Assembly: GCA_949902595.1 (NCBI GenBank)
Contig: CATLDC010000007.1
Location: forward strand, 29,496 to 93,495
Length of the DNA: 64,000 nt
Origin: an uncultured Candidatus Melainabacteria bacterium
GTDB taxonomy: Bacteria > Cyanobacteriota > Vampirovibrionia > Gastranaerophilales > Gastranaerophilaceae
Reading direction: 5' to 3'
Shown: piece by piece, positions 1-64,000 of the stretch
Numbering within the stretch: position 1 is the first letter of the stretch
How the letters are laid out: every line of letters starts with the position of its first letter
The notes under the pieces: generated by a model
The model's database searches: none
The model's input: only the letters and a program-made list of their open reading frames with translations
What the model was told of the DNA's origin: nothing
Made by a program: the position numbers and the translations under genes

Positions 1-16
1 CGGTTCAGAAGCTCAA

Positions 17-931
17 ATGAGAATGGTTGAAAACTTCATCAAGGCTAACGATGTTAAGCAGCCTCAAGCATATTTGGAAGTATCAATCGTTGAGCTTAAC
101 GAACAAGGTAGCAAAGAGTTCTCTAACGATTGGTCTGTGCAGAGTACAGCATGGGGTGTAAGATTCCACGGTGGTAAAGTTAACGGCGGAAGAGAAGCTT
201 CTCCGGAAGCTCGTTGGTACGATTACACTTATAAACAATTTGTTGATGGAAAATGGAATGACGACGGAACATACACTCCGCCTCAATGGATTACTGTTGA
301 CGGACAAAAACAAAATGTTTACGGAAGCGGTTCTTATATCTCATGGCAGATGAACTACCTGATTGAAAACCAGAAGGCAAGAGTTCTTGCTAACCCGAAA
401 TTGTTGATTACAAACGGTCAGGAATCAGTTATCGACTTAACACAAGACTACGTTGAAAAGGTAACATCTGAATTCTTGTCATCATCAAGCAACGGTGTTG
501 GTGCAACAGGTACTGTTCAGAAAACATACACAATCGGTGAAGACCAGGGTATCAAGGTTACTTTGACTCCGTTCATTTCACCTGATGGTTATGTAACAAT
601 GAACGTTAAGCCTGAATACGCAACAGTAGCAGGTCAGGTTACATCAATGGGTCAAACCGGCGACAGAGATATTGCTGCAACATTGTTAAGCAGAAGAAAC
701 CTCGACTTGAAGAATGTAAGAATTAAAGATGGTGAAACATTGATTATCGCTGGTTTGATTCAGGAAACTGAAACAAAAACAGTTCAGAAGATACCTATGT
801 TAGGTGACTTGCCGGTAATCGGTTCTGTCTTTAGATCAACATCTACTTCTAAAGGTAAGTCAGAGCTCGTTATTATGCTCACACCAAAAATCATTAACGA
901 CGGCGAAGGTGCAGTAGCGGATAGTTTGTAA
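17..931 (+). CDS. pilQ: Secretin (PilQ/GspD family), C-terminal part; gene begins before the window
   Basis: Secretin C-terminal motifs: ARVLANPKLLITNGQES, LKVTLTP-like VTLTPFI, VRIKDGETLIIAGLI, KIPMLGDLPVIGSVFRS, ELVIMLTPKII. The frame is open back to base 2. Confidence 0.8.
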   Translation: MRMVENFIKANDVKQPQAYLEVSIVELNEQGSKEFSNDWSVQSTAWGVRFHGGKVNGGREASPEARWYDYTYKQFVDGKWNDDGTYTPPQWITVDGQKQNVYGSGSYISWQMNYLIENQKARVLANPKLLITNGQESVIDLTQDYVEKVTSEFLSSSSNGVGATGTVQKTYTIGEDQGIKVTLTPFISPDGYVTMNVKPEYATVAGQVTSMGQTGDRDIAATLLSRRNLDLKNVRIKDGETLIIAGLIQETETKTVQKIPMLGDLPVIGSVFRSTSTSKGKSELVIMLTPKIINDGEGAVADSL

Positions 932-934
932 TTT

Positions 935-2992
935 ATGTCTAAACAACTGGAAAAACTAAAGAATAGTATAAAACAAGAATACTTGAAAAACTTTGAATTA
1001 AACCTGATGAAATCATCAGGTTTTATTCCAGTTGACAAAAGACAGAACGACTTCTTTGTTATCCTGAATAAAGATAACGCGGGCGATAAGGGCAAAATCG
1101 AATCAATAGTTCGGGAAAAATTCAATAACCTGAACCCTAAATTCATCCCGATTACCGCAGGTGAGTTCAACGAGATTTTTGATTCAATAAATTCTGAACC
1201 AAAACAAGCACCACAACCACAGCAGCAACCGGAGGAAGCTAAACCTGAACAGCCGTTAGAACCAACAGCAGAAGAGATGCTCGTAAGCGTTGGCTGGATT
1301 ACTCAGGAGCAGCTAAAAGAGTGCAGCGAACTTGCGCAAAACAGAAATGTTCCTCTTGATGCAATATTCTTTGAAAAAGAGTATCTTTCTTCCGATAGAA
1401 TAGCATCTTATCTCAAGAAAAAATACGGGTTTGATGTTGTTACAAAATCGAATATTGTGGTTGATACAACTATTTTGAAGATGCTTCCTGATGATTTCGT
1501 GGAGAAAAAACGCACGGTTATTATGTCAATGGAAGGCAACAAACTCGCTGTTGCAATGGTCAATCCTAATGACAAATACACCGTGAGAGAAATTTCTCTC
1601 TCAACCGGACGCTCCTTGAATATCTATTGCATACCTTACTTTGAATACGAAATGTATTTGAAAGAATACATGCTCCAGAAGAAGAGCGAACAGGCTGCAA
1701 AAGAAACAGAACGTATTATTCAGAGCATTGAAGAAGAAGCAGCAGAGTTCAATAACGAAGAATCTCTCTGGGCTCAGGTTGAAAAAGAACTTCAAGACGC
1801 GAGCGGAAACGTAGCGAAATTTGTTTACAAAATCATTACCGACGCGATTGATGCAAAGGCTTCCGATATTCACATCGAACCTCGACTCGGCTACTATGTT
1901 GTAAGACTTCGTTCCGACGGTATCCTGAAAAAAGTGCTGGAAATTCCGGGCAGTATTGAACAGGCTGTTATTACACGTTTTAAGGTTCTTGCAAGAATGA
2001 ACATTGCAGAACACAGAAGACCACAGGACGGTACATTCTCTATTAAGTACAACGAAAGAATGTACGACTTCCGTATTAATACCTTGCCTGTATCAGGCAA
2101 AGAAAAGGTCGTAATCCGTATCCTTGCTCCAGCAGTGAGCTTGAAAACAGCTGGAGACAAGATGATTATTGCCGGAGCTTCTGAATCAGATATCGGCAAA
2201 ATCCATGACATGGTTCAGTCTCCAAACGGGATTATTCTAACCTCCGGCCCTACAGGTTCTGGTAAAACAACCACCCTGTACACAATTTTGAAGTCTTTGA
2301 ACAAAGAAGACGTAAATATTACAACAATTGAAGACCCGATAGAAATTAAACTTGAAGGTATTAACCAATCACAGGTTAATGCAAAGGCTGATATTACTTT
2401 TGCTTCCTGTATGAGAGCAATCTTAAGACAGGACCCTGATATTATTCTTATCGGTGAAATCCGTGACTTTGAAACGCTGGAAGTTGCTATCTCTGCTGCG
2501 CTTACCGGTCACCTTGTATTAAGTACCGTTCACACCAACTCAGCGGCCGCAACTGTAACGCGTTTGATTGAAATGGGTGCAAAGGATTATCTTGTGTCTT
2601 CTACGCTTACAGGGGTAATTGCACAACGTCTTGTAAGAAGACTTTGTGATAACTGTAAAGAAGGTTACTTCCCTACAGAAGAAGAGGTTAAACATATCAC
2701 GACTAATCCGGAAATGCAGCAACAGCTTATGAAGACAAAGCTGTACAGAAAGAAAGGCTGCAAGGATTGCGGATACCTCGGCTATACCGGCCGTCTTGGT
2801 ATTTATGAAGTAATGCCTATTACAAGAGAAATTAAGAAGTTGATTGCACAGGGTGCTCACGATATTGAAATTGAAGAAGCAGCTGTTGCAGCCGGAATGA
2901 ACACTCTTAAGTATTCTTGCTTGAACCACATTATTGAGGGTGCAACAACAACAAGCGAGTTTGTGAGAGTCCTAGGTTATGCTAACGAATAA
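935..2992 (+). CDS. pilB: Type IV pilus / T2SS assembly ATPase (PilB/GspE)
   Basis: ASDIHIEP, Walker A GPTGSGKTT, TIEDPIE, LRQDPDIILIGEIRD, GHLVLSTVHTN and a CxxC...CxxC zinc motif. Confidence 0.9.
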   Translation: MSKQLEKLKNSIKQEYLKNFELNLMKSSGFIPVDKRQNDFFVILNKDNAGDKGKIESIVREKFNNLNPKFIPITAGEFNEIFDSINSEPKQAPQPQQQPEEAKPEQPLEPTAEEMLVSVGWITQEQLKECSELAQNRNVPLDAIFFEKEYLSSDRIASYLKKKYGFDVVTKSNIVVDTTILKMLPDDFVEKKRTVIMSMEGNKLAVAMVNPNDKYTVREISLSTGRSLNIYCIPYFEYEMYLKEYMLQKKSEQAAKETERIIQSIEEEAAEFNNEESLWAQVEKELQDASGNVAKFVYKIITDAIDAKASDIHIEPRLGYYVVRLRSDGILKKVLEIPGSIEQAVITRFKVLARMNIAEHRRPQDGTFSIKYNERMYDFRINTLPVSGKEKVVIRILAPAVSLKTAGDKMIIAGASESDIGKIHDMVQSPNGIILTSGPTGSGKTTTLYTILKSLNKEDVNITTIEDPIEIKLEGINQSQVNAKADITFASCMRAILRQDPDIILIGEIRDFETLEVAISAALTGHLVLSTVHTNSAAATVTRLIEMGAKDYLVSSTLTGVIAQRLVRRLCDNCKEGYFPTEEEVKHITTNPEMQQQLMKTKLYRKKGCKDCGYLGYTGRLGIYEVMPITREIKKLIAQGAHDIEIEEAAVAAGMNTLKYSCLNHIIEGATTTSEFVRVLGYANE

Positions 2993-3012
2993 GTAATGAA
3001 GAAGAGGTTTTT

Positions 3013-4212
3013 ATGCCAATATACAGTTATACAGCACTTAAACAAGGTAAAGAAGTTGTAAGAGGAGAAATCACAGCTTCTGATTTGAAGGATGCTCGTG
3101 ACGTAATCCGTAAAATGGGCCTGGTTCCTACAAAGATTAGCGAGTATACAGATTCAAAACAGAAAAAGACTGCGCGTATATCAACACTTTCCTTGAGCGA
3201 AAAGATTGACTTCTTGTCGACTCTTCAAATCTTGTTGACATCAGGTATACCGGCCGTTGAGTCTTTAATGTTTATGGAACAGGAAGCTGCTAAGGCAAAA
3301 ATCAGGAATATGTCTAAAATTCTGAAAACCCAGATTATGGCAGGTTCAACTTTTGCAGATACTCTTGCAAGATATCCGCAGGTATTTGGGTATATATTTA
3401 TCGGTTTGATAAAAGCCGGTGAAGAATCCGGTGAATTGGAAAAAACTCTTGGTCGTATGAAAGACCTTCTTACAAAACAGGCAAATATTAAGGGGAAAGT
3501 TATTGGTACATTAATGTATCCGGCTTTCGTTGTTGTTTTGGCTTTTTGTATAACTCTTGTAATGTTGTTGTTTGTATTCCCAACGTTCAAGGAAATGTTT
3601 GAGTCACAGGAAAAAGCTTTGCCGCTTATTACTTCGTTAATGATTAATGCGGGAGATTTCTTGAAGACATATTGGTTTACAATTCCAATATTTATAGTAG
3701 CTGTAGTTGCATTCTGTTTTATGATGGTAAATTGGCAGCCGGCAAGAAATGTTTTAGATAGATTTGTGCTGAAAATACCTTTATTTAATAACCTTATTTT
3801 GTATTCAAATTATTCAAACTTTTTATCAGTAATGAGTGTGTCTTATGATGCAGGTATTCCGATTGTAGACTGTCTGCACCTTGGTGTAATCACTCTTACA
3901 AATTCAGTTTTGAGAAACAAGATGAGTAGCGCAATTGTAAAGGTTCAACAAGGTTTGCAAGTATCTCAGGCTCTTAAGGCAACAAAAGTTGTTCCGAGAA
4001 TGCTTCTGTTTATGATAGCAACAGGTGAGCAGTCAGGTCGTTTGGGTGACATGCTTGAAAAGGGTGTAAACTTCCTTGATAAGACACTGGATGGTATTAT
4101 TGATACAATGACCAAGATGATTGAGCCTTTAATGCTTTTGGTAATCGGTAGTATCGTATTGGTAATGGCACTTGCGCTGTACTTACCACTCTTCCAGTCT
4201 TATATGTCTTAA
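3013..4212 (+). CDS. pilC: Type IV pilus inner-membrane platform protein (PilC/GspF)
   Basis: AGEESGELEKTL, LMYPAFV, GEQSGRLGDML and IEPLMLLVIG...ALYLPLF; follows the ATPase. Confidence 0.9.
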   Translation: MPIYSYTALKQGKEVVRGEITASDLKDARDVIRKMGLVPTKISEYTDSKQKKTARISTLSLSEKIDFLSTLQILLTSGIPAVESLMFMEQEAAKAKIRNMSKILKTQIMAGSTFADTLARYPQVFGYIFIGLIKAGEESGELEKTLGRMKDLLTKQANIKGKVIGTLMYPAFVVVLAFCITLVMLLFVFPTFKEMFESQEKALPLITSLMINAGDFLKTYWFTIPIFIVAVVAFCFMMVNWQPARNVLDRFVLKIPLFNNLILYSNYSNFLSVMSVSYDAGIPIVDCLHLGVITLTNSVLRNKMSSAIVKVQQGLQVSQALKATKVVPRMLLFMIATGEQSGRLGDMLEKGVNFLDKTLDGIIDTMTKMIEPLMLLVIGSIVLVMALALYLPLFQSYMS

Positions 4213-4229
4213 TCGGAGAAAGAAGTGTA

Positions 4230-4511
4230 ATGGAAAACAACGAAATTTTAGAACTAACCACCTCTGCATGGAGAGAAAAGGTTTACATAGAAACAACCGA
4301 GCACGTTATTAAGGGCTATGTCTTCATGCCGAAAATCGGTAAGAGGAGCAGACTTCTTTCTGAAATCCTTAATACTAATAAGCAGTTTATAGCGGTCAAG
4401 AATTGTACTCTGGAATCAAAGTTGAACCCGCAAAAAGAAGTTGAAGAACACGAGTTTCTGCAACTCAATATCTCTACAATTCTTTTGATGAGACCTCTCT
4501 ATGAAGACTAA
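4230..4511 (+). CDS. Small hypothetical protein
   Basis: 93 aa ORF with GGAG RBS; overlaps the start of the next gene. Confidence 0.6.
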   Translation: MENNEILELTTSAWREKVYIETTEHVIKGYVFMPKIGKRSRLLSEILNTNKQFIAVKNCTLESKLNPQKEVEEHEFLQLNISTILLMRPLYED

Positions 4512-5322
4512 AACCTATGTAATAACAGGCGCAACATCAGGTATTGGTAAGGCACTGCTCTTAAAACTGGCAGAAGAAAATGTTGTTTTTGCCGGCTACA
4601 GAAACAAAGATCACGTATCTATGCTTCAGGAGATTTCTCCGAATATCTACCCTTTTTATGTGGATTACGCAAAACCCGAGACAATAAAACTTGCTGCTGA
4701 TTATTTGATTTCAAAGTGCACTAAAATCGACACACTTATAAATATTGCAGGCTGCGTTGTAGCAGGCCCTGTTGAGAAAATCGAGATGAGCGAAATCAGA
4801 CGCCAGTTTGACGTGAATGTGTTCGGACATCTTGAGTTCTCAAAACACCTGCTTGAAATCCTGACAGACGGCAAAATTATAAACGTAAGCTCAATGGCAA
4901 GCTTCGGAATCTTTCCTTTTATTTCACCGTACTGCGCGTCAAAACGCTGCCTCGACATGTTCTTTAATTCCCTGCTTGTTGAAAACAAAAAGAATATCAA
5001 GGTTGTTTCAATAAAACCCGGAGTAATTGCAACACCTTTGTGGGGCAAATCAGTTGATGAGAACTCAAAATACCTGAATAACTGCGCAGGCTACGAAAGA
5101 GAAATGGAATTTCTGATAAAAAATGCAGCTAAGAACCAGTCATCAGGACTCTCTATGGAAAAAGTTGTGAATACAATTCTTAAAGCAGACAGGGCAAAAC
5201 ACCCGAAACTTTCTTACACAGTGGGCTTGGATGCGTTTTGTGCAAGCTTTGTTGCTAAACTCCCTCAAAGTGTTGTAAATTGTATTATTAAGCAAGGTTT
5301 AAAGTGTAGAATCAAAAAATAA
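4501..5322 (+). CDS. Short-chain dehydrogenase/reductase (SDR)
   Basis: ITGATSGIG (TGxxxGIG), LINIAG, YCASK (YxxxK) and IKPGVIATP. Confidence 0.9.
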   Translation: MKTKTYVITGATSGIGKALLLKLAEENVVFAGYRNKDHVSMLQEISPNIYPFYVDYAKPETIKLAADYLISKCTKIDTLINIAGCVVAGPVEKIEMSEIRRQFDVNVFGHLEFSKHLLEILTDGKIINVSSMASFGIFPFISPYCASKRCLDMFFNSLLVENKKNIKVVSIKPGVIATPLWGKSVDENSKYLNNCAGYEREMEFLIKNAAKNQSSGLSMEKVVNTILKADRAKHPKLSYTVGLDAFCASFVAKLPQSVVNCIIKQGLKCRIKK

Positions 5323-5353
5323 TTGTAAACATTTGTAACAATTTCTCTCAAAT

Positions 5354-5384
5354 AGCGTTATTAAATTCCCGACATGTGGAATTA
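5354..5384 (+). promoter_or_regulatory. Promoter/operator-like motif shared with 14334-14363 and (reverse strand) 55181-55209
   Basis: AGCGTTATTAAATTCCCGACATGTGGAATTA versus AGCGTTATTAATTTCCAAAATGTGGAATTA; lies just upstream of the autotransporter start. Confidence 0.5.
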
Positions 5385-5407
5385 AAGTAATATACGGAAA
5401 TTTAATC

Positions 5408-8400
5408 ATGAGGATGTATGTTATGAATAAAGGCTGTAAATTAACATTAGTTGTCGCGTTTGCGGCTGTGATGATTTTTAGTGCGTCTGTTTATGCAGAT
5501 GATATTGTGGTGAATTTGAAGCCTCAGGATTCTCCGACTCTTGATTATTTCAAAGAAAATAATATCCTAATTCCTCATAAAGGTGCTTTTGATAAAACTT
5601 GGGTAGAAGCAGAACCTGTAATATCTCCAAGGAGCGCCTATACTCTAACAAAAGTAGAACAAAAATCTGATAATACAATAACCAGATATGAATGGGATAA
5701 AGCTGCACAATCACTCGTGCCTCAATATTATCGTGTTGATTTGAAGAAAACAGTGTATGGAGAAGGTGAGAATGTTAAATATTATGAGTGGTCAAAAGGT
5801 GCAGATGGCATATCTACCATGGTAGAAGTGTCTGCGCCTAGTGAAGGTAAAACAACAATTGAATATCGCTATAGTACTAATAAGTATGCTCAGGTGTATG
5901 ATAATAAAGCAGAGTTAGAAGATTTAGATAATACTAAATTTACACCAGCTCCTATAAAGATAAAAGAAGATGAAACAGTATCAATTGTTGATACTTTGTT
6001 TGTCAATAATAAATATTATGATGCTTCCCAAAGTGTCGATATATACGGAGGTGCATTGTATAATGCAGGTAATGTAGAAAATATTGTTGCGGATTTTATT
6101 GGTAACAATGTTTCAACTTCAGGTAGGTATAGCAATGCTTACGGTGCTGCGATTTACAATAGTGGTAAAATTGGTGATATAACAGGTGTTTTTATAGGAA
6201 ACAGTAGTATTTCGACTTCAGGAGGATATGCCAGAGCACGCGGTGGTGCGATTTATAACGCTGGTGGAACCATCGGTGATATTACAAGTGATTTTATAGG
6301 CAACAGTGTTTCTGCATTGAATCCTTCTCCAGATTTTGGTGGTGCTGGTGGTGCGATTTATAATGAAAACGGTAGTATCGGTAATATAACAGGAAACTTT
6401 ATTGGTAACATCTCTTCTTTAGATGGCGGCGGAATTTATAATAATGGTATCGTTGCTAATATTACTGGCGACTTTATTGGTAACCTCTCTTCTTCTAGTG
6501 GTGGTGCGATTCATAACGGTGGAACTATTGGTGATATTACAAGTGATTTTATAAAAAACAATACTGTATCTGGCTTCCATGGTTATGGCGGTGCGATTCA
6601 TAACCATGGAACTATTGGTGATATTACTGGCAATTTTACCAATAATAGTATCTCTTCTAATGGTTATCTTTCTTCTGTACACGGTGGTGCGATTCATAAC
6701 GCTGGAACTATTGGTGATATTACAAGTGATTTTATAAGCAATACTGTATCTGGCTCATATAAGGTTGCTGGTGGTGCGATTTCTAATGATAGTGCAACCC
6801 TTGGCAATATCACAGGTAATTTTATAGGCAACAGTTGTTCTTCTGAAGAGCGTGCTTTTGGGGGGGCCATTTATAACACTTATGATTCTAGGGAAAGCTT
6901 TATTGGTGATATCACTGGTAATTTTATAAACAACAGTACATCTGGCTCACGTATGGCTTATGGCGGTGCGATTAGCAATTTTGCTAATATAGGACAAAAA
7001 GACGACAATGGTAATATCGTGGGAGGTATTGTAAATTCTTCGTTTATAGGTAATCACGTTGATGTTAGTCGTATTGAAGACAATAGCCTTGATTATTTCC
7101 GTGGTGGCGCTATCTATACCTCCGAAGATTTGAATATCATATCTCGTGACAATTATACTTCTATCTTTAAAGATAATTATATTAATCAAGGTTCAAGCAT
7201 TGACGACAATGCTATATATATTGATGACTATAATCACACCCTTAACTTCCAACTTGAACATGGCGGAAAAGTGTACATGGCCGATAATATTCGAGGCGAT
7301 GTTTATAATGTCAATATTACAGGTGATAATATAAATGATACGGTTTTCTATATGCTAAACGACATGTACGGTGCAAACCTGACTACCTCAAACACCACCC
7401 TCAACACCATCAACAACGCTATTCACACCTACAACTTCAACACCTTCGCTCTCACCAGTAACACCAACCTGCATGTCGACGTCGACCTGGCCAATCAAAC
7501 CATGGACCGCCTCACCGCAAAAGAATACGGCGTCCACACCGGCACCCTCAACGTCTCAGCAATGCACCTCACCTCCGACGCTACCTCTGACCACACAGAA
7601 ATCCTCTTCGCTGACCCCGGCCTTAAAGACAATGTATCAACAACAGTTACTGAAGTCGCCTACACCCCGATACATAAATACAGTGTGAACTACTCCAACC
7701 AGGATGATGGTGGGTATTTTCACTTCGATCGCGCCGGTGCGTGCTCAAACAACCCCTCTGACTCCTTTAACCCGTCCGTGCTCTCCACCCCCGTCGCAGC
7801 GCAAGCCGGTGCCCAATCTGTTGTCAATGAAACTGTCCATTTCGCCTTCCAACACATGGACATGTTCTCCCAACTCCCGTTTGCACAACGAATCGCAATT
7901 ATTAATAACAACAAGTACGCAATAAACGACCCGACCCTTACCCCAAAATACGGCTCTGAGTTTGAAATGATAAACAAAGGCTTTTGGACCAAACCCTTCA
8001 CCAGCTTCGAGCGCATCAACCTTCACCACGGCCCTGACGTCGATGCCATTACCTACGGCACCCTAGTAGGCTTCGATAGCAATTTCCGTGAGCTTAAACG
8101 CGGGTGGTACAACGTCCAATCCATCTACGGCGGCTACAACGGCTCCCAATTAAGCTACTCCGGCGTAGACTCCACCCTCAACGGCGGTGTTGCAGGTATT
8201 ACTGAAACCTTCTACAAAAATAATTTCTTTACCGCAGTTACTGCCACTGCCGGTGCAAGCGTAGGCACCAACAATACTATGTATGGCAACGAAGATTTTA
8301 CAGTTCTCCTTGGCGGCATCGGTGCCAAAGGTGGCTACAACTTCGAGTTCAAGGATGGGAAATATATCCTCCAGCCAATCATGTTCGCGAACTACTCCTT

Positions 8401-8761
8401 CGTTAACACCTTTGATTACACCAACGCTGCCGGTGTGCGCATGAAAAGCGATCCTCTTCACACCTTCCAGATAAACCCTCAGCTTAAATTCGTCGCTAAC
8501 CTTTCTAACGGCTGGCAGCCTTACGCGAGCGTGGGTTTTGTTTGGAACGTGCTCAATTCGTCCAAAGTTAAGGCAGATGACGTGATACTGCCGAAAATGA
8601 CCGTTGATCCTTACGTGGAATACGGTCTAGGTCTCCAGCGCAACTGGAAAGAACGTTTCACGGGGTTTGCACAGGCGATGGTACGCAACGGCGGGAGGAA
8701 TGGTGTAGCTTTGACGTTTGGGTTCAGGTGGGCGATTGGGAAGGGGGGAGAGGATTTGTAA
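5408..8761 (+). CDS. Autotransporter-like outer-membrane protein with Pmp-type GGAI/FxxN repeats
   Basis: Signal peptide; about 10 GGAI(Y/H/S)N..G.IG.IT..FIGN repeats; aromatic alternating C-terminal ~300 aa consistent with a beta-barrel, ending ...GVALTFGFRWAI. Confidence 0.75.
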   Translation: MRMYVMNKGCKLTLVVAFAAVMIFSASVYADDIVVNLKPQDSPTLDYFKENNILIPHKGAFDKTWVEAEPVISPRSAYTLTKVEQKSDNTITRYEWDKAAQSLVPQYYRVDLKKTVYGEGENVKYYEWSKGADGISTMVEVSAPSEGKTTIEYRYSTNKYAQVYDNKAELEDLDNTKFTPAPIKIKEDETVSIVDTLFVNNKYYDASQSVDIYGGALYNAGNVENIVADFIGNNVSTSGRYSNAYGAAIYNSGKIGDITGVFIGNSSISTSGGYARARGGAIYNAGGTIGDITSDFIGNSVSALNPSPDFGGAGGAIYNENGSIGNITGNFIGNISSLDGGGIYNNGIVANITGDFIGNLSSSSGGAIHNGGTIGDITSDFIKNNTVSGFHGYGGAIHNHGTIGDITGNFTNNSISSNGYLSSVHGGAIHNAGTIGDITSDFISNTVSGSYKVAGGAISNDSATLGNITGNFIGNSCSSEERAFGGAIYNTYDSRESFIGDITGNFINNSTSGSRMAYGGAISNFANIGQKDDNGNIVGGIVNSSFIGNHVDVSRIEDNSLDYFRGGAIYTSEDLNIISRDNYTSIFKDNYINQGSSIDDNAIYIDDYNHTLNFQLEHGGKVYMADNIRGDVYNVNITGDNINDTVFYMLNDMYGANLTTSNTTLNTINNAIHTYNFNTFALTSNTNLHVDVDLANQTMDRLTAKEYGVHTGTLNVSAMHLTSDATSDHTEILFADPGLKDNVSTTVTEVAYTPIHKYSVNYSNQDDGGYFHFDRAGACSNNPSDSFNPSVLSTPVAAQAGAQSVVNETVHFAFQHMDMFSQLPFAQRIAIINNNKYAINDPTLTPKYGSEFEMINKGFWTKPFTSFERINLHHGPDVDAITYGTLVGFDSNFRELKRGWYNVQSIYGGYNGSQLSYSGVDSTLNGGVAGITETFYKNNFFTAVTATAGASVGTNNTMYGNEDFTVLLGGIGAKGGYNFEFKDGKYILQPIMFANYSFVNTFDYTNAAGVRMKSDPLHTFQINPQLKFVANLSNGWQPYASVGFVWNVLNSSKVKADDVILPKMTVDPYVEYGLGLQRNWKERFTGFAQAMVRNGGRNGVALTFGFRWAIGKGGEDL

Positions 8762-8766
8762 TAATA

Positions 8767-8795
8767 TAGTTGCAGCGCATATTGCGCTGCAACTA
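8767..8795. terminator. Perfect 13-bp hairpin terminator after the autotransporter
   Basis: TAGTTGCAGCGCA-TAT-TGCGCTGCAACTA followed by an A-run. Confidence 0.7.
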
Positions 8796-9009
8796 AAAAA
8801 AGCATAAAAAAAAGACCTTGTAGTAATGTAACCAAGGCCTGTCCGTTTAAATAAGAAGAGAGAGCTTTATATATCTATATAAAAAATCGTCAAGAATTTT
8901 TTTTGCTAGTCTGAATAAAAAACATTTACAATTTGTTACAATTTGCTTTGGGAAACAAAAATGAACTTTTTATTCTGGTTTTCGTTATACTTATATAGAG
9001 GTAAAAAAT

Positions 9010-9357
9010 ATGGATGATAAATGTTCAAAATACGAAGGTTTATTTGTTTTCTCTGATGAGGACACTCTAAAGCAGCACCTTGAGGAATGCGAGGAGTGCA
9101 GATTGGAGCAGCAAAAAATGGACAAAGTCTCTGAACTCATAGGCGAGGTAAAATTCCATTATTATGCTAAGAAGAGAAAATTGCCTAAACTAAGGGCGGT
9201 TTGCGCTTGCACGCTTTTGCTTTTTTCAAGTCTGACTTTCGGCTTTGTTGCGAGCAACGCTGATTTGATGGACACATTGAGGTACGGAGAAAGCTTGTCT
9301 GCTGAGGATTTGGGCTTCCCAGTTGATTCTTACGGACTTTTGATGGTGGATGAATGA
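9010..9357 (+). CDS. Putative zinc-binding anti-sigma factor
   Basis: HLEECEECR (HxxxCxxC) followed by one transmembrane segment; overlaps the ECF sigma start. Confidence 0.7.
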   Translation: MDDKCSKYEGLFVFSDEDTLKQHLEECEECRLEQQKMDKVSELIGEVKFHYYAKKRKLPKLRAVCACTLLLFSSLTFGFVASNADLMDTLRYGESLSAEDLGFPVDSYGLLMVDE

Positions 9358-9857
9358 ACTTTAACGAAATAATCAGAAACAATAAACATAACGTAAAAAA
9401 TATTATAAGACTTATAACAAAACAGGACAACGAAGATTTGGAGCAGGAAGTTTATATCAAGCTCTGGAAAAACGCCGATAAGTACGAAGAGCGCGGTACT
9501 TTCAAAAGCTGGGTAAACACGATTGCAAAGAATACTTCCAAGGACTACTTGAAATCTGCTGCGGTTCGAAACGAGCAGAACTCAACCTACGATGATTTTG
9601 TGCTAAGCAATATCAAGGACAAAAAATCGACTCCTGAATCAAGGGCGATAACAACCGAGCGCCAGAGGCGAATAATAAGGGCGATAGATTCGCTCAAGCC
9701 AAAGTTTCGGGAAGTTATCATGCTGTGCGAAATCTATGGCTGTACATACGATGATGCAGCAAAGAAACTCAATTGTCCAATTGGGACAATAAAATCAAGG
9801 ATTTATAATGCTAAAAAAGAATTGGCAGAAGTATTAAGTGATTTGATGAACGAATAG
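9354..9857 (+). CDS. ECF RNA polymerase sigma factor
   Basis: EDLEQEVYIKLW, FKSWVNTIAKN..KDYLK, region 4 YDDAAKKLNCPIGTIKSRIYNAKK. Confidence 0.9.
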   Translation: MNFNEIIRNNKHNVKNIIRLITKQDNEDLEQEVYIKLWKNADKYEERGTFKSWVNTIAKNTSKDYLKSAAVRNEQNSTYDDFVLSNIKDKKSTPESRAITTERQRRIIRAIDSLKPKFREVIMLCEIYGCTYDDAAKKLNCPIGTIKSRIYNAKKELAEVLSDLMNE

Positions 9858-9869
9858 AGAGGTAACAGA

Positions 9870-10406
9870 ATGAAAAAAATAGCAATTTTGATGTGCGCGC
9901 TTTGTGTTTTATCAACAGCAGCAAATGCGGCAGACACAACAGTCCAGAAAAGACACGAAGGTATAAAAAATCCGCCTTCTAAAGAAGAAATGGCAAAAAT
10001 AAGAAAAGCTCGCGAAGAAGCTTTCGAACAAAAACTCGGCTTGACAGAAGCACAGAAGATTAAGGCACGCGAACTTCGCCAGAATGCTCACAAGCAAATG
10101 AAGCCCGTAATTGATGAGTTGATTTCAAAGAAAAAAGAGGCACGCATGGTTAAGATGTCAAGAATAGCGGTTCAGGCACAGGAAGAAAAACTTGCGGTTC
10201 TTGATAAAGAAATACAGGAACTCGAAAAGAAGGCAAACGGAATAAGAAAGAAAAATATGAAGGAGTTTGAATCAATCCTGACAAGAGACCAGCGCAAGAT
10301 TCTTAAGCAAATGAAGGAAGAGGGGCGAAAACGCTTTGAAGAACACAGAGGGCAGCGCCCGATGCCATGTCCGGAAGGCGGTGCGCCGGCAGAAGCTTCT
10401 AAGTAG
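9870..10406 (+). CDS. Secreted Spy/CpxP-like helical periplasmic protein
   Basis: Signal peptide; two LTxxQ motifs (LGLTEAQK, ILTRDQRK); highly charged and helical. Confidence 0.65.
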   Translation: MKKIAILMCALCVLSTAANAADTTVQKRHEGIKNPPSKEEMAKIRKAREEAFEQKLGLTEAQKIKARELRQNAHKQMKPVIDELISKKKEARMVKMSRIAVQAQEEKLAVLDKEIQELEKKANGIRKKNMKEFESILTRDQRKILKQMKEEGRKRFEEHRGQRPMPCPEGGAPAEASK

Positions 10407-10414
10407 ATAAGTTT

Positions 10415-10446
10415 AAGCGGTTGTGATATTTATATCACAACCGCTT
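10415..10446. terminator. Bidirectional intrinsic terminator
   Basis: AAGCGGTTGTGATAT-TT-ATATCACAACCGCTT plus T-run, between convergent genes. Confidence 0.8.
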
Positions 10447-10474
10447 TTTGTATATTGTATGGAGTATGGTATAA

Positions 10475-11665
10475 CTAGTTGTTTATTCTGTTAAGCGCTC
10501 TAGCCGCTGTTTCTGCGACTTCGGGATTAGTGTCAGCCTGTGCAAGCGTAAACAGGGTTGAGAGCTCTTCCTTGTATTCAGGTCTCTGGATGTGTCTTAG
10601 AGCGTCGATTGCAGCTACTTTTACCCCTGAATTAGGGTTGTATCTGAGCGCGTCAACAATTGCTGATGTGCCTGGAAGATCCGTCATTGGAACGATGTTT
10701 CCGGTCTGTTTTTCGACTTCGTCAGTGTAAATCTTGGTTAGGATTGCGATGGTGTAAAGCGCGTATTCCTTGTTGCGCTCTGCCTGCTCCATCGGAGAAA
10801 TCTCGTTTGCGATAGCAACCTCACGCTCTGTCAATTGGTAAGGAAGCCTTACCTGCGCCTGCGGGTTCTTTGCCTTGGCTGCTTCTGCTACCATGAAGTT
10901 TGCTATTAGTTTTTTTCTTGCAGTAACTTGCTCATCTGTAGGTGCTGCAAGTGATGTTGTGTCCTTTTGTGTGATTTCAATCAGGCTTGAGAAAACTTCG
11001 CGAACAATGTATGGAACAGCGTTTTCAGGATTGTCTAAAGAAATCCTTGCGATTTCTTCCATCTGCTGTGCCTGTGTGTCAAAATCAGGCGAGTTCAGGT
11101 TGTCAACAACAACTGCTAAATCAATGTCCGGTTTGATTTCTTCACCAGGAATGATTTCAGGCTTCTGGATGTTTGCAGCCTTAACCTCTGCCTCCATGAT
11201 TTCTATATCCTGAGCGATGTTGTCATCCGGCTGTATTTCTTCAACCTCTGCTTTTTCAGCTTCTACTGTCGTGTAGTTTGGCTCCGGTACAGAAATTGGT
11301 TCAATTTCTTCCCCTTCTTCTTCAATTTCTTCCGGCTCATCATCAAATTCAAACTCGATTTCGTTGTTTATGTCAGTCTTTGGAATGATAACATTGGTTG
11401 TCTGGTAAGAAATCGGAAATGTAACCGGAATCTGATTAACGTTTGCCATGTCGTAAGTTATTATGGAATTAGACTCCGGATAGGAGTAAACCGGTTTTGT
11501 GTTAACCTCCGGCTGGTCGATTGTGATATCTACTGCGTTGTAGGTTCCGTTGTCGTCTGTTTTGCCTGTTTCGCCCTTTGGTGCATTAACAGCAGGGTTC
11601 TTAATATTAATCTTAACAGCGCTGTAAGTTGGCTGGTTTAACTTCAAGTCCGGTGATTGTACCAT
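10475..11665 (-). CDS. HEAT-repeat protein with acidic low-complexity N-terminal half
   Basis: C-terminal NSGVKVAAIDALRHI and PEVAETAARAL HEAT-like helices. Confidence 0.6.
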   Translation of the reverse strand: MVQSPDLKLNQPTYSAVKINIKNPAVNAPKGETGKTDDNGTYNAVDITIDQPEVNTKPVYSYPESNSIITYDMANVNQIPVTFPISYQTTNVIIPKTDINNEIEFEFDDEPEEIEEEGEEIEPISVPEPNYTTVEAEKAEVEEIQPDDNIAQDIEIMEAEVKAANIQKPEIIPGEEIKPDIDLAVVVDNLNSPDFDTQAQQMEEIARISLDNPENAVPYIVREVFSSLIEITQKDTTSLAAPTDEQVTARKKLIANFMVAEAAKAKNPQAQVRLPYQLTEREVAIANEISPMEQAERNKEYALYTIAILTKIYTDEVEKQTGNIVPMTDLPGTSAIVDALRYNPNSGVKVAAIDALRHIQRPEYKEELSTLFTLAQADTNPEVAETAARALNRINN

Positions 11666-11761
11666 AATTTTCTTCCTTTCGACACATACACTTATTTAAT
11701 TTAACACCGGTCAAGAAAAAAATTGTCCTATATTGAAAAATCTTTTACAAATGTTTACATT

Positions 11762-12367
11762 TTACTTGATATTAATCACATCCAGCCCGCGAAATTCGAA
11801 AATCTCCTGTGTGTTACCCTTTAGCTTTTCTTCTGCAAGCAAGGTGCCGATAATTGCTTCAAGCTGGGCTACAGGCATCATGTTAACAGGCATTTCGCGG
11901 AATCCGTATTCAAACTTTAGAGCGGATTGCAAAAACTTGCAGTCAGCAGATGAACGCTCTTTGTAGTTGGAGTAAAGGTTTAGCTTCTGCCTTGTGAGGT
12001 AAACCTCAAACCTAGAGATGTCAGCACCCTGACTTTTAAGGTTGGAAAGAAGCTCACACCCGCGGGTCGAAAACCTCTGGGTCCAATTATCCCTGTTCAG
12101 AAAATGCTGCTCGTTGGTCTGTATAAGCTGATACGGCTTTGAAAGCACGCGCCACTTGCCTTCCAACATTGTGTTATCCCACGGAATGGAAACGCAGATT
12201 ACTGATTCCTTCAAAGATGTGTAGTTCTCAAAAAACAACTGGATGTCGTTCATTGAAAAAAGCTTGTCAACATAGATAAGCTTCCCCGTTGAAATCTCTC
12301 TAACTGCAACACCGCTTTCTATGGCTGTTCCAGCGCCTAACGATAACCCGACTGCGTACGATATCAT
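11762..12367 (-). CDS. Hypothetical protein, possibly DUF429-like RNase H fold
   Basis: N-terminal beta strands YAVGLSLG...SGVAV; 4-bp overlap with the motB stop. Confidence 0.45.
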   Translation of the reverse strand: MISYAVGLSLGAGTAIESGVAVREISTGKLIYVDKLFSMNDIQLFFENYTSLKESVICVSIPWDNTMLEGKWRVLSKPYQLIQTNEQHFLNRDNWTQRFSTRGCELLSNLKSQGADISRFEVYLTRQKLNLYSNYKERSSADCKFLQSALKFEYGFREMPVNMMPVAQLEAIIGTLLAEEKLKGNTQEIFEFRGLDVINIK

Positions 12368-13434
12368 AACCCGAAGTCCTCATCTTCCGGAATGTTGGAA
12401 TCAAGCTTGATTACGCGCCTTTCAACAGGAGGCATGATGTCCTCTTTGTTCGGAGTCTCTTTGTCAATGTTAATGTATAATTCCATGTTCTTATCTGAAA
12501 GCTTTTCACTCTTCTGCTTAGCAGCCATGCGTGCCCTGTGCTCCTCAATAAGCTTTTTGGCAGCAGGAGAAAGCGAATCACCCTCAACAAGCCTTATTAC
12601 CTCAGCCCTCTGCTTCTGGATTGCTTCCTGCTGGGCCTTTGTAAGCTTCATTGTGTTGTCGTTTCTGGACTCAACCTCTCTTCTGTACTTGTTTTTCATG
12701 ATAAGGATTTCAACCCTCCTGTTTGCAGGGTCCTTAGGTGAAATCGCTGTCTCTAACGGACGCGTGTCTGCGTAGCCGATTGCAGAGAAAAGTGACGGCG
12801 AGAACTTGAAACGGTCGATTAAATACCTTACAACAGATGAGGCTCTCGCTGATGAAAGCTCCCAGTTTGAAGGATACATGCTGCTTCTTATCGGGTCAGA
12901 ATCTGTGTGACCCTCTATTCTCATTGCATGCAATACGAACTTCTTGCAAATTATTACCCCAACCTTGTCGAGGATTTTTCTTGCGTTTTTGTCTAAGTAA
13001 GCAGAAGCAGGAGCGAAAAGGTATTTGTCTTCAAAAGTCAATAAAAGCCCTTTGTCTGTAATTTTTGAGGTGATACCGTCAAGCTCGCCGGCTTCTGTCA
13101 GGTCTTTGATTGTTTCTTCAATCTCGTTGAAGGCTGTTTCTTCGTATTTTGGACTTATGTATTCCAGCATAAGACTCGGGATGAAAGAGTTTGCCTGCTG
13201 CTGGTCAAAAATCGAGTTGCTGCCGTCCATAACAGACTGCTGCCCGTCAAGCAGCGTGTTCTGACTGAAAGCTTGTTTCAGGGATTCTTCCAGCTTTGCA
13301 AAGTCAGAGGCGTCAACCTGCGCAAGCGCGTAGAGTACTACGAACGTAGCAAAAAGCAGGGTGATAAAATCACCGTATGATACGAGCCATCGCTCAAGGT
13401 TTTCCGGTTCTTCTTCTCTCTTTTTCTTAGCCAT
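12364..13434 (-). CDS. motB: Flagellar motor stator MotB (OmpA-like domain, extended C-terminus)
   Basis: ERWLVSYGDFITLLFATFVVLYA, IEGHTD, SNWELSSARA, GYADTRP, ANRRVEILI. Confidence 0.9.
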   Translation of the reverse strand: MAKKKREEEPENLERWLVSYGDFITLLFATFVVLYALAQVDASDFAKLEESLKQAFSQNTLLDGQQSVMDGSNSIFDQQQANSFIPSLMLEYISPKYEETAFNEIEETIKDLTEAGELDGITSKITDKGLLLTFEDKYLFAPASAYLDKNARKILDKVGVIICKKFVLHAMRIEGHTDSDPIRSSMYPSNWELSSARASSVVRYLIDRFKFSPSLFSAIGYADTRPLETAISPKDPANRRVEILIMKNKYRREVESRNDNTMKLTKAQQEAIQKQRAEVIRLVEGDSLSPAAKKLIEEHRARMAAKQKSEKLSDKNMELYINIDKETPNKEDIMPPVERRVIKLDSNIPEDEDFGL

Positions 13435-14200
13435 TTGCCTTTGCGTCCGTTGTTTCTTCTTCTAATATAAATGAGCGGAGCTTTCTTTCAATCAAAACAG
13501 GGCTCTCTCCTGCCTGAATTGATAAAACGCCTTCAAGTATCATGTTCTTGTACAAGAAAACTTTCTGGTAGATAAACTTGATTCTGGTGCCTAATGGAAT
13601 CATTACTAGGTTTGCAGCAAACAGACCGTAAATCGTTGCTACGAAAGCAACCGCAATACCAGCACCAAGCTTTGACGGGTCAGAAAGGTTCTGCATAACC
13701 TGAATCAAACCAAGTACCGCACCGATGATACCAAGGGTCGGTGAGTATCCGCCGAAAGACTCAAAAACTTTTGCACAGCTGTGAACATGCTCCTCAAGCT
13801 GTGAAATCTGGTTTTCCAACATCTCTCTAACAAGAGTCGGGTCAGTACCATCGGCAACCGCTCCGAGCCCGAGGGTCAGAAGCGAGTCTGATGCGTTGTT
13901 TGCTTCTTTTTCAAGCGAGATGATACCTTCTTTTCTTGCTTTTGTAGCAAACCCGCCGATTTCGGTTATAAGTGCATTAAAATCAGTCTTGGGCGGCATG
14001 AAAACATTCTTGAGCATCTTTATGGCAGCCATAAGTGTCTGCGGCGGAAAACTCAATACAATCGCACCTGTTGTACCGCCAAGTACGATGAACGCAGCCG
14101 TTACCTGTAACAACTGACCTATGTTTCCGCCTTCCATTGCTTGCCCTGTAAGGATGAAGCCTATACCAAGAAACACCCCTATTACTGCAAATATATCCAT
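13427..14200 (-). CDS. motA: Flagellar motor stator MotA
   Basis: IVLGGTTGAIVLSFP, ARKEGIISLE, GGYSPTLGIIGAVLGLI, AFVATIYG..ANL. Confidence 0.92.
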   Translation of the reverse strand: MDIFAVIGVFLGIGFILTGQAMEGGNIGQLLQVTAAFIVLGGTTGAIVLSFPPQTLMAAIKMLKNVFMPPKTDFNALITEIGGFATKARKEGIISLEKEANNASDSLLTLGLGAVADGTDPTLVREMLENQISQLEEHVHSCAKVFESFGGYSPTLGIIGAVLGLIQVMQNLSDPSKLGAGIAVAFVATIYGLFAANLVMIPLGTRIKFIYQKVFLYKNMILEGVLSIQAGESPVLIERKLRSFILEEETTDAKANG

Positions 14201-14333
14201 AACTATCTCCGATTGTATACTATTCTGACTATATTAAACTACACTTTTTACAGTTTGGAATCCTTTAAATATAGTAGTTTTAACCTGCATAAAACAAAAT
14301 GATTGTTAATTTTTGTAACGATTTTGTTACAAA

Positions 14334-14363
14334 AGCGTTATTAATTTCCAAAATGTGGAATTA
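14334..14363 (+). promoter_or_regulatory. Rightward promoter-like motif, probable native promoter of the flagellin-like gene before prophage insertion; preceded by palindrome TGTAACGATTTTGTTACA (14314-14331)
   Basis: Near-identical to the motif before the autotransporter; TGTGG-AATTAT is in the same register as TGTGG-TATAAT at 55181-55195 (minus strand). Confidence 0.5.
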
Positions 14364-14430
14364 TATAAATATGAGGTACGGAAGCTCAAATATATTACAT
14401 AATTATGTTAAAGGTGTGAATTATTTGATA

Positions 14431-14505
14431 GTTTGAGAAAGGAGCATGAATATCTGGAGTGCTGTTGGGGAGTGTGATTGAGGGGTAAAAAAGAGGTTTG
14501 AGAAA
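14431..14505 (+). repeat. Left-end transposase-binding repeats
   Basis: GTTTGAGAAA at 14431-14440 and 14496-14505, inverse of the right-end TTTCTCAAAC copies. Confidence 0.8.
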
Positions 14506-14627
14506 AAAGTTAAAAAGTATCAAATTAGTATCAATTAATTCCCCCAAAGTAAAAAGGCTGTATGTATGATTATGGTTGTAATACAGGTTTGCCAAGGCTT
14601 GAGGGTTTGGTACTTTTTTGATATTTT

Positions 14628-14785
14628 TTTCGCACCTTTTTAGTTTTCTATTAAAAATCTATTAATTCCTTATTAATACTGGAGTTTTAGCCTATTTTGC
14701 AAAGATAAAAATTTCGCACCTTTTTGCACAAGGTGCGAAATTTTTTAGGCAAAAGGTGCGAAAAAAGGTACGCAAAGGTGCGAAA
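14628..14785. repeat. Array of AAGGTGCGAAA 11-mers near the left prophage end
   Basis: Reverse copies at 14628 and 14712; forward copies at 14730, 14753 and 14775; degenerate copy at 14765; 15-bp inverted repeat spanning 14708-14744. Confidence 0.85.
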
Positions 14786-14915
14786 TTTTTAAGGGATTAA
14801 AACAGGGGTATTATGACTACTATTATTAAACTTGAGGTTATTTGAGCAGGGATAACAAAATGTCCGGAAAAAATGTTTTTCACGAACATTTTTAGGTAGA
14901 ATTTATATAAATATT

Positions 14916-15134
14916 CTAAGAATTATGGTTGGTTACTGCTGCATCGGAAGTATTTAACTCCGCAATTTCTTTCAATATTTTCGAGCATTCTTCAATAATA
15001 TCTGTAAAACTATCGTAAGCCATTGAGTAATTCAGACTTGCGCGCTGATAATTTTCAGCTTTCATCTCTTCAAATTGAGCTTGAGCAGCTAATAATCTAG
15101 TCTCAAGTTCTAGTAATACTATATTATCACTCAT
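14916..15134 (-). CDS. Phage hypothetical protein
   Basis: 72 aa, GGAG RBS, last gene of the early operon. Confidence 0.6.
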   Translation of the reverse strand: MSDNIVLLELETRLLAAQAQFEEMKAENYQRASLNYSMAYDSFTDIIEECSKILKEIAELNTSDAAVTNHNS

Positions 15135-15142
15135 GATAACTC

Positions 15143-15346
15143 CTAATTTAACTCATCAAATTTTTTATCAATAATCGGCTGTAAAACTTTATTAAACCAC
15201 TTTATGAACTCTTTCTGCTGTTCATCTGTTAGATTCTTACAAGATATCCAGCATGGATGATAATTATCAACATTGCCTTTTGCTTTATAACCGATATAAA
15301 ATAACGAACGTTGATGTTTTGTCATAAAATCATAATCCCGCATCAA
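15143..15346 (-). CDS. Phage hypothetical protein
   Basis: 67 aa, overlaps its upstream neighbour in the operon. Confidence 0.55.
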   Translation of the reverse strand: MMRDYDFMTKHQRSLFYIGYKAKGNVDNYHPCWISCKNLTDEQQKEFIKWFNKVLQPIIDKKFDELN

Positions 15347-15542
15347 TGATTAATCTTGATTTAATAACATTCCAATCGATTTCCATACAAGCATTGTATG
15401 CTTGTAGTGTTTCTGTTGAGTTAAGACATACAGTCTGTTGAATATTAGAATATTTATTTTGCATTAAAAATACAGAGAATATAATCAGTGTTGCTGCTAA
15501 TGCAACAATAAAATGGCGTAAATCTTTGTAGTATAGATACAT
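15330..15542 (-). CDS. Phage small membrane protein
   Basis: 70 aa, one hydrophobic segment, GGAGG RBS. Confidence 0.55.
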   Translation of the reverse strand: MYLYYKDLRHFIVALAATLIIFSVFLMQNKYSNIQQTVCLNSTETLQAYNACMEIDWNVIKSRLIIDAGL

Positions 15543-15543
15543 T

Positions 15544-15861
15544 TTAACCTCCTAAGTTAAATAATTTGAGTTGTACATTATTTGTGGTTTTATTCAAATT
15601 TTTCTGTAGTTGCCGTTCTTGCCAAGCTTTGCGAGCAATTTCTACTAACTCGTAATAATCAATATGGTCAGTTTCTGGTGGTAATTCCGGCTCATCAGCA
15701 AGAGAACCGCAACCCCAGGGACAAAAATTAGGATAAGTATGCCTAGAAGTAGTAACAATTCTTCCGCATTTTGGACACCATTTAGATACCATTAGCCTGT
15801 CCCTCTTCTGCAAGACGTTTGAACTCATCATCAAGTGTTCGCTGGCCTTCAACAGGTACAT
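15544..15861 (-). CDS. Phage zinc-ribbon protein (true start probably ~15792)
   Basis: WCPKCG...FCPWGCG cysteine motifs. Confidence 0.6.
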   Translation of the reverse strand: MYLLKASEHLMMSSNVLQKRDRLMVSKWCPKCGRIVTTSRHTYPNFCPWGCGSLADEPELPPETDHIDYYELVEIARKAWQERQLQKNLNKTTNNVQLKLFNLGG

Positions 15862-16189
15862 TTTTGGCTTTGATTTTTGTTTTTAAGACTTCTCTGACAA
15901 ATTTTTCACTTACACCTATAGTTCTTGCGATATCTTTAATTGAGCGCGCAGAATAGTCATATTTTTCTCTAATATATTGGATTTGTATATTCATCCAAGG
16001 ACGTGCCGGAACCTGAATAATATTACCCTGCATGTATACCAGCAGTTTGATGGCAGTTTCGCTTCCGCAAAGCTCAAATACATCCTTCATAGTCTGTGTA
16101 GGCATATCATCTACGGTCAAGTCTGCCGTTTTGATTTTAAGACGTCCTACCTGAATTTCTTCAATGTCTGTTTCTGTAAAATTAATCAT
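15782..16189 (-). CDS. Mor/C-like transcription activator
   Basis: ELCGSETAIKLLVYMQGNIIQVP followed by HTH SIKDIARTIGVSEKFVREVL. Confidence 0.8.
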   Translation of the reverse strand: MINFTETDIEEIQVGRLKIKTADLTVDDMPTQTMKDVFELCGSETAIKLLVYMQGNIIQVPARPWMNIQIQYIREKYDYSARSIKDIARTIGVSEKFVREVLKTKIKAKNVPVEGQRTLDDEFKRLAEEGQANGI

Positions 16190-16221
16190 TTTGACCTCAT
16201 CAGTTAACGCATAACGCTAAG

Positions 16222-16249
16222 ACAAGCTGCGGAGGGATTTGCAGCTTGT
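16222..16249. terminator. Hairpin between gam and mor
   Basis: ACAAGCTGC-N10-GCAGCTTGT. Confidence 0.45.
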
Positions 16250-16259
16250 TTCGGTCTTT

Positions 16260-16808
16260 TTAAGCTTCACCTACTCCTGCAGCAATACGCGCAACATCAG
16301 GTGTAATGGTTAGGCTGTCTTTTGTAACAATTTGTGCTCCGATTTTGGAGAGAGTTGCAGCATCCAACTCACGGAGCTTGTCTTTGTCGATTTTTTTATC
16401 AATCTTAAGGCAGAAATCAAGATTTGCAGCTTCAATTGATTTAATTACCACATCAACATTGTTTTCAAGTTTTACACTTGAAGACACTCTGTAAGCTACA
16501 GTGCCATAGTTAAGAGTTTTACTGCGTTTATTGAGGAAAGAATCCTTATTTTGTTCACAGAAGCGCGTTATTTCGCTAGAAATTCTTTTCTGTTCTGATA
16601 CAATTTCTTCTGATTCAGCGGTATACTTTTCCTTGATATTGTTAATTTCCAGGGTCTGTAAGCCTTCAATTCTGGATTTTTCAATCTCCAGATTGCCCAA
16701 TTTTCTGATAGCACAATCCACGTCGTGCCAGTTTTTGTAAATACTTTCTTTTTTTGTTCTACCCATATCTGTCAACCTTTGGTCGGAACACATTTTGTAA
16801 TACTGCAA
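16260..16808 (-). CDS. gam: Mu Gam-like host-nuclease inhibitor
   Basis: Coiled-coil N-half, RFCEQNKDSFL.KRSKTLNYGTVAYR, and C-terminal KIDKDKL...ITKDSLTITP typical of Gam. Confidence 0.85.
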   Translation of the reverse strand: MQYYKMCSDQRLTDMGRTKKESIYKNWHDVDCAIRKLGNLEIEKSRIEGLQTLEINNIKEKYTAESEEIVSEQKRISSEITRFCEQNKDSFLNKRSKTLNYGTVAYRVSSSVKLENNVDVVIKSIEAANLDFCLKIDKKIDKDKLRELDAATLSKIGAQIVTKDSLTITPDVARIAAGVGEA

Positions 16809-16860
16809 GCCGGTTTTGTATCTACAGGTGTTCCCTTGCTGTAGTACTACCGGCCGGATG

Positions 16861-17100
16861 TTATCCTACAAGTTGTAAAACGCAGTTTGATAAGTCTTTA
16901 ACAGCCTTTTGATACCCTATCTCTGCTGCAATATGGGTAGTAATCTGGCTTATCATTTCAGGATTGTAGAACAACGCTTTTGCGTAATAGTTTGTTAAAA
17001 AAGATTTTCTACTCACGGATTCTGAGAAGAGCTTTTCTATCCTGTTTTTTGTATCAACTTTGGTATTTTCAATCTTAAAAGATGGGGATTTGTCGTTCAT
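16861..17100 (-). CDS. Phage hypothetical protein
   Basis: 79 aa, in the early operon. Confidence 0.55.
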   Translation of the reverse strand: MNDKSPSFKIENTKVDTKNRIEKLFSESVSRKSFLTNYYAKALFYNPEMISQITTHIAAEIGYQKAVKDLSNCVLQLVG

Positions 17101-17103
17101 AGT

Positions 17104-17550
17104 TTATCTTCCTTTCTGCATTTCTGTAATAGCTTTAATTAACTTGCTTACATCGTTGTGTTTGATGAATTTAAGACTGTCTTTGCCTGTAATTTTTTTG
17201 CATATAATATCTAACCCTTGCGCTCTGGCTTCGTCCGTTTTTGCGTAGGAGACATCAAACCACATAGCCTCAATTTTTCTAAGCTGTGCAGGTGTTGCCA
17301 TTCCACTTCGCCATCCAAGATTATTGTATTTGTATTGCCTCATCTTTGTAGACGCTTTAGGCTTAAATACACCCGCTTCATTTGCTTTATCGCGCAAATT
17401 GTTGAGAAAAATATTTGCATCATATGTTGATAAATCTTTGCTGGATTCTGCCCCGTTATACTGCGATAACATTTCTCTGTATGTATCTTCATCAATTGCA
17501 AGAAGCTTGCGCATATATCCGATTTGTTGTCGTTGTGCTGATGTTGACAT
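17104..17550 (-). CDS. GemA/DUF1018-like regulatory protein
   Basis: RKLLAIDEDTYREMLSQYNGAESSKDLS and ATPAQLRKIEAMW. Confidence 0.8.
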   Translation of the reverse strand: MSTSAQRQQIGYMRKLLAIDEDTYREMLSQYNGAESSKDLSTYDANIFLNNLRDKANEAGVFKPKASTKMRQYKYNNLGWRSGMATPAQLRKIEAMWFDVSYAKTDEARAQGLDIICKKITGKDSLKFIKHNDVSKLIKAITEMQKGR

Positions 17551-17561
17551 TTTATCCCTTT

Positions 17562-18497
17562 CTATAATGCAATCTTTTTATACGCTGTCTTAACCATATT
17601 GATGTTTAAATTCTGTTTTGATGTAATAAGAATATCGTTAGTTCTTTTAATAAGGTTGAAAAGATGTCTGGTATTGCTTTTACAGAGTCTATAAAAAGTC
17701 TGCTGTATTTCTAAATTACTTTCTGGAAAAACTTGGACAACAAGTTTTTGAGAATCTTCCAAAGTGAGCGAATCAAGCTTTTCAATATATCCAAGCCTGT
17801 TGGTAACATACGAAAATTCTCCCTGCATCCGTACAAGATTGCCGGAAAGTCTTTCTGTTCCAACGAATAATAATCCACAAGTAAAATCACATCTGTCATG
17901 AATTTTTCTTAAAGTTCTAAAGCAAGAACTATTTATATTTTCAGCTTCATCAATAATAATTAAATATTCACTCCCCTTAAGTCTTTCTACAAGTATTTCA
18001 GTAAATTCTTGACAAGACATATTGTTATTCATTTTTAAACGCAGAGCTCTACCGATAAGCATTAAAAGAGTACGTGTTGAAATTTTTTCATCTGGGTCAA
18101 TAACTATAACTCCGGAATGTGTCTGCGCATAATTTTTAATGGCTGTTGTCTTACCTAATCCAGAAGAACCAACACAAAGACCTATTTCTGAATTTAACTG
18201 ACAGGCACGTGCAACATTAAAAAATTTATTAGCTACTGAAGTTTTAACAAAGTTGAAACGAATTTTCTTATGAGATTTGCGTTCTCTTGACATTTGAAGA
18301 AACTTTGATAAAACAGCTTCAAACTCGTCCAGATTGCCGTCATATTTTTCATTAAGGTAAGTATTTACTGCTGATTGTGAATAATCCAGCTTTTTGGCCA
18401 AATCTTTCTGCGAAATTTCTTGTTCTTGTATTAGTTCTTTTAACTCGTTTAATAGTTGTTGATTTTGTCGTCTTTCCTCTGTCATTTTTCCCTCCAT
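17562..18497 (-). CDS. MuB-like transposition AAA+ ATPase with N-terminal HTH
   Basis: ISQKDLAKKLDYSQSAVNTYLNEKY; Walker A GSSGLGKTT; Walker B IIIDEAE; directly follows the transposase. Confidence 0.9.
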   Translation of the reverse strand: MEGKMTEERRQNQQLLNELKELIQEQEISQKDLAKKLDYSQSAVNTYLNEKYDGNLDEFEAVLSKFLQMSRERKSHKKIRFNFVKTSVANKFFNVARACQLNSEIGLCVGSSGLGKTTAIKNYAQTHSGVIVIDPDEKISTRTLLMLIGRALRLKMNNNMSCQEFTEILVERLKGSEYLIIIDEAENINSSCFRTLRKIHDRCDFTCGLLFVGTERLSGNLVRMQGEFSYVTNRLGYIEKLDSLTLEDSQKLVVQVFPESNLEIQQTFYRLCKSNTRHLFNLIKRTNDILITSKQNLNINMVKTAYKKIAL

Positions 18498-18529
18498 TTA
18501 TTTTTGTAACAGGCGTACAAGCTTGTATT

Positions 18530-20635
18530 TTAACAATAAGCTTCATTTACTCCGTTTGCGATTAAGTAATCAAATTCTGAATAATCAATTTCATATTCTT
18601 CTTTCTTAATATTTATCAAGTTTTCATCTTCAATGTATGTAATTTCGTAATCTGTATCAGTAGTGACTACAGGTTTGAGCTTTTTATATGTATACTGGGG
18701 AGCTGTCGCGTACATCTGTTTTAAAAGCTTGTTCATCGGATTTATCGTGTTCTTTTCTAGCTTTGCAAGATTTCTTGCCTGGAACTTAAACTCTTCGTAA
18801 TCTTTTGGAACATCAGAGGCCTTAGCAAGAGCATTAACACTTGTTGTCCGCTCTGCACGGCAAATATAATCCCCCTGTAAGCTGTAAACTTTTACGTAAG
18901 ACAAATCAAAGTAACTGTATTTGATAACACAATTGTCATTAAGTCCAAAAAGTCTTTCATTCCAATAATAAGTGTCAAACAGTTTAACCCCATTGCGCTG
19001 GATTTTACGAACTTCTTCCGCCATCATTAAATCATCAAGTTCGTCAATATTTATGCCTTCACCGCGAGCCTGTTCAACATACTCTGCAATTGTAAAGTTT
19101 TTGTCTTTGCGACATCGGCATTGTCTGTAATAAGTGTTTAACCACCCATCAATGCTCATTTTTACTTCATCTATAGTAGGGACGTAATCCCCGGCAAGAA
19201 GTACATGCTTTTTTTCGTTCCTCTTTGTATGAGCAGGCTTGTTGCTAATACCATTACCAATGTATGTATTCCAGAGCTTTGCATAAGATTCAGTAAACTC
19301 TTTAAAAAATCTCTCAATAATTTTTGCACGCCCGTTGTATGCCTTTGAAAAATAGGTTTTTATCCCGAGCTTTTCATACAATCCGGCCGTAGAAGGTGTA
19401 AGCGAGGCCGTCACTCCTGACTGTATAGCAGCACTGCCGTTTGTAAAAAACTTGCTTTTGAAGGCTTTACCATTATCCAGCTGAACCCATTCTGGTTTTT
19501 TGCCCATATATATAATTGCGTTGCGAAGAGCTGAAGCTATACTTTGCGTATTTTCTGTAAGCATAATATCGTATCCGACTAAATCTTCAGTTGCGACATC
19601 AAGAAACGCAACTAAGCTAGCCCTGCAAGGCTTGCCATTGAACGGATTTTGCACCATAAAGTCAAGAGTATGACCATCACCAACAATCCATTGAGCAAAT
19701 TCTATTTTGCTATAATCTCTCTGAATATATGGTAAAGCTTTGTCTCTACAAGCTTTTAAGCCTTCTCTGGCATAAATAACATGCGCATAATAATTTCTAG
19801 TAACATACTGCCATACGTGGCGATAAGCGCTGTATGAGTGTTGAACTTCTCCCATGCTATTTAACTCAAGCCCGATAAGCTGATATGCCCGTCCAAGAGC
19901 ATAACAGTTCTGGTGGAGCATGTATTTCAAGAGCAAATATTTTTCAATCTGTGTAAGTGAAGATTGAAGCCGGCTTTCACTGCCAAATCCATAGTTAGGG
20001 ATTAGGGCGTAAAAGTCGCGATTACTTTCTTTATAAATCTTTTCATACCTATAAAGCGTACTAAGCCCAACTTTACCGATTTTATTTAAAATATCTTTAT
20101 GGATAAACCCGTTATTATATAATTCTATAAAATCTTTGTCAGATTTGGTTTTATTACCCTTGCTGCTATTTCTAAACTCCTGCAAAGCATATATCAAATC
20201 GACTTTTGCTAGAGCCTTTTTCTTTTCACTTTCAGGAGTGATTCTGGGAAGTTCTTCTATATTATTGAGACCAAAAAGAGAGAGAGCTTGTTCCTGCTCT
20301 GTCGTAAGTGCAACAGGTAAGCTCTCTTTAGACATGGTAGGAGATAAATCTTTTTCATCTGCCTTGGATAATAAAGAAAGACCGGCAGCAGGATTCAATG
20401 CTATAGAATGTGTGTGTTTATTATTGCTGCCGGGCGCACTATTAGAAGAAGAAATTAAATCTTGTAATTTTTTATTAAGAGAGCTGACAAGAATCTCGTA
20501 ACGTGCTCCGCCGTTACCGTCTACTATGCGGTATTCGACTTTGCCTTTAGAGCACCAAATTTGAAAAGTTCTTTCGCTCTTCCCGCTCAATTCCGTAAGC
20601 TGTTTTATTGATATGTATTTAACCGCTTTAGCCAC
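18530..20635 (-). CDS. MuA-like DDE transposase (GTG start)
   Basis: N-terminal Mu-type HTH; catalytic GDGHTLD, LDNGKAF, RAKIIERFF; C-terminal Mu transposase-like region; uninterrupted 701 aa. Confidence 0.93.
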   Translation of the reverse strand: MAKAVKYISIKQLTELSGKSERTFQIWCSKGKVEYRIVDGNGGARYEILVSSLNKKLQDLISSSNSAPGSNNKHTHSIALNPAAGLSLLSKADEKDLSPTMSKESLPVALTTEQEQALSLFGLNNIEELPRITPESEKKKALAKVDLIYALQEFRNSSKGNKTKSDKDFIELYNNGFIHKDILNKIGKVGLSTLYRYEKIYKESNRDFYALIPNYGFGSESRLQSSLTQIEKYLLLKYMLHQNCYALGRAYQLIGLELNSMGEVQHSYSAYRHVWQYVTRNYYAHVIYAREGLKACRDKALPYIQRDYSKIEFAQWIVGDGHTLDFMVQNPFNGKPCRASLVAFLDVATEDLVGYDIMLTENTQSIASALRNAIIYMGKKPEWVQLDNGKAFKSKFFTNGSAAIQSGVTASLTPSTAGLYEKLGIKTYFSKAYNGRAKIIERFFKEFTESYAKLWNTYIGNGISNKPAHTKRNEKKHVLLAGDYVPTIDEVKMSIDGWLNTYYRQCRCRKDKNFTIAEYVEQARGEGINIDELDDLMMAEEVRKIQRNGVKLFDTYYWNERLFGLNDNCVIKYSYFDLSYVKVYSLQGDYICRAERTTSVNALAKASDVPKDYEEFKFQARNLAKLEKNTINPMNKLLKQMYATAPQYTYKKLKPVVTTDTDYEITYIEDENLINIKKEEYEIDYSEFDYLIANGVNEAYC

Positions 20636-20649
20636 ACTCTACCTCTTAG

Positions 20650-20766
20650 TTAAAGAAATGTGTGCTGACAGCGCAGAGCACTGCCAACACACGGTGAAAA
20701 AATGTTAAATAAATTGAAACTCTCTAATCTTTTAACAATCTTGTTCAAAACTAAAATATTTAACAT
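20650..20766 (-). CDS. Putative 38-aa leader peptide MLNILVLNKIVKRLESFNLFNIFSPCVGSALRCQHTFL
   Basis: AGAGGTGA RBS 5 nt before ATG; stop 14 nt before the transposase GTG; below the ORF-track size cut-off. Confidence 0.45.
   Translation of the reverse strand: MLNILVLNKIVKRLESFNLFNIFSPCVGSALRCQHTFL
20660..20692 (-). terminator. 15-bp RNA hairpin followed by AUUUCUUU, upstream of the transposase
   Basis: Minus strand GTGTGTTGGCAGTGC-TCT-GCGCTGTCAGCACAC pairs fully with three G-U wobbles, which would be C-A mismatches on the plus strand. Confidence 0.6.
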
Positions 20767-20920
20767 TTGTTTCACCTCTCGATTTTAAATTCTGAGGCGA
20801 TTGTAACAATTTGCTTGTAAAAGCTTGAATATCATGCCATAATAGCCATGCAGAATTTTATTTTGTGACAAAGCGGTTGAGTACCGACCAAAGTTCAAAA
20901 CCGCTTTGTGTTTTCAATTT

Positions 20921-20957
20921 ATGTAATAATTATTACATATAAAAAGTAATAAGTCAA
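20921..20957 (-). promoter_or_regulatory. Early leftward promoter overlapping an 18-bp perfect palindrome (putative operator)
   Basis: Minus strand TTGACT-17-AATAAT with TG extension; ATGTAATAATTATTACAT palindrome at 20921-20938. Confidence 0.65.
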
Positions 20958-20971
20958 GCACAAATGTACCT

Positions 20972-21850
20972 ATGGATATAGCAAATCAATTAAAGAGAAT
21001 AAGACTGGAAAAGGGGCTTTCACAAACTGAATTAGCTTCCTTACTTAATTCTACGCAAAAAACTATATCATTTTGGGAAAAAGGAGTAAATATTCCAAGC
21101 AAGGAAAATCTAACATTGATTTGTGAAAAATTAAACATTAGTAAAAGTTACTTTCAAGACAATAATATTATTAAGATTGGCTCTAGGCTCAAACAATTAC
21201 GAGATTTTATGGGTGATAGTCAAGATTCATTTGCCAAAAAACTGGGTATTTCTCTCAAAGCATATTGGAACTATGAAAATGATGAGAGAAGCATGCCATC
21301 AGAAATGCTATACAACATTATAAGATTATATGGTATTAATACTAATTGGCTTCTAACCGGAGAAGGTGAGATGCTATTATCTAAGTATAATGTTTTAGAA
21401 AGCATAGCTTCTGGTGATGAAAAAAGTTTTTGTTATGACCTTCCTGTGCGTGGAGAAGTTGAAGCTTCATGCGGATATGGTGTAACGGTTTACAATGAGG
21501 AACAAACTGCGACATACAGCGTAAGTAAAAAATTTATTGATGATTTAAAAATTAATCCTAAAACATCAGAAATAATTTTTGCCCGCGGTGATTCAATGGA
21601 GAGCACTATATACGGTGGTGACAGCGTACTTGTGGACAAGTCCAAAACGGATATTCAGGACGGAGTAATATACTGCATAAATCTTGACGGTCAAATTATG
21701 ATTAAAAGGCTTCAAAAAATTGCCAGAGATATTGTAGGGCTTATTTCTGATAACCCGAAATACAAAACAAGAGAAATTGACCTTAAGCACGATTCAGACA
21801 TTTTTAAAATCATTGGCGAAGTGCGCTGGTGGGGAAGAATAGCTAAATAA
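20972..21850 (+). CDS. Phage repressor: two XRE HTH domains plus S24 autopeptidase
   Basis: LKRIRLEKGLSQTELA, IGSRLKQLR...SQDSFAKKLGIS; ARGDSMESTI (Ser) and IKRL (Lys); divergent from the transposase. Confidence 0.9.
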   Translation: MDIANQLKRIRLEKGLSQTELASLLNSTQKTISFWEKGVNIPSKENLTLICEKLNISKSYFQDNNIIKIGSRLKQLRDFMGDSQDSFAKKLGISLKAYWNYENDERSMPSEMLYNIIRLYGINTNWLLTGEGEMLLSKYNVLESIASGDEKSFCYDLPVRGEVEASCGYGVTVYNEEQTATYSVSKKFIDDLKINPKTSEIIFARGDSMESTIYGGDSVLVDKSKTDIQDGVIYCINLDGQIMIKRLQKIARDIVGLISDNPKYKTREIDLKHDSDIFKIIGEVRWWGRIAK

Positions 21851-21901
21851 TATAATGTACTATTAATTATCCTTTAGGCCTGCTCGCTATCCGAACTCGT
21901 T

Positions 21902-22366
21902 TCAATTCATCCGTGCGCAAATCCGCTTTGCAAGGTCGTATGCAATATCTCCAAGCATTTCATTTTTTGTTTCCTCGGAAATCCGCATGAACTCTCTTTG
22001 GTCGAGATTTCTTGGTGCGTAACCAAAGTTATGCGCTGCCGCGTATTCTTCAGCAGTACCAATAATCAGTTCTTCGCGAGTAATCTTACTTGACATACTT
22101 TTTCGCAAAAAACCATCCAATTGTAGAATCTTACTTTCTATCCGCCCCATCTTCTTGCGCCAGGCTTCGTATGGCTCTGACCAACTTTTAAATTTTTTTC
22201 CGCTAGATTCTCCCTCTGTCTCAAAATTTTGGTCGATTGCAAACAAAAGTTTTCTACGGGCAATCCTTAAAGCCGGGTTTAAATTGCCAATTTCCTTCGC
22301 ATAACGTGCAAGAGTGTCGGTGACTTCTTTGTTATTGAGTTTTGCTTCAAAATACTTGCTAGTCAT
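21902..22366 (-). CDS. Mu gpG / virion morphogenesis (tail completion) protein
   Basis: NFETEG, KILQLDGFLRKSM, IGTAEEYAAAHNFG...REFMRIS. Confidence 0.8.
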   Translation of the reverse strand: MTSKYFEAKLNNKEVTDTLARYAKEIGNLNPALRIARRKLLFAIDQNFETEGESSGKKFKSWSEPYEAWRKKMGRIESKILQLDGFLRKSMSSKITREELIIGTAEEYAAAHNFGYAPRNLDQREFMRISEETKNEMLGDIAYDLAKRICARMN

Positions 22367-22553
22367 AATAAACTCCTACAATACCAGTGTAATATTCTCC
22401 ATTTTGTGTGGATACATCTACATAACCTCCGTAGTTGCCAGTTGTGCCGTCTACTGCATCGATTAAATCCTTTGCCGTCCAGTCTCCAGCCCACTCAACA
22501 TAATATTTGTGAGTACCGAATCCAGATGAGAGTAATTTTTTTTTGATTTTCAT
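22359..22553 (-). CDS. Small Gly/Tyr-rich hypothetical protein
   Basis: 64 aa, GAGG RBS, overlaps the gpG start. Confidence 0.55.
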   Translation of the reverse strand: MKIKKKLLSSGFGTHKYYVEWAGDWTAKDLIDAVDGTTGNYGGYVDVSTQNGEYYTGIVGVYYD

Positions 22554-22595
22554 TTTTAACCTCTTGTCAAACTGGTAAAATATGTAATAATATAT

Positions 22596-22690
22596 ATAGA
22601 GTAAACGGGAATCCCATTAAGTCCGAGCGGGCTAGATATGTAAATACCTAGTGACAGTGGAAGGCACCACCCCGATTACTCTATTTTTTT
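22596..22690 (+). ncRNA. Candidate multi-stem small RNA convergent with and overlapping the 3' end of the gpF gene
   Basis: Closing stem ATAGAGTAA/TTACTCTAT plus CGGG/CCCG; internal hairpins GTCC-GAGC-GGGC, CTAGATAT-GTAA-ATACCTAG and GTGG-AAGGCA-CCAC; T7 run after the stem; TTGTCA-16-(TGT)AATAAT upstream. Confidence 0.55.
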
Positions 22691-23974
22691 GTATCGTTTA
22701 TCCTGCTTTATATTTAAACTAGAAATTCTTGCAGTTGTTCCGACATAATTGACTGGACGTCTTTTGTTTGTGGAGTTAATTATAACTGGGATTTTTATAC
22801 AATCTCTTTTATCCACAATTTCTCTTTTAGGTAGATATTTTATGTATACAACGGCGTTTTCCTGAGTATCAATATAAACTTCGTCATAATCAGAAACCAT
22901 ATCATATATGCGCAAAAATTGTTTTTTAGTCAGTCTTTGAGATTCAATTTTTCTTGAAGAAAGTGAGTGTTTTACCTGCCTGTCTTCAAATGCAGCAATA
23001 GGAGTTTGTAACCTAATATTTTCACTTTCCAGTGCTTGAATAATTTTAGGCGCAAACCAGGTTAAAGTTAGCTCCAGTCCTCTACTGTTCAAATTGTTAT
23101 TAATTGTCTTTTTAATGAGATTTTCAAGCGCTTCTTTTGAGTGAATATTCTGCGCCATTTGTGAGATAAAAGTATCTTTCAAGTCCTGTGGCAGTTTGTC
23201 AATCTTGCTATAAGCAAGCACATCAAGATTCCAAGCATGCGCGCCCATATTGGTTGACCAACCGGCATCAGCTTGTAGGGTATACTCTTTCCCTCCAAGT
23301 TTAAAGTCGTAACAAGCAACCGGTTTTATATCGCCAGTGTCGACAAAGCGTAAGTTGCCTGCTGATTTTTCAACAGTAAGCCCAAGTCTTCTAACTTCTT
23401 CAGCAGTAAGTGCACGAATAAAGCAACGACACCCCCATCCGTTTGGAGGTAACAAATACGCCCAAATTGGGTCGTCATATCGGAATATTTTGCCGTGCAT
23501 TGCACGATGTTCTGGACGTGTATTTTCATCTAATATACACATATACTGGAAATATGGTGCAATGTCAACATCTTCAAGCTGTTGCTTATATCTTCCAACT
23601 GAATAAGCACTGTTGATGTTGTTCTGAAAAATGTTCTTAATCCGGCGTGGGGTACCAAGTTCGACTGTTTCAATCTCGCCAGTTTTAGGATTTTTAACCT
23701 CCCGAATGCCATCCCAGCCTTTCTTTTTGAAGAGTTCGCCTGCCTCTTTCTGGAAATGTCCGGTGCTCCAGCCCTCTTTAATTGCTTTTGTGAGCATATC
23801 TTGAGTGTCTTTGAGTAAATCAGCATTAGTCATCTTAGCTATCGTAAAAGCTTTTGCGTGAGCTTCCTCATAGATTTCACGCCAATAGTAAGAAGTTTTG
23901 AGGCCTTTGGACTCAAAATACTTAACAATTTCCTCCGGCTCCATATAGAAAGCTTTTTTAATATCTACGGTCAT
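22676..23974 (-). CDS. MuF/gpF minor head protein with ~170-aa C-terminal extension (putative BECR-fold RNase)
   Basis: AHAKAFTIAK, PRRIKNIFQNN, FQYMCILDENTRPEHRAMHG, PPNGWGCRC; extension with HSLSSRK...DEVYIDTQENAVVYIK...VNYVGTT. Confidence 0.85.
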   Translation of the reverse strand: MTVDIKKAFYMEPEEIVKYFESKGLKTSYYWREIYEEAHAKAFTIAKMTNADLLKDTQDMLTKAIKEGWSTGHFQKEAGELFKKKGWDGIREVKNPKTGEIETVELGTPRRIKNIFQNNINSAYSVGRYKQQLEDVDIAPYFQYMCILDENTRPEHRAMHGKIFRYDDPIWAYLLPPNGWGCRCFIRALTAEEVRRLGLTVEKSAGNLRFVDTGDIKPVACYDFKLGGKEYTLQADAGWSTNMGAHAWNLDVLAYSKIDKLPQDLKDTFISQMAQNIHSKEALENLIKKTINNNLNSRGLELTLTWFAPKIIQALESENIRLQTPIAAFEDRQVKHSLSSRKIESQRLTKKQFLRIYDMVSDYDEVYIDTQENAVVYIKYLPKREIVDKRDCIKIPVIINSTNKRRPVNYVGTTARISSLNIKQDKRYKKIE

Positions 23975-25443
23975 TGTTGTGCCCTGCCTAGCATTTCGCT
24001 GATAAAAATAACCTTTGTGAGGGCTTTTTCCAGCTCTTCAGTGTTCATCTCAGGATAAACTTCAGCAAGTTTTTCCATGGCTTCTTCAGCGTCGCGTGAT
24101 TTATAAAAGAAGTCTATAATCGGTTTTAGTGCCGGAGTGATGAGATTTTGTAAATCTTCAGATGTAAAAACATCAAAAAGTTCTGTTGGGTCTACTGGCT
24201 CATTTGCAGCAGGCTCTGAAAACGAGTTATGTGATGCTTCCGATGAAAAATCACTGTCATCGGAATCACTAAGCATTACAATATCGTCCTTATCGTAGCC
24301 GTAGGTCTTCATCATATACTTTTTAGTGAATCTTACACCGGTGTTGTAAATCTTGTTATCACGCTCCGCAAGCTTCTGGTCAACTTCCTTTTCATCATAA
24401 ATAGAGCACTTTGGTACAGATGTATCATTGAAATTAATCTCATTGATGTACTGAATCAATGTGTTTACGGTTTTTTCGCACAATCTGGTATCAGAATTAA
24501 TAATATCACCGCGCACCTGATTATGAGTGTTGGCTGCTGCATAACTTCCGACACTGCCGACATCTGTGGTTAGAGTCTGCCCAAGTATAGATTTTGAGAT
24601 ATTGTTCTCGCATTTTGTGATAAGTTTTTCGTAAATATCAGCACTCGCGCCTTTTCCTCCGGGTTCCACAATCTCAACACTTCCATCTGCGGGTATTACG
24701 CCGACCGCGTCCTGTACCATATGGATAAGTGATTTTAGTAGATTTTCTTTTTCTTTCTGATTCATAGAGCGGTCGTACTTGCCAATCATAAAAGGCATCC
24801 CGTATTTTTCTGTAAACTTTACCCAGAACTCCATACCTCCGTTAATAAATGCAACATTCCAGAAGCACCGGCTTAAAATACATTGACCATAAGGATTTTT
24901 TCGAGTCGGTTTGTTTTTCGGAAGCAGAAATTTGCGGCATTCATCGGGTTTAATCAGAAGTCCGTCAGGCTGGTAGTTTTTGTGCTTGAAGAAGAAGTCA
25001 CCTTCTGAATTAAAATGAAACCATTCTTGCGGTTCTGCTTCAAACTTGACCGGTACAATATACTTGCCCTGCTTTTCCCAAACAATCTCTATCGGTGCAA
25101 ATCCATACAATGGCGCGTCAAGAATAATTTCAATAAGTCCATGAATATCAATATTATTGAAAATGTCTTTGTAGAACTCATAGTGCGTGTCCGGCGTATT
25201 TTCTTTCACTATGTCAAAGAGTTTTGAGGTAACGCCAGCTTTTCTTGAATCAATACAGGTACCGACCTGATAATGGTTTGTAAGGTTTCTTAAGGTGTCA
25301 AGCCCTTTGCCGGTCTTTCTTAAGACAATATCAGGGTTTGGAAGCCTTGATATTGCAGCACTCATCCCCTGTACGTCGCAGGTTTTAATCATTTTGTCGA
25401 ACAGCGACAATTCTTTGTCTTTAATTTTTTTTGCAAATAACAT
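23971..25443 (-). CDS. Portal protein (Mu gp29/DUF935); probable start at 25443
   Basis: DAPLYGFAPIEIVW, WVKFTEKYGMP, CENNISKSILGQTLTT, GSYAAANTHNQVR; the upstream in-frame extension is made of repeat DNA. Confidence 0.88.
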   Translation of the reverse strand: MLFAKKIKDKELSLFDKMIKTCDVQGMSAAISRLPNPDIVLRKTGKGLDTLRNLTNHYQVGTCIDSRKAGVTSKLFDIVKENTPDTHYEFYKDIFNNIDIHGLIEIILDAPLYGFAPIEIVWEKQGKYIVPVKFEAEPQEWFHFNSEGDFFFKHKNYQPDGLLIKPDECRKFLLPKNKPTRKNPYGQCILSRCFWNVAFINGGMEFWVKFTEKYGMPFMIGKYDRSMNQKEKENLLKSLIHMVQDAVGVIPADGSVEIVEPGGKGASADIYEKLITKCENNISKSILGQTLTTDVGSVGSYAAANTHNQVRGDIINSDTRLCEKTVNTLIQYINEINFNDTSVPKCSIYDEKEVDQKLAERDNKIYNTGVRFTKKYMMKTYGYDKDDIVMLSDSDDSDFSSEASHNSFSEPAANEPVDPTELFDVFTSEDLQNLITPALKPIIDFFYKSRDAEEAMEKLAEVYPEMNTEELEKALTKVIFISEMLGRAQQ

Positions 25444-25458
25444 TTTTTGTCGTCCTTT

Positions 25459-25570
25459 TTTTACATCATGCGGAGTAGTTCCACTGTCCAGCCCCCGAAC
25501 CTGATTCACCCCTTTTACACCAGGCGGAGTAGATGGACGGTCGGGCCTACAAACCTGATTTACCCCTTTT
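25459..25570 (-). repeat. Interspersed repeat locus 1: two tandem 54-bp A units
   Basis: Minus strand GGGGTAAATCAGGTTTGTAGGCCCGACCGTCCATCTACTCCGCCTGGTGTAAAA then GGGGTGAATCAGGTTCGGGGGCTGGACAGTGGAACTACTCCGCATGATGTAAAA. Confidence 0.9.
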
Positions 25571-25657
25571 GTAAATTTCACTTTGATGGTGACCTGTAAA
25601 TTTTATCCAAGTTAGTATGTTGATATTTTGTCACCCGACCATTTCTCTACGTACGTC

Positions 25658-25717
25658 TTACACTTCACTTTCAAACTTGTAGTCTTACCTACTAATTGGA
25701 AAGTCGGTTGTAAAACC
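25658..25717 (-). repeat. Interspersed repeat locus 2: B hairpin module
   Basis: Minus strand GGTTTTACAACCGACTTTCCAATTAGTAGGTAAGACTACAAGTTTGAAAGTGAAGTGTAA. Confidence 0.85.
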
Positions 25718-25765
25718 CTTATTAATTCCTTATTAATTCGTTTCAATTGCCCCCTTAAATTGTTT

Positions 25766-27316
25766 TCAGGAATAATCCATCCAGCTCGACCTTGCTCCTC
25801 GTAAATCGCCTGTAAACCGCCTTAGATTCAATCCTTGGCTAGAAAGTATATTATTACTGCTTTTTGCGGTGTATACCTCCGGTTTTTGAAAATCTTTTTT
25901 CCCAGAAGAGATATGATTAGCAAGCGCAAGTGCCATACATCGGTCAGCGTGGGCGTCCGAGGTGCCGTCGTCGTCAAATCTTATGTTTCCGGCTTTAGTT
26001 ACGAATTTTTTGACAGAATGATAGTCGTCAATATCAACCTGCGGAGTATCAATATCAATAATGATGTTTCTGTCTTCCACAGCGGAATAGAGCTGATAAA
26101 GTATTTCGCTTTTGCTTGCATTTGTGAACTCAAAAGTTTCAACCTTGCTCAACCCGAAATCAATCTGCGCATCCTCGCCGAGCTGCGCACCAATACCGGT
26201 TGAGTCAACGCAAGCGCGACGGAGGTTCGGGAGTTCTAAGAACTTGTAAAGTATTGCTTTCTGGTCGCGGAACCGCATTTTTTTGAGCTCAATCTTGTGA
26301 CGTAAGAACTTGATATTGTTGACTTTTTCCAGAATAGAAAGTACTGATAAGTGTTTTTTGCGCGCAATATCGTAGCCAAGATACAAGTCCTTGCAACCTT
26401 TAAGCGATTCAAAATCCATAAGAATATTAGGCTCTTTTATTGCATTAAGCATTTCATAAGTAAGAAAAGCGCTAGCCTCATCCACAGCTTCGCAGCAGTA
26501 TTCCTGCCTCCATGTGTAGTCGTCTGCGCAGTCATTGCGTTCGTTTCCCAGCCATTCTTCCCGTTCTTCTTTCGTGGTCGGACGTCCATAAATCTTGTCA
26601 ACAAGCCCCTCTTCAACCGCAAGATGAATTGGCGTAATATGGTGTCCCCAATTAAGTTTACCGTCCCTGCAACGCTTTACAAACTGATAATACAAACAGC
26701 TCTGCCCGTTGTGGGTAGATAAAATACGCAGCGGATAACCCCACGTAATACAAGGTTTTGCAGCTTTCCAAAGCGCGTTCTGGTCTGAATGAAACGCAAA
26801 TTCATCCAATACAACCTTACCGCCTTTTGAACGGAACTGGGTTGGATTGGATGACAAAGCGTTGATTCTGGCGCCGTTTTTGAACTCCAGAGAAAGCGCT
26901 TTGATATCCTTTTTCTCATCAATAACGACCTCTCCGAGGTTCTTGACAGCAGCGTTGAACATCTTTGCCCATTTTTCGCAATACTGGATGTATTCCTTTG
27001 CTGCTGTGATATCAGCAGATGAGAACCACACATCAACAGGCTGGTTGCGGACTTTTAATGTTAATGCATCACGTACATCCTCATAGGACTGGATGTAGGT
27101 TGCACCGATACGGCGGGATTTTTCCCAGATTTTGATACGGGAGTCGTCTTCCAGCCACCGGCACTGATAGGGAAGGAAAAAAGCGGGTGTTTTTTCAACA
27201 GGCGGAGTAGTTCCACTGTCCAGCCTTTTACACTTCACTTCCAAGCCTGTAGTTTTACCTACCGATTGGGAAGTCGGTTGTAAAACTTCATTTACCCCTT
27301 GTTGGACTGCTTCCAT
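25766..27316 (-). CDS. Terminase large subunit (Mu gp28-like)
   Basis: FLPYQCRW, EKSRRIGAT, VVLDEFAF, STHNG, LGYDIARKKH, HADRCMALALA. Confidence 0.92.
   Translation of the reverse strand: MEAVQQGVNEVLQPTSQSVGKTTGLEVKCKRLDSGTTPPVEKTPAFFLPYQCRWLEDDSRIKIWEKSRRIGATYIQSYEDVRDALTLKVRNQPVDVWFSSADITAAKEYIQYCEKWAKMFNAAVKNLGEVVIDEKKDIKALSLEFKNGARINALSSNPTQFRSKGGKVVLDEFAFHSDQNALWKAAKPCITWGYPLRILSTHNGQSCLYYQFVKRCRDGKLNWGHHITPIHLAVEEGLVDKIYGRPTTKEEREEWLGNERNDCADDYTWRQEYCCEAVDEASAFLTYEMLNAIKEPNILMDFESLKGCKDLYLGYDIARKKHLSVLSILEKVNNIKFLRHKIELKKMRFRDQKAILYKFLELPNLRRACVDSTGIGAQLGEDAQIDFGLSKVETFEFTNASKSEILYQLYSAVEDRNIIIDIDTPQVDIDDYHSVKKFVTKAGNIRFDDDGTSDAHADRCMALALANHISSGKKDFQKPEVYTAKSSNNILSSQGLNLRRFTGDLRGARSSWMDYS
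27191..27300 (-). repeat. Interspersed repeat locus 3: A unit with nested B module, in frame in TerL
   Basis: Encodes GVNEVLQPTSQSVGKTTGLEVKCKRLDSGTTPPVEK ahead of TPAFFLPYQ. Confidence 0.9.
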
Positions 27317-27756
27317 TACTCACCTCCGCGTAAAAATTTATCCACAGATAATAAGATATCTGTATCGACATTTTTGTTTTCCTGTAAATCTTCTTCCAGG
27401 TGTTCGGCAATTTCCCGTGCCTCAAAGTTTTTGAGTTTAGGGAGTTTGTCAATCATTTTGGAGATAAAGTTCATTGTTGAACGTTCCGGAATCTCACCGG
27501 TCTCATGGAACTCTTCAATAGCTTTTGCAGTAACTTTGTTCAAAAGTTCATATAAGCCTGTATAGCAGGCATATTGTGAGCCGAGAAACTTTCGGCGTTT
27601 CTCGTCCCAGTTACCTTCTTTTTTCCAGTCGCCGAGGGTTTTGTTGGTTATGTTGAGCGATTTTGCAATCGCAGATACAGGCTTTTGCTCCTCAACATAC
27701 ATCTTCTCGGCAAGGCAGTAGTATTGTTCCTTTTTGCCCATGCTAGCGTTCCCCAA
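27316..27756 (-). CDS. Putative terminase small subunit (DUF1804-like HTH)
   Basis: AEKMYVEEQKPVSAIAKSLNITNKTLGDWKKEGNWDEKR; stop abuts the TerL start. Confidence 0.75.
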   Translation of the reverse strand: MGNASMGKKEQYYCLAEKMYVEEQKPVSAIAKSLNITNKTLGDWKKEGNWDEKRRKFLGSQYACYTGLYELLNKVTAKAIEEFHETGEIPERSTMNFISKMIDKLPKLKNFEAREIAEHLEEDLQENKNVDTDILLSVDKFLRGGE

Positions 27757-28045
27757 GTTCTTTTTTTAGCGTATTAATACGCTTTTGAAGCTCAATTAAT
27801 TTTGTTTTAACGAGCAATAGCTCATCTCCACATTGTTCGATTTTTTCCGCTTCCAGCTCATCAGGGGAAGCAAAATACGGGGAAGCATAGCCTTGAAGTT
27901 CAGTGATAAGGCGCATTGCTTTGAGTTCGCACTCCCGATACTCCTTCTTTGCGCTCTGGAGGTCTATTTGCATTTGCATAATTAACGGATTCATCTTTTG
28001 CAACCTTTCTATATGTTCTCCTTGCCCTTTCTCATATACGGGCAC
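27743..28045 (-). CDS. Phage coiled-coil hypothetical protein
   Basis: 100 aa, overlaps neighbours on both sides. Confidence 0.6.
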   Translation of the reverse strand: MPVYEKGQGEHIERLQKMNPLIMQMQIDLQSAKKEYRECELKAMRLITELQGYASPYFASPDELEAEKIEQCGDELLLVKTKLIELQKRINTLKKELGER

Positions 28046-28254
28046 CAGAGGTTGTTAGTAATTTCTGTGTCGATTTTTTGCAGATAACTCATTTGGAGCG
28101 TATTTTGTTCAATCATTGTTGATAGTAGCTTGAAGGTTTGGCCAATAATCTCGTTCATCTGTTTTGTTGTGGACTGATGATACAGATAAAAAATCAGAAA
28201 TGTCACTCCACTTGAACCTGCAAGTTTTAAAAATTCAATAATTCCATCCGGCAT
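28009..28254 (-). CDS. Small membrane protein, holin-like (BhlA/XhlA type)
   Basis: One N-terminal TM segment (GVTFLIFYLYH) followed by a coiled segment; GAGG RBS. Confidence 0.5.
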   Translation of the reverse strand: MPDGIIEFLKLAGSSGVTFLIFYLYHQSTTKQMNEIIGQTFKLLSTMIEQNTLQMSYLQKIDTEITNNLWCPYMRKGKENI

Positions 28255-28272
28255 AGTTTAACCTCTTTTGTC

Positions 28273-28380
28273 TTTTACAATAGGCGGAGTAGTTGAGATT
28301 GGAGCCTCCAAGCTACATTTACCCACTTTTTCAACAGACGGAGCAGTTTTGACGAAGGTGCTCCCAACGGCATTTACTCC
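28273..28380 (-). repeat. Interspersed repeat locus 4: two divergent tandem A units
   Basis: Minus strand GGAGTAAATGCCGTTGGGAGCACC...ACTGCTCCGTCTGTTGAAAA then GGGTAAATGTAGCTTGGAGGCTCCAATCTCAACTACTCCGCCTATTGTAAAA. Confidence 0.85.
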
Positions 28381-28399
28381 ATCACCTTGTTTACAATCT

Positions 28400-28422
28400 G
28401 TCGGGAAGCTACGCTTCCCGAC
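28400..28422. terminator. Perfect 10-bp GC-rich hairpin in the divergent late intergenic region
   Basis: GTCGGGAAGC-TAC-GCTTCCCGAC. Confidence 0.45.
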
Positions 28423-28578
28423 ATTCTTATATTGATTCTCTTTGCTTGCGTTTTCCAATCACAAATAGTCGGAATTGCGCAGACAACAGGTGTTTTACGC
28501 AAAAATATACTCAAAAATTAGAACCCGTCCGGGAAGCTTGTTATAGTCAGAGTGTCAAGGCGGGATGAAGCAAGCCGG

Positions 28579-28687
28579 AAGGGGTAAATCAGGCTTTACC
28601 ACCGACTTCACAACCGGTATGTAAAACTACAGGCTTGGAAGTGAAGTGTAAAAGGTTTCAAGTCTATCTACTCCACCTATTGTAAAA
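28579..28687 (+). repeat. Interspersed repeat locus 5: A unit with nested B module, ending at the protease RBS
   Basis: AAGGGGTAAATCAGGCTTTACCACCGACTTCACAACCGGTATGTAAAACTACAGGCTTGGAAGTGAAGTGTAAAAGG...CTACTCCACCTATTGTAAAA followed by GGAGG. Confidence 0.9.
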
Positions 28688-28698
28688 GGAGGCAAAAA

Positions 28699-29781
28699 AT
28701 GAAGTGGTGCGAAATATTCAGGACCGGAAAACATACAGATTCTAAAGGCAATAGCCGAGAATGGACAGAGGCTGATTTGCAGCAAATCTGTAATAATTTT
28801 GAATCTAAAAACTCTGATGTACCTATCTGTGTCGGACACCCTAAAACAAACAGCCCTGCTTACGGCTGGATTGAGAGCTTGAAATCTGTTGGCGGAAAAT
28901 TATACGCATCGTTTAAGGATGTACAGCCGGAGTTTCAGGAAGCCGTAAATAAAGGATTGTTCAAGACCCGCTCTATCAGCCTTACTAGAGATTTAGTACC
29001 GCGCCATATTGCTTTTTTAGGCGCACAAGCACCGGCTATTAAAGGGATGGAGCAGTTTTGTTTTGCAGATTGCGAGCCGGATGCTAATGACATCATAATT
29101 AATTTTTCCGAAAGCAAAAATGATAATGATAATGCTGATGAGTCTGCTTTGGCAGACCCCGCAGGGGCAGCGGGAATTTCTGCCCCCCTCGAAAGAGGAG
29201 GAGTTAGCGTTGAGAAAAGTGATGAAATAGGAAGCAGCACCAATATGGGGGGGAAATCAGGTTCGGAGGCTGGAAGTCCATCTACTCCGCATGTTGTAAA
29301 ACTTTCCGCGGCTTCGCCTATAGAAAAAGAAGGAGACGAAATGGACGCAGAATTAAAAAGACAGCTCGCTGCAAAAGATGAAGAGCTTGCAGCAGCTAAG
29401 AAAGAGCTCGAAAAGGTAAGGCAGGAAGCCTTAAAGAAAGAGTTTGAGGAGTTTTGTGACAATGCTATTGAGTCTGGTAATATTTTACCTGCGCATCGTG
29501 ACAATGTTTTAAACCTTTTGTTTGCAAATACCGACACTAATATCAATTTTGATGACGGCAGCTCAAAAAGCTCTAATGAAGTGCTTAAGGAATTTGTCAA
29601 AAGCCTTAGGCAAATGGACTTTCAAAAAATTAGTAATGAAAAAGACGCTCTTTCAGATAAAGAAATTAATTTTTCTGATGCTGAAGAAGTCAAAGAAAGT
29701 ATTCAGGCTTTGCAGAAAGAGTATGAAGACAAAGGTATAGGGCTCAATCCTGCACAGGCGCTTGAAAAATTGAAGGGTTGA
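28699..29781 (+). CDS. Capsid maturation protease/scaffold (Mu gpI-like)
   Basis: EIFRTGKH, VPICVGHP, PAYGWI, KTRSISL, RHIAFLGAQAPAIKGM. Confidence 0.88.
   Translation: MKWCEIFRTGKHTDSKGNSREWTEADLQQICNNFESKNSDVPICVGHPKTNSPAYGWIESLKSVGGKLYASFKDVQPEFQEAVNKGLFKTRSISLTRDLVPRHIAFLGAQAPAIKGMEQFCFADCEPDANDIIINFSESKNDNDNADESALADPAGAAGISAPLERGGVSVEKSDEIGSSTNMGGKSGSEAGSPSTPHVVKLSAASPIEKEGDEMDAELKRQLAAKDEELAAAKKELEKVRQEALKKEFEEFCDNAIESGNILPAHRDNVLNLLFANTDTNINFDDGSSKSSNEVLKEFVKSLRQMDFQKISNEKDALSDKEINFSDAEEVKESIQALQKEYEDKGIGLNPAQALEKLKG
29247..29301 (+). repeat. Interspersed repeat locus 6: A unit in frame in the protease linker
   Basis: GGGGGGGAAATCAGGTTCGGAGGCTGGAAGTCCATCTACTCCGCATGTTGTAAAA, encoding GGKSGSEAGSPSTPHVVK. 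Confidence 0.88.
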
Positions 29782-29816
29782 AAATGTTTAATACTAAAAA
29801 CAGAAAGGTATAAATA

Positions 29817-30197
29817 ATGATTAAAAGTTATCAAGCAGCAGCGGATATAGCCGCTTACAGATTTGTAAAGTTCACAGACGGCGGAATTGCGCCGGCTTCC
29901 GCGGGTACAGATAATATTATCGGCGTATCCGAAGAGGTTAAGAATACAGCCGGATATACGACAGACGTATATATTGCAGGTTCTTTTGCAGAAGTCGAAG
30001 CCGGTGGCGCTTTTTCTGCCGGTGATGCGTTGACCTCTGATGCAGACGGCAAGGCAGTTAAAGCAACTAATACGGACAATGTCGGTGCAATTGCAATGAT
30101 GGCCGCAAACGCCACAGGCGATATCGTGCAGGTTGTAGTTCAGTTGCAGAGAGTAATCGCAACTACAACACCGGCTAAAAATCCGGAAGAGGAGTAA
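29817..30197 (+). CDS. Capsid cement/decoration protein (DUF2190-like)
   Basis: AAADIAAYRFVK, VEAGGAFSAGDALTSDADGKAV, ANATGDIVQV. Confidence 0.8.
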   Translation: MIKSYQAAADIAAYRFVKFTDGGIAPASAGTDNIIGVSEEVKNTAGYTTDVYIAGSFAEVEAGGAFSAGDALTSDADGKAVKATNTDNVGAIAMMAANATGDIVQVVVQLQRVIATTTPAKNPEEE

Positions 30198-30271
30198 ATG
30201 AGGCTTGTAGTTGGAATACAGTAGTTGAATAGTGAATAAATTGAACTTTTCAACTATTCAACTACTCAACT
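30191..30271 (+). repeat. Interspersed repeat locus 7: degenerate A unit with a different inserted hairpin
   Basis: GGAGTAAATGAGGCTTGTAG...TAGTTGAATAG/CTATTCAACTA...CAACTACTC; supplies the stop of the cement gene. Confidence 0.6.
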
Positions 30272-30291
30272 AAATAAAGAAAGGACAAAAA

Positions 30292-31218
30292 ATGCCAAGA
30301 GAAGAACAATTTGAGTTGCAGCCGGAGTTAACCGGAGTTGCACTCGCTTATAGGAACAAAAATTTGATAGCAGACGAAATTTTCCCGACAGTTCCGGTTG
30401 ACCAGAAATCATTCCAGTACAATTTTTATAACAAAGAATCATTCCTGACCGTACCGGAAACCGAAATCGGCGAAAAAGGCTCAGCTAATGAAGCACAGCT
30501 AAAATGCAAGTTATTAACAGAAACCTGCAAAGACTATGCTTTGAAAGAGCGCATTCCAGTACAAAGACAGCAAGAAGCACAGGCAAAAGGAAAAAATATT
30601 GCAGCTGATACAATTATGCATCTCACCGACCTTATGAAATTATCAAGAGAAGTCAGAATTGCAAAAGCGCTGTCTAATAAGACTGTTTACGGCTCCAACT
30701 GCAAAGAGCTTACAGCTTCTGAAAAATTCTTAAATGATGATTACAATGCGTTTAAGGCTATAACTTCTGCAATGGATAAGGTGTTGTTCAGACCTAACGT
30801 TCTTATTACAAGCCGCGCAGGGTTTTCTGCATTAAGCCAGAATCCGTATGTAGTAAGTGCTGTAAACTCTGTTGATGTAAAAGCCGGTGTTGCTTCTGCC
30901 GAAGGTATAAAAAGAACTCTGGGGCTGGACAAGATTCTGGTCGGCGAGGGTATTGTTAATACTGCTGCAAAAGGACAAGCAGCTTCATTCAATTCTTGCT
31001 GGGGCAATGATGTAATCCTTATGCACATCAACCCGATTGCGACAACAGATTACGGTGTAACATTCGGCTACAGGGCAACTCTTGACGATTATACAGTCGG
31101 AAGCTACTTTGACCCTGATGCAGGCACAAAGGGCTGTGATGTTTACAGAATCTTTACAACATATCTTGACCTTATGACCTGCCCTGAATGCGGGTATTTG
31201 TTGAAGGGTGTTGCTTAA
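30292..31218 (+). CDS. Major capsid protein
   Basis: PELTGVALAYRNKNLIADEIFPTVPV, WGNDVILMH, TFGY; follows the protease and cement genes. Confidence 0.85.
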   Translation: MPREEQFELQPELTGVALAYRNKNLIADEIFPTVPVDQKSFQYNFYNKESFLTVPETEIGEKGSANEAQLKCKLLTETCKDYALKERIPVQRQQEAQAKGKNIAADTIMHLTDLMKLSREVRIAKALSNKTVYGSNCKELTASEKFLNDDYNAFKAITSAMDKVLFRPNVLITSRAGFSALSQNPYVVSAVNSVDVKAGVASAEGIKRTLGLDKILVGEGIVNTAAKGQAASFNSCWGNDVILMHINPIATTDYGVTFGYRATLDDYTVGSYFDPDAGTKGCDVYRIFTTYLDLMTCPECGYLLKGVA

Positions 31219-31236
31219 ACAGCATAAGCTCGTGTG

Positions 31237-31296
31237 TTTTACAACCAACTTCCCAACTGGGAGGTAAAACTACAGACCTGGAAGTGAAGTGTAAAA
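31237..31296 (+). repeat. Interspersed repeat locus 8: B module after the capsid stop
   Basis: TTTTACAACCAACTTCCCAACTGGGAGGTAAAACTACAGACCTGGAAGTGAAGTGTAAAA. Confidence 0.88.
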
Positions 31297-31409
31297 CAGC
31301 AGTCACTAAGAAAAGTTTGATTGTGTTGGATTTTCAGTGGGGGGCGTTCTTAATTCCCTTAAGTTCTAAAGCTCTAAGCCCCCCCATTTTTTTAAACAGA
31401 AAGGTAAAT

Positions 31410-31862
31410 ATGTATTGTAAGTTAGCAGATTTAGTCTCAATAATCCCGGAAAGAGAGCTTATCAATCTTACAAACGATAAGCCAGCGGATACTATTAATC
31501 AAGAAACCATAAACACCTGTATGAGTTTTGCTGATGAGCTTATAAACGCGTCATTGAGAAACAAATACAGACTTCCGCTTTCTTTTGCTCCAGATTTAGT
31601 ACGACAGCTTTCTGCTGATATTACGGCTTATAGAGTGTATTCCAGACGTCCTAAGGATGTCCCGGAACACATCAAACAGAATTACGAGTTTGCGCTCAAG
31701 ATTCTTGCAAATATCCAAAAAGGTACAACTGTGCTTGACCTGCCGTCTGAACATCCGGATGAAGAGGGTGTTCAGAGCTCTTCCAGTATGTATATAACAA
31801 ACAAACGTCCGGAAGATAGAAGATTTACAGATGAAATGTTCAGGAGCCACTATGCTGGATAA
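31410..31862 (+). CDS. Head-tail adaptor (Mu gp36/DUF1320)
   Basis: MYCKLADL, ADELINASLRNKYRLPL, IKQNYEFALKILANIQKG; AAGGT RBS. Confidence 0.85.
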   Translation: MYCKLADLVSIIPERELINLTNDKPADTINQETINTCMSFADELINASLRNKYRLPLSFAPDLVRQLSADITAYRVYSRRPKDVPEHIKQNYEFALKILANIQKGTTVLDLPSEHPDEEGVQSSSSMYITNKRPEDRRFTDEMFRSHYAG

Positions 31863-32292
31863 TATCGAAAAAGAATTAATAAAAAATATTGAAGCTATCT
31901 ACCCGAACTTTGATGTAACGAGTTTCCCTCTTGATTTTGAGAGATACGATTTTACGAGTCACGACGGATGTGCGCTTGTAAAATATCAGGGCAGTACATT
32001 CTCTGAACAGAATACAGTCTGGGAAGTTTCCCAAGATGAGACTTATGAATATAAAATTCTTCTTGGGTTGAGATATTTGCGTTCGTTCAAGGATGCAAAC
32101 CCTGTAATCAGTAATCTCAAAAAAATTCTCCAGGGACTTTTAATTGTGAATCACAAGGTAACGCTTAAGATGATTAAGTTTGAAGGGGTTGATAACGGTG
32201 ATTTGTGGTTTTCAATAACAATAAATTTGAAGTTAGTAATGCGCAGCACAGCGCAAAGTTATGAAGGGAGTGCCAATGCAATACCAGTATAA
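31852..32292 (+). CDS. Mu gp37-like neck/tail terminator protein
   Basis: Position after gp36; ALVKYQGSTFS; GGAG RBS. Confidence 0.65.
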   Translation: MLDNIEKELIKNIEAIYPNFDVTSFPLDFERYDFTSHDGCALVKYQGSTFSEQNTVWEVSQDETYEYKILLGLRYLRSFKDANPVISNLKKILQGLLIVNHKVTLKMIKFEGVDNGDLWFSITINLKLVMRSTAQSYEGSANAIPV

Positions 32293-32476
32293 AGGTCCGT
32301 TCTCTATCGAGGATGGCGAGAAGCCAGATACCTATCAACAATGGTTTAACGCAAAAATCTATGATGAAAAAGAAATTGTTGTTTCTTCAAAAAGGTTGAA
32401 AACATTGATTAATCTGGGGTATTTGAAGCCGATTGAGAATAAAAATACTATAGTGAAAGGCAGGGTGCAAAAATGA
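32276..32476 (+). CDS. Small phage protein preceding the sheath
   Basis: GGGAG RBS; ends LINLGYLKP-like, as seen in small pre-sheath proteins; overlaps the sheath start. Confidence 0.5.
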   Translation: MQYQYKGPFSIEDGEKPDTYQQWFNAKIYDEKEIVVSSKRLKTLINLGYLKPIENKNTIVKGRVQK

Positions 32477-33906
32477 CAGATTATTTACACGGTGTAGAGA
32501 CAAAACGCGAGGAGCAGCCAGCTTCCATACAGGACGCCACAACTTCTATTAACGCAATGGTTGTCTCTGTACCAACATTTTTACTTAAAGAAGAGTATCA
32601 GACTCTTAATAAACCCGTTCCAATCCGTGGTTATAGCGATATTACAAAATATGCCGGCAAAAATGTGGCAGGATTCACCGGGTATGATTCTTTGTATACA
32701 GCTATGACAGAATCAGAAGGCGCAATCATTTATATGATAAATGTCTTTGACAAAGATAAGCATAAAACATCCAAAACCATCGATACTGCTCATCTTACGG
32801 CTGGTAAATACACTATTGAAGAGCTAGGCGTTACAAATCTTGTTGTAGGAGACGGGGTTTTGGATACAGACTATACCTTTGAAGACGGTGTTATCACCGT
32901 CATCAAAGATGGCAAATTTAAAGATGCTGCGTCGGTAACAATAACCTACGATTACGCAGATATCACAAAATTGACTACAGCCGACTTTATTGGTACAATA
33001 GACGAAGATAATATAAAAACAGGGTTGCAAGCAGTATATGATATTCAGGCGCTTTATGGCGATGAAATATCTATACTTACAGTTCCGACTTATTCAGCAC
33101 TTAAGGCTGTACGCTCAGCTATGGAATCAATTGAGAGTAAGCTTAAGCTCCAGTCATATTATGACTGTCCGGTCGGAACATCTATCAATGCAGCAATTCA
33201 AGGTAGGCAGGGGGGAAATGGGACTGTTGACGCTTCAGTTGATTTGACTTCATCATCTGAAAACGGTATGTTCTGTTTTCCGTATGTTTACAGATATAAC
33301 GCAGAAACGGATAAAGACGAACTCAGACCGCCTTCTCCTGCCGTAGCAGGTATGAGGGTTCGGCTTGACAGAGAAAGAAATGTTGCAAAATCTATTGATA
33401 ACACGAAATCTCTGACAACAAACGGCACCGAGTTCCCGATAGGGTTCAGGCTTAATGACCCGACTTCTGAAAGCAATGCGCTCAATGCCAAAGGTATTTC
33501 AACTTTTATTAATTATAAGGGAAGCTACTATTTCTGGGGAGGACGCAACGCTAAATTCCCGACTGTGGATAATATTGAGACTTTTGAAAATGTTCAACGA
33601 ACTGCTTCATATATTGAACGTTCTATTCAAAATTCTTCATTCCAATGTGTGGGTGAAACTATCACTCAGGGGTTTATTGATGATGTTTTAAATATGATTG
33701 AAAGCTTCTTTAATAGACTAAAAAATCCACAGAATCAGATTATTATAGATGGGAATGTAATATATGACCCGTCACAGAATCCGGCAGAAGAACTTGCAAA
33801 GGGACATATAAGGTTTTCTTATAAATTCTGTCCTCCGCCTCCGGTTGAAAGGCTGACGTACTACTCGTTTATTGATATTCAGTTGTTGAATAGTCTCGGG
33901 GGGTAA
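32473..33906 (+). CDS. Contractile tail sheath protein
   Basis: YLHGVET, TGLQA, PPSPAVAG, LNAKGISTFI, YFWGGRN, YKFCPPPPVERLT. Confidence 0.9.
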   Translation: MTDYLHGVETKREEQPASIQDATTSINAMVVSVPTFLLKEEYQTLNKPVPIRGYSDITKYAGKNVAGFTGYDSLYTAMTESEGAIIYMINVFDKDKHKTSKTIDTAHLTAGKYTIEELGVTNLVVGDGVLDTDYTFEDGVITVIKDGKFKDAASVTITYDYADITKLTTADFIGTIDEDNIKTGLQAVYDIQALYGDEISILTVPTYSALKAVRSAMESIESKLKLQSYYDCPVGTSINAAIQGRQGGNGTVDASVDLTSSSENGMFCFPYVYRYNAETDKDELRPPSPAVAGMRVRLDRERNVAKSIDNTKSLTTNGTEFPIGFRLNDPTSESNALNAKGISTFINYKGSYYFWGGRNAKFPTVDNIETFENVQRTASYIERSIQNSSFQCVGETITQGFIDDVLNMIESFFNRLKNPQNQIIIDGNVIYDPSQNPAEELAKGHIRFSYKFCPPPPVERLTYYSFIDIQLLNSLGG

Positions 33907-34027
33907 ATCAGGTTTGGAGGCTGGATGTCCAACTACTCCGCCTGTTGTAAAAGTGGGGTAAATCAGGTTTTACAACCGACTTCCTAACTAATAGGTAAAC
34001 CTATAAATTTGGAAGTGAAATGTAAAA
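33898..34027 (+). repeat. Interspersed repeat locus 9: A unit followed by A-start plus B module; supplies the sheath stop
   Basis: GGGGGGTAAATCAGGTTTGGAGGCTGGATGTCCAACTACTCCGCCTGTTGTAAAAGTGGGGTAAATCAGGTTTTACAACCGACTTCC...TTGGAAGTGAAATGTAAAA. Confidence 0.92.
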
Positions 34028-34044
34028 AAAGAAAGGTTATAACA

Positions 34045-34560
34045 ATGACTACAGTAATTACAGATGGAACACTATACTTAGGCAGAAACTTATTCGGTAC
34101 TGTTACAAACATCAAAGCGCCGGAGATTGAGCCTAACACATTAGAAATAAAGACCCTCGGGTCTGTCGGGACTTACTCGCTCTCTATGACTTCAGTTAAG
34201 GAGCTTAAGAGTTCAGCAACTCTTACAGGGTATGATATGAAGGTTTTTAAGCAGATTGCAGACCCGACAAAAGAACTCACTATGACTATTTATGCGGAAA
34301 TCAAGGAATATGACGGCGCGGCTTTGACCTCTCAAAAATCTCTGAAGATAAAAATGCGTGGCACATGTTCAAAATTTCAACTTCTCGGGGAGATGAAGGC
34401 GCAAGAAAATATAGAATTCCCGATGGAGTTCAATAATACTGCGGTAAAGAAAACTGTTGACGGCAAAGATATCTATGAAATTGATATTCCGAACTATATC
34501 TATAAAGTCAATGGAGTAGATTTGCTCGCAAAGACCAAGAAAAATTTAGGGTTAGCATAA
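34045..34560 (+). CDS. Tail tube protein (P2 FII-like)
   Basis: Follows the sheath; C-terminal IYEIDIPNYIYKVNGVDLLAKTKKNLGL. Confidence 0.85.
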   Translation: MTTVITDGTLYLGRNLFGTVTNIKAPEIEPNTLEIKTLGSVGTYSLSMTSVKELKSSATLTGYDMKVFKQIADPTKELTMTIYAEIKEYDGAALTSQKSLKIKMRGTCSKFQLLGEMKAQENIEFPMEFNNTAVKKTVDGKDIYEIDIPNYIYKVNGVDLLAKTKKNLGLA

Positions 34561-34581
34561 GGTAATGGAAAGGAATTAAAA

Positions 34582-34992
34582 ATGGAAAATACAAACAATT
34601 TAACATCTTTTACATCAGGCGGAGACGGATTGCCATCAAGTTTAACTCCACCTTTTGCTCCGTTATTTGATACGGATAACGCAATTACAAAGCTTGACGA
34701 ATACAAAGAAGTAAGACTCGAAAAGAAATCTGATATCGTTGAATTTACACTTCCATCCGGCAAAAAAGTTGAGATGGATTTGTCTAGGTTCAAAATCAGA
34801 ACGATTATGAACGCAAGAGCCTGTGCTCAAGGCGGATTCAAGACCACTCTTTACATACTTGCAGATATCTGTAAATTTAACGGACAGACTGTTACAGTAC
34901 CGGAAATGGACGAATGGGACGGTTACGACCTTTTGGCTCTTGAAGAGGAATGGGATAAAGCTCGTAATAATATCCCAAAGCACCAAGTATAG
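34582..34992 (+). CDS. Tail assembly chaperone (short form); -1 frameshift extends it to 35123
   Basis: Between tube and tape measure; C CCA AAG slippery site at 34974-34980; -1 frame reads SIADVVFFAHFTGWSKAEIYDMSFDEY. Confidence 0.8.
   Translation: MENTNNLTSFTSGGDGLPSSLTPPFAPLFDTDNAITKLDEYKEVRLEKKSDIVEFTLPSGKKVEMDLSRFKIRTIMNARACAQGGFKTTLYILADICKFNGQTVTVPEMDEWDGYDLLALEEEWDKARNNIPKHQV
34608..34656 (-). repeat. Interspersed repeat locus 10: variant A unit, antisense and in frame in the chaperone
   Basis: Minus strand GGTGGAG...AATCCGTCTCCGCCTGATGTAAAA; shares AATCCGTCTCCGC with locus 12. Confidence 0.7.
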
Positions 34993-35112
34993 CTGATGTT
35001 GTATTCTTTGCCCATTTCACCGGCTGGAGCAAGGCAGAAATCTACGATATGAGCTTTGATGAGTATAACGCCCTCCAGGACGGAATGTTGGAAATTATAA
35101 GAGAACTCAAAG

Positions 35113-37173
35113 ATGGCAGATAATCTTACTTTAAAACTTGTATTGAAAGCCAATGACGGCATGAGCGGAGTAGTCCGCCAAGCCGTCCGTGCTTCTGATG
35201 CAGATTTTGAAAAGCTCCAACGCAGCCTGAAGGATACCGCAGCCGGGTTTGAAGATTTCGGGAAAAAAGCAGGTATTGCAGGAGGTGCACTTACTGCGGC
35301 CTCTGGACTTAATGCTAAGCTTGCCGGAGACTTTGAAGAAGGGATGAATAATGTTTCAACGCTCATTGACACAAATGTTGAGTCTCTTGGTGATATGTCA
35401 AAAGCTATTCTTAGTATTGGAAAGGATTCTCCGAAAGCAATCAGCGATTTAACAGAAGGCCTATATTCTATACGTTCAGCAGGGATTGACGCTTCTGAAC
35501 AGTTCAATGTTTTACGCGGTTCTGAAAAACTTGCAGTCGCAGGACTTGCAACGACTGCCGAGGCCGTTGACATTTCAACATCTGCAATCAACGCTTTTCG
35601 GCTCAAGGGCGAAAAATCAGCCAAAATGTACGATATGCTTTTCAAAGTCGTAAAATACGGTAAAACCAATATTTCAGAATTTGCGCAGGGTTTTGGCTCT
35701 GTTGCCGGAGTTGTGGCATCCGCTGATATCAAGCTTGATGAGTACTCTGCTGCTGTCGCTGCAATGACCACAACCGGCGTAAAAGCCAACATTGCTCATA
35801 CCCAGATGAAAGCTGTTATTGCAGGCTTGTCCCGTGCTACCGATGACCAGGTAAAAATCTTCAACAAACTCGGCGCAAAATCTTTCAAAGACCTGATTCA
35901 GAAATCTGGAGGTTTGGTCAACGCTCTAGACAAAATTAAGACAGCTGTAGGCGGAGATGAGGCTAAAATCATTTCGCTTGTAGGTTCTGTTGAGGCCTAT
36001 AACGCAGTTATGTCACTTACTGGTGCAACAAACAAAGTCTATCTTCAGACTCTTGATGATATGAGAAATGGCGCAGACTCATTGAGCGAAGCTTATCAAA
36101 AGCAGGTATCAGGATTTAATAATCAGATGAAAATTTTAGGCAACCAATTCCAGGTACTTGGAATCAAGTTTGGTACAGGTTTGCTCCCTGTCTTAAAAAG
36201 TGCAGGAAATGTACTTAAAGGTGTTCTTGCTTTTCTCGACAGAATGCCTGAAGGGCTTACAAATGTTTTATCTATTACAGTTGCTGGTACTGGTGCTGCA
36301 TTGCTTGGTTTAAGCGGGATGTCATTTGCTATATCAGGTGCAATAAACGGATTTAACAACATGCTCTGGTTAATAAGGCAAGCAGACATTTTGATGTGGG
36401 GGTTTTCAGGGAGAATAAGTGTCGGTTTAGCAGGCATGCAAGCCGGGCTCCTTAAATTAATTCCAGCTATCCAGAAAATGGGTATTGTTATGAAAGGATT
36501 TAATCTTATATGTGCTGCAAATCCTCTTGGGCTTGTTATTGCACTCATTGGAGCTGCGGCCTTTACCGTTATGAAGTTCTGGAAACCTATAACCGGATTC
36601 TTTCGCGGGTTCTTTACGGGTTTACGAGAAGGTCTGGCTCCTATCACTCCAGCTTTTAAGCAAATTGCAGCTGCTGTTAAGCCTGTATTTGATTGGGTTA
36701 AAAAGCTTCTAAGCCCTATTAATAGTGCAGGGAAAGCTAGCGAAGATTTCGGGCATAAACTAGGAAAAGCAATTGGTGATGGAATTACTTGGTGCACTAA
36801 ATTAATCGGAAAGCTATGGGAGGTTGTTACTCTTGGCGGGCGTATTAAATTTGGCAATAAGAACGATGTATCAGGTTTTGTCAATGGCTCGCATGCTCAA
36901 GGTTTGGCGCGGGTTCCGTTTGATGGGTATATTGCAGAGACACATAAGGATGAATCAATTTTAAGTGCTCCGGAGGCGCGGGAATGGCGGAATTACAAGG
37001 CTGGTGGAAACGGCTCCCAGCCGATTGTGCTTAATTACAGCCCTAAGATTGAGGGCGGTGCGGGGCTTGACGAAGCTAAAATGCTTGCGATTCTCAAATC
37101 CAATGCACAAGAATTGGTACGGATACTTGAGGGTGTCTTAAGACGAAGAGAGGCCAGGTCTTATGGCTATTAA
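35113..37173 (+). CDS. Tail tape measure protein (TP901-like core)
   Basis: FEEGMNNVSTL, ISDLTEGLYSIRSAG, VVKYGKTNISEF, ANPLGLVIA; ends GSHAQGLARVPFDGYIAETHKDE. Confidence 0.9.
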   Translation: MADNLTLKLVLKANDGMSGVVRQAVRASDADFEKLQRSLKDTAAGFEDFGKKAGIAGGALTAASGLNAKLAGDFEEGMNNVSTLIDTNVESLGDMSKAILSIGKDSPKAISDLTEGLYSIRSAGIDASEQFNVLRGSEKLAVAGLATTAEAVDISTSAINAFRLKGEKSAKMYDMLFKVVKYGKTNISEFAQGFGSVAGVVASADIKLDEYSAAVAAMTTTGVKANIAHTQMKAVIAGLSRATDDQVKIFNKLGAKSFKDLIQKSGGLVNALDKIKTAVGGDEAKIISLVGSVEAYNAVMSLTGATNKVYLQTLDDMRNGADSLSEAYQKQVSGFNNQMKILGNQFQVLGIKFGTGLLPVLKSAGNVLKGVLAFLDRMPEGLTNVLSITVAGTGAALLGLSGMSFAISGAINGFNNMLWLIRQADILMWGFSGRISVGLAGMQAGLLKLIPAIQKMGIVMKGFNLICAANPLGLVIALIGAAAFTVMKFWKPITGFFRGFFTGLREGLAPITPAFKQIAAAVKPVFDWVKKLLSPINSAGKASEDFGHKLGKAIGDGITWCTKLIGKLWEVVTLGGRIKFGNKNDVSGFVNGSHAQGLARVPFDGYIAETHKDESILSAPEAREWRNYKAGGNGSQPIVLNYSPKIEGGAGLDEAKMLAILKSNAQELVRILEGVLRRREARSYGY

Positions 37174-37933
37174 TTTACAAACAATTTTTGATAGAACCGA
37201 AAGTTTGGATTTTTTTAAAGAAGTCAATTATACTCATCAGCAGGGTATAATAGGCAAAGCTTCTCTTGCAGCAGGGGCGGAAAACCTTAAAACTTATCCG
37301 CTTACAGTTAAACTTCATCATTCTTTCTGCAACCCGCAGGAAGTTATTGATGAAATCGAGTCAAGAATTGCTGGAAAAGAGATTCTTGACTACTTTCAGG
37401 GCTCGGTTTATATCGGAAAATATGTTCTTCAGCACCTTAACGTTGAAGTTTTAGAACAGATTGACGGGCATATAACAGCCTGTATCATCAATCTTGAGCT
37501 TCTGGAATCCGGCGAAAAAGAAGAAAGCTTTGTACAGCAGGTTGCTGATACCACGGCAGAAGGGCTCGAAAGTGTTAATAACACTATCTCCGGCAGGGCA
37601 AAAACTTTTCTTGCTTCATCCAATCCTGTTGTAAATTTTGTCAAAAAACAGGCAGAGAATATCAAAAACCAGATGTTTGACGCGGCGCTTGATATTCTTG
37701 AAAACGGCGATATTGAAGCGTTGCCGGAAATTGGAAAATTGACAGTCCGTGATATTGCTCGGAGCATTGTTTCTGATATCGAGAACCAGGGAATAACAAG
37801 TGTAGTAAGTATTACAGAAAAATATACATTAGAGGTGAATGTTCCTGGCTTAAGCCCGGAAGAATCTGAGCGGTTGGTCGATGCGCTCAAAGAGATTCCG
37901 AGGAAGATAATGGATAGTGCTCTGAGGGGGTAA
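37163..37933 (+). CDS. Phage tail protein (P2 gpU-like N-terminus with extension)
   Basis: Follows the tape measure; LTVKLHHSFCNP, YIGKYVL, INLELLE. Confidence 0.65.
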   Translation: MAINLQTIFDRTESLDFFKEVNYTHQQGIIGKASLAAGAENLKTYPLTVKLHHSFCNPQEVIDEIESRIAGKEILDYFQGSVYIGKYVLQHLNVEVLEQIDGHITACIINLELLESGEKEESFVQQVADTTAEGLESVNNTISGRAKTFLASSNPVVNFVKKQAENIKNQMFDAALDILENGDIEALPEIGKLTVRDIARSIVSDIENQGITSVVSITEKYTLEVNVPGLSPEESERLVDALKEIPRKIMDSALRG

Positions 37934-38042
37934 ATAAGGCTTGTAGGTTAGACAGTGGAACGACTCCGTCTATTGTGAAAGGGGTAAATTAGGTTTGGAG
38001 GCTTCAAGTCCGACTACTCCGCCTGATGTGAAAGGGGGTAAT
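37926..38042 (+). repeat. Interspersed repeat locus 11: two tandem A units flanked by GGGGGTAA
   Basis: GGGGGTAAATAAGGCTTGTAGGTTAGACAGTGGAACGACTCCGTCTATTGTGAAA GGGGTAAATTAGGTTTGGAGGCTTCAAGTCCGACTACTCCGCCTGATGTGAAA GGGGGTAAT then ATG. Confidence 0.92.
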
Positions 38043-38258
38043 ATGGCAGGCAGTTATAAATTCTACAAAACCCAGACCGGCGACCGGTGGGACAAGATTG
38101 CTTATAAGTTCTATGGTGATGTGTTCAAGCAGCAGCCGATTATTGAAGCTAATTCAGATGTAGCAATAACACCAATATTACCTGCCGGTATTACGCTTAT
38201 GATTCCTATACTGGAAAATGGTGCAGATAAAGGAGGTTTACCTGTATGGAAGCAGTAA
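38043..38258 (+). CDS. Tail protein X (LysM-like)
   Basis: YKTQTGDRWDKIAYKFYG...IIEANS...LPAGITLMIP...LPVWKQ. Confidence 0.85.
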   Translation: MAGSYKFYKTQTGDRWDKIAYKFYGDVFKQQPIIEANSDVAITPILPAGITLMIPILENGADKGGLPVWKQ

Positions 38259-39235
38259 TCTACAAACCAAACGTATTTCTTACTTATAACGGTCATGATG
38301 TCACAGAAGATTTTAGTCCGTATCTATTGGATGTTACTTATACTGATTTCGAAAAAGACCAGTCTGATGAACTCGACATCCGGCTAAAAGACAATGATGG
38401 CAAATTCAGAGATACATGGTCTCCGCGTAAAGGGGATAAGCTTGCCTGTACTTTATTTCCACAAAACGGTGGAACTTTAGAATGCGGAGCATTTACTATT
38501 GACGAAGTTGAGTATTCTGGCGACGAATCCGGTGACATCTGCACGATGCGTGCTCTGGCTGCAACAATAAACAAATCCGTAAGAACCCGCTTCACTCGCG
38601 GATATTCCGGTAAAACCCTTGTTGATATCGCCCGCGAAATCGGTGCACGTCACGGATTTGAAGTCATTGGAAATGCGGGATTTGTATATGTCGACACCAT
38701 TACTCAAGCAGGTGAAACCGACCTTTCTTTTCTGAACAGGGTTGCTTCAATGTACGGCTATACATTCAAGATAACTGATAACAAGCTTACTTTTATGCCG
38801 GTGGAAAATCTAGAAAACTCCGATATACTATTAACTTTTAATAAATCGAATATTAAAAGCTATTCTTTTACAGATACATCAACAAAAATGTACGGAGCCT
38901 GCACAGCTTCTTATTATGACCCAAAGACAAAGAAGCTCAAGAACTATACGGCAAGAAATACGAATAGTCTTTCAAAAGACACATTAAAGCTTTCTAATAA
39001 GTATATTTCATTAGACGCTGCAAAACGTGCGGCCAATATCGGACTCAAAAACGGCTCAACAGAGGTCACAGGCGCAATAACACTGAAAGAAAGTAATAGT
39101 AATTTTATTGCTGGGGTAAATGTGGAGTTTGTTGACGATTTTGGTGTTTATAACGGCAGATATCATATCACTCAAACTACGCACATAGTGTCTTGCGGGG
39201 TGTATGAAGTATCAGGAGAAATAAAGAAATGTTAG
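38246..39235 (+). CDS. Baseplate hub / late control gpD-like protein
   Basis: DQSDELDIRL, GAFTIDEVEYSG, TQAGETDLSFLNRVA, YHITQTTH. Confidence 0.85.
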   Translation: MEAVIYKPNVFLTYNGHDVTEDFSPYLLDVTYTDFEKDQSDELDIRLKDNDGKFRDTWSPRKGDKLACTLFPQNGGTLECGAFTIDEVEYSGDESGDICTMRALAATINKSVRTRFTRGYSGKTLVDIAREIGARHGFEVIGNAGFVYVDTITQAGETDLSFLNRVASMYGYTFKITDNKLTFMPVENLENSDILLTFNKSNIKSYSFTDTSTKMYGACTASYYDPKTKKLKNYTARNTNSLSKDTLKLSNKYISLDAAKRAANIGLKNGSTEVTGAITLKESNSNFIAGVNVEFVDDFGVYNGRYHITQTTHIVSCGVYEVSGEIKKC

Positions 39236-39747
39236 TATTTGGTAATGTTATAGCTATTGATGAAGCAAAAGCCAGAGTTCGGCTTAAACTTCCGGACATG
39301 GATGATTACGAGACTCCGGGTTGGATTTTTGTTCCGCAGGCTTGCACTGTCGGGGATAAATCTTATAACCTTCCGGCAATTAATACGCTTGTCGCAGCAG
39401 TTATGGACAGTGAAATGCAGGACGGATGCCTTCTCGGAGCCCTCTATAACGACGAAGATGTCTGTATCCTGGGCGATAAAAATGTTAAGTACATCAAATT
39501 TGAGGACGGGGCTTATTTTAAATACGACAAAACAACCGGATTCTTTGAAGGCAAAGCACCTAATAAAATCTATATGGAAGCACCTGTAATTGAGCTTAAA
39601 GGTGATGTTGTAAATACCGGGAACTTTTCTTCAACAGGTCAGGTTTCTGACAACAAATCTTCAATGCAGGCTATGAGAGATGTTTATAACTCTCATACTC
39701 ATACTTGTCCGGATGGAACGACAAGCACAGCAATGGGGCAAATGTAG
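39229..39747 (+). CDS. Baseplate spike (gpV)
   Basis: ARVRLKLPD, YNLPAIN, GCLLGALYN; C-terminal iron-binding HTH residues YNSHTHT. Confidence 0.88.
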   Translation: MLVFGNVIAIDEAKARVRLKLPDMDDYETPGWIFVPQACTVGDKSYNLPAINTLVAAVMDSEMQDGCLLGALYNDEDVCILGDKNVKYIKFEDGAYFKYDKTTGFFEGKAPNKIYMEAPVIELKGDVVNTGNFSSTGQVSDNKSSMQAMRDVYNSHTHTCPDGTTSTAMGQM

Positions 39748-39800
39748 CTGGTAGGATTGACGTTAATCCGTCTCCGCTTATTGTGAAAGGGCAAATGTAG
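39735..39800 (+). repeat. Interspersed repeat locus 12: variant A unit flanked by a 12-bp direct repeat
   Basis: GGGCAAATGTAG at 39736-39747 and 39789-39800; core GTAG followed by palindrome GGATTGACGTTAATCC. Confidence 0.85.
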
Positions 39801-40175
39801 ATGAATACTGTAGATATAACAACATTAAATACAAACTACTGGCAGCACAAAGCCGGCACAATCGGCGGGATTGCGACAGACCTTGAGGATGTCGGGCAGT
39901 GCTACGAGACAATAATCGGGCTCACAAAGGGTGATGTCCCGCATCAGCCTAACTTAGGCGCCAATATCATTCAGGCAATTGGTGAAAACCCCGCAGATGC
40001 AGACAGGATTGTAAGGGCGCTTTTGTTAACAGAGCTTTTGAAGCAGGAGCCCAGAGGAAAAATTAAGAATCTGGGCACTGATTACAACGAAAAAGGACAG
40101 TTTTTTGTAAAAATTACATACAGTCTTGTGGCAGATGAGACACAGATAGCAACGAGAGAGGTTATTATAAAATGA
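39801..40175 (+). CDS. Baseplate wedge gpW/gp25-like protein
   Basis: DVGQCYETIIGLTKGDVPHQPNLG, LLKQEPR. Confidence 0.75.
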   Translation: MNTVDITTLNTNYWQHKAGTIGGIATDLEDVGQCYETIIGLTKGDVPHQPNLGANIIQAIGENPADADRIVRALLLTELLKQEPRGKIKNLGTDYNEKGQFFVKITYSLVADETQIATREVIIK

Positions 40176-41383
40176 ATACCAAGCCAAACTTTATAGAAAT
40201 AGACCCCAAGGCGGATGAAGCGCTTTTGGTTAACAAATATCTGGAACTTACCAAAAAGACCGAACTATTTCCTGCGCAGAGCGAACGGATTTTAATAAGT
40301 CTTATTGCTTATTATGCCAATCTCGTTAAGAATCAGTTCAATGACGCAGCAGCTCTTAATCTGGTAAGGTTCAGCCGGGCACCTGTTCTTGATTTTATCG
40401 GAGAACTTTTTGGATGCACCAGGCTCAACGCAGAATGCGGACAAGATATACTTCAAATTACTCTCTTTGAAGAGTTTTCAACTGACTTAACTATCGAGAA
40501 AGGCTTGGAGATACAGACTAAGGACGGTAAATATATATTTAAGACATCTGAAGATGTTATTGTACCTGCCGGTGAAACGATTGTAACAGTACCACTTAAA
40601 TGTGAAATCGCAACAGCAGCCGTAAATTCTTATGGCGTTGGCGATATCAATATTTTGATTAAGCCACTTAGTTATATCAAAAATGTTACTAATATCAAAG
40701 GTGTATATGGTGGGCTTGATGAGGAATCTGACGAATCGTATATAGAAAGAATCCTTCTTTCTCCTGAAAGCTACACCTGTGCAGGTTCTTATGGCTCGTA
40801 TATTTATCATACAAAATCTGCTCATCAGGACATTGTGGATGTCGAGGCAGAAAGCCCGCAGCTTCCGGCCAAGGTAAGCATTGATTCAGAAGAGTTGCAG
40901 GAGTTTAGCGTTGATTATAAGTCGGGAGTTGTAACATTCACACATAATGAGCAGGTGTTTGAAATCACCATTCCACCCGCAGCTTCCGTATTTGTATATC
41001 CGCTTGTTAAAGATGGAGGGGCACAGTTTGACATTGTTAAGAGTGCAATTGAATCCAAGCTAAATGACCGCAATTGTATGCCAATGACTGACTATATTAG
41101 TGTCTTAGAACCGGTTGCTATTGAAAAAGAACTCAGTATTACTGTTATTATTAGCGAAAACGCTGATAAAGAGAAAGTAAAATCACTTGTAAATATTGCT
41201 ATAAACCAGCTTTGCGCAGATTATCGAAAAACACTTAATACTTCACTTGTTCCTTTGAGGTTTATAACGCCATTAGGTAATATTGATGGTGTACACAATG
41301 TCATTATAAACAATCTAAAAGCTGAAGAGCAATGTAAGCTTAACGAGTATTTTGTACTAACTGCGAAGGTGGAGTTTGAATGA
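40172..41383 (+). CDS. Baseplate J-like protein
   Basis: LFPAQSERIL, SRAPVLDFIG, GGLDEESDESYIERI, AGSYGSYIYH. Confidence 0.88.
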   Translation: MNTKPNFIEIDPKADEALLVNKYLELTKKTELFPAQSERILISLIAYYANLVKNQFNDAAALNLVRFSRAPVLDFIGELFGCTRLNAECGQDILQITLFEEFSTDLTIEKGLEIQTKDGKYIFKTSEDVIVPAGETIVTVPLKCEIATAAVNSYGVGDINILIKPLSYIKNVTNIKGVYGGLDEESDESYIERILLSPESYTCAGSYGSYIYHTKSAHQDIVDVEAESPQLPAKVSIDSEELQEFSVDYKSGVVTFTHNEQVFEITIPPAASVFVYPLVKDGGAQFDIVKSAIESKLNDRNCMPMTDYISVLEPVAIEKELSITVIISENADKEKVKSLVNIAINQLCADYRKTLNTSLVPLRFITPLGNIDGVHNVIINNLKAEEQCKLNEYFVLTAKVEFE

Positions 41384-41910
41384 GTCAAAGTTTGCTTCCA
41401 AAAAATTTACAGGATAAATCTTTTTTAGCACTAGAAGAGTGTGTTAAAGAGAGTATAAATATTGACTTAAAAACATTCATGACTTCAATCTGCGATTTTC
41501 TTCCTGATAATATTCTTTCATTTCTTGCTGAACAGTTTCATATTCTTGAAGAGGGGTGGAATGATTGTCAGAGCAGAACAGAACGAGTTGCATTAATCAA
41601 AAAAGCCGTCACTCTTCATAAAAGGAAAGGTACAAGAGGCTGCATTGAGGATTTCTTTGAGGCAATGGGAGCAAAATGCCGATTCTGGAGAGATTATGAC
41701 GGAATCCCTCATCATTTTATGATTGACCTCGACTATTTTGATAAAGGAGCTGATGTTTATGAGGTCTGTACAAATATTCAAAAAAATATAGATAAATACA
41801 AACAATTGCGTGCAAAGCTGGATGAGATTAATTTTTCAGTTGGTGTACAAAAAGATATAAATATCGCAAACGCCGTGCTCGCGGGGGAAATTATAACAGT
41901 GAGGATGTAA
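41380..41910 (+). CDS. Tail protein I (P2 gpI-like)
   Basis: LSFLAEQFHI, ALIKKAVTLHKRKGT. Confidence 0.85.
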   Translation: MSQSLLPKNLQDKSFLALEECVKESINIDLKTFMTSICDFLPDNILSFLAEQFHILEEGWNDCQSRTERVALIKKAVTLHKRKGTRGCIEDFFEAMGAKCRFWRDYDGIPHHFMIDLDYFDKGADVYEVCTNIQKNIDKYKQLRAKLDEINFSVGVQKDINIANAVLAGEIITVRM

Positions 41911-41913
41911 AAT

Positions 41914-44535
41914 ATGACTCTTACAAAAATCGGTCTTGAAAAACAGATTAATTGCTTATTAAACGGAGCTCAATACGGTATTAAATATATCGCAGTAGGT
42001 GATGGCAACGGGTCTGTTCCAACTCCGACGAACGAGGACACAAAGCTTGTGAATGAAGTCTGGCGCGGCGAAGTTACGGAGATTATAAACGAATCACCAA
42101 AATTTACTGCGGTTGCGTATATTCCGGCAGATGTCGGAGACTTTATAATACGCGAAATCGGGCTTTTTGATGAAAACAATAATCTCCTTTTTGTCTCCCA
42201 GATGGATGAAACGCCCAAAAAGTCGACAAACAGCGGGCTTGTGAAACAAATCGGACTCAAACTTGTATTTGAACTACAAAACGGGTTAAGTGCAATCATT
42301 ATTGACCCTTCAACCGTTACAGCTTCAACTAATTATGTATCTGAAAACTTTCAAAAACTTAGCGAAAAATCGAAACCAAACGGCTATGCATCCCTGGACG
42401 ATTCTGGTAAAGTGCCCACATCGCAGCTTCCTTTATACGTACGCGGAGATAAGCTTTATTACATAGACCCGGAAGGTAATGAACAGGAATTTAAAAAAGG
42501 TGGCAGTGGTCTCCCGCTTGGCACTCTCTTCTACTCTGACCACATCCTTGAAGGTGATGATGCTAAGGGCAACGCGCTTCTCGGTTCATACATTTATAAG
42601 AATGCTGCTCCGGGGCGTTACGGGCATCCGGAATTTTACAACAGGTGGGTAGCAGAGTATCAAAACAGCACACGCTATGCATTTGAGCAGCCGGTGCTTT
42701 CTGCAAACGGCACATTGGGCGGGGATAGTTTTGCGGTAGCTGCGAGTAGTCAGCACGCAAACATACCGGGCGGCGCTTGGAATGCTTTTAATGGTACAAA
42801 CACTGGTGTGAATGATTGTTGGCATTCTTCTGGTGTTAACAATGAATGGCTTACATTCTATAACCCATTACCTATAAATGTTACAAAGCTGACTATCACC
42901 AACCGTAACACTACGACCAGTGGTGATTGGCACTTGGTTGGAAGTGGTACGGTATATGGTTCCAACGATAACAGCAATTGGGAGGAGTTGGTTGAGTTTA
43001 CCAATCCAAACACAACAACGGATTGCGGGAATGCTAGTTGGGAGATTGATTTAAGCAGTAATAATAAAAGTTATAAATATTACAAGTTGCAGGTTAATCC
43101 TGTTGAAGGTGACGGATATGTTATCATTGGCAAGCTTGAAATCACTGCGGGAAGTTTTCTCCTTAAGCACTCTAAAGGTCATATATTCTATGACATTACG
43201 GACAAGTCTGTTGTTGATGATATTTTTGATTTTACGGGTGTTGCGTATTTTTACGGAGTAGATGAGGAGAATGAACGTATATTCTTGCCTCGTTCTGTGA
43301 GGTACTTCAAGAATGGTAGTCTGGACACTGTTGGGGAGTTTGGCCGAGGCCAGTTGCCAAATATTAAATTTAGTTTAGGTTTTAACGCAACAAACGTTTC
43401 TAGCGCCAGCGGAGCTGCGAAAGGTGTCAATTATTCAAATGGATGGTCTACAGGAAACAATAAAAACAACGGTTTTACCTGGGTAGATGTAGCAGCTTCT
43501 AATTATTCTGACGCTTATACCGATAACAACATTATTGACACAGACCACACCAACCTCCTTGTCTACATGGTAGTCGGTACGACAGAAGGCACATCAGCAC
43601 CTATTGACGCGATTGACATTACTACAAGTGAAAACGACACGATTCCTCTCGGATTCAGTACTTATCAGGGGGCTGCGCAGCCGTCTTTGGCTTGGCTTGC
43701 TGCTGTCGATGGCTGGGAGAACGGTAAAGAGCATCTTTCGTTCTTTAACAAGTTCAAGGACAAGATTGGCCAGCCTTTCTGTAATGGGTTTGTAAGGAAT
43801 TATACAGACGAGTACACTAAGTATGACCTTGTTATCAATCAGGATGATATGAAGTTCAGGTTGCCGTTGTTGAATGGGACAGAGCGGAAGATTGATTATA
43901 CCGATGGCACTCCTTTAACAAATGAGGAGGAATATGTTGTTCTTCAAAACGGGCTTATTGCAGGTAATATAAAAAATCCGCAAGCTTGGCAGGATTCGAA
44001 ATTAATGATAAACGGGGTTATGCTTGGTTCGAATAAGAATCCGACTTCATCAGCATTAAATGGTGCTTACTACGCTTTTAGTGCGTCAGTGTCCAAGGGT
44101 GATGTTGCTAAACCAATAGGTTTGACTGATGTTAAGTTTTATCCTGCTAAAGGTGACGGCACTCTCTACTTCAAGGTCAGCAATGCTGTTCAGAATCTTG
44201 AGGTTCTTAACGCAGCGGAGACTAAGGCCAATATGCTTACCAGAGCTAATAAAGCCGAGATTGTTGGCTGGGGGATGCCTGATTACAGCGCTGGTGTTGT
44301 TTTGCCAAGCGGGTCGGCAGCACCTAGTGCGGGAGTTGTAATGTTGAACTCCGGAACAATTGGGACTGCTTGGTTATATATAAATGGAGAAGCTGTTTTG
44401 CGCTCACAAATTACTAATACTACTGGTCATTTCTTTACTCTTGCCCCTATTGATAAAGACGAAATAGTAACAGCAACAGGTATCGGCGTGGGAGGCGCAA
44501 TACAATTTTATCCATTGAAAGGAGTTAGTAACTAA
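41914..44535 (+). CDS. Tail fibre protein with F5/8-type-C (discoidin-like) carbohydrate-binding module
   Basis: N-terminal anchor (IAVGDGNG...VGDFIIREIGLFD); collar-like GLPLGTLF and IPLGF segments; AWNAFNG...WHS...EWLTF...VYGSND...YKYYKL. Confidence 0.85.
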   Translation: MTLTKIGLEKQINCLLNGAQYGIKYIAVGDGNGSVPTPTNEDTKLVNEVWRGEVTEIINESPKFTAVAYIPADVGDFIIREIGLFDENNNLLFVSQMDETPKKSTNSGLVKQIGLKLVFELQNGLSAIIIDPSTVTASTNYVSENFQKLSEKSKPNGYASLDDSGKVPTSQLPLYVRGDKLYYIDPEGNEQEFKKGGSGLPLGTLFYSDHILEGDDAKGNALLGSYIYKNAAPGRYGHPEFYNRWVAEYQNSTRYAFEQPVLSANGTLGGDSFAVAASSQHANIPGGAWNAFNGTNTGVNDCWHSSGVNNEWLTFYNPLPINVTKLTITNRNTTTSGDWHLVGSGTVYGSNDNSNWEELVEFTNPNTTTDCGNASWEIDLSSNNKSYKYYKLQVNPVEGDGYVIIGKLEITAGSFLLKHSKGHIFYDITDKSVVDDIFDFTGVAYFYGVDEENERIFLPRSVRYFKNGSLDTVGEFGRGQLPNIKFSLGFNATNVSSASGAAKGVNYSNGWSTGNNKNNGFTWVDVAASNYSDAYTDNNIIDTDHTNLLVYMVVGTTEGTSAPIDAIDITTSENDTIPLGFSTYQGAAQPSLAWLAAVDGWENGKEHLSFFNKFKDKIGQPFCNGFVRNYTDEYTKYDLVINQDDMKFRLPLLNGTERKIDYTDGTPLTNEEEYVVLQNGLIAGNIKNPQAWQDSKLMINGVMLGSNKNPTSSALNGAYYAFSASVSKGDVAKPIGLTDVKFYPAKGDGTLYFKVSNAVQNLEVLNAAETKANMLTRANKAEIVGWGMPDYSAGVVLPSGSAAPSAGVVMLNSGTIGTAWLYINGEAVLRSQITNTTGHFFTLAPIDKDEIVTATGIGVGGAIQFYPLKGVSN

Positions 44536-45173
44536 TGAAAATGTACGCAAAGATTATTAACAACGATACAGGGCTATGCATGGTTGGGTCAGGTAACAAC
44601 ACCGCTCAATATCGTTCAATGGCTATGACGCCTCTTGATGTCCAGCAATCGGATGTTGACGGGCAGTGGTATCTGAAGAGCAAATGCCCGATGAAGAGCG
44701 CCGAAGAGAAGGAGCAGGAGGAGCGCGAGCGTCTTGATGGGTTAATGATGACGCGCGGGGATGTGTTTGAGGCCTTGATTCTTGCGAAGGGTTTAGGCAA
44801 GGCACAGCTTAGGGGGATGATTGATGCGTATGAAGTTGATGAAGTAACCAAAGCGTTGTATCTTAACAGGTTTGACGAGGCGTTGAATTTTTACCGCGGG
44901 TATCCGATTTTTGATTTGTTGGGCGAGGTTGTCGGGATTACGAGCGAGATGTGGGACAGGTTTTTTGAGAGCAAGGATTACAGGTATCTGACAACTTGTA
45001 AGTTAACAATTAACCCGACTCCTGAGGATTCTACGGTTACTATTACACCGAATCCGGTGCCTTATGGCGAGATTGCACACTACAGGGTTGAATGCGAGGG
45101 ATATCAGGCCGTTGAGGGTGATGTTGTAGTGGTAGAGGATGAGGTTTTTGATGTAGTTCTGGAGGAGGCTTAG
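44535..45173 (+). CDS. Tail fibre-associated/assembly protein with C-terminal Ig/PEGA-like segment
   Basis: DVQQSDVDGQWYLK; LTINPTPEDSTVTI...YRVECEGY. Confidence 0.55.
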   Translation: MKMYAKIINNDTGLCMVGSGNNTAQYRSMAMTPLDVQQSDVDGQWYLKSKCPMKSAEEKEQEERERLDGLMMTRGDVFEALILAKGLGKAQLRGMIDAYEVDEVTKALYLNRFDEALNFYRGYPIFDLLGEVVGITSEMWDRFFESKDYRYLTTCKLTINPTPEDSTVTITPNPVPYGEIAHYRVECEGYQAVEGDVVVVEDEVFDVVLEEA

Positions 45174-45176
45174 ATT

Positions 45177-45437
45177 ATGAAAAAGTATATTGCTCTAGGT
45201 TTGTTTTTTTGTTCTCCAATTGTGTTTGCGGGTGATATGGAGAATGAGATTTCTGATAGGTCAATACAGGTTATTGAGATGGAAGAGAACAAGATTAATG
45301 TAATTGTTATGAAGCAGCCATTGAATGAAAAGTCTAATCAAAAGATTATACTTAAGCGGAATTGGCTTGGGGTGTATGTGCAGATTAATGGCAAGGTTAA
45401 GGTTAATCCGTTAACCAGCACGTATGAGGTGCAGTAA
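45177..45437 (+). CDS. Small exported hypothetical protein
   Basis: Signal-peptide-like MKKYIALGLFFCSPIVFA; GGAGG RBS. Confidence 0.55.
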   Translation: MKKYIALGLFFCSPIVFAGDMENEISDRSIQVIEMEENKINVIVMKQPLNEKSNQKIILKRNWLGVYVQINGKVKVNPLTSTYEVQ

Positions 45438-45439
45438 TT

Positions 45440-45970
45440 ATGGCAATAATTTTAACAGGAAAAGCAAGAATAGAACAGATTAAAGCCCGTTTATGGAAAA
45501 CTTTGGACAATCAGCTTGTACAGCTTGATAATGGGGAGTTGCTCATAGCTCCTAGATATTTGGTTACAGATAATAATACAAACCCTTTTGGCGATAACGA
45601 TTTATCGGATGTCCGGGCAAGTCATTTTCATGATATTGGATGTGCTTATCATCAGTTGATTTATGTTACCAAATCTTTGGATTTTCTTATTGATAACGGA
45701 TTTTTACATCCTTACACAAAAGAAAACGGTGAATTGATTAATGTTCTGGATGATTTACCGCTGGCTTGGATAGAAATCAGACCGTGCAAATATCGAGAAG
45801 TGAATAAGATTTTTAAACAAATCCTACGAGCTTCCGGCGAAAGCAAAGCCAAATCAAGCCTTATGTACTGGGCGGTTTGCCATAACTTTAAATATTGGTT
45901 TGACAGACCGGAAGGGCTTAAAAAAAGATTATTGTTTACGCAAGAGTACGGGAATGTTAGAAAATTATAG
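45440..45970 (+). CDS. Phage hypothetical protein (DUF1353-like)
   Basis: APRYLVTD...ASHFHDIGC...VNKIFKQIL...MYWAV pattern. Confidence 0.5.
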   Translation: MAIILTGKARIEQIKARLWKTLDNQLVQLDNGELLIAPRYLVTDNNTNPFGDNDLSDVRASHFHDIGCAYHQLIYVTKSLDFLIDNGFLHPYTKENGELINVLDDLPLAWIEIRPCKYREVNKIFKQILRASGESKAKSSLMYWAVCHNFKYWFDRPEGLKKRLLFTQEYGNVRKL

Positions 45971-45987
45971 CGAATGAGGATTTTACT

Positions 45988-46422
45988 ATGCAAATGTCGA
46001 AAAACGGAAAGAATATATTAAAGAAGCTTGAAGGACTTAAATTATGCGCATATAGATGTTCTTCTGGAGTTTGGACGATTGGTTATGGGCATACTGGAAT
46101 TACAGTAAAATCCGGTGATATTATTACAGAAGCAACAGCCAATAAGCTTTTTGAACAAGATATCAAGTTCTTTGAAAATGCTATAAATACTTTGGTTACA
46201 GTTAAATTAAATCAAAATCAATTTGATGCGCTGGTTTCCTTTTGTTTCAACATAGGAATTGGAAAAGACGGATTTGCCGGTAGTACAATGAGAAAGTTAC
46301 TGAATTGTGGAGAATACGCAGCAGCTTCAGAGCAATTTTTGCGTTGGGTTTATTCTAATGGCAAAGTTTCGGATGGTCTAAGACGTAGAAGAATGAAGGA
46401 GCGTGAGTTATTTTTATCTTGA
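45988..46422 (+). CDS. Endolysin, GH24 phage lysozyme
   Basis: LKKLEGLKLCAYRCSSGVWTIGYGHT, LNQNQFDALVSFCFNIG, GLRRRRMKERELF. Confidence 0.93.
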   Translation: MQMSKNGKNILKKLEGLKLCAYRCSSGVWTIGYGHTGITVKSGDIITEATANKLFEQDIKFFENAINTLVTVKLNQNQFDALVSFCFNIGIGKDGFAGSTMRKLLNCGEYAAASEQFLRWVYSNGKVSDGLRRRRMKERELFLS

Positions 46423-46439
46423 ATTAAAACTGTTTTAGA

Positions 46440-46466
46440 GGGTTATTAATATATTATTAATAACCC
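46440..46466. terminator. Hairpin after the lysin
   Basis: GGGTTATTAAT-ATATT-ATTAATAACCC. Confidence 0.5.
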
Positions 46467-46646
46467 CGATTTTGCTTAGTTCAGTTCACAAGAAGGGGGT
46501 AAATGAGCCTTATGGAGCTTACAGGGTGCTTAGACGAAGGGTATAATTCAAGAGGTGTAGTTGAATGATATCTAAGATTATAAAAACAATCTTCTACTTT
46601 TAGGACTATCATTTAGATGTAGAAGGGTTTTGAGTCCAAAAATTTT

Positions 46647-46777
46647 TTTCTCAAACCTCGTAACAAATTTTCTCAAACTCCTAGCAAAGTCGGTAAAAAT
46701 AGGGTTAAGTCCTTGCAGGATAAAGGATTGAGTTAAAATTTAAAATTTCTCAAACTCCTAGCAAACTTTTCTCAAAC
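46647..46777 (-). repeat. Right-end transposase-binding repeats
   Basis: TTTCTCAAAC at 46647, 46669, 46746 and 46768 (two pairs, each 22 bp apart). Confidence 0.88.
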
Positions 46778-46826
46778 CTCGAGGCACGTTACAAAAGGCT
46801 CAAACCCTTTGATAGCTATGCTTTTC

Positions 46827-46841
46827 GGGGGGGGGGGGGGG
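46827..46841 (+). repeat. G15 homopolymer upstream of the flagellin-like gene
   Basis: 15 consecutive G ending 39 bp before the ATG. Confidence 0.9.
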
Positions 46842-46880
46842 CAGCTCTAGAGGCTAGTCATTATGCTTTGAGGAGGTTGT

Positions 46881-48716
46881 ATGAATATTAATACAAATCT
46901 CTCCTCACTGATTACACAATCTTCGCTTAAAACTTCCACTCTTAAACTCAATCAAGCTATTGAGCGGATGACAACTGGCTGCAAGATTAATCACGCTAAA
47001 GACAATGCAGCCAATTATTCAATCAGCAATAATTTTTCTACAAAGATTGGTGCTTATCAGGTTGCGGAAGACAACGCCATGATGGGGTTGGATTTGATAA
47101 ACACGGCAAGCGGAGCGTTGGAGCAGATGTCTGACAGGCTGGCGCGGGTACGGGCTTTGCAGGAACAGGCAATGAATAATACTTACGGAAGCCGGTCTAT
47201 AGATGCAATTCAAAGCGAAGTAGACGCGATTGTTGACGAAGTTCAGAGGCTTTATGATACAGCCGAGTACAATGGTGTAAAGCTTTTTATGGGGACTGAT
47301 AAAGCTGAATGCACTGCTGATTTGATGATAAAAATTACTCCACGAGATGTTTCTTCAATGGAAAGTGTTGAGAGTCTTGATGAGAACGTGAAAATAACTT
47401 CTGGTTCGTATTCAGTATCAACAGCAGAAGAGCTTCAAAAGATTTCGACTATGACAAAGAAAAATTTGGTTGGGGAAGATGTAGAATTTGTGCTTGCAAA
47501 CGATATTGACCTTTCTGCTTACTCTTCCGGTACGGGCTGGGAGCCTGTTTCACTAGGTTGTACTTTCGATGGTAACGGGCATAAGATTTCTAATTTGTAT
47601 ATCAATGATTCCACTATAACGGGTGCGTTGTTTATAAAGTATAACAATCGGCCAAAGATTAGTAATTTGGGGGTGGAGGATGCGCATGTTACTGCAATGT
47701 ATGCGTCAGGGCTGGTCGATTCTGCCGAAAGCTTGTATAATTGCTATATTACAGGTGAAGTTAAGGCGGTTGGGAATAATATAAATGTAAATGTCGGACT
47801 TATGGCAAGGGCTGTGCATTCTGCTTCTTATTGTTATTCCAAAGGTGCTGTAAGTTATAAAGGTAATGTCGCCGGTCTCTTTGGGGACGTATTAGAGGAG
47901 ATGAGAAATTGTTATTCTATTTCTGATGTAACATGTACCGGCTCTAGGAGGAGTTCTGGCGGGGCTGGAGGTCTTGTTTCAGATTTATCATCTGCTGCTG
48001 TTTCTGATTGCTTTTTCTCAGGAAATGTCGACGGAGGCATCAGCTCTTGTGTCGGAGGATTAATACGGGCTTCTTATGGCCCCTCTAGCATAACAAATTG
48101 TTACTTTGCAGGTAGTTTAACCAAAGGTTATAACTTCACAGGAACTCTGGTCGGATTTTCTTCAGACACAACACTTACAAACTGTTGCTCATTAACGAAG
48201 AATACATCTATTACAGAGCTGATTACTGATTACGGCGGTAATACATTAAACGAATGTTATAACAAGGCCTATGACGGCACAGTGCCATTTACGGCAGAAG
48301 ACCTTGTACCCGAAGGTGCTGAGCCTGAAAAAGACTATACAAGCCTGGATTTTCAAGTCGGGATAAATAGCGGCAAAAATTCTACTATGAGTTGCAGCAT
48401 AGCTTTTTCAATGAGCGAGTTAAACATGCTCCGGAAGATTACAGAGGAAGGCAATCTGGAAAGGATTGACAAGATGATTTCAAAGGTGTCTGCCAAGCAG
48501 ACCGAGTTCGGGGCGGCTCAAAATCGTCTTGAATCAGCGCTGGAAGAAATTAGCATTCAATACGAAAATCTTGTCTCTTCTCGCTCAACGCTTCAGGATG
48601 CTGACATAGCAGAAGTGTCGAGTGAATACATACGTCAGCAGATATTGCAGCAAGCCTCTGCAACGCTTATGGCTACTGCTAATCAGGCTCCCGCTATCGC
48701 GCTTCAATTATTATAA
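46881..48716 (+). CDS. Flagellin-family protein with a central GLUG-like beta-helix domain
   Basis: N-terminal NINTN...IERMTTGCKINHAKDNAA; C-terminal FGAAQNRLES...DADIAEVSSEYIRQQILQQASATLMATANQAPAIALQLL; centre LANDIDL...FDGNGHKISNL...GGLV. Confidence 0.85.
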   Translation: MNINTNLSSLITQSSLKTSTLKLNQAIERMTTGCKINHAKDNAANYSISNNFSTKIGAYQVAEDNAMMGLDLINTASGALEQMSDRLARVRALQEQAMNNTYGSRSIDAIQSEVDAIVDEVQRLYDTAEYNGVKLFMGTDKAECTADLMIKITPRDVSSMESVESLDENVKITSGSYSVSTAEELQKISTMTKKNLVGEDVEFVLANDIDLSAYSSGTGWEPVSLGCTFDGNGHKISNLYINDSTITGALFIKYNNRPKISNLGVEDAHVTAMYASGLVDSAESLYNCYITGEVKAVGNNINVNVGLMARAVHSASYCYSKGAVSYKGNVAGLFGDVLEEMRNCYSISDVTCTGSRRSSGGAGGLVSDLSSAAVSDCFFSGNVDGGISSCVGGLIRASYGPSSITNCYFAGSLTKGYNFTGTLVGFSSDTTLTNCCSLTKNTSITELITDYGGNTLNECYNKAYDGTVPFTAEDLVPEGAEPEKDYTSLDFQVGINSGKNSTMSCSIAFSMSELNMLRKITEEGNLERIDKMISKVSAKQTEFGAAQNRLESALEEISIQYENLVSSRSTLQDADIAEVSSEYIRQQILQQASATLMATANQAPAIALQLL

Positions 48717-48797
48717 ATATTTTATCAAAAGGCACTTTACATTAGTTATCACATGCGTTAAAATAATAATAGAGATATAAAGAAAGTGTGTGTGATT

Positions 48798-49223
48798 ATG
48801 ATTCATCCTGTGAATGCCTTGACCCCTAAGGTATTATTCAAGGGGCAACTTAATGGTTCTGAAAATCCTGTAAACAGAAGGACGGAAAGTCGGCTTGCGG
48901 TTCTGAACGCCGGAGGGATTTCTGCGGTAACAGGCGCTGTTACAACCGCTATTGCAAGAAGCTATACCTCAACCTGGAAACATGCGGCTATGTTCGGGCT
49001 TGGCGCGGCGGCTGTTACCATGATGTTTGTCTGTCCGAGATTCCTGTACAAATCAGGGATAACCTCTTTTGCCAAAGAAAAAGAAATGGACGTTTTCTCC
49101 AAAGAAAAAGAGGTGCAGAAAAAACTCCTTACTGACGTAAACGAGGCGATTGACGAACACAGCGAAGACCTGCCGGACAAGCTTGAAAACTACTCAAAGA
49201 CTGTGTGTAAAAAAGAAGCCTAG
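48798..49223 (+). CDS. Hypothetical membrane protein
   Basis: Two hydrophobic segments; ~141 aa. Confidence 0.55.
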   Translation: MIHPVNALTPKVLFKGQLNGSENPVNRRTESRLAVLNAGGISAVTGAVTTAIARSYTSTWKHAAMFGLGAAAVTMMFVCPRFLYKSGITSFAKEKEMDVFSKEKEVQKKLLTDVNEAIDEHSEDLPDKLENYSKTVCKKEA

Positions 49224-49657
49224 TCCATCGGGGTTTGTTTGCCCAGACCAAAACCTTCTTTCAGGACTGTGAGCAGACCGCAGGCTGCAAGCCCTGCTGC
49301 ACCGAGTTTGGAGAAGAAGCCTTTTGTTGTGAGCGCCAGTGCTGCGAAGGAAACTGGCAGAAGGTTGTTGCCTAAAGAGTTTAGCGCGCCTTTGCAAAAT
49401 CCTTTCACCTTGCCGTAGACAGGAATTATCGGGTTGTTTTCGCGCATATCTGCAACTTTTCCCTGAATGGCGCCACTTACAGGGCTTTCTGTGCTAAGGG
49501 TTCTGCGTGATGTGTGGACTCGCTCAAAATGGTCAGCAGTGACCTGCTGGGAGATTCTTGAAGAACTTGCCCTGCCAACAGAGAACGCGTCGTAAACCAC
49601 GGCGCTCATTCCTGCTATACCTGCTGTTTTGCATACTATTGTTGAGACTATTCCCAT
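49220..49657 (-). CDS. Hypothetical membrane protein
   Basis: 145 aa; hydrophobic N- and C-terminal segments. Confidence 0.55.
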   Translation of the reverse strand: MGIVSTIVCKTAGIAGMSAVVYDAFSVGRASSSRISQQVTADHFERVHTSRRTLSTESPVSGAIQGKVADMRENNPIIPVYGKVKGFCKGALNSLGNNLLPVSFAALALTTKGFFSKLGAAGLAACGLLTVLKEGFGLGKQTPMD

Positions 49658-49663
49658 ACTTTT

Positions 49664-50581
49664 CTAACCTTTGTTTTCAGTATCTTCTTTTACTGCCGGA
49701 TTCGGAATATGCTTTACTTCTGTTCCTGCTGACATCTTGAGGAGTATGTCTGCTGCCTGAAGCACATCTTCTTTGTCTGCGCTCGGGTTCTGCTGGATGT
49801 TCTTTAAAAGATAGAGCGTGTATTCGTTTCCGCTTGCAAGCTGTGAGTTAAACGCGCTTAGAGACGCGATTCTTATTAGTTTTGAAGGGTCTTGAAGCAT
49901 CTTGTTTAAAAGTGCGTTCAAAGCCGCGTCGTCAAATCTGTCCTTGTCTTCATCAAGCCTTGTCAGGATTTCTTTTGATGCCATGAGCCTTATTTCCTGA
50001 TTCGGGTTGTTTAAATAGTTTTCCAGAGACTTTATGTATTCGTCAGTGAGCGCAACAACGCGTTTTTTCTTGCTGTTGTTTTCTTCTGCTTTCTGAGCGT
50101 CCTGCTTTGTGTTTAGCTCGTCAATAATGTTTTGTGACTTGCTTAAGTCTTCTTCTTTTTCTTTTTCTTTTTCCATGTTGTTGGAATCTGCTAATCCTGT
50201 ATTTGCAGCAGCCATATCATCTGCAACCGCCTGCGGGTTTGCAGGGATTTGCGGCTGCACCTGCGGCTGCGGTCGTTGCTGCATTTGTTTTTCATTCGGA
50301 TTATTGTACTGGTAATTGTAGTTATTCAAATAGTATTGAGGCGGGTAAGCGCCGTACTGATTCGGGTTGGTGGCATAAGCCTGTTCCTGCGGAAGGCTTT
50401 GCTGCGGCTGCTGCGGATAGTTATAATATCCGTATCCGTTATTTATTCCGTACGCCATGTTCTGTTGATTGGCTCCCAAAGGGCAGCTGTTGGCGCCGGA
50501 GCCGACGTTTACCGCGGGATTTGATATCTGGATTGTTACGCCTGAATAATTAGGCTGTGGATTAATCATCGGGTTTGTCAT
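49664..50581 (-). CDS. HEAT-repeat protein with Gln/Asn/Pro-rich N-terminus
   Basis: NQEIRLMASKEIL, DPSKLIRIASLSAF; N-terminal motif shared with 10475-11665. Confidence 0.6.
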   Translation of the reverse strand: MTNPMINPQPNYSGVTIQISNPAVNVGSGANSCPLGANQQNMAYGINNGYGYYNYPQQPQQSLPQEQAYATNPNQYGAYPPQYYLNNYNYQYNNPNEKQMQQRPQPQVQPQIPANPQAVADDMAAANTGLADSNNMEKEKEKEEDLSKSQNIIDELNTKQDAQKAEENNSKKKRVVALTDEYIKSLENYLNNPNQEIRLMASKEILTRLDEDKDRFDDAALNALLNKMLQDPSKLIRIASLSAFNSQLASGNEYTLYLLKNIQQNPSADKEDVLQAADILLKMSAGTEVKHIPNPAVKEDTENKG

Positions 50582-50697
50582 ACAATTTACCTTTTTTGCA
50601 CACTTATATACTTATATAAAGTCTATAATAAAACAGAAATTGCTAGTTGGGAGTATTTTTGTTACGATATGTAAATGAATGTATAAAAGGGGCTCAA

Positions 50698-51549
50698 ATG
50701 GGAATCAAGGTTCTGGATTGTACTTTAAGGGACGGCGCCTATGTCGTAAACTCATTCTTCGGGGATGAGAGGATTAAGAATATCATCAAAAACCTGTGCC
50801 TAAGCGGGGTTGATATTGTTGAATGCGGATGGCTGAGAGATTTTAAGCACCGGGATGATTCTGTGTTTTATTCCCAGCCGGAGGACTGTAAAAAGTATTT
50901 ATCCGACGGCGCAAAGTATGCCCTGATGTTTGATTTGGGAAGATATGACATTGATAATCTTCCTCAAAACAGCGGTGTTGTTGATATTATAAGAATCGCG
51001 TTTTACAAAAAAAGCCTGCGTGAGGTTGAAGAGGCAGTAAAAAAGGTTCAGAAAAAGGGGTACGAAGTCTTTTTGCAGCCTTCAAATGTGCTTGAATATG
51101 AAGAAAGTGATTTAATGCGACTTTTTGAGATTGCAAACTCCTGTTCAGTGAATGCTATCTACATAGTTGATTCTTTCGGCTCAATGTTTCCGGAGGATTT
51201 GGAGCGGCTCATCGCATTATTTGACAGGAATGTGAATCCGGGGATAGAAATCGGGTTCCATTCGCACAACAGCATTCAGTTATCTTTTGCGCTCTCGATT
51301 GATTTTATAAACAAAATGAACCGTGACATTATTGTGGACTCTTCGCTTTTAGGAATCGGGCGCGGTGCCGGAAACACAAAGACAGAGCTTTTGATTTCTT
51401 ATCTTAACCGGCATGGAAAGGATTACAACACTGATTCTGTCTGGCCGGTGATTTCAGAAGAGATTGAGCCGTTGGCCAAAGAGTCCGGATGGGAATATTC
51501 AGCAGAAAAAGCCCTTAAGGGACTTAAGGGCTTGCATCCTAATTCTTAG
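50698..51549 (+). CDS. HMGL-like / 4-hydroxy-2-oxovalerate aldolase family TIM-barrel protein
   Basis: LDCTLRDG, YIVDSFGSM, GFHSHNSIQL, GIGRGAGNTKTE. Confidence 0.8.
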   Translation: MGIKVLDCTLRDGAYVVNSFFGDERIKNIIKNLCLSGVDIVECGWLRDFKHRDDSVFYSQPEDCKKYLSDGAKYALMFDLGRYDIDNLPQNSGVVDIIRIAFYKKSLREVEEAVKKVQKKGYEVFLQPSNVLEYEESDLMRLFEIANSCSVNAIYIVDSFGSMFPEDLERLIALFDRNVNPGIEIGFHSHNSIQLSFALSIDFINKMNRDIIVDSSLLGIGRGAGNTKTELLISYLNRHGKDYNTDSVWPVISEEIEPLAKESGWEYSAEKALKGLKGLHPNS

Positions 51550-51557
51550 TCTCAAGT

Positions 51558-51938
51558 TTATTCCTGAGGTTGTTTAAAACTGTGTTTAATCTCAAACAAG
51601 CCGGGAGCATTAATAATTGATTCCCCGTTTTTGTGGGAAAAAGCTGCCGCATAATTTTTTGTATCCGGAAGCTCCAGTGCCATAAGAGTTCTATCTTTTA
51701 AAACATCAGAATACAAATTGATACATCCCTTTAGTCTTGCGAGGTGCTGTTCTGCTGTCGGGTGAAAATCAAACATGCGGTTGTTTGCAACGCTCATGAA
51801 CTTGTCATAAAGCTTGTTGTCCATACTTTCGTTTGTAAGATATTTTTGCACAGTATTTGTCTTGAGATTCTTTACTGTGACACAGCCTCTGAAAGTGTTT
51901 GGCTTTGGCTCATTGCAATTGATACGGGAAATGTTCAT
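51558..51938 (-). CDS. Hypothetical protein
   Basis: AGGAG RBS before MNISRIN; 126 aa. Confidence 0.5.
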   Translation of the reverse strand: MNISRINCNEPKPNTFRGCVTVKNLKTNTVQKYLTNESMDNKLYDKFMSVANNRMFDFHPTAEQHLARLKGCINLYSDVLKDRTLMALELPDTKNYAAAFSHKNGESIINAPGLFEIKHSFKQPQE

Positions 51939-52020
51939 TTCGAAACTCCTTATTAAATACACTACACATCTTTTCAGACTCATAGTAGCACCAGTAAGAA
52001 ATAATATCAATATGTAAAGT

Positions 52021-55000
52021 TTATATATTAGAGTTTATGATTCTATCAATACAAGCTTTTGCTGAATACTGCCATTCTCTTGCCGAAATCCTTGAGACTT
52101 TTAATCCTGAGCGCTCAATGATAGCCTGCTTTTTCATGTTTGAGACCTTGGAAGGAGTCTTGTCTTCAACCCCGTCGCATTCCACAACAAACTTGCCGTC
52201 AACAAGCAAATCAACGCTCAAGCCCGCAATGTCAGTTCCGCAAACAACTTCGTGACCGAGGGTGCGGAAAGCTTCTGCAACCTCTTTTTCAAACCCGTTT
52301 TTGTAAATATTCTCATCAAAGTCGTCAGAGGTTCTAAGCGCGTACCTGTCTTCGTATTCCTGAACAAATCCGAGGTAGCTTCTCAAAATTCCTTCCGGAA
52401 GCTCGCGCGGGTCTTTTGAGATGAAGTTAATCATCTGGTACCTTGCACGGGTAATCGCAACGTTGAACAGGTTCGGCTTTTGCAGAAAAATCAGGCTCTG
52501 CGGGAAGCTGTTGTTTGCATAAGCCCATGAAATAAGGATTATGTCTCTTTCATCACCCTGGAATGTATGCGCTGTACCGATTTCAATCTGGTGCTTTTGC
52601 ATCATGTGTTCTGATAATACCCGTGAGACAGAAATCTTTAGCTGCTCAACCTGCGCGCGGAACGGGGAAATAATCCCGATACTTACAGGGTTTTCCGGAT
52701 TCTTGCGCTCGTCTTCCACAACGATTTCGTGCAGGCGTTTAACCAGCGCCTCGATTTCAGGAAGGTTTCTTGTTGCGTCAAAATCGACTTTTCCGTCAGG
52801 CACGACAACTGTTTCGAGAACTTTTTTTGAGTCGTCGTTTCTGCGCATAACTTTTATTCTTCCGCCGTAAAACTCTTTGTTTGAATAATTAATAATCGGC
52901 GGCAGGCTCCGGAAATGCTCGTCCAAAAGCACCGGATGCATTGAATAGTAGTTTGCCAAATCAAACATTGAATTTGTTCTAAATCGCCACATAAGCTGGT
53001 ATCTGTCGTTGATTCCGTACTGTGACATAAAAGACTGTTCTTTTGCTTTTTCCAAAAACGAAAGATGCGGAAGCTGCTTGTCGTCACCAACCACGACAGC
53101 TTTTTTCGCTCTGTATAAAATAGGGAAGCAGCTTGCAATGTCGCACTGGGAAGCCTCGTCGATGATTACAACATCAAACAAGCCCGGTTTCATAGGTAGA
53201 GAGCCGGATACAGCGTAAGTTGTAACGCACCAGCAAGGGAAAGCTTCAAGAAGCGGTTTAAAGTCTTCTGTTTCAAGAAGTCTGTTTTGCAGATTTTTCT
53301 TGCGTTCAACCAGTGATTTTGAATGAACAAAAAGTCTCTGGCGCTTAATCGGGTCTTGCATCAAGCTTTTTAGCGCATCTCTGCGCTTGCATTTCAGAAT
53401 ATCGATTGCCAGACGTTTTTGCTGACGTTTCATGTTTCTGATTTGTTCGGAGAGCACATGAATATTGCCTGTTGTCTGGATTTCAGTCTCGATTTTTCTT
53501 GCCTTGCAGATGAGTTTTGCAAACTCAAGCTCAACCTGAAGCAAGCCCAAGTTCTCGTTATTCACATCAAAATTGTTTACTCTAAGCACTTTTTTCAGGT
53601 TACCTATAGCAGACATGTTTTTGAGCCCTGTAAAGAACCCGCTTTTTTCAAGGTTCTCGCTAAGTGACTTGATAGAGTTTTCAACCGTGTTGATTTCGTC
53701 CTCTTTTAAAACATGTTTTATGAACTGCGGTTTTGCGTGAGTGTGTTCTTCAAGTTTTATTTGACCTTGAACTTGTGTCCACTCTTCTTCCAGCTTGATG
53801 ATTTTTTCTGATTTTTTTTCTAAATTAGATATCGCTTTCAGAAGGTTTTCCATGTCAGAAACATCGCAGAGTATTGAGTTTTCTGCTCCCTCGTCAAGGT
53901 CAACCTTGTTTGCAAGAAGGTCTTGAAGTTGCATGCTCAATTCTTTCTGGTAATTCAAACGCCCTGCTCTTAGTGCTAAAAACGGTGCGCCAAGTTCGTT
54001 CAAGCGTTCTGCAACAACGTCAACTGCTTTGTCCATGCGTGATGCAACCAGAACAGTTTTTCCGTTTGCAATCAGGTGCGCGCAAAGGTTAACAATTGTC
54101 TGTGATTTACCCGTGCCCGGAGGTCCGAAAACCGATACAAGTTTTGCGTTTTCAACATTTTTAACAACATTAAGTTGTGCGTCAGAAAGCGACAACGGTG
54201 TTACAGGAAAGAAGTCTGCAAGCGTCTTCTGCTGTGTGTCAGTCGGTTTTGACTGCGTGTACTCTTCGTTGATAAGATTGAGCACGGTCTCTCTGTAGAT
54301 TCCGCTCGGTTTTTCAGCAATCTGGGTTAACTCGTGCAGCACACCTGCTGTTACAGAAGGGCGCTTTGTCAGGATTATTGCGCACTGTTTTGTGAGGCTT
54401 ATTTTGTCGAGTTTGATTGTTGATTTCTTCGCGCTTTCTTCTTCCTCGATGATTTCGTCGACGTTTTCAGCGTTGACTTTTTCGTTGTAAAAATCTTTTG
54501 TGATGTTGTCTTCATCCACTTTTAATGCCGGATTCAAAGAAACATCAATATCAGGAACAATGGATTTAAGGGTGGTTAAGAAGATATCCATTTTTTCCTG
54601 CGTAATTGGAACGGATGGCACAACATCTAGCAGGCCTTCAAGCAGCTGCTCTGTTTCGTCCTCGTCGTCGCTTTTTTTCATGAGCGCAGTAAGTGCGCCG
54701 GTGTTGAGTGAGAGAAATTCATCAGTCAACATGCAATTGATATTCACGCCGTTTCTTTCGAGTTTGCAAGGTGCATAAAGAAGCGGGGTCAAAAATTCGT
54801 TTTTCTTGCCGCTTTTTGTTTTGCCGACCAGAAACAGGTAGCCGTAAATTAGGTATTTATCTTTCTGGCTTGTTTCAGACTGAATCATGAGTTCAGTAAG
54901 TTTCGGGTCAGAGCCTTCGAGTCTTAAGTATTCCAACCCTTGTGTGAAGAGGGTGTCTTCTTCGTCCAGAAAAATCCATTTGTTGTCTTTATCGGCTTTC

Positions 55001-55122
55001 AGGTTTCTGAAAGTCGAGCTTTTGACTTCTTCTCTCACGCAGTCGTGAAGATACTGGCTCAATTTTTTTATAAAACTGTTGTTGAATGCGGAATTAATCG
55101 CCCGTGTTGCTTCTTGTAACAT
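52021..55122 (-). CDS. Superfamily 1 (DNA2/NAM7-like) helicase with C-terminal Vsr/REase-like domain
   Basis: GPPGTGKSQT, VVIIDEASQ, VVGDDKQL, LDEHFRS, GIISPFRAQ, TAHTFQGDERD, NVAITRAR; C-terminal VDLLVDGKFVVECDG. Confidence 0.88.
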   Translation of the reverse strand: MLQEATRAINSAFNNSFIKKLSQYLHDCVREEVKSSTFRNLKADKDNKWIFLDEEDTLFTQGLEYLRLEGSDPKLTELMIQSETSQKDKYLIYGYLFLVGKTKSGKKNEFLTPLLYAPCKLERNGVNINCMLTDEFLSLNTGALTALMKKSDDEDETEQLLEGLLDVVPSVPITQEKMDIFLTTLKSIVPDIDVSLNPALKVDEDNITKDFYNEKVNAENVDEIIEEEESAKKSTIKLDKISLTKQCAIILTKRPSVTAGVLHELTQIAEKPSGIYRETVLNLINEEYTQSKPTDTQQKTLADFFPVTPLSLSDAQLNVVKNVENAKLVSVFGPPGTGKSQTIVNLCAHLIANGKTVLVASRMDKAVDVVAERLNELGAPFLALRAGRLNYQKELSMQLQDLLANKVDLDEGAENSILCDVSDMENLLKAISNLEKKSEKIIKLEEEWTQVQGQIKLEEHTHAKPQFIKHVLKEDEINTVENSIKSLSENLEKSGFFTGLKNMSAIGNLKKVLRVNNFDVNNENLGLLQVELEFAKLICKARKIETEIQTTGNIHVLSEQIRNMKRQQKRLAIDILKCKRRDALKSLMQDPIKRQRLFVHSKSLVERKKNLQNRLLETEDFKPLLEAFPCWCVTTYAVSGSLPMKPGLFDVVIIDEASQCDIASCFPILYRAKKAVVVGDDKQLPHLSFLEKAKEQSFMSQYGINDRYQLMWRFRTNSMFDLANYYSMHPVLLDEHFRSLPPIINYSNKEFYGGRIKVMRRNDDSKKVLETVVVPDGKVDFDATRNLPEIEALVKRLHEIVVEDERKNPENPVSIGIISPFRAQVEQLKISVSRVLSEHMMQKHQIEIGTAHTFQGDERDIILISWAYANNSFPQSLIFLQKPNLFNVAITRARYQMINFISKDPRELPEGILRSYLGFVQEYEDRYALRTSDDFDENIYKNGFEKEVAEAFRTLGHEVVCGTDIAGLSVDLLVDGKFVVECDGVEDKTPSKVSNMKKQAIIERSGLKVSRISAREWQYSAKACIDRIINSNI

Positions 55123-55272
55123 GTACTCTCCGTTTGTTGTTTAAAATATATAAATGTTTTTTATAACTTCCCCTTAGGGTAATTATACCACATTTTGTCG
55201 GGAATTAATACTATTAATAAATGAGTTAACGCGTTTTGAAATGTGCTAAAATCAAAATGCATAGGAGATTTT

Positions 55273-55656
55273 ATGAAAAGAATTTTACTGATAGCAGCTT
55301 TCTTGATGTGTTCATTTGTTTTTGCAAACGAAACACCGCCAATAACTGCGCCGCAGAATATTATGTTTGAGAACTGCACAAAACTCTTCGGGGTTAATAA
55401 GGATAAACTTTACAGCCTTACTCTTGCTTCGCTTTCTGCAAACAGATTCCAGATAGAAGAAGTCCAGACCGCAAACGGGTATATTATTTTTACGGCAAAC
55501 AGGAACAAATACCTTGCAACAGTTGCGGGGGTTGACAGCGCAAATTCGATTCTGAAAATCACACCGTGCAACAATGTTTACAATTTTCCGCCTGGGATTT
55601 TGATAAATACATTTAAGTATATTGATTTGAATTTGAATCTGGAAATGAAGAGTTAA
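55273..55656 (+). CDS. Exported hypothetical protein
   Basis: AGGAG RBS; signal peptide MKRILLIAAFLMCSFVFA. Confidence 0.6.
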   Translation: MKRILLIAAFLMCSFVFANETPPITAPQNIMFENCTKLFGVNKDKLYSLTLASLSANRFQIEEVQTANGYIIFTANRNKYLATVAGVDSANSILKITPCNNVYNFPPGILINTFKYIDLNLNLEMKS

Positions 55657-55671
55657 CAAGTTGTGGTTATT

Positions 55672-55704
55672 CCCTCTCCTTAGGGAGAGGGCTAGGGTGA
55701 GGGG
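55672..55704 (+). repeat. Host REP-like palindrome
   Basis: CCCTCTCCTTAGGGAGAGGG followed by CTAGGGTGAGGGG, a widespread REP-type pattern. Confidence 0.6.
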
Positions 55705-55710
55705 TCAACA

Positions 55711-56922
55711 ATGAAAAAACTTATCTTATTTTTTTTAATAATTTTCTCAATACTTGGGCTCACAGCCTGCTCAATCCATAAAGATGCAGAGCAAAAAGAA
55801 ATCACCTTCTGGACTTTGCAGATGGGCGATTTTTCTGACTATATGTACAAAGTCATCCGCACCTACGAAAAAGAACACCCGAATACCCATATAAAATGGG
55901 TTGATGTCCCGTTTTCCGAAGGCGAAAAACGCACCCTCGCCGCGGTTATGACCGATAGCCCGCCGGATTTGATAAACCTTAATCCAGATTTCTCAGCACT
56001 GCTTGCCCAGAAAGGCACCTTGGAAGAAATTCCGGAAACAGCAGTCTCAGAGTTTAATCCGGAAATCATTAAGGCTCTCAAATATAACGATAAACTTTAT
56101 TCAATCCCTTGGTATGCAACAAGCGCGATTACGATTTATAACAAAGACTTGTTTTCCAAATCCGGGATTTTGAGACTCCCGAAAACTTACAAAGAACTCG
56201 GCGCAATCTCTGAAAAGGTGAAAACTAATACGGGTGCTTACGCGTACCTACCTACAATAACAGAAAACGACACAATGGTGAAAATTCTGAACAAGTACGG
56301 AATTTCCGAGCCGGAAGATTTTTTACGGGCAAAACTGGTTTTTGAGATGTTCAAAACACTTTATCAAAAAGACCTGATACCGCCTGAGAGCATAACCTTC
56401 ACCCATCGTGAAGCCCTTGAACAGTACATGGCAGGCAAGATTGTTTTCTTTCAGGGCGGTGCAAATTTTCTTACTATGATAAAAGAAAACGCGCCTTCTG
56501 TTTATGCGCAGACCGATGTGACGGAGCAGATTAAAGGGCCTGTGGGGCAGAACGATTTTTCTGTAATGAATTTTGTTATCCCGTCAAGAGCGAAGCACAA
56601 GAAAGAAGCGCTCGATTTTTGTCTTTATCTCACAAACGAGCAAAACCAGCTTGAGCTTGCAAAGATGACGAATGTTATTGCAACAAATTCGAATGCCTTG
56701 AGCGACAGTTTTTATAACGATTATTCTTCGCTTGAAGCCAAGGCGCGCTCAATCAGTGCAAAGCAGATTAATAAGATTACGCCGCAATTGAGGCAGCGCC
56801 GCAGCCAGAAAGAAATCAACACGCTTGTAAACACGGCCGTGCAGTCTGCGCTGTTGAACAAAGATTCTGTAGAGAATGTTTTGGTCAAGCTCGCGAAGAG
56901 TTTGGCGGGGTTTGAGGATTAG
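55711..56922 (+). CDS. ABC transporter sugar-binding lipoprotein
   Basis: Lipobox LTAC; ITFWT, PPDLINL, YSIPWY...TIYNKDLF, FLTNEQNQ. Confidence 0.85.
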   Translation: MKKLILFFLIIFSILGLTACSIHKDAEQKEITFWTLQMGDFSDYMYKVIRTYEKEHPNTHIKWVDVPFSEGEKRTLAAVMTDSPPDLINLNPDFSALLAQKGTLEEIPETAVSEFNPEIIKALKYNDKLYSIPWYATSAITIYNKDLFSKSGILRLPKTYKELGAISEKVKTNTGAYAYLPTITENDTMVKILNKYGISEPEDFLRAKLVFEMFKTLYQKDLIPPESITFTHREALEQYMAGKIVFFQGGANFLTMIKENAPSVYAQTDVTEQIKGPVGQNDFSVMNFVIPSRAKHKKEALDFCLYLTNEQNQLELAKMTNVIATNSNALSDSFYNDYSSLEAKARSISAKQINKITPQLRQRRSQKEINTLVNTAVQSALLNKDSVENVLVKLAKSLAGFED

Positions 56923-57119
56923 TTTGTTTCGTCAATATCTTCTAAGTCGCCGACATGATTAACGCAAAAGATTAATAGTTTGGTCAGTAAGTATTCATTT
57001 TGACTGCATACCGCTTCGTAGTAACCTTTTCCACCTTGCTCGAGCCATTTTAGGGCATAAAGTGATACTTTGAACATATTCAAAATATTGTAGTATTCTT
57101 TTATAGCTTCTTTATTCAT
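56919..57119 (-). CDS. Small hypothetical protein
   Basis: GGAGG RBS; 66 aa. Confidence 0.45.
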   Translation of the reverse strand: MNKEAIKEYYNILNMFKVSLYALKWLEQGGKGYYEAVCSQNEYLLTKLLIFCVNHVGDLEDIDETN

Positions 57120-57220
57120 GTTTAACCTCCGTTCTTCTATGATAGTAATAGAAAATTTTCGAGATAAACACTGCTACAAAAGCACTATTGTTAAGCGCGT
57201 ATTCCCTCTCCTAGAAGTAA

Positions 57221-57523
57221 TCATTTACAATTCTTTTTATCTATTTTATATTGGGTTTCAATATTCGTCTTTTGTTGATATAAATCTAACAGTTCGTTTT
57301 GTTCTTTTTTGTAAATTTCCTGTTTTTCAGATTCATTTAAAGAGGCATTTCCCATAGTCTCTTCAATAATGTTTTTATGATGTTTTATTCTGTTATTGAT
57401 TACACTAACTTTAGCATTTTTTACTGCGCGCAAAGCTTTAATTTCATCTGAAGGATTCCAAGGTGATGCTTGAACACAGTTTGTAAGAATTAATATACAA
57501 ATACATACAAATATTTTCTTCAT
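57221..57523 (-). CDS. Small exported hypothetical protein
   Basis: AGGAG RBS; signal peptide MKKIFVCICILILTNCVQA. Confidence 0.55.
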   Translation of the reverse strand: MKKIFVCICILILTNCVQASPWNPSDEIKALRAVKNAKVSVINNRIKHHKNIIEETMGNASLNESEKQEIYKKEQNELLDLYQQKTNIETQYKIDKKNCK

Positions 57524-57533
57524 ACAGTTCTCC

Positions 57534-59243
57534 TTACATCTTTTCCGGTGCAGACACAGCCAAAATATCAAGCGCATTCTTCAAAGTCGTCTTAATCGCA
57601 ACCATCAACGCAAGCCTTGATTTCATCAACTCCTTATCGTCGCAAATAACGCGGTTTGAGTTGTAGAACGAATGAAATTCAGCCGCAAGCTCCTGAACAT
57701 AACGGCAAATCGTGTAAACAGTCCTGTTCTGCGCAGAAAGCACGATTACGGACTTGAACTCCTCTAACTTGAGAATCAAAGATTTTGCACTCTCAGCAGT
57801 TCTAAGAATCATATCCTTGTCAAAATTATTCACTAAATCAGCCAACTCAGCCTCACTCATAGGTGCAGCAGACTTCTCGCCTGTTTCAGGATTGAGCTTT
57901 TCAGAAATCGCGTTTCTCAAAATTGAACAAACCCTCGCATAAGCATACTGAACGTAGAATACCGGATTCTCGTCTGTTGAACGCTTTGCAAGCTCGATGT
58001 CAAAATCAAGCGTCATGTCAATGTTCCGCATCTCCATCCAGTAACGCGTTGCATCGATTCCAACCTCTTCAATCAAATCGTCAAGCGTTACCATGTTCTT
58101 ACGCTTGCCCATACGAACCTCTTCGCCGTTTATAACAAGGTTTACAAGCTGCCCGAGAAGCACTTCCAATTTGTCAGGGTCATACCCCAGCGCCTCAATT
58201 GAAGCCTTAACACGTGCAACATAGCCGTGGTGGTCTGCACCCCAGATGTTGATTAAACGGTCGTAACCGCGTCTTAACTTGTCTATGTGGTAAGCTATGT
58301 CAGCCGTAAGATAAGTGTTTGACCCGTCAGCCTTCTTGATAACCCTGTCCTGATCATCGCCGAACTCGGAAGACTTGAACCACATTGCGCCCTCTTTTTC
58401 GTAGAGCATTCCTTTTGCCATAAGCTCTTTGTAGCTTTCTTCAACCTTACCGGAATTGTGCAAGTCAAGCTCTGAATAGAATTTGTCAAAATGCACTCTG
58501 AAATCTTCTAATAAAGCCTTCTGGCAAGCTTCCATCTCTTTTTTTGCATAATCAGAAAGCACTTTTACATCTTCTGTCGGCTCGTGCTCTGACAGGAATT
58601 TTTTTGCAACCGGAATCAGATAATCGCCCGGATAGTAATTCTTTCTTTCAACTTCATCAGTCGGAAAATCAATATCCTCGCCTAATTCCTGCTTGATTCT
58701 AATTTTTAAAGAATTTCCAAGCTTCTGGATTTGCGAACCCGCGTCGTTGATGTAAAACTCCTGATACACTTCGTGCCCGTAAAATTTCAAAAGATTTGCA
58801 AGCGCGCTTCCCATCGCAGCCCAACGTCCGTGCCCTATGTGGAAAGGCCCTGTCGGGTTAGCAGAAACATATTCAAGCAGGATCTTTTCGGTCTTAACCC
58901 CTTCCGGTTTACCGTAGTTTTCTTTCTTGGCTAGGATTTCTGCAACTGCGTCTGCAAGAAGCGAATTTTCTATCTTGAAGTTGATAAATCCGCCAACAAC
59001 TGACACTGTGTAGTTTTGGCAGGATAGATTTTCAACAATCGCGTTTGCAATCATCGGCGGAGCAATTTTTGCAGAGCGCGCAAGTGAAGAAACATTCACC
59101 GCAAAGTCGCCAAAATCAGCGTTCTTTGGTTTTTCCATAATCAAGGAACCTGAAGTGTATTCGCTCATCTGTCCGAGCTTGCCAGCCTCGATTGCTTTGT
59201 TTATTCCGTTTTCAACTTCTTTTAGAAAAAAATCTTTTAACAT
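57534..59243 (-). CDS. argS: Arginine--tRNA ligase
   Basis: EYVSANPTGPFHIGHGR, INIWGADHHGYVAR, MGKRK, NPVFYVQYAYARVCSIL. Confidence 0.95.
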   Translation of the reverse strand: MLKDFFLKEVENGINKAIEAGKLGQMSEYTSGSLIMEKPKNADFGDFAVNVSSLARSAKIAPPMIANAIVENLSCQNYTVSVVGGFINFKIENSLLADAVAEILAKKENYGKPEGVKTEKILLEYVSANPTGPFHIGHGRWAAMGSALANLLKFYGHEVYQEFYINDAGSQIQKLGNSLKIRIKQELGEDIDFPTDEVERKNYYPGDYLIPVAKKFLSEHEPTEDVKVLSDYAKKEMEACQKALLEDFRVHFDKFYSELDLHNSGKVEESYKELMAKGMLYEKEGAMWFKSSEFGDDQDRVIKKADGSNTYLTADIAYHIDKLRRGYDRLINIWGADHHGYVARVKASIEALGYDPDKLEVLLGQLVNLVINGEEVRMGKRKNMVTLDDLIEEVGIDATRYWMEMRNIDMTLDFDIELAKRSTDENPVFYVQYAYARVCSILRNAISEKLNPETGEKSAAPMSEAELADLVNNFDKDMILRTAESAKSLILKLEEFKSVIVLSAQNRTVYTICRYVQELAAEFHSFYNSNRVICDDKELMKSRLALMVAIKTTLKNALDILAVSAPEKM

Positions 59244-59382
59244 CTTTATCCTCGCTTAATCTTTTTTTGTTTGATTCAAGTATAGGATAAACAGGGGTAA
59301 ATGTATAGGGCATAGAATCTGTGATTGATAAAATGCGCTAAGAAGTGTATGATTGAGGATGTAAAAAATAAAGGAAAATCAC

Positions 59383-59790
59383 GTGATAGAAATTTCAAAT
59401 CTTGAAAATGCATACGAAACGCTTCTTGTTTGTCACAAAGACTATAAGGAAAATCAGGATTCCCAATTCTTAGTCTATATTGCAGATTCTTGTGTAAAGC
59501 GCTTTGAATACACTCTGGAAGTTGCCTGGAAACTCGCGAAAAAGATTTTTATTCAAAAATTCGGCAAGGCTGAACAAGAACTTTCCATGAATAATATCTT
59601 TAGACTTATGCAAGGCTATGGCTACGCCGAAGATTGGGAAAGATGGCGCGATTACTACCAGAGGCGCAATAACACCGCGCACGAGTACAGCATTGAAAAA
59701 TCAAGAAAGCTGCTGGAAATTATTCCGGATTTTATCCGCGATGTGGAATTTTTTATCAAAAAATTAAAAGAGGAATCAAATGCCGATTAA
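59383..59790 (+). CDS. HEPN toxin (HI0074/HepT-like)
   Basis: VKRFEYTLEVAWK and RNNTAHEY (RX4HXY). Confidence 0.85.
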   Translation: MIEISNLENAYETLLVCHKDYKENQDSQFLVYIADSCVKRFEYTLEVAWKLAKKIFIQKFGKAEQELSMNNIFRLMQGYGYAEDWERWRDYYQRRNNTAHEYSIEKSRKLLEIIPDFIRDVEFFIKKLKEESNAD

Positions 59791-60070
59791 GGGTGTTACA
59801 GAGTTAGAAGAAAGTATTGTCAAATCAATTCTAACCCCGTATCTTGACAGATACGAGTTCTATTTCTACGGCTCCAGAGTTAAAGGCAATTTCCGCGAGC
59901 TTTCGGATTTGGATATTCTGGTAAAGTACACATCCAATCTAGATTTGAACGATATTGAAGACTTAAAACAGGCTTTTGACGAGAGTAAACTGCCTTATGT
60001 TGTAAACCTTTCTTATGATGTAGACGAAAAGTTTTATAAGCTGATTGAAAAGGATCTGGTAAAAATATGA
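59780..60070 (+). CDS. Minimal nucleotidyltransferase antitoxin (MNT/HI0073-like)
   Basis: YGSRVKGNFRELSDLDIL (GSX10DXD); overlaps the HEPN gene. Confidence 0.88.
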   Translation: MPIKGVTELEESIVKSILTPYLDRYEFYFYGSRVKGNFRELSDLDILVKYTSNLDLNDIEDLKQAFDESKLPYVVNLSYDVDEKFYKLIEKDLVKI

Positions 60071-60690
60071 TAGACGAAATTGTCCAAAAACTCAAAGACG
60101 CAAACCAGCCAAAAAGCGATTTTGTACACCTGATGGACGGGTTCAAAGACCCTTATCTTGTCCTGATTGCGTGTATCTTGAGCCTGAGGACAAACGACAG
60201 AACGACTTATCCGGCAACGCTCAGGATGCTTGAACTTGCCAAAACTCCGCACGAGATGAAAAATGTAAAGGTCGAAGACCTTGCAAAGGCGATTTATCCG
60301 GTCGGGTTCTATGAAAACAAAGCAAGGCAGATTATTGAACTCTCAAGACAGATTGACGAAGAACTCGGAGGAATCTGTCCGGATGAGATAGAAGAGCTGG
60401 TTAAGTTCAAAGGCGTTGGCAGAAAAACCGCTAACCTCGTGCTTTCTTTAGGTTTTAACAAACCCGCAATCTGCGTGGATGTGCATGTACACCGGATTTT
60501 TAACCGGCTTGGGTATATCAAGACAAAAAATCCGGAGGAAACAGAGTTTGCTTTGAGAGAAAAACTTCCGCTCAAACACTGGATTGATATTAACACCCTT
60601 CTTGTAACGCACGGTCAAAATGTCTGCAAGCCAATAAAACCAATGTGCGACAGGTGTCCAATTGTAGAGTATTGCGCTAAGATTATATAG
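60067..60690 (+). CDS. nth: Endonuclease III
   Basis: HhH motif LVKFKGVGRKTANLVL, VDVHVHRI, 4Fe-4S CKPIKPMCDRCPIVEYC. Confidence 0.93.
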   Translation: MIDEIVQKLKDANQPKSDFVHLMDGFKDPYLVLIACILSLRTNDRTTYPATLRMLELAKTPHEMKNVKVEDLAKAIYPVGFYENKARQIIELSRQIDEELGGICPDEIEELVKFKGVGRKTANLVLSLGFNKPAICVDVHVHRIFNRLGYIKTKNPEETEFALREKLPLKHWIDINTLLVTHGQNVCKPIKPMCDRCPIVEYCAKII

Positions 60691-60722
60691 TATGATAAGA
60701 TAGATTTGAAAAGAGGGTCGTA

Positions 60723-61337
60723 ATGTCAGAATCTGTTAATTGTCCGTTTTGCGGGAATATCATTCCAAAAGATGCTTTGAAGTGCGAAGAATGCGGCGCT
60801 CTGTTCAAAGAACCGGAGCTTCCGGGAGTTAAGTTCAAAGAACTCGGCCCGTTTATTGCGATTGATGTTTTGACTTTCGGGTTTTTCTCAACTATCTGGT
60901 TTTTTATTAACGCAAATGCGATTAATAACCTCGTGTCTAAACCAAAAGACTGCTTGAAACTAAACTGGCTTGTGACTCTTCTTGCGGTTAACGGCGGGTT
61001 TTACCTGTTTTTCTTCTACAAAAATCCGGTCTGGCTCCTCGTGTTTTCGATTGTCCAGATTGCGCTTTACATAGCCTTGACTTACAGGGTGCTGAGGATT
61101 ATCCAAAAATACACCTATCGGACATACGGTGTTGATGTTGAAACTAACCCTGCTTATATAATTTTGTTCAATATTCTTTATCTTGTGCACTTTGTGGACA
61201 CATACACAGCAAGGGTGCAAAACAGGCATGAGTACTTTGATTGGAAATCACCTCAAGCCATAATGTTGATTCTGCTTCTTTTGATTATATTATTTATTCT
61301 GCGTTTCTATTACGAAGCAGCCCAGATTATCGGTTAA
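60723..61337 (+). CDS. Zinc-ribbon membrane protein
   Basis: CPFCG...CEECG followed by several TM helices. Confidence 0.65.
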   Translation: MSESVNCPFCGNIIPKDALKCEECGALFKEPELPGVKFKELGPFIAIDVLTFGFFSTIWFFINANAINNLVSKPKDCLKLNWLVTLLAVNGGFYLFFFYKNPVWLLVFSIVQIALYIALTYRVLRIIQKYTYRTYGVDVETNPAYIILFNILYLVHFVDTYTARVQNRHEYFDWKSPQAIMLILLLLIILFILRFYYEAAQIIG

Positions 61338-61702
61338 ATCGACAACTCAAAAGTTGACATCTCGTTTGCAGCCTTAAACACAGCACAATTTGCCTTGTAA
61401 GCTGCCTGTGCCAGCTTGATGTTGCAAACATCGTTTACGCCCATGCCGTTTTCAAGCGCAGAGACCATTGCGTTGTCCAAATCCTGTGCGGATTTGGTAA
61501 CGTTTTCACCAGCCTGCGCAAGCAAATCTTCCGGGCGGATGTTTGAGTAATAATTACTCAAATCAACTTTGGAATTATCAACATCCGAACTTGAAAAAGT
61601 AGGCGTCTTGGCCACTTCCGGTGCATTTTTGCCCGAAGTCGCCTGCATACTTTCTATCAAGCCGGAGTAAACGGATGTATCAATGGATGAAATTGAACTC
61701 AT
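61334..61702 (-). CDS. Hypothetical protein
   Basis: 122 aa, Ser-rich N-terminus. Confidence 0.5.
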   Translation of the reverse strand: MSSISSIDTSVYSGLIESMQATSGKNAPEVAKTPTFSSSDVDNSKVDLSNYYSNIRPEDLLAQAGENVTKSAQDLDNAMVSALENGMGVNDVCNIKLAQAAYKANCAVFKAANEMSTFELSI

Positions 61703-61774
61703 AATTAAACCTTATATTATTAGTTTAACTCTTTTTCACGTTTCCACAAACGTAAAAGTAACAATTTTTTACAA

Positions 61775-62758
61775 TTAAGCAACCCCGTTGTTGAGCAAAT
61801 CATGGATGTGGATAACACCAACCGGCTTTTTGTTCTCAAGCACAAAAAGGTTGGTAATCTTCTTGTCATGCATTATTTTAAGCGCCTCTGCACTCATCGC
61901 GTCCGGCGTGATTGTCTTTGGATTGCGAGTCATCAAATCAATGGCTTTCTCTTCAAGTATTTTGGCAGAAAGACACCTTCTCAAATCCCCGTCTGTCAGA
62001 ATACCGGTAAGCTCTCCTGACTGGTTAATGAACCCGACACAGCCGAGACGCTTTGATGTCATTTCTAATAAAACAGCCTGCATATTTGAATTTTCGTCCA
62101 GAACCGGCATGTCCTGACCTGTGTGCATCAAATCGGAAACCCGCTTAAGAATAGAACCAAGCTTTCCGCCCGGATGCCTGTCATTGAAGTCTGATTTTGA
62201 GAAACCTTTGCGCTCAATAAGCCCGACTGTTAAAATGTCCCCGAGCACAAGGGTTGCGGTTGTTGAACTCGTTGGAGCTAAGCCAAGAGGACAAGCTTCG
62301 CCGTTGTTCGGAAGCTCAAGCACAATGTCTGCAGCTCTTCCGAGCGAACTTTCAGGATTCTTGGTTATTGCAATAAGCTTGATACCAAAACGCTTGCAGT
62401 AGCTTAAAATATCTATTAATTCTCTTGATTCACCGCTGTTTGAGATTGCAACCACAATGTCATCCTCGGTTATCATACCCAAATCCCCGTGACTGGCCTC
62501 TGCAGGGTGCACGAAAAACGAAGGTGTGCCGGTGGAAGCGAGCGATGCCGCGATTTTCTTGCCAATATGACCGGATTTACCCATCCCGGAGATTATGATT
62601 CTCCCTTTTGCGTTCTGCATAAAATCGAGCGCCTTTGTAAGCGATTCGAGCTTAAGCGAATCTCTTAGAGCCTTGAGCGCAGTAATTTCGGACTCAATAG
62701 TTCTTATTGCCGAAGCCCTGTCTAAATCCATTTGTGATTGTTGAGCGGTTGCAGTCAT
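61775..62758 (-). CDS. kdsD: Arabinose-5-phosphate isomerase (KpsF/GutQ; SIS plus CBS domains)
   Basis: SGMGKSGHIG, HPAEASHGDLG, SNSGES, LAPTSST, HPGGKLG, two CBS domains. Confidence 0.92.
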   Translation of the reverse strand: MTATAQQSQMDLDRASAIRTIESEITALKALRDSLKLESLTKALDFMQNAKGRIIISGMGKSGHIGKKIAASLASTGTPSFFVHPAEASHGDLGMITEDDIVVAISNSGESRELIDILSYCKRFGIKLIAITKNPESSLGRAADIVLELPNNGEACPLGLAPTSSTTATLVLGDILTVGLIERKGFSKSDFNDRHPGGKLGSILKRVSDLMHTGQDMPVLDENSNMQAVLLEMTSKRLGCVGFINQSGELTGILTDGDLRRCLSAKILEEKAIDLMTRNPKTITPDAMSAEALKIMHDKKITNLFVLENKKPVGVIHIHDLLNNGVA

Positions 62759-62818
62759 ATTCCATACTCCTTATGATTATATTTTACTACAAAAATTATT
62801 TGCCTTAATATAGTTATT

Positions 62819-63886
62819 ATGGAACAGTTGGTTGAATGCAAAGACAAAATCCATTCGTGCTCGAAATGCGGGCTCTGCCAGTCTGTCTGCCCTGTCTATC
62901 AGGTGACAGGAAACGACTGCACAGTCTCACGCGGGCAATTTATTATGCTGAGAGGGCTCATTAAGGGCGATTTGAAAATGTCTTCCAAAATCAACCGGTA
63001 TCTGGATTTGTGCCTCAAATGCGGCGCCTGCACAAGATTCTGCCCTAGCGGGATTGATGTTGTGGATATTATTGTTAAGGCAAAAAGCGCTTATTTTAAA
63101 CTCCATCCGGAGGAGAGGTTCGTTTCATTCTTGCTCAGGACTTTTGTGTTTGGTCTTGGCGTAAAACTTACTGGCGTGTTTTCAAAAAATATCAAGAGCA
63201 AAAAATTCGACAAAAAAGTCGTGTATTTTGGCGGGTGTGGCGCAGAACTCAAGGGAAACAGCTCTGTTGTTTCTATCCTTAACTCCTGCGGGATAGAAGT
63301 CGTGACCCCGGAGTTTGAATGCTGCGGAATCCCGTTTCTTATGCGCGGTGATTTTGAAAGCTTCAATAAATACCTGAGAAACTTTGTTGAAAAACTTAAA
63401 CAAACAGGCATAAGCGAGATTGTAACAACCTGCGCAAGCTGCGAAAAAACGCTTAAGGACTACTCAAAATGGTCTGATGACGGATTCTTGAAAGAAATAA
63501 AGGTCAGGAATATTTTTGAATACATAAGAGAAAACAACCTGCAGCCAGAGCTTGACAAGCATAGAAAAGTCACATTCCACAAACCCTGCAACATCAACAA
63601 TTTCGAGGACATTGAATGGGTTTTGAACAACACAAAAAATCTTGAATATATTCAAATGAACGGCTTTGACAAATGCTGCGGTCTGAATGGAATCTCGAAG
63701 GTTTCTGAATACAAGATTATGTCAAAAATCTTCAAAAACAAGCGCAATGACATTCTATCAAGCGGGGCAAAAACTGTCCTGACTTCCTGTCTTGGCTGTG
63801 AAATCGCGCTCAATCTCTATTCTTTTGGCAAATATCGCGTGTATGATTTTGCCGATTTTCTTGGCAAATACGCGAAAAAAAACTGA
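62819..63886 (+). CDS. Fe-S oxidoreductase (GlcF-like, CCG domains)
   Basis: CSKCGLCQSVCP, CLKCGACTRFCP, ECCGIP, TTCASC, HKPC, KCCG, TSCLGC. Confidence 0.85.
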   Translation: MEQLVECKDKIHSCSKCGLCQSVCPVYQVTGNDCTVSRGQFIMLRGLIKGDLKMSSKINRYLDLCLKCGACTRFCPSGIDVVDIIVKAKSAYFKLHPEERFVSFLLRTFVFGLGVKLTGVFSKNIKSKKFDKKVVYFGGCGAELKGNSSVVSILNSCGIEVVTPEFECCGIPFLMRGDFESFNKYLRNFVEKLKQTGISEIVTTCASCEKTLKDYSKWSDDGFLKEIKVRNIFEYIRENNLQPELDKHRKVTFHKPCNINNFEDIEWVLNNTKNLEYIQMNGFDKCCGLNGISKVSEYKIMSKIFKNKRNDILSSGAKTVLTSCLGCEIALNLYSFGKYRVYDFADFLGKYAKKN

Positions 63887-64000
63887 TTGCTTTTATACAA
63901 TCAGTCAAAGTAGTTTGCTCGTCTAGTCTAAATTACTGTCACTATGCACAAGTCTTCCGTAACCTGTTTACAGCAATAGCATTCTATTAGAGTGCAATGC

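Follow-up and report, generated by a model that had tools for sequence, protein, structure and literature searches.

The window, meaning the whole 64,000-nucleotide stretch of DNA that was analysed, contains a Mu-like prophage in the genome of a gut Melainabacterium of the order Gastranaerophilales. The genes and the copies of a small repeat that concern this analysis are listed below, with the repeat units A and B as defined in the paragraph that follows the list.

25456..25567, minus strand: tandem pair of A units ahead of the portal start (one unit in the related phage L042)
25656..25728, minus strand: B hairpin in the TerL-portal spacer (nhmmer E=6.5e-19), common to the related phage L004 and absent from L001
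25766..27316, minus strand: large terminase subunit TerL (Terminase_6N, Pfam E=3.7e-13; about 2000 homologues)
27191..27298, minus strand: composite insert of 108 nt, in frame, TerL codons 7-42
27316..27756, minus strand: small terminase-like DNA-binding protein, TerS (DUF1804/Phage_terminase), whose stop overlaps the TerL start
28270..28378, minus strand: two A units upstream of the first leftward late-operon gene (ATG at 28254); L042 has one hybrid unit
28580..28691, plus strand: head, B and A 3' part, directly upstream of the protease ribosome-binding site (nhmmer E=8.2e-22)
28699..29781, plus strand: head maturation protease/scaffold fusion, Mu gpI-like (phrog_976, E=4.6e-67; weak Mu-like_Pro match)
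29248..29301, plus strand: in-frame A unit (GGKSGSEAGSPSTPHVVK) within the acidic linker encoded by the protease-scaffold gene (nhmmer E=1.2e-17, 29249-29303)
31229..31296, plus strand: B hairpin between the major capsid gene and a gp36-like gene (nhmmer E=2.1e-19)
33899..34027, plus strand: between the sheath and tube genes, an A unit and then head and B; the A head contains the sheath stop (33904-33906)
34582..34992, plus strand: presumed tail assembly chaperone, 136 aa, between Phage_tube and PhageMin_Tail, named by position only
34606..34659, minus strand: A unit in antisense orientation, including 6 nt of a preceding tail; it follows chaperone codon 8 and gives SFTSGGDGLPSSLTPPFA on the plus strand
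37925..38042, plus strand: tandem pair of A units with AGGGGGTAA on both sides; the stop of gene 37163-37933 falls in the first of these flanking copies
39736..39800, plus strand: single A unit with an exact direct repeat of 12 nt, GGGCAAATGTAG, on either side; gene 39229-39747 ends with the first copy

The repeat modules of the prophage are 39-74 nt long, modular and nested. Unit A, of about 54 nt, consists of a head (GGGGTAAAT), a variable middle and a tail (ACTACTCCGCCTGTTGTAAAAG), and unit B, a hairpin with three helices and a length of about 61 nt, nests immediately past the A head; further modules occur in relatives, including a 39-nt hairpin (C) that is open in all six frames, and a blastn search of the genome that holds the window returned no copy of modules C and D. 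Using nhmmer profiles built from the copies in the window, matches of the A/B family were obtained with E-values of 1e-15 to 1e-22. Pairing in the B hairpin holds in 90.6% of cells, compared with 33-49% in slid controls; two pairs are compensatory, and the hairpin ends in the 7-bp TTTTACA/TGTAAAA. Unit A has only imperfect CAGG/CCTG-based pairing and no predicted structure, with no consensus fold from RNAalifold on 24 A units, and is barely palindromic; both A and B have GTAG...CTAC pairings. The first-pass annotation had given a length of about 54 bp, which is true of the coding-DNA copies and of the tandem spacing, but individual units measure 54-57 nt. About 18 units lie within 15 kb of the late region, and beyond it a second prophage has two units and host intergenic DNA gives two weaker single matches. 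Most copies are intergenic and in sense orientation, often directly 3' of a head-like GGGG(G)TAA stop/ribosome-binding junction, and the intragenic copies are sense and antisense about equally. As coding sequence the units are read in at least four frames, two sense (GVN...TTPPVVK and GKSG...) and two antisense (PFTTGGV... and SYNRRSS...). The A tail pattern found no match in IMG/VR.

Within the TerL insert, the A head occupies 27286-27298 and the A 3' part 27191-27225, with the B hairpin nested between them at about 27226-27285; the nhmmer matches are to unit B at E=1.8e-22 (27226-27299, minus strand) and to the A 3' part at E=4.1e-07 (27191-27248). The insert is stop-free and separates codon 6 from the invariant FFLPYQ motif, and the N-terminus of the open reading frame runs from MEAVQQ through 36 repeat codons, GVNEVLQPTSQSVGKTTGLEVKCKRLDSGTTPPVEK, to TPAFFLPYQ; peptides of the MEAVQQGVNEVLQPTSQSVGK type are its predicted product. 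It had been placed at 27191-27300, within 2 nt of the extent found here, and the accompanying claim that no start codon separates it from the motif was borne out, there being no ATG, GTG or TTG in that interval. The TerL ATG (27314-27316) overlaps the TerS stop (TAATG) and is preceded by GGAGGTGA, and the same arrangement is found in insert-free relatives. In homologues at 85-86% identity, MTTALQ is joined directly to TPSFFLPYQ; the empty alleles (MSKAQSPSFFLPYQ and MTTALQTPSFFLPYQ) were seen among the 16 aligned homologues and members of the 90% cluster, and the 108-nt insert is absent in the P0002/P0003 and P0157-type alleles. Other alleles carry A only or unrelated inserts at the same spot, which two other repeat families fill in relatives. 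In L042, TerL has A without B, and no in-frame start codon lies between the ATG and FFLPYQ. Because this A-only allele offers no alternative start and the ATG arrangement is conserved, the repeat-encoded residues must, as read from the DNA, be in the protein, and a TerL N-terminus mapping downstream of the insert, which had been named as a refuting outcome, is predicted to be one that cannot occur. In an AF2 model of TerL, residues 1-43 are disordered (pLDDT below 50) and the fold begins at about residue 45.

That the inserts are left untranslated, by a downstream TerL start, RNA-level removal or ribosome bypass, can scarcely be credited. An in-frame TTG (codon 25, 27242-27244) and GTG (codon 27, 27236-27238) inside unit B of the TerL insert would provide for such a start, but both are without a Shine-Dalgarno sequence and would still give 16-18 repeat-encoded residues, and past FFLPYQ no further Met comes until after the Walker A segment KSRRIGAT. 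The L042 allele speaks against it as well, bypass is unneeded for a stop-free insert of exactly 108 nt, and inserts of 54-108 nt are far below the size of known self-splicing introns. Unlike the translational bypass elements of T4 gene 60 and mitochondria (byps), three of three inserts here are stop-free multiples of three. Coding-region indels, too, are all multiples of three (54, 39, 108 and 105 nt), as is expected only if they are read.

The protease-linker unit, claimed at 29247-29301, was found at 29248-29301; it adds 18 codons that are missing in the L001, L004 and L006 orthologues, and in L042 a further 39-nt hairpin is nested inside it. The antisense unit at the chaperone N-terminus, claimed at 34608-34656, spans 34606-34659; its sequence is that of an A unit reverse-complemented, and against the L004 orthologue it is a clean insertion of 54 nt (18 aa). 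The nhmmer match at this site is partial only (34604-34624, minus strand, E=0.013), and its antisense frame (PFTTGGV) is that of the L004 tape-measure insert; searches of the presumed chaperone against Pfam and PHROG gave no family match. TerL, protease and chaperone orthologues without the DNA repeat were checked for the same peptides and do not have them. The earlier description of a repeat in frame inside three phage genes therefore stands, and we infer from the reading frames that the inserts are translated. Its wording "essential virion proteins" calls for a caveat: none of the three proteins is a component of the mature virion, these being a packaging enzyme, a head protease and a presumed assembly chaperone.

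Comparison with relatives showed how fast these units come and go. The window and L042 are 98.6% identical over 21.5 kb, and both have the TerL A insert and the chaperone insert; all six indels longer than 10 nt between them fall in repeat units, and the two in coding DNA measure 54 and 39 nt. Between phages this similar, copies have been gained, lost and nested, and tandem number has changed. In-frame sites in filled and empty form were also found for the tape measure and MuF genes (L004), portal (L006), baseplate J (L041), the ATPase loop of TerL (L044), the DnaB C-terminus of the second prophage and the host NIF3 gene. It could be argued that the prophage is a decaying remnant whose inserts are tolerated because its genes no longer matter; the prophage adjoins the same flagellin gene in every other sample with a readable flank, and among these samples no differing host flanks were found as a sign of active transposition. 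The prophage thus shows no sign of recent transposition to new chromosomal sites. A remnant is nevertheless highly improbable, since all morphogenesis reading frames are intact, no frame is closed in related phages that carry other inserts, and dN/dS against L042 is 0.02-0.34 across eight genes, with 0.08 for TerL (27 synonymous and 9 non-synonymous differences) and 0.06 for the presumed chaperone.

The unit at 28580..28691 is 91% complementary to the TerL copy, the spacer between the capsid and gp36-like genes holds other units elsewhere within it in relatives, and the sheath protein ends in LGG in the window versus LGA in L006. Flanking direct repeats of 12 nt (39736-39747 and 39789-39800) and 9 nt (37925-37933 and 38034-38042) were found where relatives have native tight junctions, of the form ...ATGTAA(TA)ATG at the first of these sites. 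The true portal start is the ATG at 25443, the GTG-extended reading frame of 536 aa being an over-call. All nine intergenic loci of the window are co-oriented with their flanking genes, and this strict sense orientation could instead mean a selected function.

An unlikely alternative is that the units are functional cis-elements of late transcripts or DNA (mRNA-stabilising or processing hairpins, or standby or enhancer ribosome-binding sites) selected at junctions, with the intragenic copies as by-products. The head AAAGGGGGTAAAT resembles a Shine-Dalgarno sequence, units frequently end 5-20 nt ahead of the ribosome-binding site of the next gene, and about 13 codons separate the protease-linker copy from a conserved internal Met downstream of it (29341), which has AAGGAG before it; most intergenic copies in L001 and L004 are also co-oriented with flanking genes, with the intragenic ones about evenly divided. 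Insertion at stop/ribosome-binding motifs that are themselves oriented would, however, account for co-orientation equally well, and an antisense intergenic copy lies downstream of MuF in both L001 and L004. Copy number and position vary between 98.6%-identical phages, at the orthologous gene junctions relatives have tight overlaps of stop and start and lack a unit, and unit A is without a consensus fold. No unit has an Rfam match, which counts against the cis-element explanation and led to rejection of a known RNA family as the identity of the repeat.

The reading that we prefer, and hold to be probable, is that these are tiny mobile or recombining modular repeats that persist within coding DNA solely as passengers, in frame and where the site is permissive. 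Movement would be by copy-and-paste, through insertion or template switching at head-like sequences, and copies would be further reshuffled by unequal crossing-over and gene conversion. In coding DNA, selection would retain those copies that are a multiple of three, stop-free in the host frame and situated in a permissive segment (N-termini, linkers, loops). In TerL the ribosome would start at the ancestral TerS-coupled ATG and read 36 repeat codons ahead of the ATPase fold, and in the protease and chaperone it would read 18 repeat-encoded codons; the encoded peptides are most likely disordered passengers without a function of their own. Neither a head-like target nor a flanking duplication was found at the TerL insertion, so target specificity is not general. 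Less probably, the repeats may belong to an undescribed class of their own, namely nested mobile elements of ultra-small size (39-74 nt) specialised for phage genomes dense in coding sequence; these would land at fixed positions in one another and at GGGG(G)TAA stop/ribosome-binding motifs, which are oriented. Survival inside genes would then follow from lengths (54, net 54 and 39 nt) that are multiples of three and from their being largely stop-free, with termini and loops of TerL, portal, tape measure and baseplate rewritten as a side effect. If so, the rewritten segments could alter recognition by host sensors such as STAND/Avs-type receptors, which sense conserved phage proteins (PMC13581612).

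Phage genomes are almost wholly coding, and because of this a selfish repeat has little room in them unless it is able to live inside genes. The filled and empty alleles in near-identical phages show that the genes of the packaging ATPase, portal, protease, tape measure and baseplate acquire and lose tiny repeats and stay unbroken, which constitutes a fast, previously undocumented source of indels in the most conserved phage proteins. In the literature searched, no publication was found that describes repeats colonising phage morphogenesis genes in frame. For annotation, such units lead to over-called start codons and to N- or C-terminal extensions that are spurious, the 536-aa portal call being one case, and for practical purposes the sites in TerL, portal and other proteins, which naturally tolerate 13-36 added residues, could guide tagging.

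Rickettsia palindromic elements (RPEs) are about 100-150 bp, lie in Rickettsia chromosomes and each encode one conserved peptide (Ogata et al. 2000, as reported in PMC10969869). The first-pass annotation had drawn this parallel, which is apt as to mode of action: both are dispersed repeats found recurrently in frame in unrelated functional genes, with a fold-compatible added peptide, and both have copies between genes and no known transposase. It fails as to membership, the present units being 39-74 nt, modular and nested, in an unrelated lineage and mostly in Melainabacteria phage genomes, hardly palindromic in the case of A, and read in at least four frames in place of one conserved peptide. 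Prokaryotic MITEs shared by viruses and hosts occur at a few per viral genome and are about 90% intergenic (PMC11602168), and related small elements include intragenic ERIC/RU (PMC2759123) and Coxiella QMITEs (PMC5896051). Like MITEs, the repeats are small, non-coding, multi-copy and polymorphic for presence, are common to prophages and host chromosomes of one lineage, and form occasional in-frame fusions. In contrast to MITEs, unit A is without clear terminal inverted repeats and B has only its 7-bp ends; flanking duplications occur at some sites only (none at TerL) and are head-like, not arbitrary; and some 18 units are crowded into 15 kb of a single phage. A search of the host's own genome gave no parent IS; its contigs with TnpB and a DDE transposase (DDE_Tnp_1) had no A/B-like ends. 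REP/REPIN elements, which are associated with RAYT transposases (PMC3733652, PMC3116915), share short hairpins, the GTAG...CTAC pairings and tandem and nested arrangements; they differ in that no Y1/RAYT gene (PF01797) is present in this 99.8%-complete genome, the units are not high-copy across the chromosome, and A has no stable palindrome. The best reading is that the repeats work like RPEs and are members of neither the RPE family nor the classical MITEs or REPs.

Several other origins were considered and rejected. A CRISPR-like mini-array or solitary repeat (35 nt of tail and head conserved, about 20 nt variable) does not suit a genome without a CRISPR array, and single units would be half "repeats". 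For a tRNA-derived or attachment-site origin, the matches in many related genomes proved to be the PyrG N-terminus (ITGGVVS), a chance two-mismatch resemblance with no tRNA there. A mini-ORF per unit (Shine-Dalgarno, ATG...TAA) was set aside since an ATG follows the head in only some copies, an integron attC-like site since there is no integrase and the core sites do not fit, and a MuA-mobilised mini-Mu since the units are without phage-end sites.

The host also carries DUF559 (Vsr-like nuclease) genes bracketed by inverted GC-rich palindromes of a "P family", CTCCCTCTCC-N4-GGAGAGGG-YYGGGGTGA. This family is separate in sequence from A/B, is chromosomal with at least 42 copies, and has a candidate mobilising gene where A/B has none; in relatives the P palindrome lies in frame (ISPSPQGEGRDEGS) at the same N-terminal spot of TerL.

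The window (C7:29496-93495 of a 2.1-Mb genome, 40% GC, 99.8% complete) carries a Mu-like prophage with two late operons that diverge from ~28.5 kb, and relatives have a transposase/MuB/GemA/Gam module. The same flagellin gene adjoins it in all other samples with a readable flank; the named terminase relatives and the repeat-sharing genomes are Candidatus Gastranaerophilales (Melainabacteria) MAGs. Outside the late region, a large ORF with tandem degenerate repeats at 6140-6973 (GGAIYN/GDIT-type motifs, spacing 75-255 nt) looks like an autotransporter or polymorphic-membrane-protein-like surface protein.

Prophage features in the window
~14.6-46.8 kb, Mu-like prophage; genes identified are Portal_Mu, Phage_Mu_F, Mu Gp36, Mu-like protease, tube, sheath and tape measure
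Leftward late operon: TerS, TerL, portal, MuF
Rightward late operon: protease, capsid, tail and baseplate genes
27191-27298, TerL insert: A head, B and A 3' part
29248-29301, A unit in the acidic linker of the protease-scaffold gene

The repeat units were defined by repeat search and nhmmer. Unit A (~54 nt) has the consensus GGGGGTAAAT-nAGG-CTTGTAGGCTTGAC-n6-ACTACTCCGCCTGTTGTAAAAGG over 24 copies, its ends being conserved and its middle variable, and unit B comprises ~61 nt plus the head that it shares with A (GTTTTACAACCGACTTCC...GGAAGTGAAGTGTAAAA). Unit B folds as a three-helix hairpin with two compensatory pairs and 90.6% of cells paired, versus 33-49% with slid partners; single-sequence folding z-scores were -2.4 to -2.8. 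A consensus structure was sought for unit A and none was found, and Rfam had no matching family. At 30186-30275 another long hairpin (CAGTAGTTGAATAGTGAATAAATTGAACTTTTCAACTATTCAACTACT) fills the slot normal for a B or A body, and the A-like head before it includes the stop of gene 29817-30197.

The TerL ORF reads MEAVQQ-[36 aa]-TPAFFLPYQ. The A of its ATG (27314-27316) is shared with the TerS stop (TAATG) and is preceded by GGAGGTGA; three related phages (L001, L004, L006) share this stop/start architecture but not the window's insert. Homologues P0002 and P0003, 85-86% identical, read MTANQQ/TPSFF and MTTALQ/TPSFF, so that the insert lies exactly between codons 6 and 7. Within the 90%-identity TerL cluster there are empty alleles (P0157, P0163; MSKAQSPSFFLPYQ), an A-only allele (P0156, MEAVQQ-GVNKVWRLDSGTTPPVEK-TPAFF), the window's own A+B allele, and P0001/P0155, with an unrelated host palindrome at the insert spot (ISPSPQGEGRDEGS). 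The A-only allele contains no in-frame ATG, GTG or TTG from the start codon to FFLPYQ; in the window, B brings an in-frame TTG and GTG, both without a Shine-Dalgarno sequence. The first Met 3' of FFLPYQ lies past the Walker A segment KSRRIGAT, and 17 sequences all have L48, Y50 and Q51. Given these start codons, the Walker A position and the invariant residues, repeat-encoded residues must, judged from sequence, belong to any functional TerL. The first-pass annotation's proposal that the TerL repeat is read in frame into the protein is supported for the 36 codons at 27191-27298, and homologues without the DNA repeat, among them P0002, P0003, P0157 and P0163, have no repeat-encoded peptide. AlphaFold2 (17-sequence alignment; mean pLDDT 77.8) places the ATPase-nuclease fold from ~residue 45, with residues 1-43 at pLDDT 28-35 and without secondary structure. 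In TerL P0166 of the same 90%-identity cluster, from a metagenome contig (L044:3035-3140), a 105-nt nested composite of two heads, a B-like core and an A tail adds 35 aa (GVN...TTPPDVK) in frame inside the ATPase domain, between DVRDAL and TLKV; on the window TerL model this point maps to a loop that joins helix 72-86 to strand 95-99.

The units claimed for the protease linker and, in antisense, for the tail-chaperone N-terminus were also recovered. At the protease site L004 reads ...SSTNM-PPAVP..., and L001 and L006 are without the entire segment. Right after the linker, a conserved internal Met (EGDEM, 29341-29343) is preceded by AAGGAG and probably initiates a nested scaffold protein, by analogy with Mu gpI/gpZ; the A unit lies ~13 codons upstream, and hence in a junction-like position even within the protease gene. 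The gene that separates tube from tape measure (136 aa), called chaperone from gene position as the sole basis, reads MENTNNLT-[SFTSGGDGLPSSLTPPFA]-PLFD in the window versus MEFTNNLT-PLFD in L004. The difference is a clean 54 nt that, when reverse-complemented, ends in CCGTCTCCGCCTGATGTAAAAG. The longest portal ORF (23971-25581, minus; 536 aa, GTG start), which is the call in public assemblies, extends across two A units. Both the ribosome-binding site and relatives favour ATG 25443 as the true start (490 aa, MLFAKK...), the over-call being caused by the repeat.

Other genes carry in-frame units as well. L004 has them in the tape measure (antisense; PPFTTGGVDGVKTSQSHL) and in MuF (SYNRRSSSDVKPTNPIYP, second antisense frame), and antisense A and B matches, which may or may not be in frame, inside its transposase gene; L006 has one of ~50 aa at the portal N-terminus, and L041, another related phage, one in baseplate J (GVNEASSLDDGTTPPVVK). 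A host NIF3/DUF34 housekeeping gene of RUG14285 (L017:1664-1720) contains an A unit (GVNKGWSQIHPTTPHVEK) with head-like GGGGTAGAA directly 3'; this contig also has a run of three tandem A units after pdxJ. In a second, lambdoid prophage of the own genome (integrase, YqaJ, DnaB, RusA), two tandem A units form the last ~45 codons of the DnaB-helicase ORF (...EVNVISSLDSTATPPVEKGVNVISSLDSTATPPVVKVGRGKGWI, then stop).

Tandem A units in DnaB
L021 (C8:41000-54000) 6626-6738, minus strand

The earlier description of the affected products as virion proteins is imprecise for the window, where terminase, protease and chaperone are morphogenetic factors rather than particle components; in relatives, units do occur in true virion proteins.

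Recent gain and loss was evident from metagenome contig L042, 98.6% identical to window 15.7-37.2 kb, since all six indels over 10 nt fall within repeat units. TerL has B in the window and none in L042 (net 54 nt); the tandem A arrays that precede the portal and the 28254 gene number two units in the window versus one in L042; and a ~131-nt block of another unit type stands upstream of TerS in L042. Hairpin C (39 nt, CTTCGGCAGACCGTGTTGCGGAAGCAACACCCGCTGCCG), a perfect nested hairpin open in all six frames, interrupts two different A units of L042 at CTACTC/CGCC, and was not found in the window's own genome.

Hairpin C copies, in A units 4.6 kb apart
L042:3222-3260
L042:7912-7950

One copy sits in the protease A unit (+13 aa), and the identical position in both implies that either C inserts site-specifically or gene conversion took place among A units. 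TerL differs between the two phages by 27 synonymous and 9 non-synonymous changes (dN/dS 0.08), with 0.06 for the chaperone and 0.02-0.34 for six other genes. Together with the TerL A insert and chaperone insert common to both phages, these values indicate that the insert-bearing genes have been under purifying selection. The in-frame repeats are observed directly, and their translation is inferred from gene architecture, allele series and selection; the inserts are probably passengers in their host genes.

Nearly all copies in the own genome lie at 25.4-39.8 kb of the window (~18 units at 12 loci), with two tandem units in the second prophage and weaker single copies in the chromosome, one upstream of recA and one beside an ABC-F gene. 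Other Gastranaerophilales MAGs have A units between housekeeping genes; of 121 genomes sampled from the order, just two have multiple copies, the own genome and another of its genus. The window's nine independent intergenic loci all run in the direction of their genes, and across phages the intragenic copies split about evenly between sense and antisense. At 39736-39800 an exact 12-nt repeat (GGGCAAATGTAG) flanks the unit, its first copy being the upstream gene's end (...GQM-stop); homologues of that gene also end in Met, at a tight junction, ...ATGTAA(TA)ATG. At 37925-38042 two units lie between copies of AGGGGGTAA. The sheath gene (stop codon 33904-33906; LGG-stop versus LGA-stop in L006) and gene 29817-30197 both terminate inside A heads, and head-like sequence is also present after the NIF3 and DnaB inserts and at the empty chaperone site. 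These junctions fit a mechanism in which head-like stop/ribosome-binding motifs would receive copies by insertion or template switching, which would also account for the sense orientation of intergenic copies; the TerL site has no such motif. Searches of the own genome found no mobilising gene for A/B and no Y1/RAYT transposase, and its TnpB and DDE contigs had no ends matching A/B.

The likeness drawn earlier to Rickettsia palindromic elements (PMC10969869) stands for behaviour but not for size or palindrome. Intragenic ERIC/RU (PMC2759123) and QMITE (PMC5896051) cases are rarer and behave similarly. Compared with MITEs, A/B have at most short or imperfect terminal inverted repeats (7-bp TTTTACA/TGTAAAA ends on B, an imperfect CAGG/CCTG-based pairing on A) and no parent IS in the own genome; compared with REPs, they have no RAYT there. 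MITEs are known to occur in both viruses and hosts, but in low numbers and largely between genes (PMC11602168). In the literature searched, neither phage morphogenesis genes nor Gastranaerophilales phages are described as carrying such repeats.

A second repeat, the GC-rich palindrome P (CTCCCTCTCC-N4-GGAGAGGG-YYGGGGTGA), has 42 or more copies in the host chromosome (e.g., a solo copy at C13:40440-40530). Inverted copies bracket all three DUF559 (Vsr-like nuclease) genes, and DUF559 is therefore a candidate mobiliser of P.

DUF559 genes with P brackets (L045-L047)
C10:44043-44351
C1:11518-11835
C10:51053-51376

Relatives (L004/P0001/P0155) have an in-frame P unit (ISPSPQGEGRDEGS) where the window's TerL has its N-terminal insert, and on C13 an A unit lies within the loop of a P palindrome.

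Follow-up and report, generated by a model that had tools for sequence, protein, structure and literature searches.

The direct repeats that flank short inserts at gene junctions in the 64,000-nt stretch of DNA analysed here (the window) probably mark the insertion sites of unit A, a mobile module that is non-coding and non-autonomous. It resides in a Mu-like prophage here and in host operons of sister species. Phages that share 97-98% identity elsewhere differ by the gain or loss of unit A as a precise block of 53 or 54 nt. The closest comparison is with a sister phage (L052), which derives from other metagenomes and shares 96.6-98.2% nucleotide identity with the window phage over about 25 kb aligned; L058, L059, L060, L087, L089, L090 and L091 were the other relatives compared, and all phage comparisons were built on metagenome assemblies. 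All ten indels of at least 20 nt between the window phage and its sister are gains or losses of modules (54 nt in six cases, then 53, 39, 39 and 131 nt). Four kinds of module are involved: unit A and the hairpin module B, both 54 nt long, a further module of 39 nt, and a composite of 131 nt. The units lie in the late region of the prophage (Table 1).

Table 1. Unit A, hairpin module B and associated motifs in the window.
Position	Strand	Feature	State in relatives
25459..25566	-	Two tandem A units 5' of portal gene	One unit in sister phage
25654..25715	-	Stand-alone hairpin module B	
27191..27298	-	108-nt composite in frame at TerL N-terminus (36 aa): A unit with nested 54-nt B (27229-27282)	
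28272..28380	-	Two tandem A units, leader of leftward operon	
28581..28691	+	Composite of L arm, B and 3' part of A; 5' leader of rightward late operon	
29249..29302	+	Unit A in frame in linker of protease/scaffold ORF, directly 5' of internal SD and ATG	Absent from L058, L060, L089
31237..31298	+	Stand-alone hairpin module B	
33900..33954	+	Unit A at sheath/tube junction	Nested 39-nt insert in L052 copy
33955..34029	+	16-nt L arm (GGGGTAAATCAGGTTT), then hairpin module B	
34606..34659	-	Antisense unit A, in frame (18 aa, SFTSGGDGLPSSLTPPFA) in 136-aa tail-chaperone-like ORF	Not in L058
37927..37980	+	Window-specific unit A, 54 nt, 5' of older unit; GGGGTAAAT on each side	
37981..38034	+	Older unit A	Common to window and L052 (95% identical)
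39113..39121	+	Free GGGGTAAAT motif within gpD-like coding sequence (AGVN)	
39736..39788	+	Unit A insert, 53 nt, gpV-like/gpW-like junction	Missing from sister phage and 4 further relatives
39736..39747	+	Left 12-nt flank GGGCAAATGTAG, includes gpV-like stop TAG	
39789..39800	+	Right GGGCAAATGTAG copy, source of AAAGGG ribosome-binding site for ATG 39801	

The junction between the gpV-like and gpW-like genes (V-W) is the clearest case. The gpV-like ORF (39229-39747) ends in ATG GGG CAA ATG TAG (39733-39747), a 41-nt body separates the left flank from a second exact GGGCAAATGTAG, with a copy-to-copy spacing of 53 nt, and the gpW-like ORF then begins at ATG 39801. An earlier, sequence-only reading had proposed that removal of one flank copy reconstructs the repeat-free junction, both here and at the U-X junction described below, and real relatives possess such junctions. 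In L052, V-W is the predicted empty junction, base for base (...ATGGGGCAAATGTAGATGAAT; over a longer stretch, ...GCAATGGGGCAAATGTAGATGAATACT). The junction is empty in five relatives (L052, L058, L059, L060 and L089), and insertion is therefore the parsimonious polarity; it is occupied in seven independent window-lineage contigs and unoccupied in the three L052-lineage contigs that reach it. The same reading held that duplicated flanks bracket the inserts while the stop codon and ribosome-binding site are preserved. Both points were borne out: the flanks are exact (GGGCAAATGTAG around 39736-39788, GGGGGTAA around 37927-38034), and the stop and AAAGGG(G) are regenerated at both junctions.

At U-X, the two-unit array (37927-38034) lies between two copies of (A)GGGGGTAA (37925-37933 and 38033-38041), and positions 37925-38045 comprise, in order, AGG GGG TAA (the stop of ORF 37163-37933), the two units, AAAGGGGGTAAT and ATG (start 38043). 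The window carries two units here, L052 one, and L087 and L089 none; in L087, the more distant relative, the layout of stop, T and ATG is kept (...GGATAATATG). Units orthologous between the window and L052 are 93-100% identical, and none of 39 known units exceeds 75% identity to the two new ones (37927 and 39736). The tandem neighbours at U-X share only about 74% identity, against 97% for the backbone. Because the window-specific units reach only 74-75% identity to any known unit, tandem neighbour included, they did not arise by slippage, and for the additional unit at 37927 the idea that repeated insertion builds arrays is supported.

An origin from one fixed ancestral unit by tandem slippage or unequal crossing-over, in which the flanks would reflect local repeat periodicity and relatives would contract or expand, is accordingly very hard to sustain. 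As the sole explanation it is already refuted by the empty V-W junction in five relatives and by the low neighbour identity; at V-W the change is from zero to one unit, and thus there is nothing to slip from. Furthermore, the units are dispersed over more than 10 sites on both strands, and they also occur within coding sequence, in another prophage and at a host locus. Recombination between units has nevertheless left at least one trace: the leftward-operon leader of the sister phage (L052/L091) contains one hybrid A unit with its breakpoint within the conserved CTCCG core (28343), a change that fits unequal recombination better than insertion. The two-versus-one differences at 37927 and 25560 are also formally possible as deletions between 9-nt GGGGTAAAT / AATCAGGTT repeats; for such array differences, gain and loss cannot be polarized with certainty.

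We attach a similarly minimal probability to the view that the units were ancestrally present and were precisely deleted from relatives through their flanking direct repeats, with no insertion at all. Repeats of 9-12 nt are able to mediate precise deletion, and the change at 28343 is one likely case. However, the V-W unit is present in one lineage and absent from five, units occupy different sites in different lineages, and copies in coding sequence with flanks of 0-1 nt are not precisely excisable in this way, yet their empty alleles exist.

The flank repeats are 12, 9, 9, 5, 1 and 0 nt long, and the repeat is always the overlap of the target with the unit's own 5' end; in 20,000 simulated random insertions, the probability of a flank repeat of at least 5 nt was about 0.0045. 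Flanks of 12 or 9 nt are therefore very unlikely at a randomly placed insertion. The duplicated flanks are real, but because their length varies they are not a fixed target-site duplication, and that part of the original proposal falls. This bears on the possibility that unit A is a canonical MITE, derived by deletion from an insertion sequence and mobilised by a staggered-cut DDE transposase, with the flanks as true target-site duplications. Exact direct repeats of 12 and 9 nt at two junction insertions would suit such an element, as would a weak similarity of the ends (TAAATCAGG versus the reverse complement TACAACAGG, 7/9 by eye), and the prophage encodes a MuA-type DDE transposase, the sole transposase seen in the window. 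The inconstant repeat length and its invariable identity with the unit's 5' end argue against a MITE; moreover, the ends are asymmetric and lack convincing terminal inverted repeats (CAGG/CCTG end pairing is 62.7%, the same as in shuffles), and no parent insertion sequence was seen, Y1_Tnp and IS110 being the families searched for across the genome. Mu transposition itself produces 5-bp duplications and requires Mu ends. We therefore regard a MITE origin as improbable.

Unit A is 54 nt, or 18 codons, long and has asymmetric conserved ends, 5' GGGGTAAAT and 3' ACTCCGCCTGnTGTAAAAG (also given as CTCCGCCTGnTGTAAAAG). Its 19-nt core pattern matches 9 times in the window against 0.05 expected, and GGGGTAAAT 10 times against 0.45, a 20-fold enrichment. 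Across the 2.1-Mb genome, nhmmer recovered 13 copies on the window's contig, two on contig C8 and one on contig C13, with nothing else significant. The unit family is present in 17 of 36 genomes of the same genus and in none of 24 genomes of other genera. In sister species of the host genus, unit A occupies host operon junctions, among them rplS-rbgA and mraY-murD, and within the genus the element is not restricted to phages. A pattern scan of genome contigs yielded mostly chance matches, with real full-length units in three MAGs only. No matches were found in the phage GenBank collection by blastn or in IMG/VR by pattern search, where relatives were met only at about 30% identity.

Unit A is not a hairpin. 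RNAalifold gave no consensus structure, covariation was absent, fold z-scores ranged from -0.5 to +0.8, and Rfam 15 had no match in the window at gathering score, with only sub-threshold, chance-level ones in 25000-40200; together these results rule out an RNA hairpin or riboregulator for unit A, and it is module B that is hairpin-like. Programmed frameshifting or read-through can be set aside as a general mechanism, as, relative to the upstream gene, the unit is open in frame -1 at 37927 and 39736 but in frame +1 at 33900, and the tandem units at 37927 and 37981 are in different frames. A coding repeat under protein selection is likewise rejected, since substitutions among copies show no third-codon-position bias and CTCC, TG and AAA are the letters that never vary. 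Nor do the arrays resemble CRISPR-like repeat-spacer arrays: their middles are homologous rather than spacer-like, and a unit that stands alone is not flanked by full repeats.

Each unit carries an SD-like AAAGG(GG) at its 3' end as well as an invariant, anti-SD-like CTCC, and more than 20 copies run with the genes as against one antisense. Units also occupy both late-operon leaders and the position before the internal scaffold start. These features would be expected if the units were functional cis-elements of late mRNAs (translation-initiation or coupling, processing, or protein-binding sites like SAS/ESAS) maintained by selection, with their spread being secondary. We consider this unlikely, although less so than the alternatives above. 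Occupancy varies from one relative to the next, even where phages are 97% identical, copies lie inside coding sequence (one of them antisense), and neither an RNAalifold structure nor covariation was detected, with z-scores as given above. Because presence varies among relatives, no unit site is conserved, unlike ESAS (PMC3203893). The near-uniform co-orientation of intergenic copies with transcription may nevertheless reflect an added RNA-level function.

Returning to insertion as the preferred reading, the preferred landing site is a target that already resembles the unit's 5' end, GGGG[T/C]AAAT, a local SD and stop motif. The proposed selectivity for SD and stop sequences (GGGGTAA) thus stands as a preference and not as a rule: precise 54-nt in-frame inserts, one antisense, also occur in coding sequence, and there the block can enter without any flank repeat. 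After insertion at a 5'-end-like target, the overlap of target and unit remains visible as a 9-12-nt direct repeat on the flanks, and the upstream stop and the AAAGGG(G) ribosome-binding site are kept. Because each unit's 5' end carries the preferred target, later units land beside earlier ones, giving arrays of dissimilar units. The mobilising step would recognise defined unit ends, since the insert boundaries match the canonical ends even without microhomology. We propose that a unit-end junction (..GTAAAAG followed by GGGGTAAAT..) pairs or recombines with a similar target, driven either by a recombinase or nuclease that acts in trans or by template switching of the copy-choice kind as the phage replicates. 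Donors would lie outside this genome, probably among the diverse units that the host genus carries; no close donor copy of the window-specific units (37927 and 39736) was found, and a JGI metagenome scan with the V-W unit body gave no match. Mobilisation by REP/RAYT, IS110 or reverse transcriptase is discounted because the genes are absent from the genome (G000, 99.8% complete): it has no Y1/RAYT (PF01797) and no IS110 gene, PF01797 is also absent from the unit-rich genomes G005, G006, G023 and G025, and reverse transcriptase (RVT_1, PF00078), likewise missing from G000, does not correlate with unit presence.

Several known systems share features with unit A. Rickettsia palindromic elements are small non-autonomous repeats that lie in frame in unrelated protein genes and are translated (review PMC10969869). 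They also resemble unit A in occurring intergenically, but at about 100-150 bp they are longer and are palindromic or hairpin-forming, whereas unit A has 54 nt and no detectable hairpin. Its carriers are a phage and the host genus, probably Gastranaerophilales and not Rickettsia, and its preferred sites are SD/stop gene junctions. The very small mobile repeats of cyanobacteria (SDR) were reportedly described by Elhai et al. in 2008 from chromosomes of Nostoc/Anabaena; that paper (Genome Res 18:1484) is cited in PMC3116915. SDR are, like unit A, tens of nucleotides long, dispersed, free of coding capacity and of any obvious transposase, nested in other repeats and polymorphic in insertion between close genomes; this likeness is one of description, with SDR hosts being cyanobacterial and the host of unit A probably belonging to the sister lineage of Cyanobacteria. 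A frame-neutral 18-codon length and insertion into phage virion genes are not known among SDR. MITEs and REP/REPIN elements are similarly short, multi-copy, non-autonomous, mostly intergenic and strain-polymorphic, but in unit A neither convincing terminal inverted repeats nor a fixed target-site duplication nor a REP hairpin is seen, and the genome has no RAYT (Y1) gene.

Among phage repeats, mycobacteriophage mobile elements (MPME) are about 440 bp long and contain a small ORF, and unit A is non-coding and has one eighth of that length. The variable position of MPME sets apart otherwise near-identical mycobacteriophage genomes (PMC3203893), and to that extent both are small mobile elements of variable position in near-identical phages. 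The SAS of Cluster K mycobacteriophages is 13 bp, and ESAS sites are kept at orthologous genes across the cluster (PMC3203893). Like these, unit A is a phage-wide repeat that lies directly 5' of start codons, includes the ribosome-binding site and has one orientation; unlike them, it is polymorphic between near-identical phages, forms tandem arrays and also occurs inside coding sequence. At no junction do the window phage, L052, L058, L059, L060, L087 and L089 all agree in occupancy.

The base-exact filled and empty alleles show that DNA modules of 39-54 nt can behave as mobile elements in a phage genome and can colonise gene junctions with the stop codon and ribosome-binding site unbroken; almost every large indel that separates two near-identical phages is due to such modules. 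With defined ends, a preferred target and many natural events, they offer a tractable system for the movement of elements far below transposon size. We tentatively suggest that they represent a class of mobile DNA modules not described before, ultra-small and frame-neutral (18 codons), of Gastranaerophilales-type bacteria and their Mu-like phages, in which unit A, hairpin B (54 nt) and the 39-nt module nest in one another and an end-recognising activity moves them without terminal inverted repeats, a hairpin (for A) or a fixed duplication, inserting at a high rate into junctions and virion-protein loops and generating diversity there. If so, at least 10 insertion events would have occurred per roughly 3% backbone divergence, and the modules would generate protein-loop and intergenic diversity in phages, including in essential virion proteins.

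Inserts of 18 or 36 codons with the frame open are found in TerL, protease/scaffold, tail chaperone and DnaB-like helicase genes and, in L052, in gpD and ORF104, and these coding-sequence inserts have empty alleles in relatives. A unit survives inside coding sequence because its length is 18 codons and the frame in use stays open; in frame, it adds an 18-aa loop rich in Gly/Ser/Thr/Pro, and the inserts are predicted to be translated as extra peptide segments. Loops of 18 residues are thereby added to terminase, protease/scaffold, baseplate and chaperone proteins, which suggests a source of rapid virion-protein variation in a poorly known bacterial lineage and also serves as a warning for annotation, since start codons and protein lengths are shifted by inserts in such phages. 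TerL, for instance, has 516 aa in the window and 498 aa in the sister phage, which carries a plain A unit, and L058 and L090 have neither A nor B. In the tail chaperone ORF, the antisense unit is shared by the window and L052, and L058 has a different unit in sense orientation. At the gpD-like site, L052 has a unit A 12 nt downstream of the free GGGGTAAAT motif, and three other relatives carry other inserts there.

The 54-nt (18-codon) repeat under study, unit A, is a genuine repeat family. Its consensus reads GGGGTAAATnAGGyTTGgAGGc..(about 12 nt)..ACTCCGCCTGnTGTAAAAG, and pattern counts in the window gave 9 matches to its 19-nt core (0.05 expected) and 10 matches to GGGGTAAAT (0.45 expected). 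An nhmmer profile placed 13 copies on the window's contig, all within 25.4-39.8 kb, along with a tandem pair on contig C8 and a single copy on contig C13, and returned no further significant copies in the 2.10-Mb, 40.6% GC genome. The copies in the window belong to a Mu-like prophage, where they occupy the late region (Table); C8 represents a second prophage, of lambdoid type (DnaB-like helicase and RusA).

Re-reading of the sequence bore out the flanked-insert layout that the sequence-only reading had described at two junctions. The gpV-like ORF (39229-39747) ends in ATG GGG CAA ATG TAG, and its stop is followed by a 41-nt body, an exact second GGGCAAATGTAG at 39789-39800 and the gpW-like ATG at 39801, with 53 nt between the two GGGCAAATGTAG copies (V-W junction). 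The 256-aa tail ORF (37163-37933) ends in AGG GGG TAA, and units at 37927-37980 and 37981-38034 lead through AAAGGGGGTAAT to the LysM/gpX-like start codon (ATG) at 38043 (U-X junction). Relatives were collected by searching metagenome assemblies for homologues of the gpD-like protein, and the matching contigs were retrieved; every relative compared is a metagenome assembly. In one of them, a sister phage (contigs L052 and L091; sample SRR32497467 and others), the V-W junction is empty and reads ...GCAATGGGGCAAATGTAGATGAATACT, exactly as had been reconstructed. The unit is present at V-W in 7 window-lineage contigs from different samples and absent from all 3 sister-lineage contigs that extend that far. 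Further related phages with unit-free V-W junctions, which the earlier reading had proposed to look for, were found in L058, L059, L060 and L089 (gaps of 6, 6, 2 and 17 nt, respectively). Given these empty junctions, parsimony suggests that the V-W unit was gained by insertion in the window lineage. The U-X junction holds two units in the window, one in the sister phage, with AGGGGGTAA at either side, and none in the more distant L087 and L089; the reconstructed empty layout of stop, T and ATG also occurs in L087, as ...CGAGGATAA T ATGGCAGGC.

Every indel of at least 20 nt between the window and the sister phage is a module gained or lost, amounting to ten module events on a backbone with 2-3% divergence. 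Slippage was rejected as the origin of the window-specific units at 37927 and 39735, which share at most 74-75% identity with any of 39 collected units, the tandem neighbour included, whereas orthologous units of the two phages are 93-100% identical. Arrays are thus assembled from unlike units arriving separately; the sequence-only reading had likewise proposed that repeated insertion builds tandem arrays. The array difference at 28343 breaks within the conserved CTCCG, where a hybrid unit remains; unequal recombination accounts for it best, so arrays can also shrink.

Flank repeats were scored as exact matches, only for events with known empty alleles; random simulated insertions give a probability of about 0.0045 for a repeat of at least 5 nt. 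Where a repeat is found, it is always sequence that the target shares with the 5' end of the unit itself (GGGG[T/C]AAAT..). Across events the repeat length runs from 12 down to 0 nt; staggered-cut duplication was rejected on these grounds. At V-W and in the first U-X event, letters specific to the target are part of the repeat, namely the C in GGGCAAAT and five Gs. In events without a repeat, the insert boundaries deviate by only 0-2 nt from the canonical unit ends, and by inspection the right flank resembles G(T/C)(T/A)AAT in five of six events. We infer that the unit ends are recognised and the unit-end junction is paired with similar targets; the mobilising step would be the work of a recombinase or nuclease, or copy-choice replication between the numerous phage and host copies. 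No donor of the two new units was found among the 39 collected units or in a metagenome scan with the V-W unit body. Within the genus, 17 of 36 species carry the family (1-13 copies each; 0 of 24 genomes from other genera of the order), and some copies occupy junctions in host operons, rplS-rbgA and mraY-murD among them. Donors could thus plausibly come from host genomes. All intergenic copies (>20 seen) are co-oriented with their flanking genes, the single antisense copy lying within coding sequence. Co-orientation would follow from a preference for an oriented SD+stop motif, if that preference holds; it would also be compatible with a role of the units at the RNA level besides mobility.

A structured RNA was rejected: RNAalifold gave no structure for unit A, its best candidate helix paired no better than shuffles and showed no covariation, single-sequence folds had z-scores of -0.5 to +0.8, and no Rfam model matched. 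Unit A does not qualify as a strict MITE, having neither terminal inverted repeats nor a fixed-length duplication. Dependence on REP/RAYT, IS110 or reverse transcriptase was rejected because the genes are absent from the 99.8%-complete genome; across the genus, the presence of these genes does not track that of unit A.

Features of the prophage region and module differences from the sister phage (window coordinates unless stated)
Feature	Position	Strand	Details
Early genes: repressor, MuA-type transposase, MuB-like ATPase, GemA, Gam	16-22 kb
Head genes: MuF, portal, TerL, TerS	22.7-27.8 kb	minus
Head and tail genes: protease/scaffold, sheath, tube, tape measure, gpX, gpD, gpV, gpW, baseplate J	from 28.7 kb	plus
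Sister-phage alignment	28.2-47.0 kb		18,430 nt, 96.6% identity
Sister-phage alignment	22.0-28.7 kb		6,506 nt, 98.2% identity
Window extra, portal upstream	25560		54 nt; flank repeat 9 nt (15/16 with one mismatch)
Window extra	28343		54 nt; flank repeat 5 nt
Window extra, U-X	37927		54 nt
U-X second unit			flank repeat 9 nt
Window extra, V-W	39736		53 nt; flank repeat 12 nt
Window extra, module B nested in TerL unit	27229-27282	minus	54-nt hairpin; flank repeat 0 nt
Module B	25654-25715	minus
Module B	28597-28650	plus
Module B	31237-31298	plus
Module B	33971-34029	plus
Sister-phage extra, unit in gpD coding sequence			346 aa (329 aa in window)
Sister-phage extra, unit in small late ORF (ORF104)			104 aa (86 aa in window); flank repeat 1 nt
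Sister-phage extra, identical 39-nt insert in two different units	L052 1019-1057, 5709-5747 (window 29288, 33939)		nested after ACTC; flank repeats 1 and 1 nt
Sister-phage extra, composite 5' of TerS			131 nt
TerL N-terminus			predicted insert 36 aa (18 aa in sister phage); neither in L058, L090
Protease/scaffold linker, directly 5' of internal SD+ATG			predicted insert 18 aa; not in L058, L060, L089
136-aa tail-chaperone-like ORF	34606-34659	antisense	predicted 18 aa; not in L058; flank repeat 0 nt
DnaB-like helicase, C8 prophage	C8 47629-47737 (L005 7630-7738)	minus	two tandem A units

At all coding-sequence copies the reading frame in use stays open through the 18 codons, and these copies are presumably translated as extra segments. 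The C8 tandem units form, in frame, the C-terminal 40 aa of the helicase and overlap the RusA-like gene start. The tail-chaperone-like gene of L058 carries a different unit, in sense orientation, at another place. In gpD, the insertion site (window about 39129) lies 12 nt 3' of a native GGGGTAAAT (AGVN); relatives P0002, P0004, P0005 and P0007 have four different inserts of 18-24 aa there (alignment A3, columns 303-330), and P0001, P0003 and P0012 have none. This site is an insertion hot-spot, as is the TerL N-terminus 5' of FFLPYQ. At the latter, L058 (about 1000-1066) has a palindromic in-frame insert, TCTCCCTCTCC TCA GGGAGAGGGA, where the window has A and B.

Module B is an imperfect hairpin of roughly 54-60 nt, TTTTACAACCGACTTCC...GGAAGTGAAGTGTAAAA, that bears a small stem at its apex; unlike unit A, it folds significantly (z-scores -2.0 to -5.6). 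Its presence in the window TerL unit and absence from the sister phage indicate that it is itself mobile. The 39-nt (13-codon) insert, CTTCGGCAGACCGTGTTGC[A/G]GAAGCAACACCCGCTGCCG, contains a 7-bp stem (GTGTTGC/GCAACAC), and one sister-phage copy lies within protease/scaffold coding sequence; we take it as a third mobile module. Another repeat type, ..GTAGTTCTAC..N..CCTGTAGATAyAAtAC.. (L091 6514-6644, L058 9701-9800, L059 4026-4125), fills relatives' junctions where the window is empty or has A units, and is part of the sister phage's composite 5' of TerS. The decoration/major-capsid gap (30206-30274) holds a hairpin, probably another junction module, with sub-threshold, chance-level Rfam matches to miRNA-precursor models.

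Four sister-species loci (L011, L012, L015, L018) have A units in the loop of a larger palindrome, AAGATCCTGAA-unit-AGTTCAGGATGA, that covaries (CTGAA/TTCAG to CCGAA/TTCGG), which suggests a composite host repeat. In three species (L008, L010, L016), with different neighbouring genes, a unit with conserved ends and divergent middle is followed by CGTGTGTGGGCG and may be a piece of a larger repeat.

We class unit A with the small non-autonomous mobile repeats. Among its closest analogues are MITE/REPIN elements and the very small mobile repeats that Elhai reportedly described from cyanobacteria in 2008 (cited in PMC3116915). Rickettsia palindromic elements resemble it in inserting in frame (PMC10969869), and the SAS/ESAS and MPME elements of mycobacteriophages (PMC3203893) are phage examples. 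None of these is known to combine a 54-nt unstructured unit, asymmetric conserved ends and frame-neutral 18-codon length with SD/stop junction preference, overlap repeats of variable length, several module types nested in one another and occupation of essential virion genes. In named genomes, full-length unit A was found only in one Gastranaerophilales (Melainabacteria) MAG and two gut MAGs, which indirectly points to a member of the Gastranaerophilales as the probable host. Beyond the prophage, a 1117-aa ORF (5408-8761) contains a 75-nt tandem repeat of 2.1 copies at 6382-6540.
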